Part shown: positions 1 through 64,000 of the stretch, piece by piece
Position numbering within the stretch: position 1 is the stretch's first letter
How the letters are laid out: each line of letters begins with the position of its first letter
Notes under the pieces: model-generated
Told to the model about the DNA's origin: nothing
What the model saw: the letters and a program-made list of their open reading frames with translations, nothing else
The model's database searches: none
Source: Candidatus Dormiibacterota bacterium
Lineage (GTDB): Bacteria > Chloroflexota > Dormibacteria > Aeolococcales > Bog-877
Assembly: GCA_963804565.1 (NCBI GenBank)
Contig: CAWDQV010000001.1
Span: 1,045,365-1,109,364 of the forward strand
Direction of reading: 5' to 3'
Length of the DNA: 64,000 nucleotides
Position numbers and translations under genes: made by a program

Positions 1-155
1 CCCACCTCTGGCGCGAAGAGGTGGAGGAGTTGATCCGGGACAACCCGACCACCCGGTTCATCCTCACCCACCTCTCCCAGCGACTCCCGACCAGGGGGGC
101 CATCTTGGCCACCGACGGGCTGGTGCTGCGGCTCAGGCCAGTCGCTGGGGGCTGA
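1..155 (+). CDS. C-terminal ~50 codons of a gene that starts upstream of the window; product unknown
   Basis: Open frame from position 3 reading ...EEVEELIRDNPTTRFILTHLSQRLP...LVLRLRPVAGG then TGA near 153-155. Protein-like composition with GC3 bias. No identifiable family from this fragment. Confidence 0.3.
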   Translation, partial: HLWREEVEELIRDNPTTRFILTHLSQRLPTRGAILATDGLVLRLRPVAGG

Positions 156-1260
156 ACGCCGCCAGCTCCGGAGGGTCGGTCCCCTCGAGCACGGCTCGAG
201 CGATCAGCTCTCCGGTGACCGGTGCCAATAGAACTCCGTTCCTGAAGTGGCCAGTCGCGAGCAGGATCCGCCCCCCCGTCTCAGTCCTGCCCAGGAGGGG
301 GCGGCCATCGGACGACTGGGGACGAAGACCGGCCCAGACGTAGGCAAATCGCGCCTCAGCCAGCTCCGGCAGTAGTTCGACCGCTGTCTCCGTAACCGAC
401 GCCACGCCCTCGGCGGTAGGCCAGGCCTGGTAGCCAGCATGCTCCTCGGTGGTTCCGGCCAGCACCAGCCCGGATCGCTTCTGGAGCACGTAGCCGTGAT
501 CACCGAACAGGATCACCGGAAGCACTGGTCGGCCCGGGTTCAGGGCTACGATCTGCCCCCGAATCGGCACCACCGGGGAGGTGCCCGCTGGCGTCGGCTC
601 CATCAACTGCCCACTCCAGCTTCCGGCGCAGAGCACCGCGTAGTCGGCGCCCTCAGTCCGGCCGTCGGCCAAGGAGAGGCGGGGGCCGTCGGGCCGGGGC
701 TCGATGGTAACCACCTCGGTGTCGGTCTCGATATCCGCTCGGTGCACCGCGCAAGCGGCGATCAGCGCCTCGACCACCCGGTGGCTGTGGACCTGCCAGT
801 CGTTGGGGTAGTGCAGCCCGGCCAGGGTCGAGGGGCCAAGTCCCGGCACCAGCTCGGAGAGCTGGGGCGGCTCCAAGAGCGCCGAGACCTCAACTCCGCG
901 GCGCCTCTGTAGCCCCGCCTGCTGCTCCAGCCGGCTGACGCCCTCCGGCGAGCTGGTGACACGCACCAGCCCGCTTCGGTCAAGTTCGCAGTCGACCCCG
1001 GTCGTGCGCAAGAGCTCGTCGGACCAGCTGGGCCAGAGCTCCCAGCTCGTCCGGCACAACTGCTGAAACGGGCCCGACTCGGTGGCCTCGGCACCGGAGG
1101 CAAGCATCCCGGCGGCCGCCGCCGAGGCGCCTTCGCCACACCGACCGCCCCGCTCCAACACCCGTACCTGGGCTCCCCTCCGGGCGAGGCTGACCGCGAC
1201 CGCCAGTCCCACCACGCCGCCACCAACGATCACACACTGAAGACGCTTGGCAGAGGTCAC
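133..1260 (-). CDS. FAD-dependent oxidoreductase, glycine oxidase (ThiO) / D-amino-acid oxidase family
   Basis: 375-aa ORF with an N-terminal dinucleotide-binding motif VIVGGGVVGLAVA. The rest resembles DAO/ThiO-type flavoproteins (HYPNDWQVH, GHFRNGVLLAP near the C-terminus). Confidence 0.75.
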   Translation of the reverse strand: MTSAKRLQCVIVGGGVVGLAVAVSLARRGAQVRVLERGGRCGEGASAAAAGMLASGAEATESGPFQQLCRTSWELWPSWSDELLRTTGVDCELDRSGLVRVTSSPEGVSRLEQQAGLQRRRGVEVSALLEPPQLSELVPGLGPSTLAGLHYPNDWQVHSHRVVEALIAACAVHRADIETDTEVVTIEPRPDGPRLSLADGRTEGADYAVLCAGSWSGQLMEPTPAGTSPVVPIRGQIVALNPGRPVLPVILFGDHGYVLQKRSGLVLAGTTEEHAGYQAWPTAEGVASVTETAVELLPELAEARFAYVWAGLRPQSSDGRPLLGRTETGGRILLATGHFRNGVLLAPVTGELIARAVLEGTDPPELAAFSPQRLA

Positions 1261-1302
1261 TCAACCGAGCATACGGGCCGTGAGGATTGGGCCAGGGGCG
1301 GC

Positions 1303-2565
1303 TCAGCTGCGGAGAGAACGACCCCACTCCGGCGGGACCGAGTCCAGACGGCCGACCTCGACCTCACTGGCCCCGACGAATTCGGCGAGCCGCTGAAGGG
1401 CTTCCTTGATCCCCGTCCCCACCCCAGCTCCCTGCGGGGCGCCGGGCTCAGCGTGGACGGCGACTGCGACAAGTCGGGCGCCCTGGCGGTCTCGGCGCAA
1501 GTCGACCCGGCCAATCAGTTGGTCCCGGTGGAGGATCGGCAGCACGTAGTACCCATACCTGCGCCGGTGGGCAGGCACGTAGATCTCCATCCGAAACTGG
1601 AATCCGAAGAGAGCCTCGGTCCTCGCCCGGGCAATGATCAGGTTGTCGAATGGCGAGAGCAAGGTGGTCGACGAGGGCAGCTGGGCAGCCTTCGGAAGGA
1701 GCGCCTCCACGTCGGCTCGGCGGGCCCACCAACGACCGGGCAGATGACCTGCAGGCCCCTTGATCGTGGTCTCTACCAGGACACCTCGTCGCTCGAGGCG
1801 GCCGAGGACGGCGCTCAACTTTCCGTCCAGGCCGGCCCCCATGTACTTACCGATCTGGACCTCGGTGGCCACCCCGAGGGCGCCCAGGGACCGTTCCGTC
1901 AGCTCCTCCGCCAGCCGAGGGGCGGAGGGCAGCGGCTGGCTACTTGTCGGTTGCAGCCAGCGTTCAGTCAGCTCCCAAAGCCGACCGCGGTAGTCCCTCC
2001 CGGCGATCGCGATCTTGCCCACAATCCAGAGGTGGAAGAGCATGCTCTCGACATCCCGTTCCACATCCCAGGTGGTCCGTCCTCGAACGCGGACCTCGCC
2101 CTCGAAGGCACGGGCGGGCAGCGGCCCCCCGTGGCGAAGCCGCGACAGGATCTGGTGTCGTAGCGGGCGGTTGGCCTCCAGCCAGCTTCGAAGTCGGCGT
2201 GCCCGGACGGTGTCGGCGCGCGCGTAGTCGCGCATGGCCCAGAGGTGGACCGGGTAGTTCCGAGCGGAGACTATGGCAGCGGCGTGGGCCCAGTACTCGA
2301 CGAGGGACCGATCCCGCCAGAGCGCTTGTTCCACGAGTGAGGGGTCAAAGGGGCCCAGCCTGCTCCAGAGCACCAACAGGTGGCTGGGGGCCACCACCGA
2401 GAGCGGGTCACGCTGCAGGTAGCCGATCTTGTCGACCAGACGGGTGACCGCGCCCGCGTCGGTGGTGGCGACCGAGCTGGACAGACCTTGGCCTGCCACG
2501 GCCATCCTCCGGGCCTGGGCTAGGGTCACCTCGAGAAGGCGAACGCTCTGTGCGGGTCCGGTCAA
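1303..2565 (-). CDS. winged-helix DNA-binding protein of the YcaQ/AlkZ (DUF1006) family, a putative interstrand-crosslink DNA glycosylase
   Basis: 420-aa ORF whose overall arrangement recalled the YcaQ/AlkZ family from memory. The family assignment needs an HMM search. Confidence 0.5.
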   Translation of the reverse strand: MTGPAQSVRLLEVTLAQARRMAVAGQGLSSSVATTDAGAVTRLVDKIGYLQRDPLSVVAPSHLLVLWSRLGPFDPSLVEQALWRDRSLVEYWAHAAAIVSARNYPVHLWAMRDYARADTVRARRLRSWLEANRPLRHQILSRLRHGGPLPARAFEGEVRVRGRTTWDVERDVESMLFHLWIVGKIAIAGRDYRGRLWELTERWLQPTSSQPLPSAPRLAEELTERSLGALGVATEVQIGKYMGAGLDGKLSAVLGRLERRGVLVETTIKGPAGHLPGRWWARRADVEALLPKAAQLPSSTTLLSPFDNLIIARARTEALFGFQFRMEIYVPAHRRRYGYYVLPILHRDQLIGRVDLRRDRQGARLVAVAVHAEPGAPQGAGVGTGIKEALQRLAEFVGASEVEVGRLDSVPPEWGRSLRS

Positions 2566-2610
2566 GTCGGTCCGATTCTGCCAGGGCTGAGCGAAGCGGT
2601 ACCGCTCAGC

Positions 2611-3573
2611 TCAGCTAGGCTGAGACTCCAGGTGTCCCAGGCAGGCGGCTTGGGCGGCCGACCACCAGGCAACGTTGTCCAGCCGGGCCAGCTCAGCCTC
2701 GGCCGCCTCCTTGGCCACCTGGCGTTCCAGCTCAACCCGGAGCGCCATCCGGCGGAGCGCCGGGCGCAGCTCGTGACGTAGCTCCCGGGACGAACCCTCG
2801 ATCCACTCGGCCAAGACAACCAGGTCGTGAAAGCGCCCCAAAAGGCCCTGCAACTCGCGAAGTTCCTGCAGCACCGTCTGGTGCCCCACATCCAACAGGG
2901 GGGCGAAGAGCTCGATCCGGTAGCGCAACTTGCGAATCTCGCTCCGCCTGCGGTGGAGATCGGCCTCCGTGCGGGCAGCTCGCCGAGCCCGTTTGAACAA
3001 GCGGGGCAACTGCCGATGAGCGAGCGCCACCCCGGAAGGGGTGGAGATGAACTTCAGGAAGTCGGGGGGCCGAGCTGCCCGCTGGTAGCGACGGAAGGCC
3101 CCGGCGGCGAGAGCGACATGTCGGAGCTCGCCGATCTCGGCGGCGGTGTTGTCCGCAAGGGTTCGCCGCGCCTCCATCTCCAGGCCCCTGAGTCCAGGCC
3201 TGATCACGTGGGAGGAGTCGGAGACCACCGAGCCGACCCGGCCCCGCGCGGTCCGAGGATCGTCACTCCGGTCGCGGGAGACAGCGACCGGCCCCAGCAC
3301 CTCGTCCAACAACTCCAACCGCACCTCGGCGTCGCGCAGAGCACCCAACTCCTTCTCGGCGCGGCGCAGCTGCCGCTGCCATTTGTCGGGCCGTCTCAGG
3401 CAGGCGGCGAATCCCACCGCGGCAGCACGTAGCCGGCGCAGGGCAACCCGGGCATCGTGGGAAGCCTGGGCATCGCTGGCCAGAGGCAGGCGGGCCAGCG
3501 CCCAGCGAAATTTCTCCGCCCGTTCATCGATGGTGGCGACCGCAAGCTCCCGGCTATCCACCGCCTCAGCCAA
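2611..3573 (-). CDS. CHAD domain-containing protein
   Basis: 320-aa helical protein, rich in Arg, Leu and conserved His (e.g. SHDARVALRRLRAA). The CHAD domain is associated with polyphosphate. It overlaps the upstream ppx gene by 8 nt, suggesting co-translation. Confidence 0.65.
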   Translation of the reverse strand: MAEAVDSRELAVATIDERAEKFRWALARLPLASDAQASHDARVALRRLRAAAVGFAACLRRPDKWQRQLRRAEKELGALRDAEVRLELLDEVLGPVAVSRDRSDDPRTARGRVGSVVSDSSHVIRPGLRGLEMEARRTLADNTAAEIGELRHVALAAGAFRRYQRAARPPDFLKFISTPSGVALAHRQLPRLFKRARRAARTEADLHRRRSEIRKLRYRIELFAPLLDVGHQTVLQELRELQGLLGRFHDLVVLAEWIEGSSRELRHELRPALRRMALRVELERQVAKEAAEAELARLDNVAWWSAAQAACLGHLESQPS

Positions 3574-4585
3574 CTTGGGCCGGAAGCGGAACGATAGCCT
3601 CTTCCTCCTCCTCCACCGAGTCGGAGGCGCGCCGCTGCCACCAACGCTCCTGAGCGGCGGCGAGTGCCGCGATCATGCCGTCCCGGAGGCCGCGCTCCGA
3701 GCTCCGTACCCAGCTCAGGTGGAGCAGGTCCATCATCTGGGCGAGAATCAGCGCCCCACCTCGGCAGAGACGGGTTCTCTCCAGGTCGACTCCCGAACGC
3801 TCCGCCAACTCTGTCGCCGAGCGATGGCGGAAGTTCTCGATGATCACCTCCACATCGCGGATTCTCAGCACCGCCCCACGCTGCTTGCCCAGCAGTCTGG
3901 GGAGGTTTGTGATCGTCCCGCCGGTCCCCAGTGCCACCGGGTGGGCTGGTAGCGGGATCAGATCGGGGATCAGCTGGTCCACCCGCCGCTCCATCGCCCT
4001 CCAGTCGTCCTCGCTAGGCGGGTCGGAACTCGCCAGGAGAGCGACCGACCCGGATCCAATTCCAAGTGAACTGTTTCGACAGGTTCCCCCGGCGGGTCCA
4101 GCCGCGATCTGGGCTGAGGCCCCGCCGATGTCCAGGACCACCGTTGGGCGCCCCGGGGAGATGGTCATGGTCGCGCCGTCGAAGGCTAGCTGGGCCTCTA
4201 CCTCGGAAGCGAGGATCCGCACTGGGCCGGCTCCAGCGGCTTGGCTCAACAGCTGGGCGACTTCGGGTCCGTTGGACGCCGAGCGCAGCGCCTGGGTCGC
4301 CCCGATGGCGATTTCCACGACTCCAGCCTCACGGGCGACCTCCACCTGGCGTCGCAGCGAGCGGCTGGCGAGCTCCAGACGCTCGACCCCGATCGATCCT
4401 TGGGAGTTGACGTCCTGGCCGAGCTGTACGAAGTCACGGCGTCGCAAAAGGGGAATTGGCAGTCGGTTCGGCGGGCACCTCGCCACCAACAGGTGAATCG
4501 TGTTGCTCCCGACATCGATGGCGGCGAGGCGAGGCGCTCGCACCACGCGGGAACCTCCCCCGGGGCTGCCGCTGCTCAAGTGCAT
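3566..4585 (-). CDS. ppx: Ppx/GppA family exopolyphosphatase / guanosine pentaphosphate phosphohydrolase
   Basis: 339-aa ORF with the N-terminal ASKHA motif AAIDVGSNTIHLLVA and the later DIGGGS-like motif VLDIGGAS. The true start may be a few codons in. Confidence 0.85.
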   Translation of the reverse strand: MHLSSGSPGGGSRVVRAPRLAAIDVGSNTIHLLVARCPPNRLPIPLLRRRDFVQLGQDVNSQGSIGVERLELASRSLRRQVEVAREAGVVEIAIGATQALRSASNGPEVAQLLSQAAGAGPVRILASEVEAQLAFDGATMTISPGRPTVVLDIGGASAQIAAGPAGGTCRNSSLGIGSGSVALLASSDPPSEDDWRAMERRVDQLIPDLIPLPAHPVALGTGGTITNLPRLLGKQRGAVLRIRDVEVIIENFRHRSATELAERSGVDLERTRLCRGGALILAQMMDLLHLSWVRSSERGLRDGMIAALAAAQERWWQRRASDSVEEEEEAIVPLPAQVG

Positions 4586-4658
4586 CTCCGGGGCGCTGGC
4601 ATCTGGTTAGTTTGCGCCCTTCGAGCAGGGGGGCCGTCTCTATACTTCTGAGATCGGC

Positions 4659-5168
4659 GTGCGCAGTTTCTATCTCGTTCGACACGCGATTGCCCGTGAG
4701 CGGGATGGTTGGCCACAACCGGACCACCTACGTCCCCTTAATGATCTCGGCTGGCGCCAGGCAGTGGTCTTGGCCGAACTACTGGCCGACGCCGGGATCG
4801 AAGCCCACTACAGCAGTCCAACCCTGCGCTGCCGCGACACCCTATTACCGCTGGCGCATGGTGCGGGCCTCCAGGTCCAGGACGACACTCGACTTCTCGA
4901 GGGAGGGCTCGCGCTTGACCAGGAGGGAGCCGAGGTTGAACTGCGGGCGCTGATCAAGGCCTACTTTGCGTCTGGCTCCCGGCGTGTCGCCGCCTGCAGT
5001 CACGGTGACGTGATTCCGCCACTGCTGGAGGCAGCCGGCGCCGCGCCTGGGTCCCGCTGCCCGAAGGGAGGCGTGTGGCGGCTGGACTTGCCGGACGACA
5101 GGGACCGGGTGTCCCAGGCGGTGTACCTCGGCCGTCCGGACCCCGGTGGAGGCTGGGACCAGCGATGA
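4659..5168 (+). CDS. sixA: histidine phosphatase family protein (SixA-like phosphohistidine phosphatase)
   Basis: 169-aa ORF with an N-terminal RHA catalytic motif (LVRHAIAR) and a later SHGDVIPPLL histidine-phosphatase motif. Its stop overlaps the start of the downstream histidine kinase (ATGA). Confidence 0.7.
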   Translation: MRSFYLVRHAIARERDGWPQPDHLRPLNDLGWRQAVVLAELLADAGIEAHYSSPTLRCRDTLLPLAHGAGLQVQDDTRLLEGGLALDQEGAEVELRALIKAYFASGSRRVAACSHGDVIPPLLEAAGAAPGSRCPKGGVWRLDLPDDRDRVSQAVYLGRPDPGGGWDQR

Positions 5169-6262
5169 GCCGGGCCGGCTCATCCGCTCCGCGTACTTCA
5201 ACTCTTCCCGATGGAGCGGACCAGCTGCTCAGCCGTCTGACTGAACTGGGGTCCGACGCAGTGCTGGTGCTGGACCCATCCCGCAAGGTGGTGTGGTCCA
5301 GCACCAACGCTCCGGCCCTGCTCGCGGGGCCCCGTCCGGACGAGGGCGGAGACGCTACGCCGCCATTGGCCGCCAGCTCCCCTCTCGCCCAAGTCCTCGA
5401 CGATCCTCGGGCGGCGGACCTTGTGGCCGAAGTCCTCTCCACCGGATCGGTCGCCCGGGGAGAGTTGCTGCAGAACGAATGGCGGCGGATCCTGAAGGCG
5501 GTGGCCGCTCCTCTACAGCTCTCCGACGGGACCCGTCAGGTGATCCTGATCCTCACCGACATAACTCCAGAGAGGAGGCTCAACCGGGCGCACCAGGAAC
5601 TGATCGCCAACCTGTCGCACGACCTGCGAACGCCCCTTGCCAGCTTGCGCTTGATGGCGGAGACCCTGACCGGCGAGGCCCGAGACGACCGCGACGCGAG
5701 CCAGCTCTTCGCGACCCGGATCGCTGCGGAAGCGGAGCGCCTTCACGCGCTGGTGGAAGGAATTCTCGACCTGAGCCGCCTGGAAGCGGGCGTAGACCGG
5801 GCCGAAATCGAGCAAGTGGACCTGTGGCAGACGGTTTCCGCCACCGTTCAGGAGCTGAGGCCGCAGGCCAAGGAACGGAAGCTCACCCTTACGGTGAGGG
5901 GACATCCCACCGGGGCCCTCGCCGACTCGGCGCGGTTGGGTCGCGCCCTCACCAACGTGGTGGACAACGCCATCAAGTTCACATCCTCCCCTGGCGCGGT
6001 CACGGTGACCGTTGGCGAGACCAGCGGCCGGCCGACGATCTCGGTTCGAGATACCGGCTCGGGCATCCCTGCGAGCAAGCTCCCTCTCATCTTCGATCGC
6101 TTCTACACCGGTGACCGTTCCCGGAGCGGGCGCAGCAGCGGCCTGGGGCTGACCATCGCCAAGCAGGCCGTCGAGCTTCAAGGCGGCGAGATAGAGGTTC
6201 GCAGCTCACCCGGACAGGGAACACTGGTAAGGATCGTTCTGCGCCCTTCATCAACGGGGTGA
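5165..6262 (+). CDS. PAS-domain sensor histidine kinase (PhoR/SenX3-like)
   Basis: H-box ELIANLSHDLRTPLASLRL, N/G-box region TNVVDNAIKF, and G2 box GSGIPASKL...GLGLTIAK. The start was placed at the ATG at 5165 (MSRAGSS...), which overlaps the sixA stop. The longer listed ORF start at 5075 would overlap sixA in another frame. Confidence 0.85.
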   Translation: MSRAGSSAPRTSTLPDGADQLLSRLTELGSDAVLVLDPSRKVVWSSTNAPALLAGPRPDEGGDATPPLAASSPLAQVLDDPRAADLVAEVLSTGSVARGELLQNEWRRILKAVAAPLQLSDGTRQVILILTDITPERRLNRAHQELIANLSHDLRTPLASLRLMAETLTGEARDDRDASQLFATRIAAEAERLHALVEGILDLSRLEAGVDRAEIEQVDLWQTVSATVQELRPQAKERKLTLTVRGHPTGALADSARLGRALTNVVDNAIKFTSSPGAVTVTVGETSGRPTISVRDTGSGIPASKLPLIFDRFYTGDRSRSGRSSGLGLTIAKQAVELQGGEIEVRSSPGQGTLVRIVLRPSSTG

Positions 6263-6291
6263 GGGCGATCTGGGTCGATTAAGATCGGGCC

Positions 6292-6954
6292 GTGGTCACT
6301 GCTCTTTCGGATGACTTCGGCGCCGATCTAGTCGCGCTCCGCGATGGCGTGAGGGTCCTGGGCGGCATGGTGGCCGAAGGCGTCGCCAGCGCGATGACCG
6401 GGCTCGAGGCTCGCGATGGCGACCGACTGCGCGCCGTAGTGGCCGGCGACGCCGCGGTCAACGAGCGGCACCTGCTGGAGCGAGAGCGGGGGCTGGCACT
6501 GCTGGCGGCGCAGCACCCGACCGGGCATGAGCTCAACGAGGTCTTCGGCCTGATGCTGATGACGTCCGAGCTGGAGCGGATGGGCGACCACGCCAAGAGT
6601 TGCGCCCGCTACGCACTGCCCCTGATCGAGCTCAGTTCACGACCCCGGCTGGACACGATCCTGCGCATGGGCGGGTATGTCGAGGAGCAGGTGCGTGACA
6701 TCCTGGTGGCGGTCACCACCAGCGATCATCGCCGAGCCCAGGACATCGCGGCCCGCGACGACCGAATCGACCGCATCTACCACCGAATCTTCGACGAGAT
6801 GGTCGAGACCATGCGGTCCCAGCCCGATTGGGTTTACCCGGGCACCAACCTGATCTTCATCGCCCACAACCTGGAGCGCATCGCCGACCGGGTCACCAAC
6901 ATCGCCGAGGACGTCGTCTTCCTCGCGACCGGTCGCCTGACCGAGCTGGGCTAG
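6292..6954 (+). CDS. phoU: phosphate signalling complex protein PhoU
   Basis: 220-aa two-repeat helical protein with the characteristic PhoU repeats (ELERMGDHAKSCARY and NLERIADRVTNIAEDVVF). Confidence 0.9.
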   Translation: MVTALSDDFGADLVALRDGVRVLGGMVAEGVASAMTGLEARDGDRLRAVVAGDAAVNERHLLERERGLALLAAQHPTGHELNEVFGLMLMTSELERMGDHAKSCARYALPLIELSSRPRLDTILRMGGYVEEQVRDILVAVTTSDHRRAQDIAARDDRIDRIYHRIFDEMVETMRSQPDWVYPGTNLIFIAHNLERIADRVTNIAEDVVFLATGRLTELG

Positions 6955-7695
6955 ATGGCGGAGGTCGCGGCTCCCGCAGGTTCGGGCCGGAGGGTCCTCC
7001 TGGTGGAGGACGACGAGGCGGTCCGGATGACCTTGCGCTACAACCTGGCGGCGAGCGGATATGTGGTTCTCGAGGCGGCCAGTGGAACCAAGGGCCTGGA
7101 GCTTGCTCGCACCCGGGCGCCCGATCTGGTTGTGCTTGACCTGATGCTGCCCGAGCTGACCGGCGAGGAGGTCTGCCGGATCCTGCGCAAGGAATCTGAC
7201 GTTCCGATACTGATGCTCACCGCCCGGGGCTCCGAGGGTGAGAAGGTGCAGGGACTGGCCCTCGGCGCCGACGACTACATGACCAAGCCGTTTGGGGTCA
7301 AGGAGTTCGTCGCCCGAGTGGAGGCACTGATCCGCCGGGCAGAGCGTCCCCCGCGGCCATCCACCCGCCCCGAGCGTGTCCAGCTTGGAGACTTCGTCCT
7401 GGATGCCTCGGCCCGGCGCGTGGTGATCGCGGACCAGGAGGTGAAGATGAGCCCCCGGGAGTTCAACCTGCTCTTCTATCTGCTGGAGCACGCAGGCAAG
7501 GTGCACAGCCGTGAGGCGCTGCTGCGCTCGGTGTGGGGAGCCGACTTCCACGGCGACAACAAGACCGTGGCGGTACACATCCGATGGCTTCGCGAGAAGT
7601 TCGAGAACTTCCCCACCATGCCTTTCCGCATCAGCACCGTCTTCGGGGTCGGCTACCGCGTCGACCTGGCTCCCGGGATCACCGCCGAGAGGTGA
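6955..7695 (+). CDS. OmpR/PhoB-family DNA-binding response regulator (PhoB/RegX3-like)
   Basis: Receiver domain (LLVEDDEAV...DLVVLDLMLP...ADDYMTKPF) plus a winged-helix output domain (LTPREFNLLFYLLEHAGKVHSREALL). The start ATG overlaps the phoU stop. Confidence 0.9.
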   Translation: MAEVAAPAGSGRRVLLVEDDEAVRMTLRYNLAASGYVVLEAASGTKGLELARTRAPDLVVLDLMLPELTGEEVCRILRKESDVPILMLTARGSEGEKVQGLALGADDYMTKPFGVKEFVARVEALIRRAERPPRPSTRPERVQLGDFVLDASARRVVIADQEVKMSPREFNLLFYLLEHAGKVHSREALLRSVWGADFHGDNKTVAVHIRWLREKFENFPTMPFRISTVFGVGYRVDLAPGITAER

Positions 7696-7864
7696 CCGGC
7701 GCACCGATGGTGCGATGCCCCACCCCCCTTCGCCCGGAGAGTCGCTGCGGGTCGGGCAGCGGGCCGGTGGTGGCACCTGGAGTAGGCTGCGCCAGATTGG
7801 GGCATGCTGGGGTAGGGGACGTACGCCGTCGGTGGTAGCGTTTGACGTCCACTTGATTTGAGGT

Positions 7865-8527
7865 GTGGTGGCTATGAGTTTCTTCAGCTCCAAGACGACG
7901 ATGCCGGCATCTGAGCGGTCCCTGCCCGGGCGCACCACGGAGATGGCCTTGAGCGGCAAGCACACCGTTCTGGGCAGCAACATCACGCCGCCATTCCCAG
8001 CTGGGCTCGAGCAAGCCATCTTCGGCCTAGGCTGCTTCTGGGGAGCGGAGCGGGACTTCTGGCAGCTGGCGGGGGTCTACACCACCGCGGTTGGCTACAG
8101 CGGCGGGTTGACCCCCAACCCGACCTACCGGGAAGTTTGCTCAGGTCAGACCGGCCACGCGGAGGTGGTGCTGGTGGTGTTCGACCCTGCCAAGGTGTCG
8201 TACCAGCAGCTGCTCAAGACCTTCTGGGAGAGCCACGACCCAACTCAGGGCATGCGCCAAGGGAACGACGTCGGGACACAGTATCGGTCGGTTATCTATT
8301 TCAGCAGCGAGGCGCAGCAACAGAGCGCCGAGGCGTCAAAAGAGCAGTATCAGAAGGCTCTCACCGACGCGAGGCTCGGACAGATCACCACCGAAATCGT
8401 GGGGGCGGGGCCGTTCTACTACGCCGAGGAGTACCACCAGCAGTACCTGGACAAGAACAAGAGCGGGTACTGTGGTGTGGGTGGAACCGGGGTCAGCTGC
8501 CCCGTAGGAATCCTGTCCGCGTCCTGA
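7865..8527 (+). CDS. msrA: peptide methionine sulfoxide reductase MsrA
   Basis: Catalytic motif GLGCFWGAE and the conserved YHQQYL C-terminal region. The start is uncertain (ATG at 7865 or a few codons downstream). Confidence 0.9.
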
Positions 8528-8749
8528 TCCCACGACCGTATCTGTCGTGCGACTCGAGTAGAGGTGAGACGCCGCCTCGCCTAGGACCCGCTCGCGCGGA
8601 AGCTGGCGCAAGCCGTCGTGCGGACGGCTGCAATGTCAACCGCGGCGACAACGAGTTTGCAACCAGCTCGCCGGCTCGCACAGCGCGACCACGCGCGCCC
8701 TGCCCTGATGTCTCCACCGTCGCCAACCTGAGCGGACTACAGTATTCCG

Positions 8750-9175
8750 ATGCTCCGTTGTAGTCCGTTTCTGTTGTTCGACGGCAACTGCGCGGAGGCG
8801 ATGACCTTTTACCACCATTGTCTTGGTGGGGAGCTGACTCTCGCAAAGCTGGGCGACTCACCAATGAAGGACCACCTACCTGCGGACCAGCACGAGAAGA
8901 TGATCAACGCCCATCTGAAGAGTGGCGGTATCAGTATCTCGGCGGCTGACTGGATGGCGTCGCCCGCGTTTGATCCGGTGCTCGGCAACATGTCGGCCAT
9001 CTTTGTCATCGGTGGGGTAGGCGATGAAATGAGGTCGGTGTTTGACAAGCTGGCTGACGGTGCGGACCGCCAGAGGTTCCAGGAATTGCACGATCTTCCT
9101 ATCGGAACCTACGGCCAGTTCTATGACAGATTTGGGGTTCAGTGGATCTTCCTGAATCAGCGGAGCGGAGGCTGA
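8750..9175 (+). CDS. VOC/glyoxalase-superfamily protein (PhnB/YjdN-like)
   Basis: 141-aa ORF with the N-terminal LLFDGNCAEAMTFY motif typical of PhnB-like VOC proteins. Confidence 0.65.
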   Translation: MLRCSPFLLFDGNCAEAMTFYHHCLGGELTLAKLGDSPMKDHLPADQHEKMINAHLKSGGISISAADWMASPAFDPVLGNMSAIFVIGGVGDEMRSVFDKLADGADRQRFQELHDLPIGTYGQFYDRFGVQWIFLNQRSGG

Positions 9176-9287
9176 CCCAACCGTCACCGCGGCGAACCAT
9201 CAGTGCACCGATATCTGATTCTTGCTGCGCGCCCGAAGTGCGCGACAATTGGGTCGGGCACAAGTCGGCGGGACCAAGGAGGAAGTA

Positions 9288-10271
9288 GTGGAGCAACGGA
9301 GCCTAGGCAATCAGGGATTGGTGGTATCGGAGCTGGGGCTGGGCTGCATGGGTATGTCGGAGTTCTACGGCCCCACCAACGATGAAGAGTCGATAGCCAC
9401 CATTGGCCGGGCTCTGGAACTGGGGATCACATTTCTTGACACCGCCGACATGTACGGGCCCTTTCACAACGAAAGGCTGGTTGGTCGGGCCGTCGAGGGT
9501 CGCCGTGACGAGGTGGTGTTGGCCACCAAATTCGGTAATCAAAGGCGAGAAGACGGGTCGTGGGTGGGCATCAATGGACGCCCCGAGTACGTGCATGCGG
9601 CCTGTGACGCATCGCTGACTCGGCTAGGGGTCGAGTACATCGACCTCTACTACCAGCACCGGGTGGATACCAAGGTTCCCATCGAGGAGACTGTCGGAGC
9701 GATGTCCGAGTTGGTCGACCAGGGCAAGGTTCGTTACCTAGGCCTCTCTGAGGCGTCTGCAGGGACGCTGAGTCGAGCCCATTCGGTTCATCCCATCAGC
9801 GCTCTGCAGACAGAGTTCTCCCTCTTCAGCCGCGAGCCCGAGACCGAACTGCTCCCCACCCTGCGTGAACTGGGCATTGGGTTCGTCGCGTACAGCCCGC
9901 TCGGCAGAGGGCTGCTGGCGGCCAAGCCGGCAGATCTCGCGGAGCTTGGCGAAGGCGATTTTCGGATCGAGCGCTATCCCCGCTTCATGGGAGAGAACCG
10001 CGAGCACAACCTGAAGTTGGCTCAGCTGGTCCGCGACATAGCGGAGACAAAGGGGGCCACCCCGGCCCAGCTCGCTCTGGCGTGGGTCCTACACCAGGGT
10101 TCTGACATCGTGGCCATCCCCGGAACCAAACGAATCCGCTACCTGGAAGAGAACGCGGCCTCGGCAGACCTCGAGTTGGACCCGGAGGCGTTACGGGCAC
10201 TCGATGATGCGCTTCCGGTCGGAGCGGCCCAGGGTGACCGCTACTCCGATATGAGCCGAGTCAACCTCTGA
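9288..10271 (+). CDS. aldo/keto reductase
   Basis: [13 protein letters not shown]...[11 protein letters not shown]...ATKFG motifs. A GTG start at 9288 is preceded by a strong RBS (AAGGAGGA). The listed ORF start at 9222 is probably too far upstream. Confidence 0.9.
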
Positions 10272-10489
10272 GGAGCGGCCTCTCTCATCCCGTACCCAAT
10301 CCGAGCGCGTGCAACCGGCGTCACCACCGGTTGGGGCAAACAGGTCCCGGCCTCGGGTACCGCCGACTTCCCTTTCCGCGGGCGGGCCACAATCAGACCG
10401 CCGAGCAGCCCGGCAGCACTAGATGAGGTATACAATGCGGGAGCGACCCCTACATTTCGCGGTCACGTCTTGGCCAAGTCGGAGCACCA

Positions 10490-10990
10490 TTGCGCTGCCC
10501 ATATTGCAATCACAACGACCTCCGGGTAGTTGACTCCCGGGACTCGGAGACCGGCGAAGCGATCCGGCGAAGGCGCGCATGCAACAGCTGTGGCAAGCGG
10601 TTCACCACCTACGAGCGGATCGAGTCGATTCCCTTCTACATCGTCAAGAAGGATGGACGACGCGAGGACTTCGACCGGGCCAAGCTCTTTCAAGGGTTGA
10701 TGAACGCCTGCAAGAAGCGGGACATCTCGCCGACGGTGATCTCCCAGATGGTCGAGGAGATCGAGGCGGAGCTTCGGGGTCGAGGCCACTCCGAGCTTCC
10801 CAGCGTTGAGGTCGGCGAGCTGGTGATGGAGCATCTGCGCAAGCTCGACGACGTGGCCTACGTTCGCTTCGCCTCGGTCTACCGCTCCTTCCGGGACGTC
10901 TCCGAGGTACGTAACGAGATCGACCACCTGCTATCGGACTCGCCGGACGGGAGCTCTCCCAAGCGGGCCAGGCGGGCCCAGCTGCGCTGA
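10490..10990 (+). CDS. nrdR: transcriptional repressor NrdR
   Basis: N-terminal zinc ribbon MRCPYCNHND...CNSCGKRFTTYER followed by an ATP-cone domain. The start codon is TTG. Confidence 0.95.
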   Translation: MRCPYCNHNDLRVVDSRDSETGEAIRRRRACNSCGKRFTTYERIESIPFYIVKKDGRREDFDRAKLFQGLMNACKKRDISPTVISQMVEEIEAELRGRGHSELPSVEVGELVMEHLRKLDDVAYVRFASVYRSFRDVSEVRNEIDHLLSDSPDGSSPKRARRAQLR

Positions 10991-11022
10991 CCGGCCCCAC
11001 GCTCGCGGACCGGCTGGCGGAC

Positions 11023-11685
11023 GTGCTGGCGTCGGTCCGCCAGGCTGAGAGCCTTCACGGTCGGCCGGAGGGGAGCGTAGCTCTGCTGCCGGTCACCAAG
11101 GGACACCCACCCGAGGTAGCCCGGCACGCGGCCGATCTGGGGCTCACCGAACTGGGAGAGAACTACCTCCAAGAGTGCGTCGCCAAACAGCGCCTTCTCG
11201 TGGACTCGGGGGTGGCCAACGTGCGCTGGCACTTGCTCGGGCACCTGCAGCGCAACAAGGCCCGCCCGGCCGCCCAGCTATTCCACCGGATAGAGAGCGT
11301 CGACAGCTTCGAGGTGGCTGAGCTGCTATCCGGATTCCGGAACGAGACTCATAGGCTCAAGGTTCTCTTGGAGGTCGAGCTGACAGGACTGCCAAAGCGC
11401 ACCGGCTTCCAACCGAGCCGCTTGATGGAAGAGATGCCCAGGCTGCTGCAGCTGGGCGGCATCGAGGTGGAAGGGCTGATGACCGTGGCCGCGCCGGGAA
11501 TGGCGCGTGAGTCCTTCGCCGCCTGCCGGGAGCTGGTCGAGCGGCTGCGCCATCTCAGCGGTCTCGCGCTGCCGATGCTCAGCATGGGCATGAGTGGGGA
11601 CTTCCGCGAGGCCATCGCCGAGGGCAGCACCGAGGTCCGGATCGGCAGTCTGCTTTTCGGCTCCCGGCCCCAGTTGCCCGACTGA
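11023..11685 (+). CDS. yggS: YggS-family pyridoxal-phosphate homeostasis protein
   Basis: LLPVTKGHP (the PLP lysine region), GENYLQE, and WHLLGHLQRNKA motifs. The start codon is GTG. Confidence 0.9.
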   Translation: MLASVRQAESLHGRPEGSVALLPVTKGHPPEVARHAADLGLTELGENYLQECVAKQRLLVDSGVANVRWHLLGHLQRNKARPAAQLFHRIESVDSFEVAELLSGFRNETHRLKVLLEVELTGLPKRTGFQPSRLMEEMPRLLQLGGIEVEGLMTVAAPGMARESFAACRELVERLRHLSGLALPMLSMGMSGDFREAIAEGSTEVRIGSLLFGSRPQLPD

Positions 11686-11699
11686 ACTAGTCCGCTTGC

Positions 11700-13247
11700 C
11701 TACCGCACCAGCACCGTCAGCTCCTGGTAGCCACTGGCACCGTTTGGGTAGGTATTCCCCTGCCCTGGCCGTTGGTAGTTGCCCCGCCCGTCGCGAGCGC
11801 GAACCCGCAGGGTGTAGAACCCGCTGGCCGGTCGCCAGGGGAAACTCCAAAGGGTCCAGGTGTAGGGCGAGAGAGGTGCTCTGATTTCCGCCTTGTTCCA
11901 GTTGCTGCTTCCATCCACGCTGATCTCCACCCGTGAGATTCCCCTGGTTCCGGCATAGGCGACGCCGGTCAAAAGATAAGTGCGTCCGGCGCTCAGGGAA
12001 CTGTTGCCGGAGGGGAAGTCGAACCTGGAGAAGATCTGGGGATAGGCGCCGGCGTTCCAGCCCTGCTGCTCCCAATATCCCAGGTAGGGATGGCCCGAGA
12101 AGCCGATGCTGGAGAGCCATTTGGGGTTCTTCATGCCGTAGTGGTCGACCACCAAGATCCGGGCCGGGAAACCGTGCAGAGCGGTCAGCGGTGCGCCATT
12201 GAGTCTGTCGGCCAGCAGCGTCGTCGGTGCCATCGCCTGGTCCAAGATCAGGCTTTCGGTGTAGCCGTCGACACAGCCGAAAACGACCTGCTCTGTCCCT
12301 GTCGGCACCCCTGCTCGCTGCAGCAGTCGGGACAGTTGGACGCCACGCCAGATGCCCGTGCTGATCAAGGTGCCGCCGATCGGGTTGGAGATGCACTCCA
12401 GAGTCTGGGTTTGGGTCAGGTGAGGCTCCGCGAGCAGGTCCTGGTAGCTGAGCGAATAGGGGTGAAGTCCCCCCACCTGGAGCCGCCAGGTTGCCGCGTC
12501 CACGGAGGGTGGTCCAAAGAGATCCTTGGAGACCACGTAGAAGTCGGCCGTGGGCGTGAGCCCGCTGGGTAGTTGGTCCCCCAGGCCGCCCGGGGAATTG
12601 CCCAGGCGCGGCAGTGGCGGGGAACTGGCGGTGAGCACGTCCAGACCCAGATAGCCGAGGGTGGCGACTCCCAGGATGCCGCCGGCGCCCGCCAGGAAAG
12701 TGCGCCTGGGGAATGTCCCATCGGCCGACCGACTCAGCCGCGCGGGCTGGCTGCCTCCTCGCTGCGGCATCCCCAGAAAGAGTTCGATGAGCCCGGTAAG
12801 GAGGAGCCAGTCCGCCAGGGCGGCGGGGGTGGATGGCACCGAAAGGGATCCTTCCCCGAGCGCGATCAGGGGCAGGGTAAGCACCCAGAGCCCAAGCGCC
12901 GGCAAGAGCCAGCGCACCAATGAGCGCCCTCGGCGAATTGCCGGGGCGGCGGGATAGGGGGCGACCGCCATCCAGCTCCACCCTGCCATCCATCGGCCCA
13001 GGGTGGCGCCCACCAAAATGACGAAGATCGAGGTCCCGAACAGGAGCAGCGGCCGGCCCCTTTCCTGGAGCGCGTCGATCAGCGTGCCGAAGACGCTTCC
13101 TGGGAGAAGCAGCGCCATCCCGTCCCCGATCACCTCACTGAGAAACGGCACGCCGAAGGTGATCCGCACCAAGAGCGTGGCACCCAGGGTGAGTCCCGCC
13201 GCGCAAGCCCCCAACAAGGCGCCGTTGGGCTGGCGTGGCTTGGTCAC
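11700..13247 (-). CDS. sulfite oxidase-family molybdopterin oxidoreductase with an N-terminal 4-TM membrane domain and an internal twin-arginine motif
   Basis: 515 aa. Residues about 1-165 form four hydrophobic helices. Then comes PRRTFLAGAGGILGVATLGYLG (an RRxFL Tat-like motif plus h-region). After that is a Moco-binding domain (LECISNPIGG...GVQLSRLL...HGFPARILVVDHYGMKNPKWL) and a C-terminal Mo-co dimerisation (Ig-like) domain. Confidence 0.75.
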   Translation of the reverse strand: MTKPRQPNGALLGACAAGLTLGATLLVRITFGVPFLSEVIGDGMALLLPGSVFGTLIDALQERGRPLLLFGTSIFVILVGATLGRWMAGWSWMAVAPYPAAPAIRRGRSLVRWLLPALGLWVLTLPLIALGEGSLSVPSTPAALADWLLLTGLIELFLGMPQRGGSQPARLSRSADGTFPRRTFLAGAGGILGVATLGYLGLDVLTASSPPLPRLGNSPGGLGDQLPSGLTPTADFYVVSKDLFGPPSVDAATWRLQVGGLHPYSLSYQDLLAEPHLTQTQTLECISNPIGGTLISTGIWRGVQLSRLLQRAGVPTGTEQVVFGCVDGYTESLILDQAMAPTTLLADRLNGAPLTALHGFPARILVVDHYGMKNPKWLSSIGFSGHPYLGYWEQQGWNAGAYPQIFSRFDFPSGNSSLSAGRTYLLTGVAYAGTRGISRVEISVDGSSNWNKAEIRAPLSPYTWTLWSFPWRPASGFYTLRVRARDGRGNYQRPGQGNTYPNGASGYQELTVLVR

Positions 13248-13286
13248 GTGCTCAGGGAGTGGTGCAATAGGCCGTTGCGAAGAGGC

Positions 13287-13988
13287 TCACGGGTTGAGCT
13301 TTTGACCCAGAAACTCCAGTGATCGCTGCCAGGACAGCTGGTCTGCCTCCTGGTGGTAGACCTCTGGCCGGTCCTCGTTGGTGAAGGCGTGCTGGCCGCC
13401 TGGGTAGGAATGGAATGAGTGACTTACTTGGGCTGCCGTCAGGGCTTCGTCCAGCTTGTGGGCCGCTTCCGGGGAAGCGAAGTCGTCGTGGTCGCCGAAG
13501 TGGCCCAGGACGGATCCCTCGATCTTGCTCAGATCGGTCTCGGGGCTGGGCACCCCGTAGAAATCGATCACGGCACCTACCTTGTCATGGCTGGCGGCAA
13601 GCGTGATAGCCAGCCCGCCGCCCATGCAGTAGCCAACCGTTCCGACATACTCGCCCCTTGCTTCCCCGGAGCTGAGCAGATAGTCCACCGCTCCCCGGAG
13701 CTCCTTGGCGGCGCGCGCCTCGTCGAGCGCCATCATCGCCTTGCCAGCTTCGTCCGGCTCATGGAACCCGACCACCCTGCCGTGGTACAGGTCCGGAACC
13801 AAGGCGGTGTAGCCGGCCTCGGCAAAGCGATCTGCGGTTCGCTTGATCTGGTCGTTGAGCCCCCACCACTCCTGGATAACGACCAGGCCTGGCCCCGGGC
13901 CACCCGGCGGCACGCTGAGGTAGCCGGTGGCCATGTTGCCGTTGCTCGGGAACTCAACCATCCGTCCGGCCATCACGAATCCCTCCAT
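13287..13988 (-). CDS. dienelactone hydrolase family protein
   Basis: alpha/beta-hydrolase nucleophile motif GYCMGG and the DLH-type sequence VIQEWWGLNDQIK. The start is ambiguous: the listed ORF begins at 14030, and internal ATGs at 13988 and 13973 are more typical. Confidence 0.8.
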   Translation of the reverse strand: MEGFVMAGRMVEFPSNGNMATGYLSVPPGGPGPGLVVIQEWWGLNDQIKRTADRFAEAGYTALVPDLYHGRVVGFHEPDEAGKAMMALDEARAAKELRGAVDYLLSSGEARGEYVGTVGYCMGGGLAITLAASHDKVGAVIDFYGVPSPETDLSKIEGSVLGHFGDHDDFASPEAAHKLDEALTAAQVSHSFHSYPGGQHAFTNEDRPEVYHQEADQLSWQRSLEFLGQKLNP

Positions 13989-14063
13989 TTCTCGAGCTCC
14001 CCGGGCCTGCGGCCCCCCGCTGGTCAACAATAATCAGCCTGGGGCCGGAGGCAAAGGCCCCGG

Positions 14064-15761
14064 TCAGTGCCGAGCCGGCCGCAGATCCCGCAGCAGCAGC
14101 CGGGCCTGCCGCCTGCCACGCCAGGAGTCCACCTCCAACTCGAACAGGGCGTCGACCTTCCTCCCGGCTGGGAGGTGAGCGCGCAGGTGCGGCCGGCTGA
14201 AGCTGATCGCCTCGGCGCTTCCAGTGTCGTCAGAGAGGATCACCTTGAGATGGTCGCCGGTCCTCCCCAGGCTCTCGGTGCGAACCACGGTAAGCCCGCT
14301 GGCGCAGAGCAGGACAGACGGGTTTCCCATGCCGCAAGGCTGAAGAAGGAGCAAGTCCTCGGCTAATCGGAGGCTGCACTCCCGCAATCCCACCTCGGCA
14401 TCCACCCGAAAGGAGCGAAGCGGCTGGCGCTCCCCGAGTTGGTCCCGCACTGCGGCTACCAGGCGATTCTCAAACTCCTTTGCGGCTCCTTCGTCAGGGG
14501 CCAGGCTGAAACCGCCCGCCGAGATGTGTCCGCCGTAACTGATCAGGCGATCCGAGCACGCCCGGAGCGCGTCGACCACATTCAGTCCGGGAACTCCCCG
14601 GGCTGACCCCCTCCACTTGTCCCCGGTCCTGCTGTAGACGAAGGCGGGCCGACCGAACTCCTCGGCGAGGCGCCCGGCCACCAGCCCCACTACCCCGGGG
14701 ATGATCTCCGCTGAGCCGAGCGCGATCACCGGCAGCTCGTCGGGCAGCTCATCGACGATGACTCTGGCGAGCGTGAGCGCCGTGGATAGCGACGCCCGCC
14801 GAGTCCGGTTGAGTGACTCCAGTTTCGATGCGGCCTCGGCCGCCTCAACCGCATCGTCGGCAAGACAGCAGCGGAGGGCCAGGGCAGCGTCGTCCATGCG
14901 TCCCGCGGCGTTGATCCTCGGACCCAGGCCGAACCCCAAATCTCCACTCGTGGGAGTTCCGTCGACGCCCGCCAGTTTGGCCAACTGGACAAGCCCCCGG
15001 GGAGCGTGGTTCTCCCAGGCGGCGAGGCCTTGCCGCACCAGCCACCGGTTCTCGTCCTGGAGAGGCATCATGTCAGCCACCGTTCCCAGTGCCACCAGCG
15101 GCAGCTGGGCGGTCGCGGTGCCGTCGGCAAGGAGCCCGGCAGCCTCCATCGCGCGAACCAGCTTGTAGGCGACCCCGACGCCGGCCAGCCCCTTGAACGG
15201 GTACTGGTCGTCGGGGCGTTGGGGGTTGACAAGGGCATCCGCCGGGGCCAGCTCGACCCCGGCAGCACCATCTTCCCGATGCGGCAAGTGGTGGTCGGTA
15301 ATGATCAGCTTGAGCCCCTCTGGACGGTTCCTGGCCACCTCGACCGCGGTCGTGCCGCAGTCCACGGTGATGACCAGTCGCGCGCCCTGCCGGTGCAGTT
15401 CCACCAGCGCCTGGGAATTCAGACCGTACCCCTCGCTCTCCCGCTGGGGGATATAGGCGATCGGCCGGTGCCCCGCTGCCCGGAAGGCTCGAACCAGCAG
15501 GGCGCAGGCGGTCACACCATCCGCGTCGTAGTCGCCGTAGATCGCGATCTGCTCGTCGTCGGTCACGGCGGCGCGAATCAGCTCGACGGCGCGTCCCATA
15601 TCAGACAAAAGGAGCGGATCGAACTCCTCACCGGTGGCCACCGCCCGCGCTCGGGCGACCTCAGGCGAGCTGCCTCTCGATCGGGTCACTCGGTCAAATG
15701 CGGAAGCGGCCTGGTCCGCCTCGGCGCCGGGCAGCGTCCACTCCCTGGCGGCGCGTTTCAA
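14064..15761 (-). CDS. recJ: single-stranded-DNA-specific exonuclease RecJ
   Basis: DHH motifs (IAIYGDYDADGVTA...ITDHH) and a DHHA1 domain. 565 aa. Confidence 0.9.
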   Translation of the reverse strand: MKRAAREWTLPGAEADQAASAFDRVTRSRGSSPEVARARAVATGEEFDPLLLSDMGRAVELIRAAVTDDEQIAIYGDYDADGVTACALLVRAFRAAGHRPIAYIPQRESEGYGLNSQALVELHRQGARLVITVDCGTTAVEVARNRPEGLKLIITDHHLPHREDGAAGVELAPADALVNPQRPDDQYPFKGLAGVGVAYKLVRAMEAAGLLADGTATAQLPLVALGTVADMMPLQDENRWLVRQGLAAWENHAPRGLVQLAKLAGVDGTPTSGDLGFGLGPRINAAGRMDDAALALRCCLADDAVEAAEAASKLESLNRTRRASLSTALTLARVIVDELPDELPVIALGSAEIIPGVVGLVAGRLAEEFGRPAFVYSRTGDKWRGSARGVPGLNVVDALRACSDRLISYGGHISAGGFSLAPDEGAAKEFENRLVAAVRDQLGERQPLRSFRVDAEVGLRECSLRLAEDLLLLQPCGMGNPSVLLCASGLTVVRTESLGRTGDHLKVILSDDTGSAEAISFSRPHLRAHLPAGRKVDALFELEVDSWRGRRQARLLLRDLRPARH

Positions 15762-15863
15762 TTCATTCTGGACAGATGCGGTCGCGCTTCACGTGGCAAG
15801 GGCTCACCCGGCTTCGATTCTAGCCCGCCCACCAGGGGCTTCCCACAGAGGACACTTGGCGGT

Positions 15864-16361
15864 GTGAGGCGGAGCAAATCAGGTCGCCCTCCGGAGACCG
15901 AGGAGGAAGCTCGGGCCAAGGCGGAGCGGCGCTACCGCAGCCTCCAGGTGTCGACCTTCTGCCTGCACGCGCTGGCTTGGATCCTGGTCACCTTCTACGC
16001 GACCGATTACCTCCCCCCGCTCTTCGTCAAGTTCACCATCGGAGTCAACGAGCCAGCGGTAGCCCAGTATCTCGCCGGCTACCTCATCTTGAGCGCGATC
16101 TGCCTGGTGCTCTCGATCAGCTTCGGCTGCTTCTACGGGCGACCAATCAGCACCAGCCGCTACTCATGGCGCTGGTACGTATTTCCGGTGATTCTGGCAC
16201 TGGTTCTGATCCCGGCCCAGGGCTCCAACGAACTCTTGACCAGGGCAGTTGAGGCGGTGTGCCTAGTGCCGGGGATATGGCTCGGGGTTGCAGTCAGCCG
16301 GCCGTGGCAGAGACGGCGACTCCGGCGACGTCCCGCTCGAGGTCGCGTGGCCGCGCCGTGA
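15864..16361 (+). CDS. small hypothetical membrane protein (about 4 TM helices, basic C-terminal tail)
   Basis: This is the only strongly GC3-biased, hydrophobic reading frame in the 530-bp gap between the recJ start and the fbiC end (STFCLHALAWILVTFYATDYL..., four predicted helices). A GTG at 15864 is preceded by GAGGA. An alternative GTG lies at 15948. The 3' end overlaps fbiC convergently by about 67 nt. Confidence 0.4.
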   Translation: MRRSKSGRPPETEEEARAKAERRYRSLQVSTFCLHALAWILVTFYATDYLPPLFVKFTIGVNEPAVAQYLAGYLILSAICLVLSISFGCFYGRPISTSRYSWRWYVFPVILALVLIPAQGSNELLTRAVEAVCLVPGIWLGVAVSRPWQRRRLRRRPARGRVAAP

Positions 16362-18308
16362 CCGGCCGGTAGAGCGTGTCGCGCTCCCGGGGAGTCCGTC
16401 CAGCACCCCGGATAGCGGCCTCGATATCCCAGGGATCGAGGTTCTGGCCATGGTCCGCCCCGCTCATCCGGGTGATCGACTCTTCCATAAGGGTTCCCCC
16501 GAAGTCATTTGCTCCCCAACGCAGCGACTCGGCGACTCCCTCGGGTCCCAGCTTCACCCAACTGGTCTGAATGTTGGGAATGTCGCTGCCGAAGTAGAGC
16601 CGGCAGAAGGCGGTGAACCGCAGGGAATCCTCGAGGGTGAGCGGCTCGCGAATGCCGAAGTACTTGCCCAGGGTGTTGTGCTGGACCTGGAATGGCAGCA
16701 GCACGAACTCACTTATCCCACCCGTCTCGCGCTGAAGGTTACGAATCACCTCCAGGTGCTGAAGTCGATGCCAGGGGTTCTCGATATGTCCGTACATGAT
16801 CGTCGAAGTCGTGGGGATTCCCACTCGGTGGGCGGTCTTGACGATCTCCACCCACTCCGAAGTGGTGAGTTTCTCGGGGCAGAGAATCCGGCGCACCTCC
16901 TCGACCAGGATCTCCGCGGCGGTTCCCGGCATGGTGCCCAAGCCGGCATCTTTCAACTGGCGTAGGACGTCTTCGACCGATCGTCCGGCCTCTTGGGAGA
17001 TGTAGCGAATCTCCTCCGGCGAGAGTGCGTGAAGGTGCAGCGTCGGCCAGCGCTCCTTGATCTCCCGGAAAAGCTGGTCGTAGAACCCGAGGTTCAACTC
17101 CGGGGTGAGTCCGGACTGCATGCAGATCTCGGTGGCCCCGCGATCGACCGCGTCCTCGATCTTGGCAAAGACGGTGTCGTGGTCATGGAAGTAGGCGCCC
17201 TTGGCGTTGATCGAGCTGCGCCGGAACCCGCAGAACGAACAGCTGCCGACGCAGACGTTGCTGATGTTTACGTTGCGATTGATCACGTAGGTGACCGTGT
17301 CCCCGACCAGTTCCTGGCGGAGCTTGTCGGCCGCCGGCTGAAGATCGGCGAGCGACTCCTGGTAGACGGGGAGTCTCTCCTGGAGGTGGTAGCCGAGGGT
17401 TCGGGCCTTGGCGGCCAGCTCCACTTCGCTGGGCCAATCGAACGCTGGGCTCACCGAGTCGCCATCCAGGGATATCCCACCGAGGTCGGTCGCTCCGGCC
17501 TCGACGAGTGATGGCCAGTTATCGAAATTGAGGTTCGGCGGAACCTGGACTGCGACATCGCTTGGCAGGATTGCCCGGGCCATCTCCACGGTGGCCCGCA
17601 CCGTCTCGGGGTCAGGGGCTGGCTGATCGGCCATCGGCGTGTCGGGCTTGGGGATGAAGTTCTGGACGATGACCTCTTGGATGTGCTGATGGCGCTGGTG
17701 GCAGTCCCGGATCAGTTCCAGGGCGTGCCGCCTGTCGTCCTCAGTCTCGCCAATCCCAACCAGGATGCCCGTCGTGAATGGAATCCCCAGCTCCCCGGCC
17801 GCCTCCAGGTGCGCCAGTCGCTCCTGATAGCGCTTGCCACCGCCCATGGCATGGGCCCGGATCTCGTCGGTGCCGGTCTCGAGCATCAGGCCCATCGATG
17901 CGTTCCAGGGCTGGAGGCGGGCCAGGCTGGCGCGCGAGAGCAGGCCTACATTGGTGTGGGGCAGCAGCCCGAGGCTCATCGCCCGGCGACACACCTCCTC
18001 GACCAGGTCGACGAACGCGTCCTCGTCGCGCAGACCGAGGTCGGGAAGGCGCCAAGGTTGCTCTCCGGCCATGATCAGCACCTCGCGGCAGCGCAGTCGG
18101 CTGGCCTCGGCCAGGTGGTGGTCGACCTCGGCCACGCTGATCAGCCCCCCTGATCCTTGCGGTACTCGCAGTAGCCGCAGCGTCGGTAGCAGCGGTAGGT
18201 GATGTCCACCGTGTAGCTGCGGCTGAAGGTCAGGTAGTGGGCGTGGTACTCCGGCTGGTGGCGAGTGGCGACGCCAGGCTGAACTGGGACGATCGCCTCA
18301 TAAGCCAT
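16294..18308 (-). CDS. fbiC: FO synthase FbiC (CofG/CofH fusion; 7,8-didemethyl-8-hydroxy-5-deazariboflavin synthase), interrupted by a 1-nt frameshift near 18137-18143
   Basis: The N-terminal fragment (18141-18308) carries the CofG radical-SAM motif TYRCYRRCGYCEY. The 613-aa body (16294-18135) carries the CofH radical-SAM motif CVGSCSFC plus CofG/CofH C-terminal regions. The two parts are in different frames, separated by a C6 (G6 on the coding strand) homopolymer. Adding one G would restore ...RKDQGGLISVAEVDHH.... A further frame change near 18310-18360 is possible. Confidence 0.8.
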
Positions 18309-18399
18309 GCCCAGATTATGAGACCAGGCCTGGGGGCCGGTCTCAGACTCCGGGTCGGGACCATCAGGCTGGAGAAGGCAGCTCGGTTCTTCTCCATGT

Positions 18400-19074
18400 A
18401 GCTGTCCAGGGCCATCAGCATCTGCTGCTGGAAGGCGAGGCGGTCGACAAGGTCGGACGGCGAGGCGCGATTGCTCTCGCCCGAGAGGTGGCGCTGGATC
18501 CAGGGCGGGATCGGTCGAGACCAGGTGGTTCGTTCCTGCGGACAGGATCACCGTCTCGGGGTGGTCGTCCTCGACCCGCAACCCGACCCGCAGCAGGATT
18601 CCGGTGCGGTTCGCGAGCGCCCAAATCCGCTCCCAGTGGCCCGGGATCCTGGCGCATCCGATCCGGGCGGGTGTAGCGGATGGCGGGGTCGTTGATGATG
18701 CTCATGTTGGAGTCGCCCCAGCGCACCAGCCGCTCGACCACCGGCTCGTCGAGGTCGCGGGAGACCCACATGCACCAGGGAGGCACACCGGTTGTCCAGG
18801 TCCGGGGGGATGAACCTGCGTTCCCTGCCGCATTGCCATCGCCAGCACCTCGACGATGCTCGCGTGGCGCAGGCAGTAGGCCCTTCCCTCCACCACCTTC
18901 AGGTGATCCTTGCAGGCCACCCAGGAGCAGTCCACCGCCCGCCGGTCCCGATATAGGCAGCGATAGGCTTCCTGCTCGCGAACACCCGGGCTGGTCGCAT
19001 CCACCTCCCTCGGGTTCGCCGTACCGCACGGGGATCTCCTGTTCGAGGGTGGGTCTGGTGGACGGATTGGCCAT
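18400..19074 (-). pseudogene. remnant of an unidentified gene (about 200 aa of protein-like sequence spread over three frames)
   Basis: Protein-like minus-strand segments are EAYRCLYRDRRAVDCSWVACKDHLKVVEGRAYCLRHASIVEVLA (frame mod 2), then PWCMWVSRDLDEPVVERLVRWGDSNMSIINDPAIRYTRPDRMRQDPG (mod 0), then HWERIWALANRTGILLRVGLRVEDDHPETVILSAGTNHLV (mod 2), then SDLVDRLAFQQQMLMALDSYMEKN (mod 1). No single intact ORF exists and the family was not recognised. Confidence 0.35.
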
Positions 19075-19255
19075 GTTTTAGCGCCTCCCTGGGCTGATTC
19101 ATCGAGGGCCATGTGCCCGTTGGGGGCGAAGCGACGGGGGCCGCAATCGCACTTGCACGGACAACTTGGGGCGAAGATAGCAGAGGAACTGAGGCTGGGC
19201 AAGGGATTTGCCAAGGGGTCGATTACTTGTGACAGTCTCCGTTAGTCGTACTGCT

Positions 19256-20815
19256 TCAGGGTAGAAGTCGGTAGGCGGGGATTGTCATGAACGGCACGAA
19301 GTTCGGATCCAGCGCTACCTCGGTGAACAGCTCAGCCGCCTCCCGATGATCGTCGCCTAGCTCCGCCAGCACCTCGTCGCGGATTGCCAGGACCTGTTCT
19401 CGAGTGACCTTTCGGTGGTGGACCCACTGCCAGATCTGGGAACGGGAGATCTCAGCGGTGGCGGCGTCTTCCATGAGGTTGTTGATCGCCGCCGCCCCCA
19501 CACCCCGGAGCCACGAGCTGAGGTACTGAATGCCCACCGAGACGTTGAGCCGCAGCCCAGCGTCTGTGATCTCTCCTGGTGTAGCCGCCACGTTGAGCAA
19601 CTCACCCGCTGTGATCTCCACCTCCTCGCGCCGTCGCTCCAGCTGGTGCGGCCGATCGCCCAGCACCTCGTCGAACACCCTTTCGCGACCGGGACCAGGT
19701 CCGGGTGGGCGACCCAGGTGCCGTCGAAGCCGTCGCCGGCCTCGCGAAGCTTGTCCTCGCGCACCTTCTCTAGCGCCAGCTGGTTGAGGGCGGCGTCGCG
19801 GCGGCTGGGGACGAAGGCGGCCATCCCGCCGATGGCGTGGGCGCGGCGCCGCGTGGCATGTCTTTACCAGGAGCTCGGTGTAGGCCCGCATGAAGGGAAC
19901 TGTCATTGACCACCGAACCGCGATCGGGGAGGATGAACGCGAGGGTCGTCGCGAAACTTCTTGATGATCGAGAACATGTAGTCCCAGCGCCCGGCATTCA
20001 GTCCGGTTGAGCGCTCCTGAAGCTCGTACAGGATCTCCTCCATCTCAAAAGCGGCGAGCACCGTCTCGATCAGGACGGTCGCTCTGATGGCACCTCTGGG
20101 GATCCCTAGATGGTCCTCCGCGAGGCGGCAGGCATCATTCCAGAGCCGCGCCTCCAGATGGCTCTCCAGCTTGGGCAGGTAGAGGTAGGGACCCGACCCT
20201 CGCTTCAGCAGCCTGGAGGCGCAATGGAACGTGAAGAGCCCGAAGTCGAATAAGCTGGCCGAGACCGGCTCTCCATCCACCAGTAGGTGCTTTTCCGGGA
20301 GGTGCCACCCCCTGGGTCGCACCACCAGAGTGGCGGTGCTCGGGTTGAGCTGGTAGCTCTTTCCCGCCGATTCCAGTGCAATGGTCCGCTCGACCGCGTC
20401 GATCAGGTTGCCCTTGGCCTTCCAGGCAGTTGGACCAGGTTGGCGAGTTGGCGTCCTCGAAATCGGCCATAAAGACGCTGGCCCCGGAATTGAGAGCGTT
20501 GATCATCATCTTCCGTTCGACTGGCCCGGTGATCTCCACCCGACGGTCGACCAGATCGGATGGCGGCGGCGCCACGTTCCAGCTCCTGTCCTCCCGGACC
20601 GTTCTGGTATCGGCCAGGAAGTCGGGCAGCTGACCTCGGTCCAGCTGCGCCTGCCGGACCTCGCGCGACCGCAGGAGCGCCTCCCGGGTTGGGCCCAATT
20701 CACGTTGCAGACGTGCCACCAGGGCCAGCGCCTCGGGGGTGAGCACCCGCTTCCCGGCCGCGCCCCCGTCTTGGACGATCTCGATCCCCGGGATGGGTTC
20801 GTCGGCAGCTGTCAC
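19256..20815 (-). pseudogene. aceB: malate synthase A (AceB), disrupted by at least 4 frameshifts
   Basis: The N-terminal segment is [20 protein letters not shown] (frame mod 1). The middle is [14 protein letters not shown]...[46 protein letters not shown] (mod 0). Then [14 protein letters not shown] (mod 1), [15 protein letters not shown]...[16 protein letters not shown] (mod 0), and the C-terminus [22 protein letters not shown]...FMTIPAYRLLP (mod 1). All are collinear with malate synthase A. One junction (after KTCH) looks like a single inserted G outside a long homopolymer. Confidence 0.8.
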
Positions 20816-22128
20816 GCGGATGGGGTCGTCTCGAACTGCGCCTCCTCGGTTGACCCCTGAAGGGCGAGGGTGGCGCTCTCACCGCCGGTGACGGTCTCCA
20901 GAACCGCGTCGAAGTAGCCTGCTCCGACTTCAGACTGATGGCGGGTCGAGGTGTAGCCCCTTTGCTCCAGTTCGAACTCGCGCTGCTGTAGACGGACGTA
21001 GGCGGTCATGCCCTCCTCCTCGTATCCCTTGGCCAGCTCGAACATGGAGCTGTTGGCGACGTGAAAGCCGGCCAGGGTCACGAATTGGAAGCGGTAGCCG
21101 AGCTCTCCCAGCTTCCACTGGAAGTCGGCGACCTCGGCATCGTTGAGATGCTTCTTCCAATTGAACGAGGGGGAGCAGTTGTAGGCCAGGATCTTCTCGG
21201 GGTACTTCCGATGGATCGCCCTGGCGAACTGAGCGGCTTCATCGAGGTTGGGGGTGGAGGTCTCGAACCAGAGGGCGTCGACGTAGGGTGCAAAGGCGAG
21301 TCCGCGAGCAATCACCGGATCAATCCCAGGACGTATCCGATAGAAACCCTCAGAGGTCCTCTCGCCGGTCAGGAAGGGCTTGTCCCGCGGGTCAACATCA
21401 CTGGTCAACAAGGTGGCGCTCAAGGCGTCGGTTCTCGCCACCAAGACGGTCGGGATGTCGAGTACATCACTGGCTAACCGGGCAGCTACCAATGTCCGTT
21501 CGAACTGGCTGGTCGGGATCAGAACCTTTCCACCAAGATGGCCGCACTTCTTCTCCGAGGCGAGTTGGTCCTCGAAGTGGACCCCGGCCACTCCGTTCTC
21601 GATCATCGACTTCATAAGTTCGAATGCGTGGAGTGGCCCACCAAACCCAGCTTCGGCGTCGGCCACGATAGGCACCACCCAATCACCGTCGTGGTGCCCC
21701 TCCGCCCAGGCGATCTGGTCGGCTCGGAGCATCGCGTTGTTGAGCCGGCGGGCGAGCGCGGGGGCGCTGTTGGCGGGATAGAGGCTCTGGTCTGGATAGG
21801 TTTCTCCGGAAAGGTTGGCATCGGCGGCTACCTGCCAGCCCGAGAGGTAGATCGCCTTCAGCCCGGCCTTGACCATCTGGACAGCCTGCTGGCCGGTCAG
21901 CGCGCCGAGGGCGGGTACGTAACCAGACGTGGTCAGCATCTCGAAGAGCCGTTCCGCACCACGGCGGGCCAGCGTGTGCTCAACGTGCACCGAGCCGCGT
22001 AGCCGGACCACCTCCTCGGCGGAATAGGGGCGGAAGACTGTCTTCCAGCGATCCGAATCCCAGCTCTGCAGGAGCTGCTCTGCGGGGCCAGGTTCTCTGC
22101 CGTTCGTATGCGCCGAGGTCGGTGTCAT
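20812..22128 (-). CDS. aceA: isocitrate lyase
   Basis: 438 aa, intact, with catalytic motif [11 protein letters not shown] and typical ICL sequence throughout. Its stop overlaps the aceB start by 4 nt. Confidence 0.95.
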
Positions 22129-22495
22129 GGCACCATGCCTCCTTTCCGAGGGCGATCGAGACTAGGGGAAGTGTTTGATCTTGGCTCCGCGCCAACGACT
22201 GCCGCGGACTTGGTCCGGTCGCGGCTGCGCGCCTGCTGTGGCCAGCTGGCGAGATGATCGCCGGCTTTCTGACGGTGCCCTCCCTGCTCCATCGGCAGAT
22301 CCTAGGGGCGAACCCGACGGCTGTCAATAATCGGCAGGTGGTTGCTTTGGGCGCGTCGGTAAGACGCGATGGCCAACCAAGGAGTTCGCGTGCGGACCCA
22401 TCCTCAGCCGATCGAGTGGACCTCGGCTGATCTAATTGAAGGCGCAAGAGTACTTTCGGGAACCGTCCACCGCCAGTTGGCGTCATCTTGAGTCG

Positions 22496-23116
22496 ATGCG
22501 CAAGCCCTCGGAGTACGCGCGGCGGCTGCGACTTCCTCTGTCGCTATCAACGCTATCGACGCTCGTGCTCGTCTGTGCTGCATGCGGTGTCTCTGCGCAG
22601 CCCTGGAGCTTCCACACCTCGGGTCCATCGATACGCTTGCTCACGTCGGGAGTGTGCCCGCAGTCTCTTGGATCGGCACGCGAGGTCAGCAACTACGGTG
22701 CCTGGCGCTTCAGCGAGCTGGTGCCCGGTTCGCCAGTGGATGGCCTTATCTGTCGATACGCCGCTGCTTCGGTCTTGTCTCCAGATGCCCATCTGCAGCC
22801 GACGCTCGATGTCCAGGTTCGGCTGGATCGTGCGCAGGCGACGAGGCTTGCCGATGTGGTCCGAAGGCTCAACACCGAGAAACCGGTGGGGACGTATCAC
22901 TGCCCTGCGGACTTTGAGAGCGCGACGCTCATCGCCTTCGCTTACTCGCATGGCAGCGACGCCGATCTCTGGTTCTCCGACACAGGCTGCGAAACTTTGG
23001 ACAACGGCTCCATCGGGGCCGCCGCGGCCGGCCATCCGGCCTTCGGTACGCGGTTTGCCTCCCTGGTCAACAAACTTGCCCCTCCAAGCAGACTCAGAGT
23101 CCCCTATGTGGGCTGA
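22496..23116 (+). CDS. hypothetical secreted protein / possible lipoprotein
   Basis: N-terminal signal peptide MRKPSEYARRLRLPLSLSTLSTLVLVCAACGV with Cys near the cleavage region. The overlapping frame 22488-23174 is Arg-rich junk. The segment has locally lower GC (about 58-60%). Confidence 0.45.
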   Translation: MRKPSEYARRLRLPLSLSTLSTLVLVCAACGVSAQPWSFHTSGPSIRLLTSGVCPQSLGSAREVSNYGAWRFSELVPGSPVDGLICRYAAASVLSPDAHLQPTLDVQVRLDRAQATRLADVVRRLNTEKPVGTYHCPADFESATLIAFAYSHGSDADLWFSDTGCETLDNGSIGAAAAGHPAFGTRFASLVNKLAPPSRLRVPYVG

Positions 23117-23263
23117 CTTCTTCTGCCCACTCCGCGCGGGTACCAACACTGTCGCCAGCTCTACCGCCGACTGACCGCGCGCTCAATGAGCACACAGAAC
23201 TAGCGTTCTGCGAGTCCGCTCGACTGCGCGATGTCGGTCGGGCGTCGTAGCGTGATTCACCGC

Positions 23264-23785
23264 TCATTGGCGCTTCACGATCCGGGTCCGGCGTCGGGGG
23301 CGTGCGCCGCCCAACCCATCCTTGGCAACAACGCTGATGGAACCGTCCGGCTCGAGTTCGACGCGCGTGGTCTGCGAGACATCCTCCACCCCGTGTTCGC
23401 GTAGCGCCTCATCGGCGTCCTCGATATCGAGCCCCTGGCTGCTGAGCGCGCCGGGATTCCAACGACCACCGGAGGCGAGAACCTTCGAGGAAGGCTGGAG
23501 AATTTGCCGAAGCAGAGGACTGTGCAAGCGGCCCTGCCCCACTGTCCAGTTGACCGCCAGCAGGGTGCCGATGATCAGCAGCCCCCCGAAAAGCGAGCTG
23601 TCGGGCCCGGTCATCGCGGGTTGTACAGCGTTGGCCACCAGCAGCACCAGGACCAGGTCGAAGATCGTCATCTGACCGAGCTCGCGCTTGCCGAAGAGTC
23701 GGAGTCCGACGATCATCACGAGGTAGATGGTCAGGCAGCGGACCACGATGTCCCAGGGGGCGATAGCGAGGTGAGTCAGGTCCAT
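23264..23785 (-). CDS. DUF421 (YetF-like) membrane protein
   Basis: MDLTHLAIAPWDIVVRCLTIYLVMIVGLRLFGKRELGQMTIFDLVLVLLVANAV matches the conserved N-terminus of DUF421/YetF proteins. The start is taken at the internal Met (the listed ORF begins at 23827). Confidence 0.7.
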   Translation of the reverse strand: MDLTHLAIAPWDIVVRCLTIYLVMIVGLRLFGKRELGQMTIFDLVLVLLVANAVQPAMTGPDSSLFGGLLIIGTLLAVNWTVGQGRLHSPLLRQILQPSSKVLASGGRWNPGALSSQGLDIEDADEALREHGVEDVSQTTRVELEPDGSISVVAKDGLGGARPRRRTRIVKRQ

Positions 23786-24038
23786 GGCAACTCTCCGATG
23801 TTGGGAAGCGGCCGGTGACGGCCGCATACCGGCTTTTCGACGAGTTGATGATCAGCGCCCAAGACCGTCTGGTGTGCACGGAGTTCTGACCGGAGTCGCG
23901 CTGGACGCTATAGTGCGACTTCGCGTCGAGGTAGGTCCATGACTGAGAGGATCGGTACCGCCGGCGCTGAGCGGCGGACGGTATCGGATCGGTGCCAGTC
24001 ACCGCGCCTACCCGCCCGCCGCGCTGGCTAGCGGAGCG

Positions 24039-24755
24039 TCAGGCCGAGGGCGGCCTCCGGCGCGGACTGCGGCGCCTTGGATTAGGTCCGGTCAAGCTCG
24101 TGCCGCAGGCCGAGCAGAATCGTGCGTCGGCTTGGTTGATTCGACCGCAGTTGGGGCACAGCCCGGCTGGTGGCGGCGGCGGAGGAGTCTCGGGCGGGAT
24201 AGTGACCGCGCCTTCCGACCCACCTCTGTGGGGTGCGTCCTCTTCCCAGATCAACCAGTGGGCAACTCCACCCAGCCCGATCAAGATGGCCAGGGCGAGG
24301 GAGATCCAGAGGAAGGTGCCTCCGTAGAGGAGCGGGCCAGCCGTGAGGTGCATCCAGGTCAGCCGCGCCGCCACGTTGACCACGGTGAAGACCAGCAGTG
24401 CGAAGGCGAGCGCCGCGCTGATCAGACTCCGATAGCCGGCCCCGAGCCCCACGGCGATGCGGGCCACCCGGGTCGCCTCCCAGAGAACCAAAACCGCAGC
24501 CAAAACCCCAGCGACCGTGCCGGCGCCTCCCCAGCCGTATGTCTGGGACCCGCAGAGGACCGAACCGATGTGAAGTGCCGCCGGGTGGAATGGTGCCCGT
24601 CCGGGCCGGAAGGGTGTGATCACCGTGGTGGCGCACATCTGCGACCAGGGCAGAAATAGATCGACGAAGTAAAGGAAGGCCAGGGCAGCGAGAACAGTCC
24701 CCTCGGCGGCCCACCTCGTGCCCCTCTGCGAGATGCTCATTGAACGTTCCTCCAT
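24039..24755 (-). CDS. hypothetical polytopic membrane protein with a C-terminal Pro-rich linker and zinc ribbon
   Basis: About six hydrophobic helices, then PPETPPPPPPAGLCPNCGRINQADARFCSACGTSL. It lies 48 bp downstream of purH, co-oriented. The overlapping 354-aa frame (24082-25146) is Arg/Gly-rich and rejected. Confidence 0.55.
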   Translation of the reverse strand: MEERSMSISQRGTRWAAEGTVLAALAFLYFVDLFLPWSQMCATTVITPFRPGRAPFHPAALHIGSVLCGSQTYGWGGAGTVAGVLAAVLVLWEATRVARIAVGLGAGYRSLISAALAFALLVFTVVNVAARLTWMHLTAGPLLYGGTFLWISLALAILIGLGGVAHWLIWEEDAPHRGGSEGAVTIPPETPPPPPPAGLCPNCGRINQADARFCSACGTSLTGPNPRRRSPRRRPPSA

Positions 24756-24803
24756 CCGCTCCCCGAGGCACCATACACAAAAACAGGCGCCCCGGTACCC
24801 CCT

Positions 24804-26345
24804 TTAGTGCCGAAAGTGGCGCCGGCCGGTGGCCACCAGCGCCATTCCAGCGGCATCGGCGGCCTCGAGCACCTCTGCATCTCGCACCGAGCCGCCCGGG
24901 TGGATTGCCGAAGTAACCCCGGCCCGGGCGGCTATTTCGAGCCCGTCGGGCATGGGGAAGAAGGCGTCTGAGGCGAGGGCCGTGCCCAACGCCCTCTCCC
25001 CGGCACGGCTCACCGCCAGCTCCACCGCCTCGACCCGAGACATCTGCCCGGCCCCGATCCCCACCGCCTGGTCGTCGCGGCAGAGCACGATGGCATTGGA
25101 TTTGACCGCCCGCACGATCCGCCAGGCAAGCTTGAGCTGTCGCCACTCATTCCCGGTGGGGGATCGCCGTGAAACCACCCGAAACTCGGCCTCATCGTCA
25201 GTGGGGGGGTCCTGACGCTGAACCAGTAGGCCACCGTCCACGCTGCGAACCTCCAGTCCTCCCGGGCTCGCAGGATCCCTGGTCGAGGCCCGAAGTACCC
25301 GCAGTCGGGGTCGGGCAGCCAGAATCGCCAGCGCTTCGGGCGTTGCCGAGGGAACCACCACCATCTCCAGAAAGTGCTTGGTCAGACCTCGCGCGACGTC
25401 GTCATCGAGGGGACGGTTGAGAGCGACTATTCCGCCGTAGGCAGAGCGGGGATCACAGTCGTAAGCACGTTGGAACGCCTCGACCGCAGTCTCGGCCAGA
25501 GCTACCCCGCAGGGGTTGGTGTGCTTGACCACGACCGCCGCCGTCCCGTCCAGACCCCCAACCAATCGCCAGGCAGCGTCTGCGTCCAACCAGTTGGTGT
25601 ATGAGAGCTCGCCACCCTGCAGCTGAGTCGCTGCTGCCAAGCCCAGCGGGCGCGCACCCGACTGATAGAGAGCTCCAGGTTGGTGAGGGTTCTCGCCATA
25701 ACGGAGCGGTTGGCGCAGTTGACCCCCGATGGTCAGGTGGAGGGGCCATCCGTCCTCGCCGGGGTCGCTCTCGCGAGCCAGATAGGCGGCGATGAGCGAG
25801 TCATAGCTGGAGACGAGCTGGAAGACGGCCGCAGCGAGTCGTCGACGTGACTCGAGTGTGAGCCCTCCCCGCTCCAGCTCGTCCAACACCCACTGGTACT
25901 GGTCGGGCGACGACACCACCGCCACCGAGGCGTAGTTCTTGGCCGCGGCCCGCAGGAGAGTCGGCCCGCCGATATCGATCGCCTCCAGGGCCAAGGGCTC
26001 AGGTGGGCCTGCAGCGACCACCTCAGCAAACGGGTACAGATTGACCACCACAAGGTCGATCGGCCGGTAGCCGAGCCGCTCCAGGGTCGCCATGTCCTCG
26101 GGGCGGTCCCGCCGGGCCAGTATTGCTGCGTGGATCGCCGGGTGGAGGGTTTTGACCCTACCGTCCAGCATCTCCTCGACCCCGGTAACCGCGGCAACCG
26201 GGGTGACCGCCAGGCCCGCCTCTCGCAGCGCCTGCTCGGTTCGGCCGGTGGCGATCAGCTCGAATCCGAGGCGGTCGAGGCCACGGGCGAACTCCGGTAG
26301 GCGCTCCTTGTCGTCCACGCCGAGCAGCGCCCGCAGCGAGCTCAC
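24804..26345 (-). CDS. purH: bifunctional AICAR transformylase / IMP cyclohydrolase PurH
   Basis: 513 aa, with an MGS-like N-domain (GGRVKTLHP) and an AICARFT domain. Confidence 0.95.
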   Translation of the reverse strand: MSSLRALLGVDDKERLPEFARGLDRLGFELIATGRTEQALREAGLAVTPVAAVTGVEEMLDGRVKTLHPAIHAAILARRDRPEDMATLERLGYRPIDLVVVNLYPFAEVVAAGPPEPLALEAIDIGGPTLLRAAAKNYASVAVVSSPDQYQWVLDELERGGLTLESRRRLAAAVFQLVSSYDSLIAAYLARESDPGEDGWPLHLTIGGQLRQPLRYGENPHQPGALYQSGARPLGLAAATQLQGGELSYTNWLDADAAWRLVGGLDGTAAVVVKHTNPCGVALAETAVEAFQRAYDCDPRSAYGGIVALNRPLDDDVARGLTKHFLEMVVVPSATPEALAILAARPRLRVLRASTRDPASPGGLEVRSVDGGLLVQRQDPPTDDEAEFRVVSRRSPTGNEWRQLKLAWRIVRAVKSNAIVLCRDDQAVGIGAGQMSRVEAVELAVSRAGERALGTALASDAFFPMPDGLEIAARAGVTSAIHPGGSVRDAEVLEAADAAGMALVATGRRHFRH

Positions 26346-26977
26346 TCTTGCGCCTCCCCGCGGAAAACTCGACGTCCCTCAACCCGCAGCCGGCCCTCGG
26401 CCAAGAGGGCGATCGCCTGGGGCAGAATCTTCCATTCCTGCTCGTGTATTCGCTGAAGCAGGGTCTCGGCAGTGTCCCCCTGCAACACCGGGACCGCCGC
26501 CTGCAGCACGATGGGCCCGCCATCCAGACGGTCCTCGTCGACCAGGTGCACCGTGCATCCGGTCACTTTTACGCCGTGATCGAGCGCTTCCTGCACCGCG
26601 TTCATGGTCCCAGCGAAGGCCGGCAGGAGGCTGTTGTGAAGGTTCAACACCCGACCTGGAAAGGCGCGGAGCAAGGGCGGGCTGATTATTCGGTCGTAGC
26701 CAGCAAGCACCAGAATCGACACCCCCTGGCCCAGAAGCCAGGCAGCGATGGCCGCGTCTCGGGCTTCCAGGTTCCCTGAGAAATTTGTGGCGGGAAAGGC
26801 CGAGGACGGCACGTCTGCCATTTGGGCGACTTCCAGCGCACCGCTGTTGGGTCTGTTTGAGGCGACCGCGACCACCCGGGCCGGGAAATCTTCCGCGGCA
26901 GCGGCCCCCAGGATCGCTCGCAGGTTGGTGCCGGCCCCCGAGACCAGCACGCCCACCCCGATCCGGGAGCTCTCCAC
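26342..26977 (-). CDS. purN: phosphoribosylglycinamide formyltransferase PurN
   Basis: VLVSGAGTNL...NLHNSLLPAFAG...HLVDE motifs. It overlaps purH by 4 nt. Confidence 0.9.
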   Translation of the reverse strand: MESSRIGVGVLVSGAGTNLRAILGAAAAEDFPARVVAVASNRPNSGALEVAQMADVPSSAFPATNFSGNLEARDAAIAAWLLGQGVSILVLAGYDRIISPPLLRAFPGRVLNLHNSLLPAFAGTMNAVQEALDHGVKVTGCTVHLVDEDRLDGGPIVLQAAVPVLQGDTAETLLQRIHEQEWKILPQAIALLAEGRLRVEGRRVFRGEAQE

Positions 26978-26988
26978 GGCTGGCCGTC

Positions 26989-28008
26989 TCAGTGCAATAG
27001 CACCCGGTCCGGGCCGGATCGCTCTCTCACCTCGCCAATCTCGAAGAAGCCGAACTCAGAAAGATTGGTGCTGGCCACCACCGTTGCAGCTGGCGCCACG
27101 GCGATCATCCCGACACCCATGTTGAAAGAGCGCCACAACTCGTCTTCGGGGATGTCGCCCAGTGCCTGGAGCGCGGAGAAGAGGGGTGGTATCCGCCAAC
27201 TCTGTCGCTCGACAACTCCGGCCATGTCATCGGGTAAGACCCGGGGCAGGTTCTCGATGATGCCTCCCCCTGTGATGTGGGCCAGAGCGTGAACATCGCC
27301 GACCGCGCGCAGTGAGCGAATGGGTTCCAGGTAGGAAGCGTGAACTGCAAGCAGGAGCTCCCCGATCGGAGCGGAGGTTCCCGGCAGCTGGACGTCGTAC
27401 TCCAGCTCATGCGTCGCGAGCAGGTGGCGCACCAAGGAGTATCCGTTGGTGTGGAGTCCGGTGGAAGGCAGCGCCAGGAGGCGGTCACCAGCCTTGACCC
27501 GGGCAGGACCGAGGAGTGACTCAGCCGACGTCATCCCTACCAGGAATCCGGCCAAGTCATAGTCTCCGATCCCGTACACCCCGGGCATCTCAGCCGTCTC
27601 TCCCCCGATCAGCGCGCAGCCGTTGGCCTGGCAGGCCAGAGTCATCCCCTCAGCAAGCTGCTCCAGGACAGTCGCCTCGATCCGACCGCTGGCGAAATAG
27701 TCGAGGAAGAAGAGCGGATCGGCGCCGGTCGTGAGGACGTCGTTCACGCAGTGGTTAACGATGTCCTGGCCGATCCCCTGGTGGCGTCCGACCGCCACCG
27801 CCACCTTGGATTTGGTGCCGACCGAGTCGGTAGAGCTGACCAGAACCGCGTCAGGGGGCAGGTTGTCGCCGAGCTTCCAGACCGCCGCGAACGGCCCGAT
27901 CCCCTCCAACACCGAGGAGTTGTGGGTTCTCGCCGCCAGCGCGGCCACACGTTCGACCGCCGCCCGGGCACGCCCCCGATCCACCCCCGCGTCGGCGTAC
28001 CTGCTCAC
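26989..28008 (-). CDS. purM: phosphoribosylformylglycinamidine cyclo-ligase PurM
   Basis: 339 aa, AIR synthetase family (YADAGVD, GIGQDIVNHCVNDV). Confidence 0.9.
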   Translation of the reverse strand: MSRYADAGVDRGRARAAVERVAALAARTHNSSVLEGIGPFAAVWKLGDNLPPDAVLVSSTDSVGTKSKVAVAVGRHQGIGQDIVNHCVNDVLTTGADPLFFLDYFASGRIEATVLEQLAEGMTLACQANGCALIGGETAEMPGVYGIGDYDLAGFLVGMTSAESLLGPARVKAGDRLLALPSTGLHTNGYSLVRHLLATHELEYDVQLPGTSAPIGELLLAVHASYLEPIRSLRAVGDVHALAHITGGGIIENLPRVLPDDMAGVVERQSWRIPPLFSALQALGDIPEDELWRSFNMGVGMIAVAPAATVVASTNLSEFGFFEIGEVRERSGPDRVLLH

Positions 28009-28037
28009 CTCACCCGCCTGGGCTCTGGAACCTCGGC

Positions 28038-29480
28038 TCAGCCTTCAAGCGCCAGCTTGTCCATCTCCAGCTGCTGGGGGACCTGCAGCGGATAGGCGCC
28101 ATCTAGGCAGGCGAAGCAGAAGCCCGAGCTGGTCGACCCGGCGCGCAGGGCCTGGCGCAGTCCCCCCAAGCTGAGGTACGCCAGAGAGTCGGCACCGATC
28201 AACTCGCGCACCTCCTCCAGGGTCCGCCCCGCGGCGATCAGCTCGCTGCGGCTGGCGATGTCGATGCCCATGAAGCACGGAAAACGGATAGGCGGCGAGG
28301 CGACCCGCATATGCACCTCCAGGGCGCCTGCGCGCCGCAGAGCATCCACGATCTGCCTGGAGGTCGAGCCCCGAACGATGGAGTCGTCTACCAGGATCAC
28401 CCGCTTCCCTTCCAACACGTGGCGCATGGGGTTGAACTTCAAGCGAACGCCGATGTCGCGCATTCCCTGCTCGGGCTGTAGGAAGGTGCGGTTGATGTAG
28501 CGCGACTTCATCATCCCCTCGGCGAAGGGAACTCGGCTCTCCTCCGCATAGCCGATCGCAGCCGGTGTCCCCGAATCAGGGAGGGGAATCACGATGTCAG
28601 CGTCAACTGGCGCCTCCTGGGCAAGCCTCACGCCCATCGCCCGGCGCGCCTCGTAGAGGCTGCGATCCTGAAGCACCGAATCCGGGCGGGCGAAGTAGAT
28701 GAACTCGAAGGAACACATTGCCGGCTGTCGGCGGACCCCGAAGCTGGCGCTCCGCATCCCGTCGGAGTCGATCGTGACGATCTCGCCCGGTCGCACCTCA
28801 CGAACGAGCTTGGCGCCCACCACGTCGAGGGCGCAGGTCTCGCTCGCAATGATGTAACCGTCGCCGCCGGGGGCATCCATCGGCCCGAGACGTCCGATAC
28901 AGAGCGGTCGGATGCCCAGCTCATCCCGGGCCGCAACCAGGCTGTCGCGGGTGATGAATCCGAGCGAGTAGGCACCCTGAGCTCGTGGCAGCGCCCGCTG
29001 GAGTACCACCTCCAGCCGCTCGCCGGGGGTCCGGGAGAGCAGGGTCGCCAACACCTCGCTGTCGCTGGAGGTCTCGAATTCCTGACCCTCCTCGACCAGC
29101 CGGGCATGGAGCGCCTGGGTGTTGGTCAGGTTCCCGTTGTGAGCCAGCGCCACCGGTCCCAGCTGTCCGTGCTCGAAGGTGAATGGCTGGGCATTGCTGA
29201 GCCGAGAGGATCCGGTGGTGGAATACCTGGTGTGCCCGATCCCGACCGGACCGCGGAGCTGGGCCAGAATCTCGGCTGAGAAGACCTGCCCGACCAGCCC
29301 CATCTCCCGATGAAGGTGGAGCTGCTCCCCGTCTGAGGTGCATATCCCCGCGGACTCCTGGCCCCGGTGCTGCAGGGCATAGAGGCCCAGGTAGCAGAGG
29401 TTGGCCACGTCCCTACCTGGCCCGAATACGCCGAAGATGCCGCAAGCCTCGTGAAGCTTGTCGGGCTCGCTCGCGTCCAC
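28038..29480 (-). CDS. purF: amidophosphoribosyltransferase PurF
   Basis: N-terminal nucleophile CGIFGV preceded by a short propeptide if the GTG at 29480 is used (MDASEPDKLHEA|CGIFG). PRTase motif VVLVDDSIVRGST. The listed ORF extends to 29576. Confidence 0.9.
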   Translation of the reverse strand: MDASEPDKLHEACGIFGVFGPGRDVANLCYLGLYALQHRGQESAGICTSDGEQLHLHREMGLVGQVFSAEILAQLRGPVGIGHTRYSTTGSSRLSNAQPFTFEHGQLGPVALAHNGNLTNTQALHARLVEEGQEFETSSDSEVLATLLSRTPGERLEVVLQRALPRAQGAYSLGFITRDSLVAARDELGIRPLCIGRLGPMDAPGGDGYIIASETCALDVVGAKLVREVRPGEIVTIDSDGMRSASFGVRRQPAMCSFEFIYFARPDSVLQDRSLYEARRAMGVRLAQEAPVDADIVIPLPDSGTPAAIGYAEESRVPFAEGMMKSRYINRTFLQPEQGMRDIGVRLKFNPMRHVLEGKRVILVDDSIVRGSTSRQIVDALRRAGALEVHMRVASPPIRFPCFMGIDIASRSELIAAGRTLEEVRELIGADSLAYLSLGGLRQALRAGSTSSGFCFACLDGAYPLQVPQQLEMDKLALEG

Positions 29481-29610
29481 GGCGGCCGCGACGGGGAGCT
29501 GGGCAGAGGGTCCTGCCTGCGCTGTCACCACTACAAGAATACCCGGAATCCGGTGGTGGCCCTCGGGCGCGCACACCCTCGAGTTGCCATCGGGAACCAG
29601 CGCGCCGCCT

Positions 29611-31878
29611 TCACTCCAGATAGTTGGTGATGGCGCGCGACCAGGCCGCCCTGGCGCTGGACTGGGCGATCTCGGCGATGCCGTCGACTGCGATCACCGC
29701 ACCGCCAACCGAGCCCAGGGTGACGAACGGCACTTGGTGTTCCGCGAAGAGCGCGTCAGCGGTTGGGACATCTGCTGCCCGGAGGCTCACCAGATATCTG
29801 CCCTGCGACTCCCCGAAGAGCAGTCCAAAGCGCCAGCTGGGTGGGTTGTCGGTGGGCGGATCGAGCGGCGCCTTGATGCGCGCCCCAAATCCCCCTACGA
29901 TCGCCGACTCCGCAAGCGCCATCGCCAAGCCGCCCAGGGAACAGTCATGGGCCGACTGCAGCAATCCCTCCGCGATCGCCCTGCGAATCGCTCGTGCCGA
30001 GCTGGACTCCTGCTCAAGATTCAGTTCCGGCGCGGCACCCTCCAGAACGCCGTGGGCGATGCGCTGGTACTCGGACCCACCCAGCTCCACCCCGGTCGGA
30101 CCTGCCCCGGGTGGACCGACCAGGGCAACCACGTCGCCCTCCTCGGCGAATCCTGAGCCGAGTCGGCGGCGCAGGTCGGGCAGGATTCCGACCATCCCGA
30201 TCGTCGGGGTCGGGGGGATGCCGTCGCCCTCGAACTGGTTGTACAGGCTGACGTTCCCGCTGACGACGGGGATGCTCAGCGTGCGCGCCGCCTCGGCCAG
30301 CCCCTCGACCGCTCGCTCCAGTTGCCACATGATCTCGGGCCGGTCCGGGTCGCCGAAGTTGAGACAGTTGGTGATTCCCAGCGGCTCAGCGCCGACACAA
30401 GCCAGGTTGCGCATACCTTCGGCGACCGCGATGGCGGTTCCCCGGTGGGGATCGAGCGCAGCCGAACGGTGTGCGCTGTCGACGGTCAGGGCGAGCGCGT
30501 CGCCACGGCCCCGCAGCCTCAGTAGCGCGGAGTCACCTCCCGGCCCGAACACCGTGTCGTCGCCCACCTGGTGGTCGTACTGGCGCCAGATCCATCGGGC
30601 GTCGCCGCAGTTGGGCGAGGCCAGTAGCCGGAGCCACGCCTCCTCCGGGGGCCACGGAGGGGTTCGCATCAGCGGATCGGCGGAGAGCTGGACCGAGAGA
30701 TCTGGAGCCACCGACGGAGGGTGACGCTCCGGGAAGCCTGAGATCAGCACGTCGAGCGGCAGCGAGGCTATCTCGGTGCCTGTCTCGGTGATCCGGAAGA
30801 CGGGCTCCTCGATGACCCGGCCGACTACGTCGCTGTGCAGACCCCAGCGGCTGAAGGTCTCCCGGAAACGAGCCTCGCTGCCGCGCCTGACCACCAGCAC
30901 CATCCGCTCCTGAGACTCGCTCAGCATGACTTCGTAGGGAGTCATGCCCCGCTCGCGGCGACTCACCCTGTCGACGTCGATCTCAAGCCCAACCCCGCCT
31001 CGGTGAGCCATCTCGGCGCAGCTGCTGGTCAATCCTGCCGCTCCACAGTCCTGGAGGCCGATCAGGTCGGGATCCCCGACGAGCTCCATGCACGCCTCTA
31101 GCAGACACTTCTCCATGAACGGATTGCCGACCTGTACCGCAGGTCTCCGCTCCCCGGCTCCCTGGTCGAGCTGGACCGAGGCGAAGGTCGCCCCGTGGAT
31201 TCCGTCCCGGCCCGTGTCCGCACCCACCAGGAGCAGCGGGTTCCCAGGGCCGCTGGCGCGGGCTCGTACCAGCTGATCCCGGCGAGCCAGCCCGACGCAC
31301 ATGGCGTTGACCAGGCAGTTGTGCTGGTAGGCGGGGTCGAAGTAGGTCTCACCCCCGACGGTGGGCACGCCAATGCAGTTTCCATACCAGCCGATCCCTT
31401 CCACCACTCGGGCGAATCGCTGGCGCTGCCGCGGATCCTCCAGATCCCCAAATCGGATCCCGTCGAGAAGCGCCACCGGCCGCGCCCCCATGGCGAATAT
31501 GTCGCGCAGGATCCCACCCACCCCTGTGGCGGCGCCCTGAACCGGCTCGACCGCGCTGGGATGGTTGTGCGATTCGATCTTGAAGCAACAGAGGAGGTCC
31601 TCTCCCAGATCGATTACCCCGGCGTTCTCGCCCGGACCCTGAACCACCCGGGCGCCCGAAGTCGGCAATTGGCGCAAGAGCGGTTTGGAGGTCTTGTAGC
31701 TGCAATGCTCGGACCACAACGCCCCCAGCATCCCCAGCTCCAGGCGATTGGGCTCACGGCCTAACTGCTCGGTCGCCGACCGGTATTCCAGCTCAGTGAG
31801 CGCCAGCTCCCGAAGTGCGGCGGTGGACGGTCCGGAGGTTGCGGAAGCCTGCCTCAACCGGGCACCGGAGCCAGGCAT
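29611..31878 (-). CDS. purL: phosphoribosylformylglycinamidine synthase subunit PurL
   Basis: 755 aa, with LWSEHCSYK near the N-terminus and two AIRS-like domains. The start may be slightly downstream of 31878, which overlaps the purQ 3' end. Confidence 0.9.
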
Positions 31879-32558
31879 TCGATCACCGAGGCGAGGATCT
31901 TCATCCCGTCGTCAGACCCCAGCAGCTGCTCACAGGCACGCTCGGGGTGGGGCATCATCCCGAGCACGTTGCCCTCCCGGTTCAGCACCCCTGCGATGCT
32001 CTCGAGCGATCCGTTGGGGTTGGCGGCCTCGTCGAGTTCCCCACGTTGGTCGCAGTAGCGAAGGGCCACCCTTCCTTCCCCATTCAGCCGAGCCAGGGTC
32101 TCCGGATCGGCGAAGAATCGCCCCTCGCCGTGGGAGATCGGCACCTTCAGAAGTTGACCAGTACGACATCCAGAGAGAAAAGGCGTCGCGATCGTCTCCA
32201 CTCGCAGCCAGGTGGGCTGGCAGCGGAACTGGAGACTGGTGTTCCTGAGCAGCGCGCCGGGGAGCATCCCCGCTTCGCACAGGACCTGAAACCCGTTGCA
32301 GATACCGATCACCAAGCCACCTCGCAATGCGTGCTCTCGGATCGCGTCCATGAGGGGAGCGAACCTGGCGATCGCGCCAGCTCGCAGGTAGTCGCCGTAT
32401 GCGAACCCGCCGGGCAAGACGATCACGTCACAGCCCTTCAGATCACTGTCGGCGTGCCAGAGCGGCACCGACTCGGCACCGGCCAGCTGCACCGCGTGGG
32501 CGCAGTCCCGGTCGCTCCAAGTGCCGGGGAACACCGCGATCCCGAAGCGGACGCTCAA
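31854..32558 (-). CDS. purQ: phosphoribosylformylglycinamidine synthase subunit PurQ (glutaminase)
   Basis: Class-I amidotransferase GICNGFQ motif. A TTG start at 32558 gives [12 protein letters not shown] and overlaps the purS stop (TTGA). Confidence 0.85.
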
Positions 32559-32794
32559 GCTCCAGGGACCTGGCGCAACTCGAAGCGGTAGTCCTCGATC
32601 ACCCCGTTGCAGAGCAACCGGCGGCACATCTGATCCACCCGCTCACGAGCCGGCTCCAAGCCCTCTTCAGCCAGCTCGAGACTGATGAACTTGCCCACTC
32701 GGGCGCCCTCAACTTCGGGGTATCCGAGCGCGTGCAGAGCATTTCTCACCACCAGCCCCTGCGGGTCGTTGACCACCTCCTTGAGGCTGACCAC
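32555..32794 (-). CDS. purS: phosphoribosylformylglycinamidine synthase subunit PurS (start uncertain)
   Basis: Core FVAEVVVSLKEVVNDPQGLVVRNALHALGY...VIEDYRFEL. No canonical start lies between the purC stop and the core except a GTG at 32794 with GAGG 3 nt upstream. The only ATG (32908) lies 105 nt inside purC, and the intervening codons are atypical (TTA, TCT). Confidence 0.7.
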   Translation of the reverse strand: MVSLKEVVNDPQGLVVRNALHALGYPEVEGARVGKFISLELAEEGLEPARERVDQMCRRLLCNGVIEDYRFELRQVPGA

Positions 32795-32802
32795 AACCTC
32801 GG

Positions 32803-33696
32803 CTACAAATCGCTGCCGGTTATCCGTCTCATGGCCTCCAGATAACGACGGCGGGTCTCGCGAACCAGTTCCTCCGGAAGCGGCGGCGCGGGGGGATTTC
32901 GATCCCACCCGGTAGAGAGGAGGTAGTCGCGAACCAGTTGCTTGTCGAACCCCTGCGGAGCCTCGCCAGGATCCTGGTCGAGCTCCCAGAGTCTGGACGA
33001 GTCGGGAGTGAGCAGCTCGTCGATCAGGGTGAGCGTTCCGTCGATGAACCCGAACTCGAACTTGGTGTCAACGAGGATGAATCCGGACTCCCGGCAGTGG
33101 ACCTCCGCCAACCTGAAGATGCGAAGGCTGACCTCCTCCAGGCGCCGAGCCAGCTCGCTCCCAACCAATTGCGCGAGCTGGCCCCGACTGATGTTCTCGT
33201 CATGCCCGTGGTCGTTCTTGGTGGCCGGGGTGAACCGCAGCTCTGGCAATTCGGAGCCGAATCCAAGCCCAGTCGGAACCGGCTCCGAGGCCAGCTTCCC
33301 CGTCTCCTGATACTCTCTCCAGCCGCTTCCGGCTAACCTGCCACGGACCACACACTCAACATCGATCCGCTCTGCCTTGGCGACGAACATCACCCTGCCC
33401 CGAAGCCGTTCGATGGCCCCCTCGGGGAGCACTGCCTCGTCATCTGGGCGGAGATGGTTGGCGACCAGGTCAGCGGTCTTGCCGAACCAGTAGCGGGACA
33501 TGCCGGTCAGCACCCGGCCGCGGTCGGGTATGAGAGTCGGCAGCACGCTGTCGAATGCTGAGATGCGGTCGGTGGAGACCATCAGAAGCCGATCGCCAAG
33601 GTCAAAGGTATCTCTCACCTTCCCCCGGCGAAAGAGTGGGATCTCCGGCAGATCCACCTCTCCCAGAGCATGCGCTCCGATCGGGACATCAGGCAT
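32803..33696 (-). CDS. purC: SAICAR synthetase PurC
   Basis: RGKVRDTFDLGDRLLMVSTDRISAFD and the rest are typical of PurC. Confidence 0.9.
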   Translation of the reverse strand: MPDVPIGAHALGEVDLPEIPLFRRGKVRDTFDLGDRLLMVSTDRISAFDSVLPTLIPDRGRVLTGMSRYWFGKTADLVANHLRPDDEAVLPEGAIERLRGRVMFVAKAERIDVECVVRGRLAGSGWREYQETGKLASEPVPTGLGFGSELPELRFTPATKNDHGHDENISRGQLAQLVGSELARRLEEVSLRIFRLAEVHCRESGFILVDTKFEFGFIDGTLTLIDELLTPDSSRLWELDQDPGEAPQGFDKQLVRDYLLSTGWDRNPPAPPLPEELVRETRRRYLEAMRRITGSDL

Positions 33697-35026
33697 CCGC
33701 CAGCGCTCCCTGCGCTTCCCTTATGGGCGTTTCCAGAAGCCCCAGTCGGCGGAAACTCTCATCGATCTGAGCCAGGTAGGTCTGAAGGTCAAAACAGGCG
33801 GCCAGCTGCTCACGACTGAGCAACGCCGCAACATCGGGGCTCGCCTCCGCTGCGGCTCGGAAGTCGCCGCTCACCTGGTCGGCCTTCATCGCCAGGGCCT
33901 GAACCAGCCGGTAGGCCGACTCCCTACTCTGGCCGGCCCCGATTAGAGCCAGCAACAGCTGCTGGCTCTGGGAGATCTGTCCGCGTCGGGCCAGGTTGGC
34001 CCGCATCGCGGCCTGGTCCACCTGCAACCCCTCCAACACCGTGGCCAGGGTGCGCAGGATGTGGGCGCTGACCATCGTCGCGTCCGGCAGCACCACCCGC
34101 TCCACCGAGGAGTGAGAGATGTCCCTCTCGTGCCAGAGCGCAACGTCCTCGAGCCCGGCGACGGCCCAGCCTCGGAGCAGTCGGCTGAGCCCGGAGACCT
34201 GTTCCAAGCGGACCGGGTTGCGCTTGTGGGGCATCGCCGACGAGCCCTTCTGATGTTCGCCGAACGGCTCCCGCACCTCGCCCACCTCGGTGCGTTGGAG
34301 GTGGCGAAGGGTAGTCGCCAGACGCTCGCAGACTGCGCCCAGCACCGCCAGGGAGCAGATGTAGGCGGCGTGGCGGTCCCGCGCGACTACCTGGGTGGTG
34401 ATCTGCGCCGGCTCCAGCCCCAGCTCCCGAAGCGCCAGGACCTCGACCTCGGGGCTAAGAGTCGCGTGAGTGCCGACGGTGCCGGAGAGCTTGCCCACCT
34501 CGAGCTCGCTGGCGGCCGCCCGGAAGCGTGCCCGTGATCGGCTCAGCTCGTCGAAGTGATTGGCCATCACGAAGCCAAAGGTGACCGGCTCGGCGTGCAT
34601 TCCATGGGTCCTTCCGGCCATGGGAACCAACCGATGCCGAAGAGCCAGCTCGGCTGCTCGATCGATGAGCCGGTCGAGGTCGACCAGGATGATCTGACTT
34701 GCCGCCCGAAGTTGGAGGGCCAGGGCGGTGTCGACGACGTCCTGGCTGGTCATGCCCCGATGAATCTCGGAGCCCTCGTCGCCGAGCTGTTCCTGGACCG
34801 CGCTGACGAATGCGGCCAGGTCATGCCCCTGCTCTGACTCGATCTCGGCAACCCGCTCCAGAGTTGGCGCTTGGGCGCGCCGAAGCGGCTGCATCCGCGC
34901 CTCTGGGATCTCTCCCAGGGTTGTCCGGGCCTCGCACACCGCGAGCTCGACCTGGAGCCACAGCCGTAGTCGGGTTTGGTCCGACCACAGCACCCGCAGC
35001 TCCTTGGGCGCGTAGCGGTCGATCAT
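33689..35026 (-). CDS. purB: adenylosuccinate lyase PurB
   Basis: 445 aa. MIDRYAPKELRVLWSD... and the fumarate-lyase signature region (SSAMPHKRNP). It overlaps purC by 8 nt. Confidence 0.9.
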   Translation of the reverse strand: MIDRYAPKELRVLWSDQTRLRLWLQVELAVCEARTTLGEIPEARMQPLRRAQAPTLERVAEIESEQGHDLAAFVSAVQEQLGDEGSEIHRGMTSQDVVDTALALQLRAASQIILVDLDRLIDRAAELALRHRLVPMAGRTHGMHAEPVTFGFVMANHFDELSRSRARFRAAASELEVGKLSGTVGTHATLSPEVEVLALRELGLEPAQITTQVVARDRHAAYICSLAVLGAVCERLATTLRHLQRTEVGEVREPFGEHQKGSSAMPHKRNPVRLEQVSGLSRLLRGWAVAGLEDVALWHERDISHSSVERVVLPDATMVSAHILRTLATVLEGLQVDQAAMRANLARRGQISQSQQLLLALIGAGQSRESAYRLVQALAMKADQVSGDFRAAAEASPDVAALLSREQLAACFDLQTYLAQIDESFRRLGLLETPIREAQGALADA

Positions 35027-35399
35027 GCCCGTCCGACCGGTAATGGTCGCTGCACCAGGCGGGCCTTAGCGCGCATTTCTACCGGGCAAGATGGTCTAAC
35101 TCTAACCCGCGCAGAAGCGGTCTTCAGGCGGCTTCGATTCCCCGTCAATTGAGTCGGCGGGCCGGATCGTGGTGGGGTGCTCCAAGTGCTGACACCCCCT
35201 GCTGGACCTTCACCTTGAGTCATCCCCCACAGGGGACTCACTGGCGGGCTGCTCCAGCCGACAAGGATCCGGCCATGGGGCCAATGACCATCAGCGAGTT
35301 CGCTCGGCGCTCGCAGGCGTGGTTACCTAAGTGAGCATGCTGGGACGTCCAGCGGACGGGTACCGTGCGTGTGTGGGATCCGAGCCGGCGCCGGACTTC

Positions 35400-35426
35400 G
35401 TAACCCGCCGGCGTGTCACAGCGTTT
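35400..35426 (+). promoter_or_regulatory. putative ECF-type promoter (GTAACC-N16-CGTTT) upstream of the sigma factor gene
   Basis: The motif resembles GGAAC-N16-CGTT autoregulated ECF promoters. It lies about 25 nt upstream of the TTG start. Coordinates are approximate. Confidence 0.35.
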
Positions 35427-35452
35427 GTGGTTGCGGCCCAGGGATTAAGAAG

Positions 35453-36025
35453 TTGAGAATCCCCCCGGATCGCGAGGAGAGGCTGATCGCTCGGGCCCAG
35501 GCCGATCCTGAAAGCTTTGGCGAACTCTATGACCACTATTTCCCACCGATTTACCGGTATGTGGCGTCCCGAGTCCGCAGCGCGGAGCTGGCCGAGGACA
35601 TCACCAGCGAGGTGTTCTTCAAGGCGCTTCGGGCGATCGGGCGCTACCGACCGAGTGGTCATCCCTTCTCCGCTTGGCTTTACCAGATCGCCATCAACAC
35701 CATCACCGACCATTACCGGTCGCGCAAACGAGCTGAGGACAGCCTGGAGAGTGGTCCCGAGCTGGCCTCGTCCGCAGCCCCGGTGGACGACCAGGTTGCC
35801 GAGCTCGTCGGATTGGACCAGATCTGGCAAGCGATCGAGTCCCTACCCGAGCAGCAGCGCACGGCAATGACTCTCAAGTACGCGGAGGACCTTCCCCTCG
35901 CGGAGATCGGCAGGATCATGGGCAAGAGCGAAGGCGCGATCAAACTGCTGGTCTTCCGAGGGACCGCCACCGTGAGAGCAGCCCTACGTCCATTGAGCTT
36001 CGAGGCGGAGGAGCCCAGTGGATAG
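35453..36025 (+). CDS. ECF (sigma-70 family) RNA polymerase sigma factor
   Basis: Region 2 (FGELYDHYFPPIYRYVASRV...FSAWLYQIAINTITDHYR) and region 4 (LPEQQRTAMTLKYAEDLPLAEIGRIMGKSEGAIKLLVFRG). A TTG start at 35453 is preferred over the listed 35369 start. Its stop overlaps the downstream gene start. Confidence 0.85.
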   Translation: MRIPPDREERLIARAQADPESFGELYDHYFPPIYRYVASRVRSAELAEDITSEVFFKALRAIGRYRPSGHPFSAWLYQIAINTITDHYRSRKRAEDSLESGPELASSAAPVDDQVAELVGLDQIWQAIESLPEQQRTAMTLKYAEDLPLAEIGRIMGKSEGAIKLLVFRGTATVRAALRPLSFEAEEPSG

Positions 36026-38366
36026 GCTCAGCCGGTGGTTTCGGGGGCACCCCGGGCCCGAGGCTCCTCCGGGGGTTGACGCCGAGGTGTGGGCCATCTT
36101 CAAGGACCGCGACGGCAATCCTAACCAGGAGCTGCTTCAGGTGGCCGACGAGATCCGGATCAGGCTGCAGGCGCGCCGCGGTGCAGATCCGGACCTCGAA
36201 TTTCAGTCACGTCTTCGGGCAAGCTTGATGATCGAGGCGAGGGCGAACCGCAGTACCGGCAGCCGCCGTCCCCTGCTGGCCCTCCCCAGGCGTGCGGCAG
36301 TAGGGCTCGGTGGATTGGCTGTGGTGGCAGTTGCGGCCATCGCGGTGGTGGCAATCCCGCTTCAGCAGGGCCCGGTCATGGTCCAGGCGCCCGTTGCGGG
36401 CCACCACAAGATCCCAGTGACTCAGGCGATCCGGATCAGCTTCAATCGACCCATGGACGAGGCATCGGTGGTCCACGGTCTGAGCATCAAGCCCGCGGTC
36501 TCGTTCACGGCGAGCTGGCCCAACGCCAAGACGCTGGTGATCTCCCCGGAGCACGGGCTAGCGCCGAACGTGGGCTACGTCGTGACCATCGCCCAGCCGG
36601 ATGCCAAGGCGCAAAACGGGGCCGAGGCGGCGACGGCCATCGTCATCCCCTTCGGCACCGGGTTGACGCCCTCGACTCCTCACGGTCAGATCCCTACGGT
36701 GGTCTCGATCACCCAGGTCGCGGTCACCCAGGGGGTCACGGCGCTCAGCTACATGCCTGACGGAGCACTGTTGCTTCAGAGTTCGGGAATCCCCGTCGTC
36801 ACTCCCTCAAGCACCCCGTCCCCAAGCCCCAGCCCCAGCGCCTCCCCGAGCTTCTCGGTCAGCGCGGGTCCCCGCGCCTCGGGGCTTTCCTTTGGCACCC
36901 TCTACGTAATCAGCACCTCGATGGAACCCGTAGCCACAGACGCGGAGGGCGCGGTCGCTTCCCCAGACAGCCAGGAGATCGCCTACTGGACGCCGGGCAA
37001 CAACGGGACCCTATTGCTGGACGTGGTAGCCGCCAGCGGCAGTGGCACCCCCGAGACGCTGGCGATTTCGGCGGACTCCGACCCAGGACTCGCCTGGGTC
37101 GACAACGGCAACCTCCTCTACTCTGCCGCCGGTCAGCTCCGGGAAGTCAGTCTGGATGGCCAGGTCACCACCGTGTACCCGACAGTGCAGGTCGACCCTA
37201 GCGGATTCTTCTCCTTCTCGCCCTCCTCCCAGGCGATCTACGCCAGCCCCGATGGCACACCCACCGTCTACTCCCTCGCCGGTGGAACGGCGACCGCCCT
37301 GAGCGACTTGGTGGGCACTCCCGCCTGGTCCGCCACGGGTTCTGATCTGGCCTATATCTCGAAGAACGCCGGGACGGAGTCGATCGAGCTGACTACAGAT
37401 CTGGGCGTAGCCAGCACGTCTCTGGTGACCGTGCCCTTGGGAACTCAGTTGAGTGATCTGAGTTTTGATCCCAGCGGCACCTATTTGACCTACGTCTCGA
37501 GCTCCGCCGAACAGTCGCCCCAACTGGACGCCCTCGACATTCAGTCAGAGGTCAGCGGACCCCTTGGAAGCCTGACATCGGTCAGCAACCCGGTCTGGTC
37601 TCCCAGCGGGGACCAGCTCTCTGAGTTGGAGGAGGTGGATAACGGCAGCTCGCAATCGGTCGAGAGTCTGCTCTTGTCCGGCGAACCCCAGCTGCCGGCC
37701 AGCAACAGCTCCGCCGCGGATGCCGCCCTCTCAACGGCCTCCAACCTGGCGCAGTTCCAGGTCGACGACCAGGCTTCATCCTTATCCGGGATCACAGCGC
37801 TGCTGGCACCTGGAACAAACCTCTCACCCTCGGTTCTCCTGCCCGGTAAGTTCGACCGCTTCTACGCTATCTCCAGCACTCCGACCGCCACCGGGTCGAA
37901 CTCTTACACCGTCGACCTCCGCCTGGTCCGAGATGCCACCAGCTCATCCGGGCCCGCCTACCTTCCCGAGACGGTGACCGTGCAGAGCTCCGCGAGCGAT
38001 CCAGAGATCACCGGAATCGTTGCGGGGTCACTCACCCCGATTCCGATTGGTCCGCAGGTGATCAGCGCCTCGGCGGTGACCAAGAGCGACGGCACCACGG
38101 TGTTTGTCATCCACTTTGACTCCGACCTAAATCCGCTCACCGTCGGCCCTCAGTCGACCACGCTCCGTGTCGACGGTGACGTGGTTGCAGGCGCACAGTT
38201 CTACTATTCACCGCTCACCCGCACCGAGGTCGTCACGGTCAACGAACTACCGTCAGGGGCTGTCACTCTGACCGTCGCAGCCCCGCTCGCTGACATTGAC
38301 AACACGGCGATACAGAGTCCGTATCAGGTGGTGCTGCAGCCCGAGCCCGACAGCGGGAATAGCTAG
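36018..38366 (+). CDS. putative membrane-anchored anti-sigma factor with an extracytoplasmic Ig-like domain, Ser/Pro-rich linker, TolB-like beta-propeller and C-terminal Ig-like domains
   Basis: 782 aa. It overlaps the sigma gene by 8 nt. Residues about 1-95 are cytoplasmic, with one TM (LGGLAVVAVAAIAVVAIPL). Then comes an Ig-like module (IRISFNRPMDEASVVHGLSIKP...VVTIA) and a PSSTPSPSPSPSASPS linker. PD40/TolB-like repeats follow (SPDSQEIAYWTP, SPDGTPTVYS, SATGSDLAYIS, DPSGTYLTYVS, SPSGDQLSEL). The C-terminal beta-rich region was read as Ig-like. Confidence 0.7.
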   Translation: MDRLSRWFRGHPGPEAPPGVDAEVWAIFKDRDGNPNQELLQVADEIRIRLQARRGADPDLEFQSRLRASLMIEARANRSTGSRRPLLALPRRAAVGLGGLAVVAVAAIAVVAIPLQQGPVMVQAPVAGHHKIPVTQAIRISFNRPMDEASVVHGLSIKPAVSFTASWPNAKTLVISPEHGLAPNVGYVVTIAQPDAKAQNGAEAATAIVIPFGTGLTPSTPHGQIPTVVSITQVAVTQGVTALSYMPDGALLLQSSGIPVVTPSSTPSPSPSPSASPSFSVSAGPRASGLSFGTLYVISTSMEPVATDAEGAVASPDSQEIAYWTPGNNGTLLLDVVAASGSGTPETLAISADSDPGLAWVDNGNLLYSAAGQLREVSLDGQVTTVYPTVQVDPSGFFSFSPSSQAIYASPDGTPTVYSLAGGTATALSDLVGTPAWSATGSDLAYISKNAGTESIELTTDLGVASTSLVTVPLGTQLSDLSFDPSGTYLTYVSSSAEQSPQLDALDIQSEVSGPLGSLTSVSNPVWSPSGDQLSELEEVDNGSSQSVESLLLSGEPQLPASNSSAADAALSTASNLAQFQVDDQASSLSGITALLAPGTNLSPSVLLPGKFDRFYAISSTPTATGSNSYTVDLRLVRDATSSSGPAYLPETVTVQSSASDPEITGIVAGSLTPIPIGPQVISASAVTKSDGTTVFVIHFDSDLNPLTVGPQSTTLRVDGDVVAGAQFYYSPLTRTEVVTVNELPSGAVTLTVAAPLADIDNTAIQSPYQVVLQPEPDSGNS

Positions 38367-38398
38367 AGATAGTCGCCTGAAACCCTCGGATTGCTGGG

Positions 38399-39850
38399 TT
38401 ATTGTGCAGCGATGACGGCGGCCGCAATAGCCGCCACTTGTCGCGTCTGAGTCGACAAACTTCTCAACGTATCCGGTTGCTGATCGCGCCAAAGCTGTGC
38501 GCGCGGCAGCAGATCCGGGTGGTTTGCGATGTACTCGGTCGTTAGCTTTCCTTCGAGAAAGTCTGTGTCTTCCAGTAGTGCTGCGTGAAACGGAATGTTG
38601 GTGGTGATACCGCTGATCAGATACTCGAACAGCGCGCGGCGTCCCCGCTCCACCGCCTGATTCCGACTGTCCCCGTGGACGATGAGTTTGGCGATCATTG
38701 GATCGTAGTACGGGCTCACGGTTCCGGGACCTGCCAGTGAGCTGTCGACCCTCACGCCGGGGCCGGAGGGTTCGTGGTACGAGGTGACCCGACCCGGGGT
38801 GGGTTGAAAGTCATGCCAGGGGTCCTCGGCGTTGATGCGACACTCGATTGCCCAGCCCCGCCACTGAATCTGCTCCTGGCGCCACGGCAAGGGCTGCTGC
38901 ATCGCGACACGCAGTTGCGCCGCCACCAGGTCAACCCCGGTGACCAGTTCGGTCACAGGGTGTTCCACCTGCAGACGGGTGTTCATCTCGAGGAAGTAGA
39001 ACGAACCGTGCGATTCGATGAACTCCACGGTGCCGGCGTTTACGTAGCCGACGGCTTGGGCGGCCTTGATCGCCGCCTGACCCATCTCCTCGCGAGTCTC
39101 CGCACTGATCGCGGCGGAGGGACATTCCTCAAACAGTTTTTGATGGCGGCGCTGAATCGAGCACTCCCTTTCGCCGAGATGGATCGTGTTACCTAGGGTG
39201 TCAGCCAGCACCTGGATCTCGATGTGCCGTGGGTCGGTCACCAACCGCTCCAGGAAGACGCGCGGGTCCCCGAAGAAGCGCTGGGCCGACTCCTGGCAGC
39301 TGATGAGGGCAGCCTTTAGCTCGTCGTCGTCATGGGCCGCCCGCATCCCGATGCCGCCCCCTCCGGCGGATGCCTTGACCAATATCGGGAACCCGATCTC
39401 GCGGGCTGCCGCAAGCGCCTGCTCCGGGTCGGAGATGGCGTCCGTGCCGGGGACCACCGGGACCCCTGCCTGCTGCATCCGCTGGCGCGCGCGTACCTTG
39501 TCCCCCATCGCTCTCATCGCCTCGGCGGGCGGGCCGATGAAGGTGATGCCGGCAGCGTCGCAGGCCTCTGCCAAGAGTGGGTTCTCGGAGAGGAATCCGT
39601 AGCCGGGGTGAATTGCGTCCGCACTCGACTCCTTGGCTGCGGCGATGATCCTTTCTAAGTCGAGGTAGGACTCGCTTGGCGAAGCGGGTCCGATCTCCAG
39701 AGCGGAGTCGGCCAAGCGGGTATGGAGAGCACCCCGATCGGCTTCCGAGTAAACGGCGACGGAGCGCAGGCCGAGGTCGCGGCAGCCCCTGATCACCCGG
39801 ACGGCGATTTCGCCCCGGTTCGCGACCAGAACCGTCCCGAAGGAGCTCAT
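38399..39850 (-). CDS. biotin carboxylase subunit (PycA/AccC-type)
   Basis: 483 aa. VLVANRGEIAVRVIR, an ATP-grasp domain and a biotin-carboxylase C-terminal domain. It is paired with the carboxyltransferase/biotinyl subunit immediately upstream. Confidence 0.9.
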   Translation of the reverse strand: MSSFGTVLVANRGEIAVRVIRGCRDLGLRSVAVYSEADRGALHTRLADSALEIGPASPSESYLDLERIIAAAKESSADAIHPGYGFLSENPLLAEACDAAGITFIGPPAEAMRAMGDKVRARQRMQQAGVPVVPGTDAISDPEQALAAAREIGFPILVKASAGGGGIGMRAAHDDDELKAALISCQESAQRFFGDPRVFLERLVTDPRHIEIQVLADTLGNTIHLGERECSIQRRHQKLFEECPSAAISAETREEMGQAAIKAAQAVGYVNAGTVEFIESHGSFYFLEMNTRLQVEHPVTELVTGVDLVAAQLRVAMQQPLPWRQEQIQWRGWAIECRINAEDPWHDFQPTPGRVTSYHEPSGPGVRVDSSLAGPGTVSPYYDPMIAKLIVHGDSRNQAVERGRRALFEYLISGITTNIPFHAALLEDTDFLEGKLTTEYIANHPDLLPRAQLWRDQQPDTLRSLSTQTRQVAAIAAAVIAAQ

Positions 39851-39858
39851 CTCGATGT

Positions 39859-41718
39859 CTAGCCGACCTGGACCAGGACGTCACCCCGGCTGACCACCTG
39901 ACCCTCGGAGACCAGCACCGCGGTGACGACGCCGGCCCGGTCGGAGGGGATGTCGTTCTGCATCTTCATCGCCTCCAGCACCACCACGGTCTGACCCACC
40001 ACCACCTGGTCACCGACCTTGATCGGAATCCGGGCGATCAGCCCCTGCATCGGTGCCTTGACGCCCTCACGCGCGGTCAATGGGCCTGCTCCAGCCGCCG
40101 GGGCGGCGGCTTCTCCCCCGAGTGCACCGCCGTCGGCGGCGGTCACCCTCACCTGGAAGACCTCGCCATCGACCTCCACCGAGAACTCTCGCGCCGAGGC
40201 TGCCGGGGTCGACGGTGGAGTCTGAGTCTCCTCTGCCGGTGGGAGTTGAGGCGGCGGCAGGGGTATGGCGGCAGCGTCGCCCACCGGCTCGCTGAGGTCC
40301 CCTCCGTCGACCAAGGCCGAGGGCGCGGGAGGAGGGGGCGCCGGTTCTGGCTCGTCGTCCAGCCGCTCCACCCGGGCCTCGCCGCGGAGCAACGCGGCAG
40401 TGGCGTCTGGAAAAAGCAGGAAGTCGAGCAGCTGGGCATCGGTAGCCTTCGGCCATCCCTGTCGCGCCAGTGTTCGACGAGCCCCGTCGAGCGCTGGCTC
40501 CAGCACCTCCGCGGGCCGCAGTGTGATCGGCACTTCGTCCCGGATCACCAGCTTTTGGATCTCCGGATCGACCGGACCCGGAGGCTGGCCGAAGAGGCCG
40601 AGGAAGTAATCCTTGACCTCCTGGGCAACAGTCAGGTACCGCTGGCCCGAGGCGACGTTGGCGACCGCCTGGGTCACCACCACCTGGGCGATCGGGGTGA
40701 TCAGAGGTGGATATCCCATCTCGGCCCTGACCCGAGGGATCTCCTCTAGGACCGCGGCCAACTTGGCCTGAGCCCCCTGGATCTCGCACTCCCGGCGCAG
40801 GTGCTCCAGAACCGAGGGGGCTAGCTGGGTTCTGAGGGTCGAGGAGTCGTATTGCCAGCCGGCCGGGTCGGCGATCGAACGGTAGAGCGGCATCAGATCG
40901 TCGAGGGCGTCGGCGGCGGCCAGGATGAGCCGCTCGTCCAGCCGTGGCTGGAGGTCCGTCCCCCTGAGAGCGGCGAAAACGCCCTCCGTGCTGGGAAGCG
41001 AGGCTCCTCCCGCAAGGGGTGAGAGGCAGACGTCGAGGTTCTGGGCTCCGGCCTCTGCAGCAGCCAGGTAGGCGAAGGATGCCTGGCCGGTGATGGTGGC
41101 GCAGTGGACACTCACCGGCAGCTTGGTGCGTTTGCGCAAGCCTTCGACCAGGGCCCGAGCCGATCCGGCTCCGAGCAACCCGGCGGGGTCGAAGAGACAG
41201 AGGCTGCGGTACCCGATCGCGGCCAGCTCGGCACCCAGTCCGATGAAGCTCTCCACCGAGTGGACCGGGCTCTCGGTGTACACCAGGGTTCCCTCGGGAT
41301 GCTTGCCGGACGCCAGCACTGCCTCCGCCATCCGGGCCAGGTTGCGCGGGTCGTTGAGCGGGTCGAAGCAGCGGAAAACGTCGAGTCCGCAATCAGCCGT
41401 GACAGCCACGAAGAGGTCCACCGCGTCGTCGGGGAGCGGACGATACCCAACTAGCGTCTGTCCCCTGATCAACCCCACCAGCGGAGTCTTGGTGTGGGCC
41501 CGTATGGCTCGGAGCCTCTCGAAAGGGTCCTCCCCGAGGTGTTCCAATGACACCTCGAAAGTGGCCCCGCCGAAAACGTCCAAGCCAGCGTACCCACACG
41601 CATCCAGTAGCTCAAGAAGCGGGATGAGGTGTCGAGTTCGCACTCGGCTCAGGAGCAAGGTCTGCTGCCCGTGCCGCAGCGAGCTCTCGATCAGTCCGAT
41701 CGGCGCCATGAACTGCAA
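39859..41718 (-). CDS. pyruvate carboxylase subunit B / oxaloacetate decarboxylase alpha-type carboxyltransferase with a C-terminal biotinyl domain
   Basis: 619 aa. A 5S-type carboxyltransferase TIM-barrel N-domain (DAVDLFVAVTADCGLDVFRCFDPLND), a Pro/Ala-rich linker, and a biotinyl domain with EAMKMQN. Confidence 0.85.
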   Translation of the reverse strand: MQFMAPIGLIESSLRHGQQTLLLSRVRTRHLIPLLELLDACGYAGLDVFGGATFEVSLEHLGEDPFERLRAIRAHTKTPLVGLIRGQTLVGYRPLPDDAVDLFVAVTADCGLDVFRCFDPLNDPRNLARMAEAVLASGKHPEGTLVYTESPVHSVESFIGLGAELAAIGYRSLCLFDPAGLLGAGSARALVEGLRKRTKLPVSVHCATITGQASFAYLAAAEAGAQNLDVCLSPLAGGASLPSTEGVFAALRGTDLQPRLDERLILAAADALDDLMPLYRSIADPAGWQYDSSTLRTQLAPSVLEHLRRECEIQGAQAKLAAVLEEIPRVRAEMGYPPLITPIAQVVVTQAVANVASGQRYLTVAQEVKDYFLGLFGQPPGPVDPEIQKLVIRDEVPITLRPAEVLEPALDGARRTLARQGWPKATDAQLLDFLLFPDATAALLRGEARVERLDDEPEPAPPPPAPSALVDGGDLSEPVGDAAAIPLPPPQLPPAEETQTPPSTPAASAREFSVEVDGEVFQVRVTAADGGALGGEAAAPAAGAGPLTAREGVKAPMQGLIARIPIKVGDQVVVGQTVVVLEAMKMQNDIPSDRAGVVTAVLVSEGQVVSRGDVLVQVG

Positions 41719-41773
41719 AGGGTAACGGGAGGGATGCTCGGGGCGCGAACTCCAGGCACCAGCTACCTCCCGC

Positions 41774-42703
41774 TCAAGCCTCTCCGGAGGGTTCCTCGAG
41801 CGGTGCAGGATTGCCTTCAGCGGAGCTGCTTACGGTCGGCTGACCGACCGCCGCGAGGAGCTCCGCCAAGGACGATCGGGAGGGCTGTTCGTGGAAGCGC
41901 GCCAGCCGGTCGTAGACCTCGGCTGCAGCCCGGTGAAACCCGCCAGGAATTGATACCGCCTCCAGGGTCTCGGCGATCTGCTCCATCTCCGGAACAAACC
42001 GCCAGGCCTTGGCCGGCGTCGAGCTGGTGATCTGGGCGATCCGGTTGGCGAGACCTGGCTGAGACAGCGCCCACTCGGCGAGTAGCGCATCCTCGATCCC
42101 CATCGATGTGGCTGCCGCCCGGATGGCTATCAGCATCGCTGTCGTCCCCTTGGTCCAAGCCGCGTAGCACATCTTGAGCGAGGATGCGGCTCCCATCAGG
42201 CCCTCCAGCGGGATCGCCGCGAGCCGGTCACTCCCCTGGAATAGCGCCGCCACTGCGCCAGCGTCTGGTCCGGATAGATAAAGACGGGTCCCCCCGCCTG
42301 GCTCCGGCGGACCGCCGATGATGGCCCCGTCGACGAACTTGGCGCCGCTTGCAACGATGACTTCCTCGATCTGGCTGGAGCTCTTTGGGGAGATCGCGTT
42401 GGCGTCGACAAAGATGCCCACCAGGCCGTGCTCCGCGACTTCCCCAGCCACTCGGGAAGCCACGTGGGGTGGGCAGATGGAGAGGACAACAGAGCTTCCA
42501 GCCAGCAACTCGGACAGGCTCGCCGCCTCGGTGAGCCCAGCCGCCTCCGCTCGGGAGCGGGTGTCTCGACTGCGGCCCGCACCAATCCACAGAACCTCCG
42601 AGCCGAGGCTGCGGAGTGCCGCCCCGACCGCGGCACCCATCTCCCCGGGGTGCAGTACGCCGACTACAGGTCTCCCGGGATCCGTCCGTGGACCGCGACT
42701 CAA
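41774..42703 (-). CDS. NAD(P)-binding oxidoreductase, DUF1932 / 6-phosphogluconate-dehydrogenase-like
   Basis: Rossmann motif VGVLHPGEMGAAVGAAL. The C-terminal helical domain is typical of DUF1932 proteins. Confidence 0.6.
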   Translation of the reverse strand: MSRGPRTDPGRPVVGVLHPGEMGAAVGAALRSLGSEVLWIGAGRSRDTRSRAEAAGLTEAASLSELLAGSSVVLSICPPHVASRVAGEVAEHGLVGIFVDANAISPKSSSQIEEVIVASGAKFVDGAIIGGPPEPGGGTRLYLSGPDAGAVAALFQGSDRLAAIPLEGLMGAASSLKMCYAAWTKGTTAMLIAIRAAATSMGIEDALLAEWALSQPGLANRIAQITSSTPAKAWRFVPEMEQIAETLEAVSIPGGFHRAAAEVYDRLARFHEQPSRSSLAELLAAVGQPTVSSSAEGNPAPLEEPSGEA

Positions 42704-42710
42704 CGTCCGA

Positions 42711-43097
42711 CTAGCGACGCAACCGCGACTGGCAGTCGACGCAGCGGGTTGCCCAAGGAAGGACCTCCAGCCGGGCTTGCGGGATCGGTCCGTGACAACC
42801 GTCGCATAGGCCGTAGCTTCCGGCGTCCAGCTTGAGAAGTGCCGCTCTCACCTCCTCCACCAGCCGTTCCAGCTCACCCGCGGTGCGGGACCGAGCCATC
42901 CGATCCGCCGCCTCGGCAACGTGATCTCCGGCGCGCTTTCCGTACTGAACCTGGGTGCCCGGCTCCGGCGCGGAGACAGCGAGCGATGACTCCTCAGCCG
43001 ACAGCTGGCTGAGCTTGGCGATCAGCAGGTCGCGGACCTGCCGATTTTCGCGGTCGGTTGCAGCGGCGGACGGAGTCGCGTCCGGCAATCGGAGCAC
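42711..43097 (-). CDS. DksA/TraR-family C4-type zinc-finger protein
   Basis: C-terminal CDGCHGPIPQARLEVLPWATRCVDC four-Cys zinc finger preceded by a coiled-coil region. Confidence 0.8.
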   Translation of the reverse strand: MLRLPDATPSAAATDRENRQVRDLLIAKLSQLSAEESSLAVSAPEPGTQVQYGKRAGDHVAEAADRMARSRTAGELERLVEEVRAALLKLDAGSYGLCDGCHGPIPQARLEVLPWATRCVDCQSRLRR

Positions 43098-43154
43098 CTC
43101 GATGAAAGCGTTGGTCGTGACCAGGGTGGGCCGACTCGCAGGCAGCAGCCCAGG

Positions 43155-44405
43155 TCAGGCGCCGATATCGTGACGGTACCTCATCCCGGGAAAGCTGATC
43201 GCGGCCATCCCGGCGTAAGCCCGGCGCCGGGCCACTTCGCGGTCCTCGCCCAGCGCCGTGCAGATCAGCACCCGCCCGCCGGCCACCTCGACTGCCCCTT
43301 CTGGAGAAACCCTGGTCCCCATCTGGAACACCAGGCAGCCCAGTTTCTCGGCCGCTTCGATACCGAGAACCTGGCCTCCCGCGTCGATCGCGGCCGGGTA
43401 GGGTTCCTTCGAGGCCACGACTCCAACGCAGGCCTGGGTCAGCGGCTCGGGGTCGGCCTCAGCGAGCTGGCCTGTCGCGCTCTGCCATAGCAGGGGCACC
43501 GGGTCCGGCAGCAGCGGCAGCTGAACCTCCGTCTCAGGATCGCCAAACCGGGCGTTGAACTCGAGCACCTGGATCTGATCTCCTGTCAGCATGGCGCCGA
43601 CGTAAAGGCAGCCGCGGTAGGGCGTACCCAGGCGACGCATCTCCACCAAGGTCGGCTCCACGACCTCCTGGCGAACTCGCTGATTGAGTCGGCGCCAGCC
43701 CGCCGAAGGCGATGGCACGCAGCTCCCCATGCCTCCAGTGTTGGCTCCTTGGTCCTGATCAAAGGCCCTCTTGTAGTCCCGAGCAGGCGGAAGCATCACC
43801 GCTGACTCGCCATCGCAGATGGCGAAGAAGGACGCCTCCTCTCCCTGCACGCAGTCTTCGATCAGGACCCGATCGCCGGCGGCACCCAACTCCCGCCGGA
43901 CCAGCAGCAGCTCCAGCGCGTCGGTGGCCTCCTCAGCGGTGGTGCATACGAATGCTCCTTTGCCCAATGCCAGCCCATCCGCCTTAACCACCACTGGCGC
44001 CCCCCGCTCGCTCAGGTGCGCCATGGCGAGCTTGTGATCCTCGAAGAAACTGAAGGCGGGAGTGGCGACTCCTGCGCGCTGCATCAACTGCTTGGCAAAA
44101 ACCTTGCTGCTCTCCAGTCGCCCAGCGTCGCGGCCAGGGCCGAAACAGGGGATTCCGGCGGCCCGCAGCTCGTCTCCGACCCCTGCCGCCACAGCCGCGT
44201 CCGGGCCCAGCACCACCAGATCGACCTTCTGCGCCAGCGCCAGGGCCACAATCCCCGCGCTATCGGTGGCGGCGACAGCGTGGTTCAGTCCCACCAAGCG
44301 CGTTCCGGCGTTGCCAGGTGCGCAGCTCACCCGAGCGACCAGAGGACTCCTGCCGCAGGCCCAGGCGAGGGCGTGCTCCCGGCCGCCACCTCCCACCACC
44401 AGCAC
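43155..44405 (-). CDS. purD: phosphoribosylamine-glycine ligase PurD
   Basis: MLVVGGGGREHALAW N-terminus and an ATP-grasp fold. 416 aa. Confidence 0.9.
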   Translation of the reverse strand: MLVVGGGGREHALAWACGRSPLVARVSCAPGNAGTRLVGLNHAVAATDSAGIVALALAQKVDLVVLGPDAAVAAGVGDELRAAGIPCFGPGRDAGRLESSKVFAKQLMQRAGVATPAFSFFEDHKLAMAHLSERGAPVVVKADGLALGKGAFVCTTAEEATDALELLLVRRELGAAGDRVLIEDCVQGEEASFFAICDGESAVMLPPARDYKRAFDQDQGANTGGMGSCVPSPSAGWRRLNQRVRQEVVEPTLVEMRRLGTPYRGCLYVGAMLTGDQIQVLEFNARFGDPETEVQLPLLPDPVPLLWQSATGQLAEADPEPLTQACVGVVASKEPYPAAIDAGGQVLGIEAAEKLGCLVFQMGTRVSPEGAVEVAGGRVLICTALGEDREVARRRAYAGMAAISFPGMRYRHDIGA

Positions 44406-44435
44406 TTGAAGCCCGCGGCTAAGTGTGGGTCCCGG

Positions 44436-46031
44436 TCACTCCCACTCGATGGTCGAGGGCGGCTTGCTGCTGATGTCGTAGACCACCCGGTTGACCCCCG
44501 GAACCTCGTTGACGATGCGCCGGCTGATGTCCGAGAGCACGTCATAGGGGACCCGCGCCCAGTCGGCCGTCATCCCGTCATCGGACTGGACGATCCGAAC
44601 CGCCACCACGTTGGCGTAGGTTCGGAAGTCACCCATGACCCCGACGCTGCTGATCGGCGTCAGAATCGCGAAGCTCTGCCAGACCCGGTGGTAGAGGCCA
44701 CTGCGCTTGATCTCGTCGATGACCACCCAGTCGGCACTCCTAACCGTCTCGAGCCGCTCCCTGGTGACCTCCCCGATGATTCTTATCGCCAGCCCCGGCC
44801 CTGGAAAGGGCTGTCGCTGGATCACATCGTCGGGCATCCCCAGCGCCCGTCCCACACGGCGCACTTCGTCCTTGAATAGATAGCGGAGCGGCTCCACCAG
44901 GGCGAAGCGCATGCCCTCCGGCAGCCCACCCACGTTGTGGTGGGTCTTGATCTTGTGGGCACCGAAAGTATCTGCCGCGGTGCTCTCGATGACGTCGGGG
45001 TAGAGCGTGCCCTGGGCCAGGAAAGGCACCCCGCCCAGCCGGCGCGTCTCCTCCTCGAAGGCCGTGATGAACTCGCGCCCCACGATCCGCCGCTTCTCCT
45101 CGGGGTCGATCACCCCCCTGAGAGCGCGCAGGAACCGCTCCTCGGCCTCTACGCGGATGATCTTCATCCGCATGCTCCGGCCCAGCGCCTCGATTACCCG
45201 GTCACCCTCACCGCGGCGGAGCAGCCCGTTGTCGACGAAGACACAGGTGAGCTGATCTCCCACAGCCCGGTGAACCAGGGTCGCCGCCACCGCCGAGTCG
45301 ACTCCCCCTGAGAGGGCACAGATGACCTGCTCCCCGCCGACCTTCTCCCGGATCTCCTGAACCGCCTGATCCACGAAGCTCTCGGCCGCCCAGCCGCCGC
45401 TGCAGGCGCAGGTCCCGTAGAGGAAGTTGCGCAGCATCTCCGTGCCCTGGGGGGTGTGGGCCACCTCGGGGTGGAACTGGATGCCGATGCGGCCACCCGG
45501 CCCGGACATCGCGGCGATGGGGCTGTTCACGGTGTGGGCCACCGACCTGAAGCCGGTGGGCAGTTGCTCGATGACGTCGCCGTGGCTCATCCAAACCGAC
45601 ATCTCGGTGGGAAGTCCGGCGAACACCCCGTCCCCGCTGTCGACGACCACCGAGGCTAGGCCGTACTCCCGTCGTTGGGAGGGCTTGACCCGGCCGCCGA
45701 GGTCGTTGGCTAGAAGCTGCATCCCGTAGCAGATGCCCAGGATGGGGATGCCCAACTGGTAGATGGCGGGGTCGGGGCGGAGAGCTCCCTCGTCGTAGAC
45801 GCTGGATGGTCCCCCGCTCAAGATGAGTCCGCGGGGGTGCCGACGGGCGATCTCGCTGGCCGGGGCCGTGCCGGCGATCAACTCGCAGTAGACGTTGAGC
45901 TCACGGATCCGCCGGGCGATCAGCTGGCTGTACTGCGACCCAAAATCGAGGACCAAGACGGTGTCAGTCCCGGCGGCCGGTCCGAGCTGGGGCCCGGCCG
46001 GACTAGAGGGTGGGAGGGCGGTGGTGGTCAT
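44436..46031 (-). CDS. guaA: GMP synthase (glutamine-hydrolysing) GuaA
   Basis: GATase domain ([20 protein letters not shown]...ICYGMQ), a PP-loop ATP pyrophosphatase ([10 protein letters not shown]) and a GMP-synthase C-terminal domain. 531 aa. Confidence 0.95.
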
Positions 46032-46052
46032 CCTGGCCTCCCAAACCTCACC

Positions 46053-47255
46053 TCAGCGGGCCATCCCGACCTGCTGCGCCTGTTGGAACAACTTCCCCTC
46101 AGTGAGGATCGAGGGGGCAATCACCAGCTCGGTCTGCTGGAACTCCTCGATTGTCCTGGCTCCGCAGACGCCCATCGCCGACTTGATCGCGCCGAGGAAG
46201 TTCTGGGTGCCGTCGTCGACCCGAGCCGGCCCTAGGAGCAACTCCCGCAGAGTCGCCTTGGTTCCGACCTTGATCCGGGTGCCCCGGGGCAGGTTGGCGT
46301 CTGGGGTGGCCATGCCCCAGTGATTGCCGTGTCCAGGCGCCTCTTCGGCTGATGCGAAGACCGAGCCGATCATCACCCCATCGGCGCCCGAGGCGAATGC
46401 CTTGGTGACATCGCCGCCCACCCGCATGCCGCCGTCAGTGATGACAGTGACCGGCTGCCCGCCGGCACGGCGGTGGTCGTGGCGGGCGGCGGCCACGTCG
46501 GCGGTGGCCGTCACCTGGGGAACCCCGATCCCGAGCACACCTCGGGTGGTGCAGGCGGCCCCCGGGCCAACCCCGACCAGGATTCCTGCCACCCCAGTTC
46601 CCATGAGTTCCAGTGCTGTGTAGTACTCGACGCAGTTCCCCACCACGATCGGCAGCGTCGAACTCTTAGCTAAATGAGAGAAGTCGAGCTGTCGGTAGGA
46701 GCGGGAGATGTGGCGGGCCGTCAACACCGTGCCCTGCACGAAATAGATGTCTGCGCCGGCCTCGGTCACGATTGGCAGCTTTCGCTCGGCGTCCGCAGGA
46801 GTGGTGGATACCCCGCAGATCACCCCCTCCCGCTTGATCTCCCCGATCCGCTCGGCGATCAACTCGTCCTTGACCGGCTCGCGATACAGATCCTGAAGGA
46901 GGACGTTCACCCGCTCTCTGGGCGCTTCGGCGATCTGCTCATAGACCGCCGCCACATCGTCGTACCGACAGTTGATCCCGTCCAGGTTGAGCACCGCCAG
47001 CCCACCTAGCTTGCCCATCTCGATGGCGAAGTGGGCATCGACCACCCCGTCCATGGCCGCGGCGAGGATAGGAATCGCGAGCTCAACCTCACCGATGGTC
47101 AGCGTGATGTCGATCTCGTCGGGATTGATGGTGACCTTCCCCGGCACCAGAGCCACCTCGTCGAACCCGTAGGCCCGCCTTGCTCTTTTGCCTCTTCCGA
47201 GCTCTATGTCCAAGCAAGGCTCCCTTCGTGTGTAGGGGTGCGCGGGGACCACCAA
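46053..47255 (-). CDS. IMP dehydrogenase-family protein lacking CBS domains (GuaB3-like)
   Basis: About 400-aa TIM-barrel with IMPDH-like motifs ([39 protein letters not shown]) but no CBS insert. The start may be a few codons inside. Confidence 0.8.
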
Positions 47256-47394
47256 ACGTACGCCAACCCGAGATCAAGCATACCAGATGGGGCGCTGCGT
47301 TAACCCCCGCCGACCCAGCATCTAGTGGATGGCCGGACGCTTCTCCACCCCATGTAGTGGATGTGGCTGCGCGGCAGCGGGCGGACGCCCGAGC

Positions 47395-48066
47395 CTAGCT
47401 TGTCTGAAGCTCGGCCCTCAGCACCAGTCGTTGGGTGTCGATCCAGAGCGGAGTGCAGGTGATCACCGTGATCCATGTCCCGCTCTTGGTCGGCTGGAGC
47501 TGGGTAACCTGGCCCGGGTACTCGGTCCACACGTCGGTGATCACGTAGGTGAACTGGTGACAGTCTCGGGTGGTTAGGACGATCTTTTCCCCGGTCTTGA
47601 GCGTCCCCAGCGGCTCGAAATTGGGCTCCCGGTGGAGGGCGTAAAGACCGTTGCCGGGTTGGCCAGGACCGGGCGAGCTCGAGTAGTGCACCACCGATCG
47701 CTCCAGCAGCATCGACCAGGTGCCGTTGCCGGCCACCCCCTCGATACCCGCCAGGCTGGGGAAGTCGATAAGGGCATACTCGGAGGCGGGGGAACCACTG
47801 CCACAGCTGGGAGCGGTGGCCAGGTTGCTGGACCCTGGCTGGGTGATGGTCTTGACCTTGGGCAGCTGCTTGCTCAGGGCCGACCCCGGCGCCTTCCACT
47901 TCTGAAGGGCCAGGCTGTCGGCGTGGGAGCGCTGCAGGAGTCCGACGACTGGGGGTACGAAGATCACCAATCCCGCCACCATCAGGACGATGCCGCTGAC
48001 GGCCAAAACCGCGCCCACCCGGCGCCTTCCCACAAGACCGGAGAGGCTACTCCGCGGACTCTTCAT
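47395..48066 (-). CDS. class E-like sortase (transpeptidase)
   Basis: N-terminal membrane anchor, conserved His (LYALHREPNF), TLxTC active-site Cys (TVITCTP) and downstream Arg (RLVLRAE). Confidence 0.8.
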   Translation of the reverse strand: MKSPRSSLSGLVGRRRVGAVLAVSGIVLMVAGLVIFVPPVVGLLQRSHADSLALQKWKAPGSALSKQLPKVKTITQPGSSNLATAPSCGSGSPASEYALIDFPSLAGIEGVAGNGTWSMLLERSVVHYSSSPGPGQPGNGLYALHREPNFEPLGTLKTGEKIVLTTRDCHQFTYVITDVWTEYPGQVTQLQPTKSGTWITVITCTPLWIDTQRLVLRAELQTS

Positions 48067-48211
48067 TTAACGCTCCGTAATCCCCTCCCGAGAACATGCT
48101 ACCCGAGCGGGAGAACTCACTCGCCCCCGTCACACTCGCCGTGCAGCTTGTTACTCACCCGTGCCCAGACCACGATGAGCTCAACGACGGAGCCCGGGAC
48201 ACAATCGGTGC

Positions 48212-49027
48212 GTGAGCCAGTACGCGACCATCGACAACGACGCTGGCAGCTTGAGCGTGTTTGGAGCGCCACTGGGCCTGGCGGCCGCCAAGCTGTTGGT
48301 TATCGACGACGATCCCGCCATGCTGCGGTTGGTGGAGTTGATCGCTGCCGAGAACGGCTACGACGTCGTGAGCGCGACCACCGGCGCGGCCGGGCTTCGC
48401 CTGGTGATGGAGACGGAACCGGACTTGGTTCTGCTTGACCTGTTGCTGCCCGACATGAGTGGCGTCGAAGTCTGCCGGCGACTTCGAGCGGCCGGGGTAA
48501 AGTCGACCGTTCTGATGATCAGCTGCCTCCACGATCCGGAGGACGTTGTCGTGGGCCTCGAAGTCGGAGCTGACGACTACATGCGCAAACCGTTTGAGGT
48601 CCGCGAACTGGTCGCTCGAATCAACGCTCGCTTGCGCCGGGCGCAGCTCGCACGTGAAGCCAACGGCATTGAGCGCCTCCACTTTCCTGGGCTCACCATC
48701 GACATGGGTCGGCACGAGGTTCGGCGTGATGGCAGGCCGGTCGCGCTCACCCCGACAGAGTTCAACATTCTGGTTGCCCTGGCGCGACAGGCAGGCGCGG
48801 TGGTCCCCCGACCTCAGCTAATCGCAGAGGTCTGGCGTAACCGCGACCCCTACCGTGTCCGGTCGCTGGACGCTCACCTCTACCGTCTTCGTCGCAAGAT
48901 CCAGCCAAGGAACGACGGGGCACACTATCTGCACGCGGTCATCGGCGCTGGCTACCGCTTCGAATACCAAGCGCCCCGCGCAGAAGCCCAGACGCAGCGG
49001 ATTCCCTACCTGCGGCTAGCGCACTAG
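48212..49027 (+). CDS. OmpR-family response regulator (orphan; no adjacent kinase)
   Basis: Receiver domain (LLVIDDDPAML...DLVLLDLLLPDMSG...ADDYMRKPF) plus a winged-helix domain (LTPTEFNILVALARQAGAVVPRPQL). The start may be downstream of 48212. Confidence 0.85.
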   Translation: MSQYATIDNDAGSLSVFGAPLGLAAAKLLVIDDDPAMLRLVELIAAENGYDVVSATTGAAGLRLVMETEPDLVLLDLLLPDMSGVEVCRRLRAAGVKSTVLMISCLHDPEDVVVGLEVGADDYMRKPFEVRELVARINARLRRAQLAREANGIERLHFPGLTIDMGRHEVRRDGRPVALTPTEFNILVALARQAGAVVPRPQLIAEVWRNRDPYRVRSLDAHLYRLRRKIQPRNDGAHYLHAVIGAGYRFEYQAPRAEAQTQRIPYLRLAH

Positions 49028-50373
49028 GGATAGATCCCCCGGGCCTGCGCGGCTCGAGCGACCCGACCGACTGCGATCAGGTAAGCGGCCTCGCGAAGTG
49101 AAACCTTGTGGCGCGCGTGGTACGCCCAGACCTGTTCGCTAGCTCGCAACATCGCGCGCTCCAATTGGGTATTGATCTCCTTCTCGTCCCAGAAGAACGA
49201 TTGGAGGTCTTGAACCCATTCGAAATACGACACCGTGACTCCGCCGGCGTTGGCGAGAATGTCCGGGACGACGAGGATCCCGTCCTCGGCAAGAACCGCT
49301 TCAGCTGCGGGAGTGATCGGGCCGTTGGCTCCCTCAGCAACGATGCGAGCCCGCACCGCGTTGGCGTTCGTGCTGTTGATGGTCGACTCCACCGAAGCCG
49401 GAACCAGGACGGTAACCGGCAGACTGAGAAGTTCCGCCCGCGTGATCGGCTCTCCCGGAACGTTGGCGTCCGCCATCCGACCGCCCGCCAGCTTGACCCT
49501 TTCGAGGCTTGCTACGTCCAAGCCACTGTCGCAGTGCCAGCCTTCGTGGCTGTCAGAGACGGCCACCACCCGGCACCCTTCATCGGCCAACAGTCGCGCG
49601 CAGGTGCGCCCTACATTGCCAAAGCCTTCGACCGCCACGGTGGCTCCATCGAGGGTGAGCCCGGTGTTGCGCAGCGCGTGCACCAAGATAGTCGCCAATC
49701 CTCTTCCGGTTGCCTCAACCCTTCCCACGGATCCGCCCGCTTCGATCGGTTTCCCCGTGACCGAAGCAGTCACCGAGTAGCCCTGGTGCATCGACAAGGT
49801 GTCCATGATCCAGGCCATGACCTGCGGACCGGTACCGATGTCCGGGGCCGGAATGTCACGCTCGGGTCCGAGCAGCATGCTGATTTCCGTAGTGAAGCGT
49901 CGGGTTAGTCGCTCCAATTCGCGGCGGCTCATCCGACGGGGATCCACGCAAACCGCTCCAGCAGCACCGCCGAAGGGCAGCGACATCAAGGCGGCCTTCC
50001 AGCTCATCGTCATCGCCAGTGCCTTGGTCTGGTCCAAGGTGGCGTCGGCCTCATACCGGATGCCACCTTTGGCCGGGCCGCGGGCGATGTTGTGATGGAC
50101 GCGGTTGCCCACAAAGACTTCGACCGTGCCGTCGTCCCGTACAACCGGGAAGTGCACCTGGAAGATCCGTTTGACTTCGCGCAGGACGCTGCGAACATCC
50201 TCGTCAAGGTGCAGCATCTCAGCCGCCTGATCCACGCGGTGCTGGGCGGTGCCGTAAAGGTCTTCGCTTCCCGGCGTCGGAGACGGCGCGATCACGGAGT
50301 CAGTATATGAGTGCGATGATCGGGGTTGGGAAGTCAAATGGCGGCCTGCGACGAGCCGGTAACACTTGCTCAC
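49024..50373 (-). CDS. gdhA: glutamate dehydrogenase (Glu/Leu/Phe/Val dehydrogenase family)
   Basis: 449 aa. Catalytic-lysine region GGIRYEADATLDQTKALAMTMSWKAALMSLPFGGAAGAV and a Rossmann domain (GFGNVGRTCARLLADEGCRVVAVSD). Its stop shares the CTAG tetranucleotide with the convergent response-regulator stop. Confidence 0.9.
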   Translation of the reverse strand: MSKCYRLVAGRHLTSQPRSSHSYTDSVIAPSPTPGSEDLYGTAQHRVDQAAEMLHLDEDVRSVLREVKRIFQVHFPVVRDDGTVEVFVGNRVHHNIARGPAKGGIRYEADATLDQTKALAMTMSWKAALMSLPFGGAAGAVCVDPRRMSRRELERLTRRFTTEISMLLGPERDIPAPDIGTGPQVMAWIMDTLSMHQGYSVTASVTGKPIEAGGSVGRVEATGRGLATILVHALRNTGLTLDGATVAVEGFGNVGRTCARLLADEGCRVVAVSDSHEGWHCDSGLDVASLERVKLAGGRMADANVPGEPITRAELLSLPVTVLVPASVESTINSTNANAVRARIVAEGANGPITPAAEAVLAEDGILVVPDILANAGGVTVSYFEWVQDLQSFFWDEKEINTQLERAMLRASEQVWAYHARHKVSLREAAYLIAVGRVARAAQARGIYP

Positions 50374-50572
50374 AAGGGCTCAAAGTGGTTGACATCCTCA
50401 CCCGCATGCACGATTGTGTGCCACAATTGGATTTACTCGATGGTGCGGGGAACCGGTTCACATCGCTTTCACTCACGTCACAATCACAACCGGCATCTAC
50501 AATCAGGCATCACCCTGAACGTCCAGGCGCTCAATTAGCTTGCGCCGCAGCAACCTAGGAGGAGACTCATCC

Positions 50573-51205
50573 ATGCCGCGAACCCCAAGGAGGACAGGCA
50601 CTCGGCGTACCACCGCGCGCCCTGCCGCAAGGACCACACGAAGGCCGGCGGCCAGGCGAACCGCCGCACGCACGACCGCACGTAGCACTACGGCGCGGCG
50701 GACCACAGCGCGGCGCACTACTCGCACCGCCCCCACCGCCGCTTCGCTGAGCAAGAACCTCTCAGCGCAGTTGAAGGCCCTGGAGAAGCGCCTGGCCGAC
50801 ATCGAGAAGAAGCTCGACGCGGCCGTGACCCGCAGCGCCGCCGCTCCTCGGACCACCCGTAAGCCCGCTCGGCGCACGACTGCTCGGCGTACCACAGCCC
50901 GGCGCACGGCCACTGCGCGGCCGGCGACTCGCGCGCGCCGGACCACCGCTCGCGCTACCACGGCGAAGCGTCGCACCGCCGCCCGGACGACACCCGCTCG
51001 TGCGACCACTCGGCGCCGGACGGCCCGGACTGCGACCGCAGCCGCGCCCCGTCGCGCCGCAGCGAAGAGGACCGGGCGCGCCCCGCGCAAGACGACGGCA
51101 CGCCGCGCTCCCCGCGCAGCGGCAGCTCCGAAGGCTGCACGTCGCCCTGCCAAGCGGCGGGGTCGGGTGACCCTATCCGGTGCCGGAGGATCCGGCGCCT
51201 CCTGA
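50573..51205 (+). CDS. highly basic Arg/Thr/Ala-rich tandem-repeat protein with a central amphipathic helix (possible nucleoid-associated/histone-tail-like protein)
   Basis: ATG at 50573 preceded by AGGAGGA. 210 aa, of which about 30% are Arg, arranged in (T)TARRT/ARRTTA repeats on both sides of SLSKNLSAQLKALEKRLADIEKKLDAAV. It is followed by an intrinsic terminator. The antisense frame is also open because of the repeat composition, but lacks a start context. Confidence 0.6.
   Translation: MPRTPRRTGTRRTTARPAARTTRRPAARRTAARTTARSTTARRTTARRTTRTAPTAASLSKNLSAQLKALEKRLADIEKKLDAAVTRSAAAPRTTRKPARRTTARRTTARRTATARPATRARRTTARATTAKRRTAARTTPARATTRRRTARTATAAAPRRAAAKRTGRAPRKTTARRAPRAAAAPKAARRPAKRRGRVTLSGAGGSGAS
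50590..51170 (+). repeat. imperfect tandem DNA repeats (about 12-15 nt units such as CGCACGACCGCA / CGGCGCACTACT) encoding the RRTTA repeats
   Basis: Visible periodicity of CGNACNACNGCNCGNCGN units across the ORF except for the central about 100 nt. Boundaries are approximate. Confidence 0.55.
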
Positions 51206-51235
51206 TACTTCGCTCTCTTCTCTCGGTCTCTCTAA

Positions 51236-51270
51236 AGGAGCGGGTCGCGGAGCCCGCTCCTTTTCCTTTT
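51236..51270 (+). terminator. intrinsic (rho-independent) terminator
   Basis: AGGAGCGGG-tcgcggag-CCCGCTCCT forms a perfect 9-bp GC-rich stem, followed by TTTTCCTTTT. It sits between the convergent repeat-protein gene and ltaE. Coordinates are approximate within a few nt. Confidence 0.7.
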
Positions 51271-51287
51271 CCCGGACCGGCATCAGA

Positions 51288-52322
51288 TCAGGCGGCGAAG
51301 ACCTTCAAAAGCCGCTCCGCCGCCTCCGCGACGTCCTCCATGCTCACGTCGAGGTGAGTCACTAGACGGACCGTGTGCGAGGCGAACGGTACCGCGAGGA
51401 CGCCTACCTGCTGCGCACGCTGGACGACCTGGTTCGCATCCAGGTCGGTTCGCAGCAGCACGATGTTGGTCTGCACCTCCGTCGGGTCGACCTTCACTCC
51501 GGGCGCCGCTTGAAGCTTCTCCGCCAGGTGCCGCGCCTTGCGGTGATCATCACCGAGGCGATCGAGGTTGTGTTCCAGAGCGAAGAGCCCGGCTGCGGCC
51601 AGGATGCCCACTTGGCGCATCCCGCCACCGAGCCGCTTGCGCCACGTGTGAGCACGGGCTCTCGCTTCAGTCGTTCCCACCCAGAGGGTGCCGGCGGGAC
51701 AACCGAGTCCCTTGGATAGAGCGAAGGTCGCCGAGTCCACGCAGTTGGTGAAATCGGTCATCGGCAATCCGACGCTGGTGGCTGCATTGGCCAGGCGGGC
51801 CCCGTCCAAATGCACTGCGAGACCCATGCGATGGGCGAGCTCGGTAGTGCGGCGCAACTCCTCGATTGGGGCTACCGTACCACCACGCCGGTTGTGGCTC
51901 TGCTCCAAGCAGAGTTGCGCCGTGCGAGGCTCATGATCCGGATCCCCGAGTCGTTCGAGCGAAGCCAACTGTGCCGGAGAAGGACATCCCGCGGAAGGAG
52001 CGTCGAAGTTACGCAGCTGGATCCCGGCGATCACCGCCGTGCCTGCCAGCTCGTAGTGGAGTATGTGCGACTCGGAGTCGACCAATACCTCTTCTCCTGG
52101 CACCGTGGCACTGGCAACGCCGATCAGGTTGGCCATTGTGCCGCTGGGACATAACAGCGCCGCCTCCTTACCGAGCAGGCTGGCGACCTGTTCCTCCAGA
52201 CGGCGCACGCTGGGGTCTTCGCCGAACACGTCATCGCCAACCTCGGCGGTGGCCATTGCCTGACGCATCCCCTCGGAAGGACGAGTCACCGTGTCGCTGC
52301 GCAGGTCAATTGCGTCAGCCAT
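51288..52322 (-). CDS. ltaE: low-specificity L-threonine aldolase
   Basis: 344-aa fold-type-I PLP enzyme. DLRSDTVTRPSEGMRQAMA...GDDVFGEDPSV...GTMANL are typical of LtaE. Confidence 0.85.
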   Translation of the reverse strand: MADAIDLRSDTVTRPSEGMRQAMATAEVGDDVFGEDPSVRRLEEQVASLLGKEAALLCPSGTMANLIGVASATVPGEEVLVDSESHILHYELAGTAVIAGIQLRNFDAPSAGCPSPAQLASLERLGDPDHEPRTAQLCLEQSHNRRGGTVAPIEELRRTTELAHRMGLAVHLDGARLANAATSVGLPMTDFTNCVDSATFALSKGLGCPAGTLWVGTTEARARAHTWRKRLGGGMRQVGILAAAGLFALEHNLDRLGDDHRKARHLAEKLQAAPGVKVDPTEVQTNIVLLRTDLDANQVVQRAQQVGVLAVPFASHTVRLVTHLDVSMEDVAEAAERLLKVFAA

Positions 52323-52362
52323 TGATCGTGGTCCATCGTAGGGCTTCGATGCCGCGGCCCGT

Positions 52363-54498
52363 TCAGGTGCTTACCGGCTCTCCCGCCGTTAGAGCCAGGT
52401 CCAGGAACTCGACGCGGTTGCGGCCATTCCGCTTGGCAGCGTAGAGCGCGCGGTCAGCAAGGTCGAGCAGGTTGCGCGCTCCCTTGGATCCATCGGGGAA
52501 GGTGACACCGCCGATGCTGACTGTTACCTGCACTTCCGTGCCGTCGTCGAGACGGACGGTCATATCTTCGATCGCCGACCGAATCTTGTCCGCGACCACC
52601 TCTGCGTCCACTCGAGAGGTGTTCGCCATCACCACCACGAATTCCTCGCCACCGTAGCGGGCAGCCAGGTCCGACTTGCGGATCGTCTCCACCATCACGC
52701 TGGCGAACTTACGCAGTAGTCGGTCTCCGGCAGGATGTCCGTGCGAGTCGTTGACTAATTTGAAATGGTCCAGGTCGAGCATCAGCACTGAGAGGGGTGA
52801 GCTGGCCCGCTCTGCGACGTTCACCTGCTGATCGAGGTAGCCCACCAAGAATCGGTAGTTGTAAAGGCCGGTCATCTCGTCGGTCGTCGCCTCTCGTTGC
52901 GTCACCGCCAACCGGGTGCTCTTGTCCACCGCGACCACGATCTGATCGGCCACCCCGCGACAAAGGGTGTAGTCCTCATCCACATATGGCGTGCGCTTGT
53001 TGCCGACTATGAGCAGTCCCAGGTCGTGATCTTCAGAGCGCATCGGTTCCGCCAGACAGTCCCTGAGCCCGAGCCGCTCCTCTGTGCTGCTGCGCTCGTC
53101 GCTGCCCAGGTGAGTGCGCACGACGAAGCGGGGCTCACGGATCAGGTCGCCGATCAACCCCGGACTGCTCTCCAGATCCGTCCAGGTGGGGACCGGAGCT
53201 GGTATCCCCGCCGAGACCAGATGTCCGCGCGTCATGTGCGACTGAGGCCGCAGCAAGATCAGTGCGATGTCGGCGTCCAGGAGGTCGACCAAGCTCCGCA
53301 GGACTTGGTCAAGTGCTTGGTCGAGTGGAGCGTTGCCGGTGAGTGTCGACGCGATCACCGTCCGTCCGGTCGCTATCAGGAGCTGCCGACGCAGCTGCTT
53401 ACGCACGAGCTCGAAATTCGCCGCGAGCCGTCGGATTTCCTCGGCACCGCCATCCACCGCGACCGGCGCCGCGTAGGCGTCCAAGCCGAGCCGCTGCACT
53501 GCGACGTCGAGCCGTCGCAAGGGTCGGTTGAGGAAATGCTCTACCAAGAGGAAGACTGCGGCCATGCCCAGCAGGAGTACCCCGGCGACCGCGAGCGCCA
53601 GCGGAAGGGCTAGGTCTCCCACGGTCACGCTGATCCCGCCACCCGATTCCAGCACGACCAACGTGGCGACCGGGCGACCGCTGCCAGATCGGAGGGTCGC
53701 TTCCGCGACGGCGAACTGGGTATCCCCGACCGAGCCCTGGCCGGCGCGACCATCTCCCAACTGGGCGGACCGGAGCGAAGTCGGAAGCGCCGCTCCGGCC
53801 GGGTAGGCTACTCCACCGATAATGGTTCGAAGGGCCAGACGGTCACCCACCAGCAGGGCGGTCGAGGAGTGCAGCCCGGCAGAGCCGACCAGCTGCTGGG
53901 CATACGCGAGGACTGACGAGCCGACAGGGGTAAGTACCACTGCGCGACCAACCGCCCTTCCAGCTGCGCTGACGGTTGCGACTCCCTCGCCCCAGAGCAG
54001 GCGAGTCCCACCAAGGAGGTAGCCGCCGCCGCCGCCAGCGGCGCAGGCTGCAGCGTCCGCACTGGGGCCGCTGGCCAGCCGGGTCAGACTGGGTAGGGTC
54101 GAAGTGGTGGCCGGGGCTCTGGCCAGGAGCTGCCCACCGGCGCCCAGTAGGACGAGGACCTGGCCGGGACTTGCGTTGGCCACCGCCGCCTTGGCCAGGG
54201 TTGCCGGGCTCGATCCACCCTGCGAGAACGACTGGGCGGTTGCCGGCTGGCGAGCCACCTCACAGGCGAACCTTTGGGACGCGGTGGCAGTCTGCAGCTG
54301 GAGGAGGCTGCCGGCCAGTCTGGCGGCTCCGAGGCTGGTCTGAGCCTCCTGCTGGGTGCGAGCCTGCTGGGTCTCAACCCAGGCGACGGCTCCCGCGACC
54401 ACGGCGGTCGTCAGCCCGACACCCACCAGAACGAGCGCGAACTGGGCGGTGAAGGACCTTCGTCGAACGCGACGGCGCGAGATGGGTTGGGGGGACAA
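52363..54498 (-). CDS. membrane sensor diguanylate cyclase (2 TM, periplasmic sensor, HAMP, GAF, GGDEF)
   Basis: 711 aa. TM1 near residue 20. The second TM is LALAVAGVLLLGMAAVFLLV. A GAF-like region follows. The C-terminal GGDEF domain has RYGGEEF and the inhibitory-site-like RSDL motif. Confidence 0.85.
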   Translation of the reverse strand: MSPQPISRRRVRRRSFTAQFALVLVGVGLTTAVVAGAVAWVETQQARTQQEAQTSLGAARLAGSLLQLQTATASQRFACEVARQPATAQSFSQGGSSPATLAKAAVANASPGQVLVLLGAGGQLLARAPATTSTLPSLTRLASGPSADAAACAAGGGGGYLLGGTRLLWGEGVATVSAAGRAVGRAVVLTPVGSSVLAYAQQLVGSAGLHSSTALLVGDRLALRTIIGGVAYPAGAALPTSLRSAQLGDGRAGQGSVGDTQFAVAEATLRSGSGRPVATLVVLESGGGISVTVGDLALPLALAVAGVLLLGMAAVFLLVEHFLNRPLRRLDVAVQRLGLDAYAAPVAVDGGAEEIRRLAANFELVRKQLRRQLLIATGRTVIASTLTGNAPLDQALDQVLRSLVDLLDADIALILLRPQSHMTRGHLVSAGIPAPVPTWTDLESSPGLIGDLIREPRFVVRTHLGSDERSSTEERLGLRDCLAEPMRSEDHDLGLLIVGNKRTPYVDEDYTLCRGVADQIVVAVDKSTRLAVTQREATTDEMTGLYNYRFLVGYLDQQVNVAERASSPLSVLMLDLDHFKLVNDSHGHPAGDRLLRKFASVMVETIRKSDLAARYGGEEFVVVMANTSRVDAEVVADKIRSAIEDMTVRLDDGTEVQVTVSIGGVTFPDGSKGARNLLDLADRALYAAKRNGRNRVEFLDLALTAGEPVST

Positions 54499-54757
54499 TC
54501 TCCGGCCCTGCCTGGTCAGCTGAAGTGGCCGTTCCGACTGCCTGGATCGATCCCCGCCCGCTGAGTGAAAAGGACGAGAGCTCCAAGACGGTCATCAGGC
54601 ACCAGCCCTATGATGTCTCCCACCGTAGTCGTCCAGATCGAGGCCTTGGGACCAAGCCGGTAGCGATGAAGTGACGCTGGCCTTACTTTCCCGTGACATT
54701 TGGGCCGGACCGCGGACGGCTGTGGGCAGACCCGGTTTGCGCAGAGGTTGACGTCCG

Positions 54758-55372
54758 GTGCCGGAAGTGGTCGTGTCCTTCTTGGACGGCGAGGTCCTCT
54801 ACGGAGAGTTGCCCCTGTTGCACATGGACGACCCGTTCGTCGACCTGGATCTGCATACCCTGGACGGCAACACGCGACAGGCCCTAGTGCCGGTCAGCGG
54901 GGTGCGCCAGATAGACCTGACCAGGGTCGATCAGATGGGCGACGACTTCGACCTGAAGGCGTTGGCAAGGGTCGCCCTGCACTTCATCGATGGTCAGGTG
55001 ATGCGGGCTCACGTGGTAAACCCGGCGTCACTGCAGCGCTTCGGGTCCGTGTGGGACGTGATTGACGCGCAGAGCCGAGAGCACAAGATCTGCGCCGTCC
55101 CCTACACGGCGCTCAAGGGTGCCTTCTACGTTCGGCGATGGGATACCCGGTCTCCCCTGGAGCGCTCCAGCTCGGTCGCCGCTGGCCACTCCGGCCGGCG
55201 GCGACTGGCCGAGATCCAGTCCCGGCGCAACCGCCAATCGTTGAGCCGCAAGCTGCCCCATGGAGGAGGCGGCCTGATGGACCGGGTAGACCCTGGGGAG
55301 GGACGCCCCCCGAAACGGCGGGGGTCGCCTGGGGCGGAGGATGGTCCGCCCCCAGACAAGGGTTCCCGATGA
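54758..55372 (+). CDS. hypothetical protein with two Sm-like/beta-barrel-like modules and a disordered Arg/Gly-rich tail
   Basis: VVVSFLDGEVLYGELPLLHMDDPFVDLDL and ALHFIDGQVMRAHVVN resemble Sm1-type motifs (inference only). The stop overlaps the start of the downstream epimerase gene (ATGA). Confidence 0.45.
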   Translation: MPEVVVSFLDGEVLYGELPLLHMDDPFVDLDLHTLDGNTRQALVPVSGVRQIDLTRVDQMGDDFDLKALARVALHFIDGQVMRAHVVNPASLQRFGSVWDVIDAQSREHKICAVPYTALKGAFYVRRWDTRSPLERSSSVAAGHSGRRRLAEIQSRRNRQSLSRKLPHGGGGLMDRVDPGEGRPPKRRGSPGAEDGPPPDKGSR

Positions 55373-56319
55373 GGATCTTGGTCACCGGGGGTGCAGGGTT
55401 CATCGGCAGCCATCTCACCGACCGGCTCCTGCGTGAGGGCCACCAGGTGGGGGTGATCGATGACCTGAGCAGTGGCCGGCGGGAGCTGGTGAGTGGTCGG
55501 GCCCGCTTCTATCAACTGAGTGTGGAGAGCGAGTGGGTGAGCAGCGTGATCGACCGGGAGCGCCCCGAGGTCGTCTTCCACCTAGCGGCTCAGATCGACG
55601 TGCGCAAGTCGGTCAGCGATCCGCTCCATGACGCCAACGTCAACGTGCTGGGCACGGTCCGGCTGCTGGATGCCGCAGCCGGCGCTGGGGTCCGTCGATT
55701 CATCTTCGTTTCGTCGGGAGGGGCGATCTACGGGGACACCGAGACAATTCCAACTCCGGAATCCCACCCTTGGCGGCCGGCTTCCCCCTACGGCGCGGCC
55801 AAGGCCGCCGGTGAGGCGTACCTGACAGCCTTCGCCACCTCGTTTGGGCTCGAAACCGCGGTGCTGCGTCCGGGCAACGTCTACGGCCCCCGTCAGGATC
55901 CGCACGGCGAGGCCGGGGTGATCGCCATCTTCAGCGACCTGCTGCTCAGGGGCCAGCCGCCGGTAATCAATGGAGACGGGCTGCAGACCCGCGACTACGT
56001 CTTCGTCGATGATCTGGTGGAGGCGGCCGTCCTGCTGATCAGCGGCCCGCTCGGCCAGTACAACATCGGGACGGGCCGAGAGACCAGCGTGGTCGAGGTC
56101 GCCTCGGAGCTGGGCCGGGCGGTGACGGAGATTCGCCCCGGCAGCAGCCCACCGCCGCCACCTCTCTCGGGACCGGCACGGGACGGCGAACAGCGCCGTA
56201 GCTGCCTGGACTGCTCGTTGGCGGCCGCCCAGCTCGGCTGGACCGCCAAGGTATTGCTACCTGAGGGGCTGAGAAGGACGCTCACGTACTTTGCGGAGCG
56301 CGGCCCGAGTTACTTGTAG
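55369..56319 (+). CDS. NAD-dependent epimerase/dehydratase (GalE / UDP-glucose 4-epimerase-like SDR)
   Basis: [16 protein letters not shown] Rossmann motif and catalytic YGAAK. The start is taken at the ATG at 55369. The listed ORF from 55138 includes a junk-like leader. Confidence 0.85.
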
Positions 56320-56543
56320 CGGAAGGTGATCCTGCCCCTGGTCAGGTCATAGGGGCTGAGTTCGACCTTGACCTTGTCTCCGATCAGAGTTCGGATGTAG
56401 TGCTTGCGCATCTTGCCGGAGATGTAGGCGAGCACCGTCTGCCCCGTCTGGAGCTCCACCCGGAACTGGGCGTTGGGCAGCGGCTCGACCACCGTGCCTT
56501 CGATCTCGATGGTCTCTTCCTTCTGCTCCTCTACCGGAGTCAC
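56310..56543 (-). CDS. infA: translation initiation factor IF-1
   Basis: [66 protein letters not shown] is near-identical in pattern to the bacterial IF-1 S1 domain. A GTG start at 56543 gives a 77-aa protein. The longer ORF to 56642 adds an atypical leader. Confidence 0.85.
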
Positions 56544-56687
56544 GCGGGAGACACGAGGACGCGCGGGCCCGCGCCTGGCGCGGCCACCCATCGAGCGTCT
56601 TGCCAAATTGCCGACCTCCGAACTCAGCTGGGGAGACGGCACGACCAGCCGCTTCCAAGGAAGCTCGATTGTAGCCTGTGCCGGAGC

Positions 56688-57725
56688 TCAGCCCACCGGC
56701 ACCCGGGGCACCAGCTCGCCCCCGCCGCGATGTCGCGGACCGATCACGTGCACCAGCCGGCCGGCCCCCTCCAGCTCGCACTCGATCCGGTCTCCCGGCT
56801 CCAGGAAGCGGTTGCGCTCCTGGCCGCTGCCACCGCCGACGGTGCCGCTGGCCAGGACTTCGCCGGCCTCCAGGGGCTCTGCACCGGAAGCGTAGGAGAC
56901 CATTTCGGCGAAAGACCATCGGGCGGCGCCTAAGCGGGCCTGAGCAACCCGCTCCCCGTTCAGGAAGGCGCTGGCCGTGAGCTGAGACGGGTCCCCCAGC
57001 TCGTCCGCGGTCACCAGCCAGGGGCCGAGCCCACTCGCGAAGTCCTTGGACTTGGCCGGACCGAGGCGCACCTTCATCTCGTCCGCCTGGATGTCGCGTG
57101 CCGAGAAGTCGCAGAACACGGCGTAGCCGGCGATCGCCTGAGCGGCCTCCTCCAGGCTTAGGTCGCGGCCCCCGGAGAGGAGCACACAGGCCACCTCAAG
57201 CTCGTAGTCGAGAAGGTCGGTGTAGGCCGGCCAGGGCACTTCGGCCCCGGGGGCGAGAAGGGTCGCCGGGTTGCCCTTGTAATAGACCGGGCGCCGATAC
57301 CACGGCTCGGGTATTGCTTCATCCCGGCGTCTCGCCCCCGCCGCCACGTGCTCCTCGAACGCGTAGAAGTCGCGCAGCAGCGGGGGACGCAGCAGCGGCA
57401 GCCGCTCCACCTCGTCGGGCCGATAGACAAGGCGGCTGCCGGAGGGCGCGAGCTGATTCGGTTGCTGATTCGAGGCGAGCTCGATCGCCTCGGCGGCCAT
57501 CGTCAGCGCTCGCCGGCCACCGCGGAGCAGCGCCGTCAGTTCGGGGGGGAAGGTCGCCACGGCCCATCGGGCCGCATCCCCAGAACCCTGGTCCGCCCAC
57601 CACAACTCGCCGGCCGCAGTGACGTCCACCAGCCGGGGCGTTCCGGACTGGGAGTCGCCGACCTCGGCCACAACTCTCGGTATGAGCCCGAGCGAGCCGC
57701 CTATCCCGACCGTCGCGAGGCGCAT
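56688..57725 (-). CDS. fumarylacetoacetate hydrolase (FAH) family protein
   Basis: 345-aa ORF; the FAH-family call is by overall resemblance only, without a named motif, and rests partly on its position next to hmgA. Confidence 0.75.
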   Translation of the reverse strand: MRLATVGIGGSLGLIPRVVAEVGDSQSGTPRLVDVTAAGELWWADQGSGDAARWAVATFPPELTALLRGGRRALTMAAEAIELASNQQPNQLAPSGSRLVYRPDEVERLPLLRPPLLRDFYAFEEHVAAGARRRDEAIPEPWYRRPVYYKGNPATLLAPGAEVPWPAYTDLLDYELEVACVLLSGGRDLSLEEAAQAIAGYAVFCDFSARDIQADEMKVRLGPAKSKDFASGLGPWLVTADELGDPSQLTASAFLNGERVAQARLGAARWSFAEMVSYASGAEPLEAGEVLASGTVGGGSGQERNRFLEPGDRIECELEGAGRLVHVIGPRHRGGGELVPRVPVG

Positions 57726-57734
57726 GTCAGCTCC

Positions 57735-58866
57735 TCAGTCGTCGATCTTGGGCATCCAGGACTCGGCGTACTCCAAGATCTCCGCCTGCTCGGCGCCCGC
57801 CAGCGGATGGAGGGGGTGGACCGCATCGATCATGACGGCCACCTCGTCGTGGTGAGTCTTTGTCGACTGCCTGGCGCGCTCCACAGCCTTCGGTTGCGGG
57901 CCGTGATGGATGCCCTGGGGATGCCAGGTCATCATGCCGGCGTCGATCCCGGCGCGGCTCATGAACTCGCCCGCGTGGTAGAAGAGCACCTCGTCGTAGT
58001 CGATGTTGCGGTGGTAGAAGGGCAGCCTCACCGCTCCCTCGTCGTCGATGCCCTCGATCCGGCGAGGGGTGAAGGTGCAGAGGACGAAGCCCGAGGTCTT
58101 GAAGGTCGTGTGAACCGACGGGGGCAGGTGGTAACGGCCAGAAGTGACCGGACGGATGTCCCGCACGTTGAGCGCGAAGGCGCTCAGGTCGCCCTTCCAG
58201 CCGACCGTGTCGATCGGATCGAAGGGGTAGAAGACCCTGCGTCCACTGGCCCTCACGTTCGATCACCAGCTCCCACTCTCCAACAGCGTTGGGTGGGCCG
58301 GCTGGAATCGGCATCTCCGGCAGCCGCAGGACCGCCCGGTCGTACGGCGAGTGCTGCCCCATCCGGTCGGCGGGTGGCAGTTCGGGCATCTCGTTGGCAG
58401 CGATCACCAGCAGGAAGCTCTCCTCGCCCTCGGGGAAGATCCGGTGGGTGGTGCCTCGCGGGAGGACGATGTAGTCGCCCTGCTCGTAGGCCAGCTGGCC
58501 GAAGTCGGTCGACATCTCGCCGGCACCTCGATGGACGAAATAGATCAGGTCGGAGTCCGCGTTTCGGTACGCATAGGGCATCGCCGTGGTCCGTCGCGAG
58601 ATCTTGATCCGGAGGTCCTCGTTGCCCAGAACCGGCGTCAGTGCCGCTCTCGGGTCCTTGGCGTCGTCCGCCTCAACCCGCCGCAGGTCGTAGGCGCGTG
58701 GCCTGAGCGGGCCTTCGATTCGTAGCCACTCCGTCGGAGCGTGGGCATGGTAGAGGTGCGACGCTGGTCCGAAGAACCCCTGTCGGGCGAACTCCTCCTC
58801 ATAGGTTCCTTCGGGTAGGTCGCAGTGCGCCTGCCGGCTGTAGCGTCCTCTGGATTGAGGGAACAT
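57735..58866 (-). pseudogene. hmgA: homogentisate 1,2-dioxygenase (HmgA), split by a frameshift near 58256-58262
   Basis: The N-terminal 170 aa is in one frame (AYRNADSDLIYFVHRGAGEMSTDFGQLAYEQGDYIVLPRGTTHRI...EREGQWTQG). The C-terminal 173 aa is in another (VFYPFDPIDTVGWKGDLSAFALNVRDIRPVTSGRYHLPPSVHTTF...FYHRNIDYDEVLFYHAGEFMSR...). Removing one G from a GGG run joins them as ...QWTQVFYPFD. Confidence 0.75.
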
Positions 58867-58872
58867 TCGGGG

Positions 58873-59988
58873 TCAACCTCCCGAAAAGCTGATCACCGTC
58901 TTGATGTCGTCGGGCTGGCGGCTGAAGGCGTCTGCAAAATGCTCCGCCGAGACCCGGCGGGTGACGATCTGCTCCAGCACGCCGGGCCACTTTCGAACGG
59001 CAGCGCCCAGCATTCGAGCGGCCGCCTCGAAGTGGCGGCGGTTGGCGTTGACCGTTCCGAAGACGAGCTTGTTGCCCAGCACCATGTCCAGGTTGAGCGA
59101 ATCGGAGTCGACGGTGACCGTTCGCGTGCCGGCAGTCACCGAGCTGAGGCAGCAGACACCGTTATGGCCGGTGGCGGCGATGGCGTCCATGGCGACCGAG
59201 GAGGCGCCGGTCGCCTCGAAGATTATGTCGATATGCCCCAGCTCCGCCGCCAGCCCGGAGACGGGATGCTGGTCGGCATCGAGAAGGTTGGCGCCTACTG
59301 CTTTGGCGACCTTGAATGCGGGTGACGTCGGGTCGGCCTTCGCCACCAGACTCACCTCAAGGTCGCGCAGGCGCAGAAAGATGGCGGCAAGCAGGCCAAC
59401 CGCCCCAGCCCCGCAGACCAACGCTTGCTTCGGGTCCCAGGGCATTCGGCCGCGCTGAATGCTGAAGCACTGGATCAGACCCTTCTCGACGATGCTGCTT
59501 GGCTCCATCAGCACCCCGACCTTAGTCAGCGTGGAGGGCAGCGGGATCGAGGTAGTCCGCGGACTCGACGTAGCGCTCGGCCATGTACCCGTCCCGGCCC
59601 TTGATCCCGCGCTCGGTGTAGTTGCCGGTCAGGCAGTCGTCACTCTGGCCGGCGGCGCACGGTGGACAGCGCTCCGGACAGGGCCGCCGGACGGTGGCCA
59701 CCACCAACTGCCCCTTCTGCAGGTCGACTGCCGGCGGGGGCGCTGACACACCCGCCCGAGGTTCTCGTGGCCCAGCACCAGGCTGTCACGGCCCGCGGGA
59801 GGTGCGCCGTAGCCATCGTTGGCGATCTCCAAGTCGGTGCCGCAGACGCCGACCTCGACCACTTCGACCTCAACGGCTGCGCCCGGCTTGCCGTCAGCCC
59901 CCTGCACCATCCCGGTCCCGGAGGGCTCGCTGATCTCACCGAGCCTGACGCTGCCCTTGGTGCCCGGGGTGGTGACGATGGCCTTCAT
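58873..59988 (-). pseudogene. Zn-dependent medium-chain dehydrogenase (glucose/threonine dehydrogenase-like), split into three frames
   Basis: The catalytic-zinc region is VEVGVCGTDLEIANDGYG...[11 protein letters not shown] (frame 1). The structural-zinc site is [16 protein letters not shown] (frame 2). The Rossmann domain is ALVCGAGAVGLLAAIFL...VNANRRHFE (frame 3). Confidence 0.7.
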
Positions 59989-60015
59989 CGACTGCCTCCT
60001 AGCTGCGGCCGCAGA

Positions 60016-61009
60016 TCACGGCAAGCCTATCGTTATTGGTCCGGGAGCAGGGTGATGCCCCTCAGGTTGAGCGGCCGGCGGATCGCCAGGTACACCACCG
60101 CCCCTACCACGGTGACCAGGAGCCGGTCGAAGGCCCGGTTCGAGAATTGCGATCGCGGCGGCCACCGGTGTAGCGAGGCCGAAGGCCACCAACAGAAAGG
60201 TCATCGAGCCTTCGTACGCGCCGATCCCACCGGGGAGGAGGCTGATCCCCCCGGCGAGGTTGGCGATGGCGTAAACGAATGCCACCTGGTAGACCCCGAG
60301 ATTCACCCCGACGCTCCGGACGGTGAAGATAGAACATGGCGATGGCGGTCACTGCTGCCACCGGTCCCAGCAGCGCGGGCCAAAGGGTTGCTGGGCGCCG
60401 GGCGATGAGGATCACGTCGCGGTGGAGCGCCACCAGGTCAGCCGAGTACCGGCGGACGATCGGAACCTTCACCGCGAAGTGCATCACCAAGTTGAACCCC
60501 CGGGGCCAGAGCAGGATGGTGGAGATTCCCATGATCCCTAACAGGGCGACCACGACCGCCTCCTGGGCTCCGGGGATCCGCCCCGCGCCGGGTACCGCGG
60601 CGGCGATCAGCCCGATTGGATAGAGGAGCTCCTGGACCACCACGGTGGCCGATACCTCCCCCAAACTCACCTTGGCATGCTGGCGCAGGATGAAGGCGCG
60701 GCTGAGTTCGCCCAGGGGCAAGATGGCTGTCGGCTGGCCCGCGAAATATATGAGGATGGTCTCCAGAGCCCCGTGGTCCAGCTTCAGGGGCTTGAGGAAG
60801 AGGTGCCACTGATACCCCTTGATCAGGTAATAGGTGAGCGAGAGCAGCAGCACCAGGGGAAGGTAGGCAAGGTTGAAGCGGCTCAGCGCTTGGCCCAGCT
60901 CGTCGGGACGTACGTAGGCGACGATCAGACCGAGGATGGCAAGGCTGATGAAAGCTGCGAGCACCGTGCGCAAGCTGAGGAAATGCCGAGTGCTGGCTGA
61001 GCCTTTCAT
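60016..61009 (-). pseudogene. UPF0104 / lysylphosphatidylglycerol-synthase-TM-region-like membrane protein, frameshifted near 60290-60320
   Basis: The N-terminal 230 aa is in one frame (polytopic; YLIKGYQWHLFLKPLK). The conserved C-terminal segment VAFVYAIANLAGGISLLPGGIGAYEGSMTFLLVAFGL is in another frame. Both frames end in Arg/Gly/Pro-rich junk. Confidence 0.6.
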
Positions 61010-61145
61010 CTTCTAAGAGCGCCGATACCGGCCTGTCCGCCCCCGGACCCGGACCGGTCGGGTCGTGTTGACCTACCCGGTGGGCCGCTATCATCACGGC
61101 ACATTGTCCACAACCGGTGTTGCGCAACCTTAGAATAGCTGAAAA

Positions 61146-62141
61146 ATGGCGCCCCTCCTCGAAATCGAGAACCTGAGGACCTACATCCGGCAGCGCCAGG
61201 GTGAGGTTCGTGCGGTCGATGGCGTCTCTCTGACAATCGATGAGGGTGAGACGCTCGGCTTGGTCGGCGAATCCGGTTGCGGTAAGACCATGACAGGAAT
61301 GTCGATCATGAGGTTGCTGCCGCCTGGCGGCTACATAGCCGGAGGCAGCATCCGCCTTCGCGGAAAGGACCTCGCGACGATCGGCGAGTCGGAGATGCGT
61401 CACGTGCGTGGCAACGAAGTGGCGGTGATCTTCCAAGATCCCATGACCTCGCTCAACCCGACCATGCAGGTCGGCCAGCAGATCGCAGAGTCGGTGCGTA
61501 TCCACCGCAACGCGTCCAAGGTCGAGGCAATGAAACGCGCGGAAGAGGTTTTGGGACTAGTCGGAATGCCCCGGCCGCGAGAACGGCTGAAGGACTACCC
61601 TCACCAACTCTCCGGCGGGCTACGCCAAAGAGTGATGATCGCCATCGCACTCGCATGTGATCCGAAGCTCCTCATTGCAGATGAGCCCACGACAGCTCTC
61701 GACGTGACAATCCAGTTGCAGATCCTCGAGCTCTTGTACGACCTCAAGCAACGACTGCGCATGTCGGTGTTGTTGATCACCCACGACATGGGTGTGATCG
61801 CGGGACGCGCCGACCGAGTCATGGTGATGTACGCCGGGAAAATCGCAGAATCTGCAGAAACAGGTGAGCTTTTCGACAATGCGCGCCATCCCTATACCGA
61901 GGCCCTGCTCTCCTCCGTACCGCGCATGGATCAGCGCGAGGACCTGCCGTTGTACAGCATTCCGGGACTCCCTCCGGATCTGTCGCATCCACCGACCTGG
62001 TGTCGATTCCAGCCGCGCTGCCGTTATGCCACCGACCGATGCCACGAGGAGGAACCGGAGCTGAGCGGCGAGACGCCTGATCATAAATACGCATGCTTCA
62101 ACCCGGTGTCGGGCCGCCTGTCGCGGGAGGGCGTAGCTTGA
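61146..62141 (+). CDS. oligopeptide/dipeptide ABC transporter ATP-binding protein (OppD/DppD-like)
   Basis: Walker A GESGCGKT, signature LSGGLRQR, Walker [13 protein letters not shown], and a C-terminal oligopeptide-transporter extension ([14 protein letters not shown]). Confidence 0.9.
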
Positions 62142-62175
62142 CCGGCGTCGCCAGTCGCCCGGCAAGGAGGACCGA

Positions 62176-63219
62176 ATGACCGCTAGTCCGGCAGTCCTCG
62201 AGGACAGCCCGCTCGCTGACGTCGAGGCGCCGCTGGTTGAGCTGCGTCATCTGGTCAAAGAGTTCAACGTGACGTCAGGTGCGGTCCTGCAGCGAAAAAT
62301 CGGAACCATCAAGGCCGTCTCCGACGTGACCTTCTCGATCGGCAAGGGTGAGACCTTTGGGTTGGTCGGTGAGTCGGGCTGCGGCAAGACCACCGTCGGT
62401 AGATTGATGGTGGGGCTCGAAAAGCCGACGTCGGGGCAGCTGATCTTCGAGGGGCGTGACATCGCGCAACTCAAGGGCTCAGAGCGCCGGCACCAGCGGC
62501 GCGACCTTCAATTGATGTTCCAGGATCCCTATGCGTCGCTCGATCCGCGCATGCGGGTGGGGACGATCATTCGCGAGCCTCTCCAGGTCCAAAACATCGG
62601 AACCAAGGAAGAGCGGAAGGCGCGGGTAAGGCAGCTTCTTTCCGAGGTCGGGCTCAGCCCCAAGGCGGTGGACTTTTACCCGCACGAGTTCTCCGGCGGC
62701 CAACGACAGCGCATCGGTCTGGCCAGGGCGCTCAGCCTGAATCCCAAGCTCATCGTCGCCGACGAGCCTGTCTCTGCTCTCGACGTCTCGATCAGGTCGC
62801 AGATCCTGAATCTGATGAACAGTCTGCAGGCTTCGCACGGGCTCACTTACCTAGTCATCTCCCACGATCTGTCGGTGGTGAAGTACCTCTCAGACCGGGT
62901 CGGCGTGATGTACCTGGGCAAGATGGTGGAGCTCGCGCCCAGCCACACGATCTACGAGAAGCCAGCCCACCCCTACACCGTCGGGCTGATCAACTCGATC
63001 CCGGAGCCCGACCCCAAGCACGAGCGGTCCAAGAAGGTCGAGCCGATCTTTGGTGAGCTTCCTTCGGCGATGAACCCTCCCAGCGGGTGTCGATTCCGGA
63101 CCAGGTGCCCGCGCGCCCAGGACCTCTGCGCCGAGCAGGAGCCACCGCTGCGCCGCTTCGGAATAAAGCACTGGGCGGCTTGCCACTTTCCCATGCAGGA
63201 GCCGGTCGCTTCCGCCTGA
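62176..63219 (+). CDS. oligopeptide/dipeptide ABC transporter ATP-binding protein (OppF/DppF-like)
   Basis: Walker A GESGCGKT, signature FSGGQRQR, Walker B LIVADEPVSALD, and a C-terminal CRFRTRCPRAQDLC. Confidence 0.9.
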   Translation: MTASPAVLEDSPLADVEAPLVELRHLVKEFNVTSGAVLQRKIGTIKAVSDVTFSIGKGETFGLVGESGCGKTTVGRLMVGLEKPTSGQLIFEGRDIAQLKGSERRHQRRDLQLMFQDPYASLDPRMRVGTIIREPLQVQNIGTKEERKARVRQLLSEVGLSPKAVDFYPHEFSGGQRQRIGLARALSLNPKLIVADEPVSALDVSIRSQILNLMNSLQASHGLTYLVISHDLSVVKYLSDRVGVMYLGKMVELAPSHTIYEKPAHPYTVGLINSIPEPDPKHERSKKVEPIFGELPSAMNPPSGCRFRTRCPRAQDLCAEQEPPLRRFGIKHWAACHFPMQEPVASA

Positions 63220-63479
63220 CGACACTCGACGCTGGGCGCAACGCGTGGTTGGTGACCCGGTACTAGGTTCCGGCTGATGAGCCTACCCCGCACCGCATTC
63301 GGTGTGGGTCGAGGCGCTAGGTTCTCTCAGATCGCGGGGAGCTCACCTGTGGGTGTGAGCCGTACCCGAAACTGACCGATTCCTGGGTATGAACTGCGCG
63401 GAGGGTGTCAGTTGGAGGGAAAAGGAAAGCGGGGCCCGGCTTGCGCCGGACCCCGCGTCGATTCGGTTCGGGTCAGAGG

Positions 63480-64000
63480 TTAGGAGACCCGGTAGTACGC
63501 GGGATAGATCTCGTCGAAGACCCCTTGGGGCAGTAGACCGGACAGCTTGCTGCTGTAGACGGTCAGCGCCTGGGGCTGGTTCGGGAACCAGAGAACGGGA
63601 ATCTGCTCCGCCAAATAGTTCTCGTACTTGTCGATCGCGGCGATCTCCGCCGCCTGAGTCGGTGCCTTGGTTGTGTCCGCGATCAGGGCATTGGCCTCGG
63701 CACTGTCGTAGTTGCCGGTATTAGAGCTAGCACCGGTCTCCCACAGCGGTTCGCCAGTTGGCAGGTAGTCAGGGGAATAGACCCAACCGCCACCCCAGTC
63801 ATCGACCTGCCATGAGTAGCCGGGAGTGTAGGCGTTGCCGATGACGTCATCGAATGTCTCTGGCGTCTTCACCTCGGCGTTAATGCCCGCTTCCTGCTTC
63901 CAGTCCGAAACCAGGGTGGTCATCTCATCGGTGAATTCGACCTCGCCGCTGGTGTACAGGAACGTGAACTGAAGCTTCTCACCCTTGGTGATCCCAGCTC
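63480..64000 (-). CDS. ABC transporter substrate-binding protein (family 5, peptide/nickel), 3' portion; gene continues beyond the window end
   Basis: The C-terminal 147 aa (..KYENYLAEQIPVLWFPNQPQALTVYSSKLSGL..) is typical of the family-5 SBP C-terminus. The frame is open to the window edge. Confidence 0.75.
   Translation of the reverse strand, partial: AGITKGEKLQFTFLYTSGEVEFTDEMTTLVSDWKQEAGINAEVKTPETFDDVIGNAYTPGYSWQVDDWGGGWVYSPDYLPTGEPLWETGASSNTGNYDSAEANALIADTTKAPTQAAEIAAIDKYENYLAEQIPVLWFPNQPQALTVYSSKLSGLLPQGVFDEIYPAYYRVS

Follow-up and report, generated by a model that had tools for sequence, protein, structure and literature searches.

A conserved, extremely basic repeat protein with a central leucine zipper in uncultured Dormibacteria: a candidate nucleoid-associated polyanion binder

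The 64-kb stretch of Dormibacteria DNA analysed here (the window, to which all coordinates refer) contains on its forward strand a coding sequence running from an ATG at 50573 to a stop codon ending at 51205, which encodes, as the initial annotation had proposed, an Arg/Thr/Ala-rich repeat protein of 210 amino acids. It is a genuine, monocistronic gene, with a GC content of 75.2% against 65.9% for the window, and its extremely basic product (net charge +61, computed pI 12.0) is built round one amphipathic coiled-coil helix. Alanine makes up 26.2% of the residues, arginine 25.7%, threonine 21.0% (44 residues) and lysine 5.2%, while a composition count found no cysteine, phenylalanine, histidine, tryptophan or tyrosine. 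The arginine content had been put at about 30%, a figure nearer to that of arginine and lysine combined (31%). Nor is the replacement of the usual lysine by arginine, to which attention had been drawn, a peculiarity of this protein, because its arginine to lysine ratio of 54:11 is that of the other proteins of the window (8.5% arginine and 1.7% lysine, or 5:1).

The gene is divergent from gdh, as originally described, in a neighbourhood of chromosomal housekeeping genes (purD, guaA, guaB and gdh) and not on a mobile element, and neither the gene context of the orthologous loci nor that of the window gives a functional clue from neighbouring genes. A functional tie to gdh can be ruled out, because the basic-protein gene is retained at one locus, L011, at which gdh is degraded. 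Three genes upstream, past a response regulator and gdh, lies a sortase gene. The basic protein does not qualify as a sortase substrate: it has no N-terminal signal peptide, no LPXTG motif and no hydrophobic segment besides the zipper, and its C-terminus reads RRGRVTLSGAGGSGAS. A Tat signal was likewise rejected, the protein being without sorting signals.

Eight distinct and intact orthologues of 202-262 amino acids were found in Dormibacteria-type MAGs and metagenomes, with the gene order kept. Comparisons of the sense ORF between them give dN/dS values of 0.15-0.26, insertions and deletions occur in multiples of three, and the composition is held while the sequence drifts (net charge +51 to +62, with 23-27% arginine, 18-24% threonine and 22-26% alanine). 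The ORF, its ATG and its Shine-Dalgarno sequence are intact at all nine loci. The gene is real and under purifying selection, its architecture and signals are conserved, and the family is restricted to one clade of uncultured soil bacteria, the Dormibacteria.

The contrary view, that the locus holds no functional protein gene, the ORF being an artefact of GC-rich composition, or that the antisense frame named earlier as an alternative is the real one, could appeal to a 216-aa ORF (50503-51153, reverse strand), which is uninterrupted in the window and has wobble positions in common with the sense frame. It could also appeal to the protein databases. Word-indexed searches (three, over 5.8 billion clusters) and an exhaustive HMMER search over 1.84 billion representatives returned only two relatives, the orthologues P0001 and P0002, each with a damaged frame; no intact orthologue was present in the large predicted-protein databases searched, and a cluster look-up with the exact protein gave no members. 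This is nevertheless the least probable of the readings considered, because the antisense frame is broken at four of the nine loci (L005, L007, L008 and L010) at which the sense frame is intact, the indels preserve the sense frame, and the terminator is oriented for the forward strand. Furthermore, in the segment encoding the central helix, where sense and antisense can be separated, the sense frame has a dN/dS of 0.03-0.2. The two halves of the gene in L001 lie in different frames, but a programmed frameshift was rejected there, as the disruption is a 1-nt deletion relative to the intact sister L010. Another locus, L004, is on an indel-rich, long-read-like contig.

The region shared with gdh (50374-50572, 53.8% GC) was correctly described as an AT-rich divergent promoter region, and the CACAAT/TCACAA repeats reported in it are present. 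A -35-like hexamer, TTGACA (50389-50394, forward strand), precedes GATTGT by 17 nt and CACAAT by 27 nt, with identical spacing in seven of the eight orthologous intergenic regions, that of L011 among them. This points to a putative TTGACA-based promoter for the basic-protein gene. The most conserved intergenic element is a 17-bp palindrome, GATTGTG-N3-CACAATC (50412-50428, reading GATTGTGTGCCACAATT in the window), which is found in all eight orthologues, including the distant L012, and is a putative operator over the -10 region. No second copy indicative of a regulon occurs within the 64-kb window. The strong ribosome-binding site noted previously is AGGAGGAG (50558-50565, forward strand), 7 nt before the ATG, of which GGAGGA is invariant in all orthologues. 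Downstream, between the convergent gene X and the threonine-aldolase-like gene, there is an intrinsic terminator (51234-51273, forward strand) with equivalents in all orthologues. Its presence agrees with the initial annotation, which had given it a 9-bp stem, but the hairpin (51234-51263, core GGAGCGGG/CCCGCTCC) is longer, with about 12 pairs (11-12), seven of them G-C, and is followed by the T-rich tract TCCTTTTCCC.

The leader is about 150 nt long and contains blocks that are nearly identical between the window and L006, while synonymous sites differ at pS = 0.6. Such a leader could autoregulate, in the manner of ribosomal-protein leaders, if the product bound RNA or were associated with the ribosome, whether as an RNA chaperone, as a factor in ribosome assembly or hibernation, or as a ribosomal protein particular to the lineage, its tails binding structured RNA. 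Arginine-rich motifs are typical RNA binders, and the strong Shine-Dalgarno sequence, clean terminator, monocistronic layout and conservation of leader blocks far beyond that of synonymous sites would all suit this role. The termini are also superficially similar to those of bL34 (MKRT... / ...RRRAKGRxRLTV), but resemblance to bL34 or bL36 is a visual impression without a profile match, and no ribosomal-protein family was detected at E <= 10 in any of the eight orthologues. The preference for arginine is uninformative about RNA binding, because the whole proteome is 5:1 in arginine over lysine. A structured 5' leader or riboswitch is not supported either: RNAalifold gave a covariation term of +1.9 with one compensatory pair in 23, and an Rfam scan of the locus produced chance-level matches only, with no family. 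As confinement to one small clade would also be unusual for a core component of the ribosome, a role in RNA or ribosome biology is regarded as unlikely, if still a serious competitor.

Within the protein, three features are invariant among orthologues: an MPRT..RT..RR N-terminus, the leucine zipper and a C-terminal RRGRVTL motif. The N-terminal basic tail (residues 1-55; 50573-50737, forward strand) is 33% basic without a hydrophobic face and contains ARRTT pentamers (lag-5 z of 2.7-3.6), while the C-terminal basic tail (residues 87-192; 50831-51148, forward strand) consists of degenerate TTARR/TARRT pentamers. Repeats of the TTARR type had been proposed on both sides of the helix, and this is borne out by lag-5 identity z scores of 3.6 and 3.5 relative to shuffles for the N and C tails respectively, which imply that the pentamer periodicity is real, though imperfect. 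In both tails the pattern is one of two basic and three threonine or alanine residues. Periodicity of basic residues at lag 4-5 is seen in most orthologues (z up to 3.4), weakening in L012, and each orthologue has 3-8 RR-x3-RR units. No part of the protein evolves faster or is more prone to indels than the C-terminal tail (dN/dS 0.18-0.31). Beyond it, the RRGRVTL segment (residues 195-201; 51155-51175, forward strand), invariant in all eight orthologues and subject to mostly synonymous changes, precedes a short, variable Gly/Ala/Ser tail.

At the DNA level, the 12-15-nt tandem repeats described earlier are weak and degenerate. The 15-nt unit does exist, as TRF identified 2.8 copies of it with 77% matches at 50867-50908, along with 2.5 copies of a 9-nt unit. 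The gene had also been predicted to be length-variable, which is true among relatives: between the nearly identical L005/L008 and L007, one exact 15-nt unit, AAGACGACGGCACGC, has been gained or lost. This does not extend to the window's own lineage, in which two other assemblies are identical, so that three compared copies show no variation in length.

Between the tails lies the central amphipathic helix, a leucine zipper (residues 56-86; 50738-50830, forward strand) with the sequence QLKxLEKRLxxxExKL invariant across the eight intact orthologues. The helix reported earlier corresponds to LSAQLKALEKRLADIEKKLDAAV at residues 63-85, which has a clean a/d heptad pattern over 3.5 heptads (a positions L67, L74 and L81; d positions L63, L70, I77 and A84) and a g-e' pair, R73-E78. 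AlphaFold2, run on the single sequence, predicts a helix at 56-90 with a pLDDT of 87-92, and a profile search of the PDB found only designed CoilSer coiled coils at E > 2, which is not significant. Long helices are also predicted in the tails, at 26-51 and 101-166 (overall pLDDT 70), and hence the label 'disordered' is not secure for them.

A basic region N-terminal to a leucine zipper, encoded downstream of an invariant palindrome that overlaps the putative -10 and persists at the locus with a decayed gdh, recalls a bZIP-like, sequence-specific autoregulator, which would dimerise and bind GATTGTG-N3-CACAATC in its own promoter. However, in all orthologues a conserved proline (P54 or its equivalent) and an uncharged linker of 7-10 residues, of the TAPTAAS type, separate the last arginine from the first heptad, and the predicted helix is broken at residues 52-55. 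There is therefore no continuous basic-zipper helix. The half-site centres of the palindrome are 10 bp apart, unlike those of bZIP sites, and a second basic tail of 110 residues would be superfluous to such a role; the palindrome is more simply explained by a helix-turn-helix repressor of the ordinary kind, with its gene elsewhere. Autoregulation of this kind is accordingly considered very improbable.

In scans against Pfam, NCBIfam and PHROGs, neither the protein nor its orthologues reached any threshold or gave a significant match, and a scan of viral contigs revealed no viral relatives. DUF5320 (PF17253) matched residues 2-82 with 16.1 bits (E 0.027), against a gathering score of 27 bits, with similarly sub-threshold matches in four of the eight orthologues; this similarity resides in the coiled coil, the MPR start and the low-complexity region. 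For HC2 (PF07382) the window protein scored 8.5 bits (E 2.7) against a gathering score of 40 bits, and four of the eight orthologues gave weak matches that were also below threshold, the best with E 0.018. No match to the HU/IHF fold (Bac_DNA_binding, PF00216) was found in Pfam or NCBIfam at E <= 1, and scans of the same two collections detected no phasin family.

The resemblances to known systems hence concern design. In actinobacterial HupB/MDP1, as in eukaryotic histone H1, the C-terminal Lys/Ala/Pro tail is basic, alanine-rich, low-complexity and repeat-based, and the earlier description of an H1/HupB-like tail holds as far as the type of tail is concerned. It is an analogy rather than membership, because no HU fold, HupB domain or H1 globular domain was detected and no Pfam or NCBIfam threshold was reached; moreover, those tails use lysine and proline where this protein uses arginine and threonine, and here two tails surround a zipper. 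Protamines and eukaryotic SR/RS domains are arginine-dominated polycations with hydroxyl residues, the charge of which is tunable by phosphorylation, but they are unrelated to the Dormibacteria protein, whose arginine bias matches its host proteome.

On sequence pattern, the closest counterpart of the tails is the Hc2 pentamer. Hc2, a DNA-binding, histone H1-like protein encoded by hctB, consists of consecutive pentamers of two basic residues and three from Ala, Thr, Val and Pro, and varies in length by repeat units (PMC2848022). Chlamydial Hc2 and the Hc2-like BpH1 of Bordetella share with the present protein a size of about 165-237 residues, strong basicity, construction from pentamers and length change by repeat units; the Dormibacteria tails follow the pentamer rule imperfectly, and the 15-nt difference noted above is a length polymorphism of the same type. 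By contrast, Hc2 is lysine-rich and lacks the central coiled coil and the MPRT and RRGRVTL termini, while the Dormibacteria repeats are far more degenerate, the phyla are unrelated and there is no significant sequence match. The RGR tripeptide of RRGRVTL is shared with Lsr2 and H-NS, which use it to enter the minor groove of DNA (PMC4466236). In those proteins it belongs to a loop within a folded domain, here to a disordered C-terminus, and as three residues are too few, no homology is inferred.

The other comparable design is that of Pseudomonas PhaF and AlgP, intrinsically disordered proteins in which a short leucine zipper is joined to a basic, low-complexity tail, AKP-rich and histone-like. 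In PhaF a 22-residue zipper is combined with such a tail, and the protein forms a tetramer with non-specific DNA binding (PMC3574117, PMC7590123). The zipper of the Dormibacteria protein may be of this type: its heptad pattern is invariant, with leucine at a and Leu/Ile at d, and its AlphaFold2 helix has a pLDDT of about 90. This likeness, and a charge density that would bind polyphosphate, could indicate that the protein serves as a scaffold on some other polyanion or on a storage body, be it polyphosphate granules, PHA granules (with PhaF/PhaM-like tethering to the nucleoid) or an anionic membrane surface. However, PhaF has an N-terminal amphipathic PHA-binding helix, whereas both flanks are basic in the present protein, which has neither a phasin domain nor a long amphipathic lipid- or PHA-binding helix, its hydrophobic surface being the short zipper only. 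It also lacks sequence similarity to PhaF, and no pha or ppk genes are nearby; a scaffolding role of this sort is thus rather improbable.

By analogy with histone H1, Hc2 and protamines, the interpretation preferred here, at a probability of about one half, is that of an oligomeric, non-specific binder of polyanions that is largely disordered and probably nucleoid-associated. Nucleic-acid binding, oligomeric state, nucleoid localisation and regulation are in this case all properties that we infer. The two long basic tails, with roughly one positive charge per three residues, would bind the phosphate backbone of nucleic acids independently of sequence, while the 3.5-heptad Leu/Leu zipper would unite two to four chains. 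As a consequence, each oligomer would display four to eight tails, with which it could bridge and compact DNA. The invariant RRGRV near the C-terminus may serve as a docking peptide or, in the manner of an AT-hook, as an anchor in the minor groove. Expression would proceed from the gene's own promoter, under the invariant palindromic operator, and end at its own terminator. Against association with the nucleoid, the protein lacks a folded DNA-binding domain and does not significantly resemble any protein that has been characterised. Disordered regions that are rich in arginine are no less ready to bind RNA, polyphosphate and acidic lipids than DNA, and the choice of DNA as the target is therefore a preference rather than a result.

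Long dormancy is the source of the phylum's name. A more speculative extension, best treated as a long shot, would make the protein the Dormibacteria's own chromatin-condensing analogue of protamine and H1, in which Arg/Thr pentamers round a trimer- or tetramer-forming zipper drive a coacervate-like compaction of the nucleoid in dormancy. It would be switched on through the palindromic operator and off by Ser/Thr-kinase phosphorylation of the 44 threonines, a bacterial counterpart of the phospho-regulation of protamines and SR domains.

Should the preferred interpretation be right, an uncultured phylum of soil bacteria that is known solely through metagenomes has here a candidate for its architectural chromatin protein, or for a general organiser of polyanions. 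The protein would represent an independently evolved case of the design seen in Hc2, PhaF and H1, in which a basic pentamer tail is combined with an oligomerisation helix, persisting in a lysine-poor, arginine-rich proteome. Given that the family is very small and its function putative, its present value is that of a well-defined hypothesis rather than a discovery. Annotation can also easily overlook the gene or place it on the opposite strand, which, together with the absence of its intact orthologues from predicted-protein sets, makes it a useful test case for gene calling in GC-rich genomes.

The 210-aa basic protein is encoded on the forward strand at 50573-51205, ATG and stop codon included. 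This ATG is preceded by AGGAGGAG, and the gene lies downstream of a 199 bp region of 53.8% GC, compared with 65.9% in the window and 75.2% in the ORF itself. Across this region stands the divergent gdh, encoding glutamate dehydrogenase (Pfam ELFV_dehydrog, E = 3e-70); on the other side, a terminator made up of a 12-pair hairpin with a T-tract after it separates the basic-protein gene from a convergent one resembling threonine aldolase (Beta_elim_lyase, E = 9e-93). The initial annotation, whose observation is confirmed, described the gene accurately apart from small corrections: the arginine content, given as about 30%, is 26%, and the terminator stem, given as 9 bp, measures 11-12 bp. The tandem repeats it described in the coding DNA are present, but weak (a 15-nt unit in 2.8 copies, with 77% matches). 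The gene order common to all loci is sortase (reverse), OmpR-type regulator (forward), gdh (reverse), basic-protein gene (forward), aldolase (reverse) and GAF-GGDEF (reverse). This neighbourhood is one of chromosomal housekeeping functions (purD, guaA, guaB, gdh, aldolase, diguanylate cyclase) and provides no functional clue.

An identical protein is called in two other assemblies (L002 and L003). Sequence searches returned only two relatives, P0001 at locus L001 and P0002 at L004, both frame-damaged; intact orthologues came from scanning GTDB genomes and JGI metagenomes for patterns, which yielded L005 and L006 and then L007-L012. L006 is labelled 'Candidatus Dormibacteria bacterium', Dormibacteria being a class within the phylum Candidatus Dormiibacterota, and L005 carries the MAG label 'Candidatus Acidiferrales'. 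All eight distinct orthologue sequences (202-262 aa) begin with MPRT behind an upstream GGAGGA, and every orthologue has a GGAGCGGG/CCCGCTCC hairpin and T-tract after the stop codon. Alignment gaps comprise whole codons. By the Nei-Gojobori method, comparing each orthologue with the window, dN/dS is 0.15-0.26 overall, while for the segment encoding the central helix it is 0.03-0.2 in the closer orthologues and 0.37 in L011, saturated synonymous sites precluding a value for L012. The initial annotation had allowed that the antisense frame might be the expressed one. This frame is indeed longer than the true gene both in the window (50503-51153, reverse strand, 216 aa) and in L006 (2910-3644, 244 aa), and because the two frames have their wobble positions in common, codon statistics cannot tell them apart. 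However, the antisense frame is broken in L005, L007, L008 and L010, whereas the sense frame is open at all loci. A non-gene, or a genuine gene on the opposite strand, is extremely improbable. The family is genuine and lineage-restricted. Intact orthologues are absent from protein sets of 5.8 billion clusters and 1.84 billion representatives which, together with the long antisense ORF, suggests that gene callers often miss the gene or call the wrong strand.

In the eight-sequence alignment three elements are strictly conserved, with basic tails that evolve fast between them: an N-terminus of M-P-R-T-x-x-R-T-x-x-R-R, a helix with the invariant pattern Q-L-K-x-L-E-K-R-L-x-x-x-E-x-K-L, and a C-terminal heptapeptide, R-R-G-R-V-T-L, invariant in 8/8, after which comes a short, variable stretch of Gly, Ala and Ser. 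The helix has the register of a zipper of about 3.5 heptads, with Leu67/74/81 at position a, Leu63, Leu70, Ile77 and Ala84 at position d, and g-e' pairs such as Arg73-Glu78. Single-sequence AlphaFold2 predicts it at residues 56-90 (pLDDT about 87-92); the helices also predicted at 26-51 and 101-166 are uncertain, as they fall in Ala/Arg-rich low-complexity sequence modelled with no alignment. In the PDB, only designed three-stranded CoilSer peptides resembled it, none significantly. Although they change in sequence, the tails retain composition and charge (R 23-27%, T 18-24%, A 22-26%, net +51 to +62). They also have a pentamer rhythm (lag-5 identity autocorrelation, z about 3.5); each protein contains 3-8 RR-x3-RR units, and basic residues recur at lag 4-5 with z up to 3.4. 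This rhythm weakens in L012, the most distant member. The length variability anticipated by the initial annotation is borne out among relatives, L007 lacking one exact 15-nt unit (TTARK) that L005 and L008, otherwise nearly identical to it, possess.

The window's product consists of 26.2% Ala, 25.7% Arg, 21.0% Thr, 6.7% Pro and 5.2% Lys, with only four acidic residues and no Cys, Phe, His, Trp or Tyr (net charge +61, 22.6 kDa). The initial annotation saw Arg/Thr in place of the usual Lys/Ala, but the Arg:Lys ratio of 54:11 is the same 5:1 found in the window background (Arg 8.5%, Lys 1.7%; 33 long ORFs, 14,616 residues), and the bias therefore reflects the usage of a Lys-poor proteome. Across these 33 ORFs the proteome is extremely poor in Lys. 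The unusual part of the composition is Thr, which exceeds its background level more than any other residue does (21% vs 5%), an enrichment maintained in all orthologues.

No curated family matched the product or its orthologues. DUF5320 scored 16.1 bits where the cut-off is 27, and HC2 8.5 bits where it is 40 (best orthologue E = 0.018), and family scans found no HU, phasin, ribosomal-protein or phage match. The closest known analogues are functional rather than homologous. Chlamydial Hc2, which binds DNA, has pentamers of two basic and three Ala/Thr/Val/Pro residues and varies in length by repeat units (PMC2848022); Pseudomonas PhaF forms tetramers through a short leucine zipper and binds DNA non-specifically through a basic AKP-rich tail (PMC3574117, PMC7590123). 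The RGR of RRGRVTL recalls the Q/RGR motif that enters the minor groove in Lsr2 and H-NS (PMC4466236), which, being three residues of a disordered tail, is a lead rather than a test. The functional kind, that of bacterial H1-like basic repeat proteins, is already known; what is new is the architecture, in which the termini are conserved and a zipper is flanked on either side by a basic tail of pentamers. It is about an even chance (roughly 0.5) that the protein is an oligomeric, non-specific polyanion binder: the basic tails would bind the polyanion, the zipper would provide multivalency, and the oligomer would bridge nucleic acid and compact it, the nucleoid being the likeliest target. The interpretation given by the initial annotation is partly supported. 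Association with RNA or the ribosome could equally employ basic tails but is unlikely; the Arg bias is no evidence for RNA-over-DNA binding, nor for protamine-like specialisation. More doubtful still are a scaffolding role for polyP, storage granules or the membrane surface, likewise a use for a polyanion binder, and a chromatin condenser of Dormibacteria that would be linked to dormancy and could be switched by phosphorylation.

Blocks within the intergenic DNA are far better conserved than synonymous sites (pS 0.4-0.7). A perfect TTGACA (50389-50394) stands a constant 17 nt before GATTGT, and a 17 bp palindrome, GATTGTG-N3-CACAATC (50412-50428), takes in GATTGT and also a TGnCACAAT element like an extended -10; the palindrome is invariant in 8/8 orthologous intergenic regions. 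Both are retained in L011 although gdh has decayed there, and are therefore assigned to the basic-protein gene. TTGACA is a putative promoter element, and the palindrome, of which the 64-kb window holds no second copy, is probably an operator for some regulator, overlapping the -10. That this regulator is the protein itself, acting in the manner of a bZIP, would fit a basic protein with a zipper, but is very improbable because a conserved Pro-containing linker interrupts basic-zipper continuity. The putative 5' leader of about 150 nt contains, at 50440-50572, strongly conserved blocks: CCGGTT...CACGTCACAAnCACAACCGGCG, ATCAGGGATCAnCCTGA and, immediately upstream of the Shine-Dalgarno sequence, a GGCGC...GCGCC hairpin. 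RNAalifold gave no covariation support for structure in this leader, and Rfam no match; the blocks could be transcription factor sites, for instance for the adjacent OmpR-type regulator.

The gdh ORF as mechanically assigned, from GTG 50373 on the reverse strand (449 aa), probably starts too early, as its orthologues begin at about MIA(V)AP..GSEDLY, equivalent to the reverse-strand GTG at 50288-50286. A conserved TATACT (50303-50308, reverse strand) lies a short distance upstream of this codon, so gdh may be leaderless and the intergenic region proper about 286 bp long. On the L011 metagenome contig (1400-2560), gdh consists of fragments with 32-37% identity and lacks an intact ORF, while the gene order is otherwise intact, as are the basic-protein gene and its promoter elements. 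In L001, one of the two frame-damaged relatives, the N-terminal half is encoded in one frame and the conserved C-terminal half in another; programmed frameshifting was rejected, as the sister L010 is intact and a single base, deleted in L001 after the codons for VGRA (955-975), separates the two. This break is therefore an assembly error or a recent pseudogene. L004 (4291-4960), the other, is an indel-rich contig, on which neighbouring genes are also split.

Follow-up and report, generated by a model that had tools for sequence, protein, structure and literature searches.

Clustered frameshifts in a Dormibacterota genome assembly probably reflect collapsed strain variation rather than pseudogenisation

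In a long-read assembly of T. brucei, INDEL errors and apparent frameshifts arose where alleles with variants close together had been collapsed (Cosentino, Brink and Siegel 2021, PMC8445201). Errors in Nanopore and HiFi assemblies are usually linked to homopolymers and are rich in deletions (PMC12007338). In real bacterial pseudogenes, 300 insertions have been counted against 396 deletions, and the sizes of these indels follow a power law (PMC6054270). Here we analyse a 64,000-nucleotide stretch of DNA from a Candidatus Dormiibacterota bacterium (the window), in which the frameshifts that we found are confined to two short blocks.

The original prediction placed the second block on the minus strand, in genes for a homogentisate dioxygenase (hmgA), a zinc-dependent dehydrogenase of the MDR type, and a UPF0104 membrane protein. 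We found all three of these genes to be broken there. The prediction also described the adjacent FAH-family hydrolase and both ABC ATPase genes as intact, and indeed their ORFs are whole and the hydrolase has the length of its orthologs. The genes in and beside this block are:

56688..57725, minus strand: FAH-family hydrolase, intact, 345 amino acids (ORF; PF01557, 170.8 bits)
57735..58866, minus strand: HgmA-like cupin dioxygenase, 376 amino acids once one base is removed (HgmA_N, 26.8 bits; cut-off 20.2)
58873..59988, minus strand: glucose 1-dehydrogenase (zinc MDR), 370 amino acids once three bases are removed (PF16912, 192.9 bits; PF08240, 57.8 bits)
60036..61009, minus strand: UPF0104 / LPG_synthase_TM flippase-like membrane protein, 324 amino acids once two bases are removed (PF03706, 113.8 bits)
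61146..63219, plus strand: pair of ABC ATPase genes, both intact, encoding 331 and 347 amino acids (ORFs)

The FAH-family hydrolase has 345 amino acids in nearly all of the relatives that we checked (340-353 in a few). The window has no private indel in this gene, and contig L140 aligns to it without gaps. The protein scores 59.7 bits against TIGR01266 (fumarylacetoacetase), which is under the equivalog cut-off of 375.3, so it is assigned to the FAH family by PF01557 only. The HgmA-like protein matches HGD entries in the PDB (E = 4e-10), and it scores 53.3 bits against TIGR01015, under the equivalog cut-off of 510.75. Judged by its sequence, it belongs to the homogentisate dioxygenase superfamily but only distantly, and it is not an HmgA equivalog. 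After correction, the dehydrogenase has both of its domains at full length and above the gathering score, and its orthologs are named glucose 1-dehydrogenase. (This gene also looks split in one relative, L007, but the split is only apparent and is an NN scaffold gap.) The corrected UPF0104 protein covers positions 5-302 of the 302 in the PF03706 profile, above the gathering score, and scores 58.9 bits against TIGR00374 (cut-off 43.2); its orthologs have 323-326 amino acids in most relatives.

By comparison with 13-16 orthologs, we identified six breaks within the genes of block 2 (at 58240, 59549, 59730, 59748, 60142, and 60329), and each of them is an insertion of a single base outside any homopolymer. 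The original prediction had counted at least four breaks in 3.3 kb; the clustering stands, but the count is six within genes, and these lie in 2.1 kb (58240-60329). Deleting the six bases yields ORFs of 376, 370, and 324 amino acids, which are exactly the lengths of the orthologs. For part of the block we could also compare the window to a contig from the same species (L141, assembled by Logan from run ERR10755941), which covers positions 56474-60112 at 99.5% identity. The sites, all read on the minus strand, are:

58239..58240, minus strand: extra base in ACG/C/AGG, a G/C doublet at the third position of a Thr codon; an insertion relative to 13 relatives, absent from L141, synonymous
59547..59549, minus strand: extra base in CT-C-G-A-TC, where L141 has CTC GTC and the relatives have CTG ATC
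59729..59730, minus strand: extra base in GG/C/A GTC, a C/A doublet at the third position of a Gly codon; absent from L141
59748, minus strand: extra base in GTG/T/GTC; absent from L141
60142, minus strand: extra base in CT/C/G AAC, a C/G doublet at the third position of a Leu codon; outside the coverage of the same-species contig
60329, minus strand: extra base in TA/T/C, a T/C doublet at the third position of a Tyr codon; outside the coverage of the same-species contig
58867, minus strand: intergenic A, present in L141 and not in the relatives; a real species-level difference and no artefact

A plot of GC content by codon position switches phase at every break, with a strong coding signal on either side. 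Elsewhere in the window, frame switches called by the HMM (at 2607, 6950, 13253, 32566, 44113, and others) correspond to gene junctions or to weak-signal stretches between complete ORFs.

These sites change how the three genes should be repaired. The dioxygenase was to be restored by dropping a G from a GGG run, which gives QWTQVFYPFD. We rejected this repair in favour of QWTRVFYPFD, as the conserved residue is Arg and L141 has ACG-AGG where the window has ACGCAGG; the HgmA-like protein of L141 shows 100% identity to our corrected protein. The dehydrogenase is frameshifted, as claimed, but its N-terminal and C-terminal parts are not in different frames. Both are in the same frame, given the three insertions, and the shift is confined to the middle part (59549-59730) and to a stretch of 18 nt. 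Conversely, the UPF0104 gene occupies three frames and not two, with insertions at 60329 and 60142.

L141 encodes the 370-amino-acid dehydrogenase and the 376-amino-acid HgmA-like protein in intact genes, and the extra base is missing at all four of the sites that it covers. Its dehydrogenase is identical to the corrected one at 366 of 370 positions. At 59547 the window has GA, which is the L141 allele (G) together with the relatives' allele (A), shifted. Of the 13 SNPs between L141 and the window, 11 lie in 59416..60033, inside block 2 (1.8%, versus 0.07% across the other 2.9 kb). L141 may be from another sample, and it proves that a strain of the same species is intact, not that the window's own strain is. 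Direct evidence from the same species comes from members of the FAH cluster only, which cover neither the UPF0104 sites nor block 1. Searches with the corrected dehydrogenase, UPF0104 protein, and malate synthase returned no representative above 93%, 86%, and 87% identity, respectively.

A block with a similar pattern had been noted at 18-21 kb, and comparison with relatives bears this out:

18145..20415, minus strand: first broken block (comparison with relatives)
16294-18308, minus strand: FO-synthase-like protein, 671 amino acids when corrected (block 1)
18343-19074, minus strand: conserved hypothetical protein, 241 amino acids when corrected (block 1)
19256-20815, minus strand: malate synthase A, 518 amino acids when corrected (block 1)
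20812..22128, minus strand: isocitrate lyase, intact, 438 amino acids, flanking block 1 (ORF)

Block 1 has ten +1 insertions within genes (at 20415, 19942, 19908, 19852, 18978, 18811, 18772, 18646, 18512, and 18349), two intergenic insertions (at 19236 and 19095), and two one-base deletions, both beside G-runs (at 19684 and 18145).

Across the 34.7 kb of the window that could be aligned to 5-10 relatives, we found 17 internal frameshifting indels that are not compensated (18 with the one at 18349, which is at the 3' end of a gene). All of them lie in 4.4 kb, and the rest of the alignable sequence is as clean as predicted, with zero further internal frameshifts. In the same 34.7 kb, the relatives have no such frameshifts, except for length differences at gene ends or junctions and one compensated pair. 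Comparison with relatives had been proposed as a check, and no relative is frameshifted at any of these sites.

The two blocks are alike in length (2.1 and 2.3 kb), and together they contain 19 insertions and 2 deletions, all of 1 nt. Given the ratio of insertions to deletions in pseudogenes (300:396), this spectrum has P = 8e-6. Within genes, 16 of the 18 events are insertions, mostly outside any homopolymer. Slippage in homopolymers was rejected as the cause because 15 of the 19 inserted bases differ from both of their neighbours. The inserted bases are spread about evenly over A, C, G, and T, although the DNA is 67% GC. We also looked for substitutions that are private to the window, at columns that are invariant among the relatives. 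These show no excess in either block (3.6% vs. 3.8% for block 1 and 2.0% vs. 4.3% for block 2), and the data rule out an extra neutral divergence of 2% (P < 5e-4). No nonsense codon occurs in the corrected ORFs of either block. The damage ignores gene borders: the FO synthase gene is affected at its 5' end only, the HgmA-like gene only in its middle, and the UPF0104 gene only in its 3' third, and the intergenic spacers within block 1 are affected as well. We found no dip in GC content at the blocks, no repeats or inverted repeats at their edges, and no motif (a methylation motif, for instance) that the insertion sites have in common. The nearest relative is unchanged inside the blocks, where the clustering of SNPs is all that speaks for import by recombination. 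Scans of the whole window for Rfam families and tRNAs gave no matches.

The identity of the inserted bases is informative. For 13 of the 16 insertions within genes, putting the extra base in place of its neighbour would be a synonymous change (0.33-0.37 is expected for random insertions; P = 1e-4 to 4e-4). The three misfits are at 19852, 18811, and 20415 (the last on a strict count). Furthermore, for 14 of the 19 insertions, the extra base is an allele that relatives have at the adjacent column (null 0.315, P = 2e-4).

We consider it very likely that these events are artefacts of some kind, and probable that the breaks arose in the consensus from collapsed strain variation, not from pseudogenisation. 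The sample would hold at least two closely related strains, and we infer that the differences between them lie mainly in tracts only about 2 kb long. Wherever one substitution, or two adjacent ones, separates the strains, the consensus would retain both alleles side by side, and each such site would gain one base and shift the frame. A maximum-likelihood consensus would tend to behave in this way under an error model that penalises indels lightly and substitutions heavily: "both bases are present and each read is missing one" would then beat "half of the reads have a substitution." The two deletions beside G-runs in block 1 would be ordinary homopolymer under-calls from long reads. OY969577.1, the chromosome of a sibling in the Dormibacterota, is a MAG made with Flye and Medaka from Nanopore reads alone, and the platform for the window's own assembly is a guess. 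One point against collapsed strains is that an insertion-only profile outside of homopolymers is not what is usually reported for either Nanopore or HiFi assemblies (PMC12007338). The original prediction had favoured a locally degraded consensus, and had named strain heterogeneity and long-read stretches as potential causes; the +1 spectrum, the natural alleles, and L141 all favour this view. We conclude that six genes are intact and under purifying selection (those for the HgmA-like dioxygenase, glucose 1-dehydrogenase, UPF0104 protein, FO synthase, 241-amino-acid protein, and malate synthase). For the three genes of block 2, their intactness is almost certain.

A different kind of artefact, which would not involve strain polymorphism, is random residual sequencing error, whether from two stretches of low coverage or from a long-read bridge or gap fill that was left unpolished. 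Two clustered blocks of similar length, a spectrum of almost pure indels without an excess of substitutions, deletions that adjoin G-runs, and a roughly even mix of inserted bases despite the high GC content would all suit this explanation. Genes are known to be broken up by consensus errors in long-read assemblies (PMC12007338), and the errors in CLR reads are random (PMC4678779). But random errors should not prefer synonymous doublets (13/16 vs. 0.35) or the alleles of relatives (14/19 vs. 0.315), nor should they coincide with the tract of SNPs in L141, and the edges of the blocks have no GC dip or repeat. We therefore view random error as unlikely. Programmed recoding, in which ribosomal frameshifting or transcript slippage restores the frames, has nothing in its favour except that genes which are otherwise well conserved contain frameshifts. 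Across the three genes, the six sites have no motif, slippery run, or homopolymer in common, all relatives keep their frame there, and L141 lacks the insertions at the four sites that it covers, so we give this idea essentially no credence.

If the breaks are real, then the strain has recently lost the three genes of block 2 along with malate synthase, FO synthase, and the 241-amino-acid gene. The public protein records of the source assembly do include the same broken products (of 211 and 301 amino acids), which exact look-ups assign, with other proteins of the window, to one contig of 2,391,061 bp in NCBI/ENA, and L141 may represent a different strain. However, natural pseudogenes do not have spectra like the one found here, with 19 insertions and 2 deletions that are all 1 nt and with mostly non-templated insertions (PMC6054270). 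Neither excess substitutions nor nonsense codons are seen, the damage follows position instead of genes, and the inserted bases are synonymous or are natural alleles. Also, the genes are intact and syntenic in all of the relatives and in the 99.5%-identical member of the same species. Recent strain-specific pseudogenisation is thus highly unlikely. The regional pseudogenisation that was originally offered as the alternative is disfavoured by the lack of a substitution excess, by the disregard for gene borders, and by the absence of the insertions from L141. Because pseudogenisation is disfavoured, the suggestion that the organism has lost homogentisate cleavage is dropped as well. That suggestion was weak anyway, given the low score of the "hmgA" protein (53 bits vs. 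a cut-off of 510.75) and a hydrolase that is far under the fumarylacetoacetase cut-off. It is very improbable that the insertions are real in the strain but were written by an unknown process (such as recombination between diverged strains in which heteroduplex mismatches were resolved faultily), which would have placed non-templated single bases at variable sites in tracts of about 2 kb and would have inactivated six conserved genes very recently.

Thus, the breaks are very likely an ordinary assembly artefact and not a real feature. No biological consequence is expected: the HgmA-like dioxygenase, glucose dehydrogenase, flippase-like protein, malate synthase, and FO synthase of the organism most likely all still work. 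But the public assembly from which the window comes, a single contig of 2.39 Mb, contains false pseudogenes and records of truncated proteins (P0139 and P0148 among them), and metabolic reconstructions would falsely report that the glyoxylate shunt, F420 synthesis, and an aromatic/sugar cluster were lost. Collapsed strains would leave a signature of +1 insertions that form synonymous doublets of natural alleles, are clustered in short tracts, and are not accompanied by added substitutions. This signature can separate the artefact from real decay without reads, using only the sequence and its relatives.

The closest described case is that of T. brucei, in which allelic variants near one another displaced the alignment of reads and introduced INDELs, and in which the ORFs truncated by these INDELs became full length once the haplotypes were separated (PMC8445201); in our analysis, a separate contig (L141) plays that role. 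The variants in T. brucei are on the two chromosomes of a diploid, while here they would belong to bacterial strains that co-occur in a metagenome and differ in tracts of about 2 kb. Indel errors at homopolymers in Nanopore, HiFi, or 454 data likewise give rise to apparent pseudogenes through 1-nt indels (Watson and Warr 2019 in PMC12007338; PMC9262707). The deletions at 18145 and 19684 in block 1 fit that class. In contrast to that class, 16 of the 18 events within genes are insertions here, and most involve neither a homopolymer nor the duplication of a neighbouring base. Genuine pseudogenes that decay neutrally (Danneels et al. 2018, PMC6054270) resemble our genes in having several frameshifts per gene and functional orthologs in relatives. 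But in those pseudogenes, deletions outnumber insertions (396:300), indel sizes follow a power law, and about half of the insertions are direct repeats, whereas our blocks have 19 insertions and 2 deletions, each of 1 nt. Genuine pseudogenes should also gain substitutions, and the two blocks show no excess of these.

Every gene of the block 2 finding lies on the minus strand of the window, which has a GC content of 60-70%. Upstream of an FAH-family hydrolase gene are three genes that are each split between frames:

56688-57725, minus strand: FAH-family hydrolase gene, intact ORF, 345 aa
57735-58866, minus strand: HgmA-like cupin dioxygenase gene, frame-split
58873-59988, minus strand: Zn-dependent MDR dehydrogenase (glucose 1-dehydrogenase) gene, frame-split
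60036-61009, minus strand: UPF0104 (flippase-like membrane protein) gene, frame-split

When GC content is plotted by codon position, the phase shifts near 58270, 59540, 59720, 60150, and 60380, and a six-state codon-position HMM agrees with this plot. Because the third-position GC signal remains strong before and after each shift, the coding signal is undamaged. (The HMM also classed as non-coding several stretches about 1 kb long, at 8471-9263, 22081-23343, and 50263-51292. We found no tRNA genes, and no Rfam families at the gathering score, in 1-64000.) We located the breaks by aligning the DNA of each gene with 13-16 orthologs. Every break in block 2 is one base that the window has and that none of the aligned relatives shares:

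Extra bases in block 2 (bracketed), from alignment with orthologs
60329, TTCTA[T]CTTC, UPF0104
60142, TTCT[C]GAAC, UPF0104
59748, GGGTG[T]GTCA, dehydrogenase
59730, GCCGG[C]AGTC, dehydrogenase
59549, TACCT[C]GATC, dehydrogenase
58240, GGAC[G]CAGG, HgmA-like

The original prediction was correct that these genes are frameshifted and that the neighboring FAH hydrolase is intact, but ortholog alignment gives six breaks, not four, and the UPF0104 gene, which had been placed in two frames, is put in three by its two insertions. The first and last parts of the dehydrogenase share a frame because its three insertions add up to +3. With the six bases deleted, the ORFs are 324, 370, and 376 aa long, which are exactly the ortholog lengths.

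The corrected proteins match PF03706 (UPF0104), PF08240 and PF16912 (dehydrogenase), and, weakly, HgmA_N (HgmA-like). "hmgA" scores 53 bits versus an equivalog cut-off of 510.75 bits, and the FAH protein scores 59.7 bits versus 375.3 for fumarylacetoacetase, so the pathway names hold at the superfamily level only. These two distant superfamily members adjoin the glucose 1-dehydrogenase and flippase-like genes, and most of the compared Dormibacterota relatives conserve this adjacency.

Querying a genome collection with the corrected HgmA-like protein gave 59 loci, of which the closest 26 are from Candidatus Dormibacterota MAGs (83-92% amino-acid identity). The window is syntenic with relatives across 47.7-63.2 kb (74-80% nucleotide identity), and the four genes are intact in most relatives checked: UPF0104 has 323-326 aa, the dehydrogenase 368-370 aa, the HgmA-like protein 376 aa, and FAH 345 aa (340-353 in a few). 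The apparently split dehydrogenase of one relative (L007; palsa_862, PKXE01000172.1) reflects an NN scaffold gap at 9345-9348 that removed about 61 nt of the gene.

Exact look-ups placed the window's isocitrate lyase, FAH, both ABC ATPases, and two broken products, a 211-aa dehydrogenase fragment (P0139) and a 301-aa frameshifted UPF0104 protein (P0148), on one NCBI/ENA contig of 2,391,061 bp. This contig is the source assembly, and the breaks are carried over into its public protein set. The FAH protein cluster also includes two Logan proteins (99% identity). Two Logan contigs align with the window: L140 (SRR27973124) with 55109-57925 (99.15% identity, gap-free) and L141 (ERR10755941) with 56474-60112 (99.5% identity). 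L141, which may derive from another sample than the source assembly, covers four of the insertion sites and has the extra base at none of them; same-species coverage does not extend to block 1 or to either UPF0104 site. Its called genes include a 370-aa dehydrogenase, identical to the corrected window protein at 366 of 370 positions, and a 376-aa HgmA-like protein that is identical to the corrected one. At 59547, L141 has CTC GTC, the relatives have CTG ATC, and the window has CTCGATC, which, judged from these sequences, is both alleles, shifted.

Most of the substitutions between L141 and the window (11/13) fall within 59416-60033 (618 nt; 1.8% versus 0.07% elsewhere), so strain differences are concentrated where the dehydrogenase insertions sit. 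Several of these SNPs are nonsynonymous (Q90K, I147V, T152K, and D184E in the dehydrogenase), and strain-to-strain recombination may have produced this tract. An intergenic "insertion" at 58867 is real, as it is common to L141. L141 also has an error-like change: at L141:2384-3420 (window about 57549), a C7 run reads C6, which splits its FAH into 62 + 292 aa; both L140 and the window read C7 there and have an intact FAH of 345 aa.

In nearly every insertion, the extra base and its neighbor read as two alternative third-position bases of a codon (TA[T/C], CT[C/G], GG[C/A], AC[G/C], CA[A/G], CC[T/C], GA[T/C], TC[G/C], and others). The inserted base would replace its neighbor synonymously in 13 of 16 in-gene insertions, versus 0.33-0.37 for random insertions into the same genes (P between 1e-4 and 4e-4); 3 insertions fall outside this rule. 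In a test that is independent of synonymy, and whose result is opposed by aligner bias, the inserted base is an allele found in relatives at the adjacent column in 14/19 insertions (0.315 expected, P = 2e-4). Neither mutation nor random sequencing error would be expected to respect synonymy, but standing polymorphism among strains under purifying selection does.

We also compared the window with 5-10 relatives across 34.7 kb and recorded the indels unique to each sequence. (For 10.8-32.4 kb, the syntenic relatives came from metagenomes scanned with the intact isocitrate lyase as the query.) By coding mask, the window carries 17 frameshifting indels that are internal and uncompensated, or 18 with 18349 at a gene's 3' end, and all of them lie within 18145-20415 (block 1, minus strand) or 58240-60329 (block 2, minus strand). 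Across the same 34.7 kb, the relatives have no internal frameshifting indels except for one compensated pair and length variation at the ends or junctions of genes. Together with the contiguous complete ORFs in the stretches for which there are no relatives, this census upholds the original picture of a window that is clean apart from two separate blocks. The edges of the blocks coincide with no repeat, no drop in GC content, and no switch in the closest relative. Other window-private non-3n indels, at 56658, 54505, 24803, and 29583, are in intergenic spacers or a gene junction and look like ordinary lineage differences, given similar indels at the same junctions in relatives.

Block 1 contains 10 in-gene +1 insertions, 2 intergenic insertions, and 2 one-base deletions beside G-runs, and its correction gives an FO-synthase-like protein (671 aa), a conserved hypothetical protein (241 aa), and malate synthase (518 aa). 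The only break in the fused CofG/CofH-type FO synthase (16294-18308, minus strand) is the deletion at 18145 beside a G-run, a homopolymer-type error unlike the insertions. The 241-aa protein (18343-19074, minus strand) has a Cys-rich N-terminus and no Pfam or NCBIfam match; in Dormibacterota its gene is conserved, with synteny, between those for FO synthase and malate synthase.

Alternatively, these genes might be genuine pseudogenes, as the original prediction allowed, but we consider this very improbable. All indels in the two blocks are one base long, and insertions outnumber deletions 19 to 2, while real bacterial pseudogenes show 300 insertions and 396 deletions with a power-law range of sizes, and about half of their insertions are direct repeats (PMC6054270). 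The difference in insertion:deletion counts is significant (P = 8e-6). Furthermore, 15 of the 19 insertions match neither neighboring base, which rules out slippage as their source. At columns that are invariant in all relatives, window-private differences are not in excess in block 1 (43/1187 inside versus 168/4429 outside) or in block 2 (24/1215 versus 288/6711), and 2% extra neutral divergence in the blocks is excluded. The corrected ORFs contain no stop codons. Finally, the blocks extend over parts of genes and over spacers, which implies that the damage tracks DNA position, not gene identity.

The block 2 frameshift feature is almost certainly not biological. At the level of sequence, we have shown that the block events are +1 insertions at naturally variable sites, absent from the conspecific assembly at the sites covered. 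The natural-allele doublets, and the lack of the covered extra bases in L141, support the artefact that was originally suspected, and its strain-heterogeneity version in particular. The source sample probably contained at least two strains that differed over short tracts, and at some SNPs both alleles may have been written into the consensus. Likelihood-based consensus calling that penalizes indels lightly and substitutions heavily would give this outcome at balanced sites. Our guess is that the source is, plausibly, a Nanopore-only Flye and Medaka MAG, like its sibling OY969577.1. The usual long-read errors are homopolymer-linked and deletion-rich (PMC12007338), a profile that fits only the two G-run deletions of block 1. 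In a PacBio-based collapsed diploid assembly, INDEL errors and ORF truncations arose from allelic variants lying close together and were cured by phasing (PMC8445201), which is the same effect as we propose for the window.
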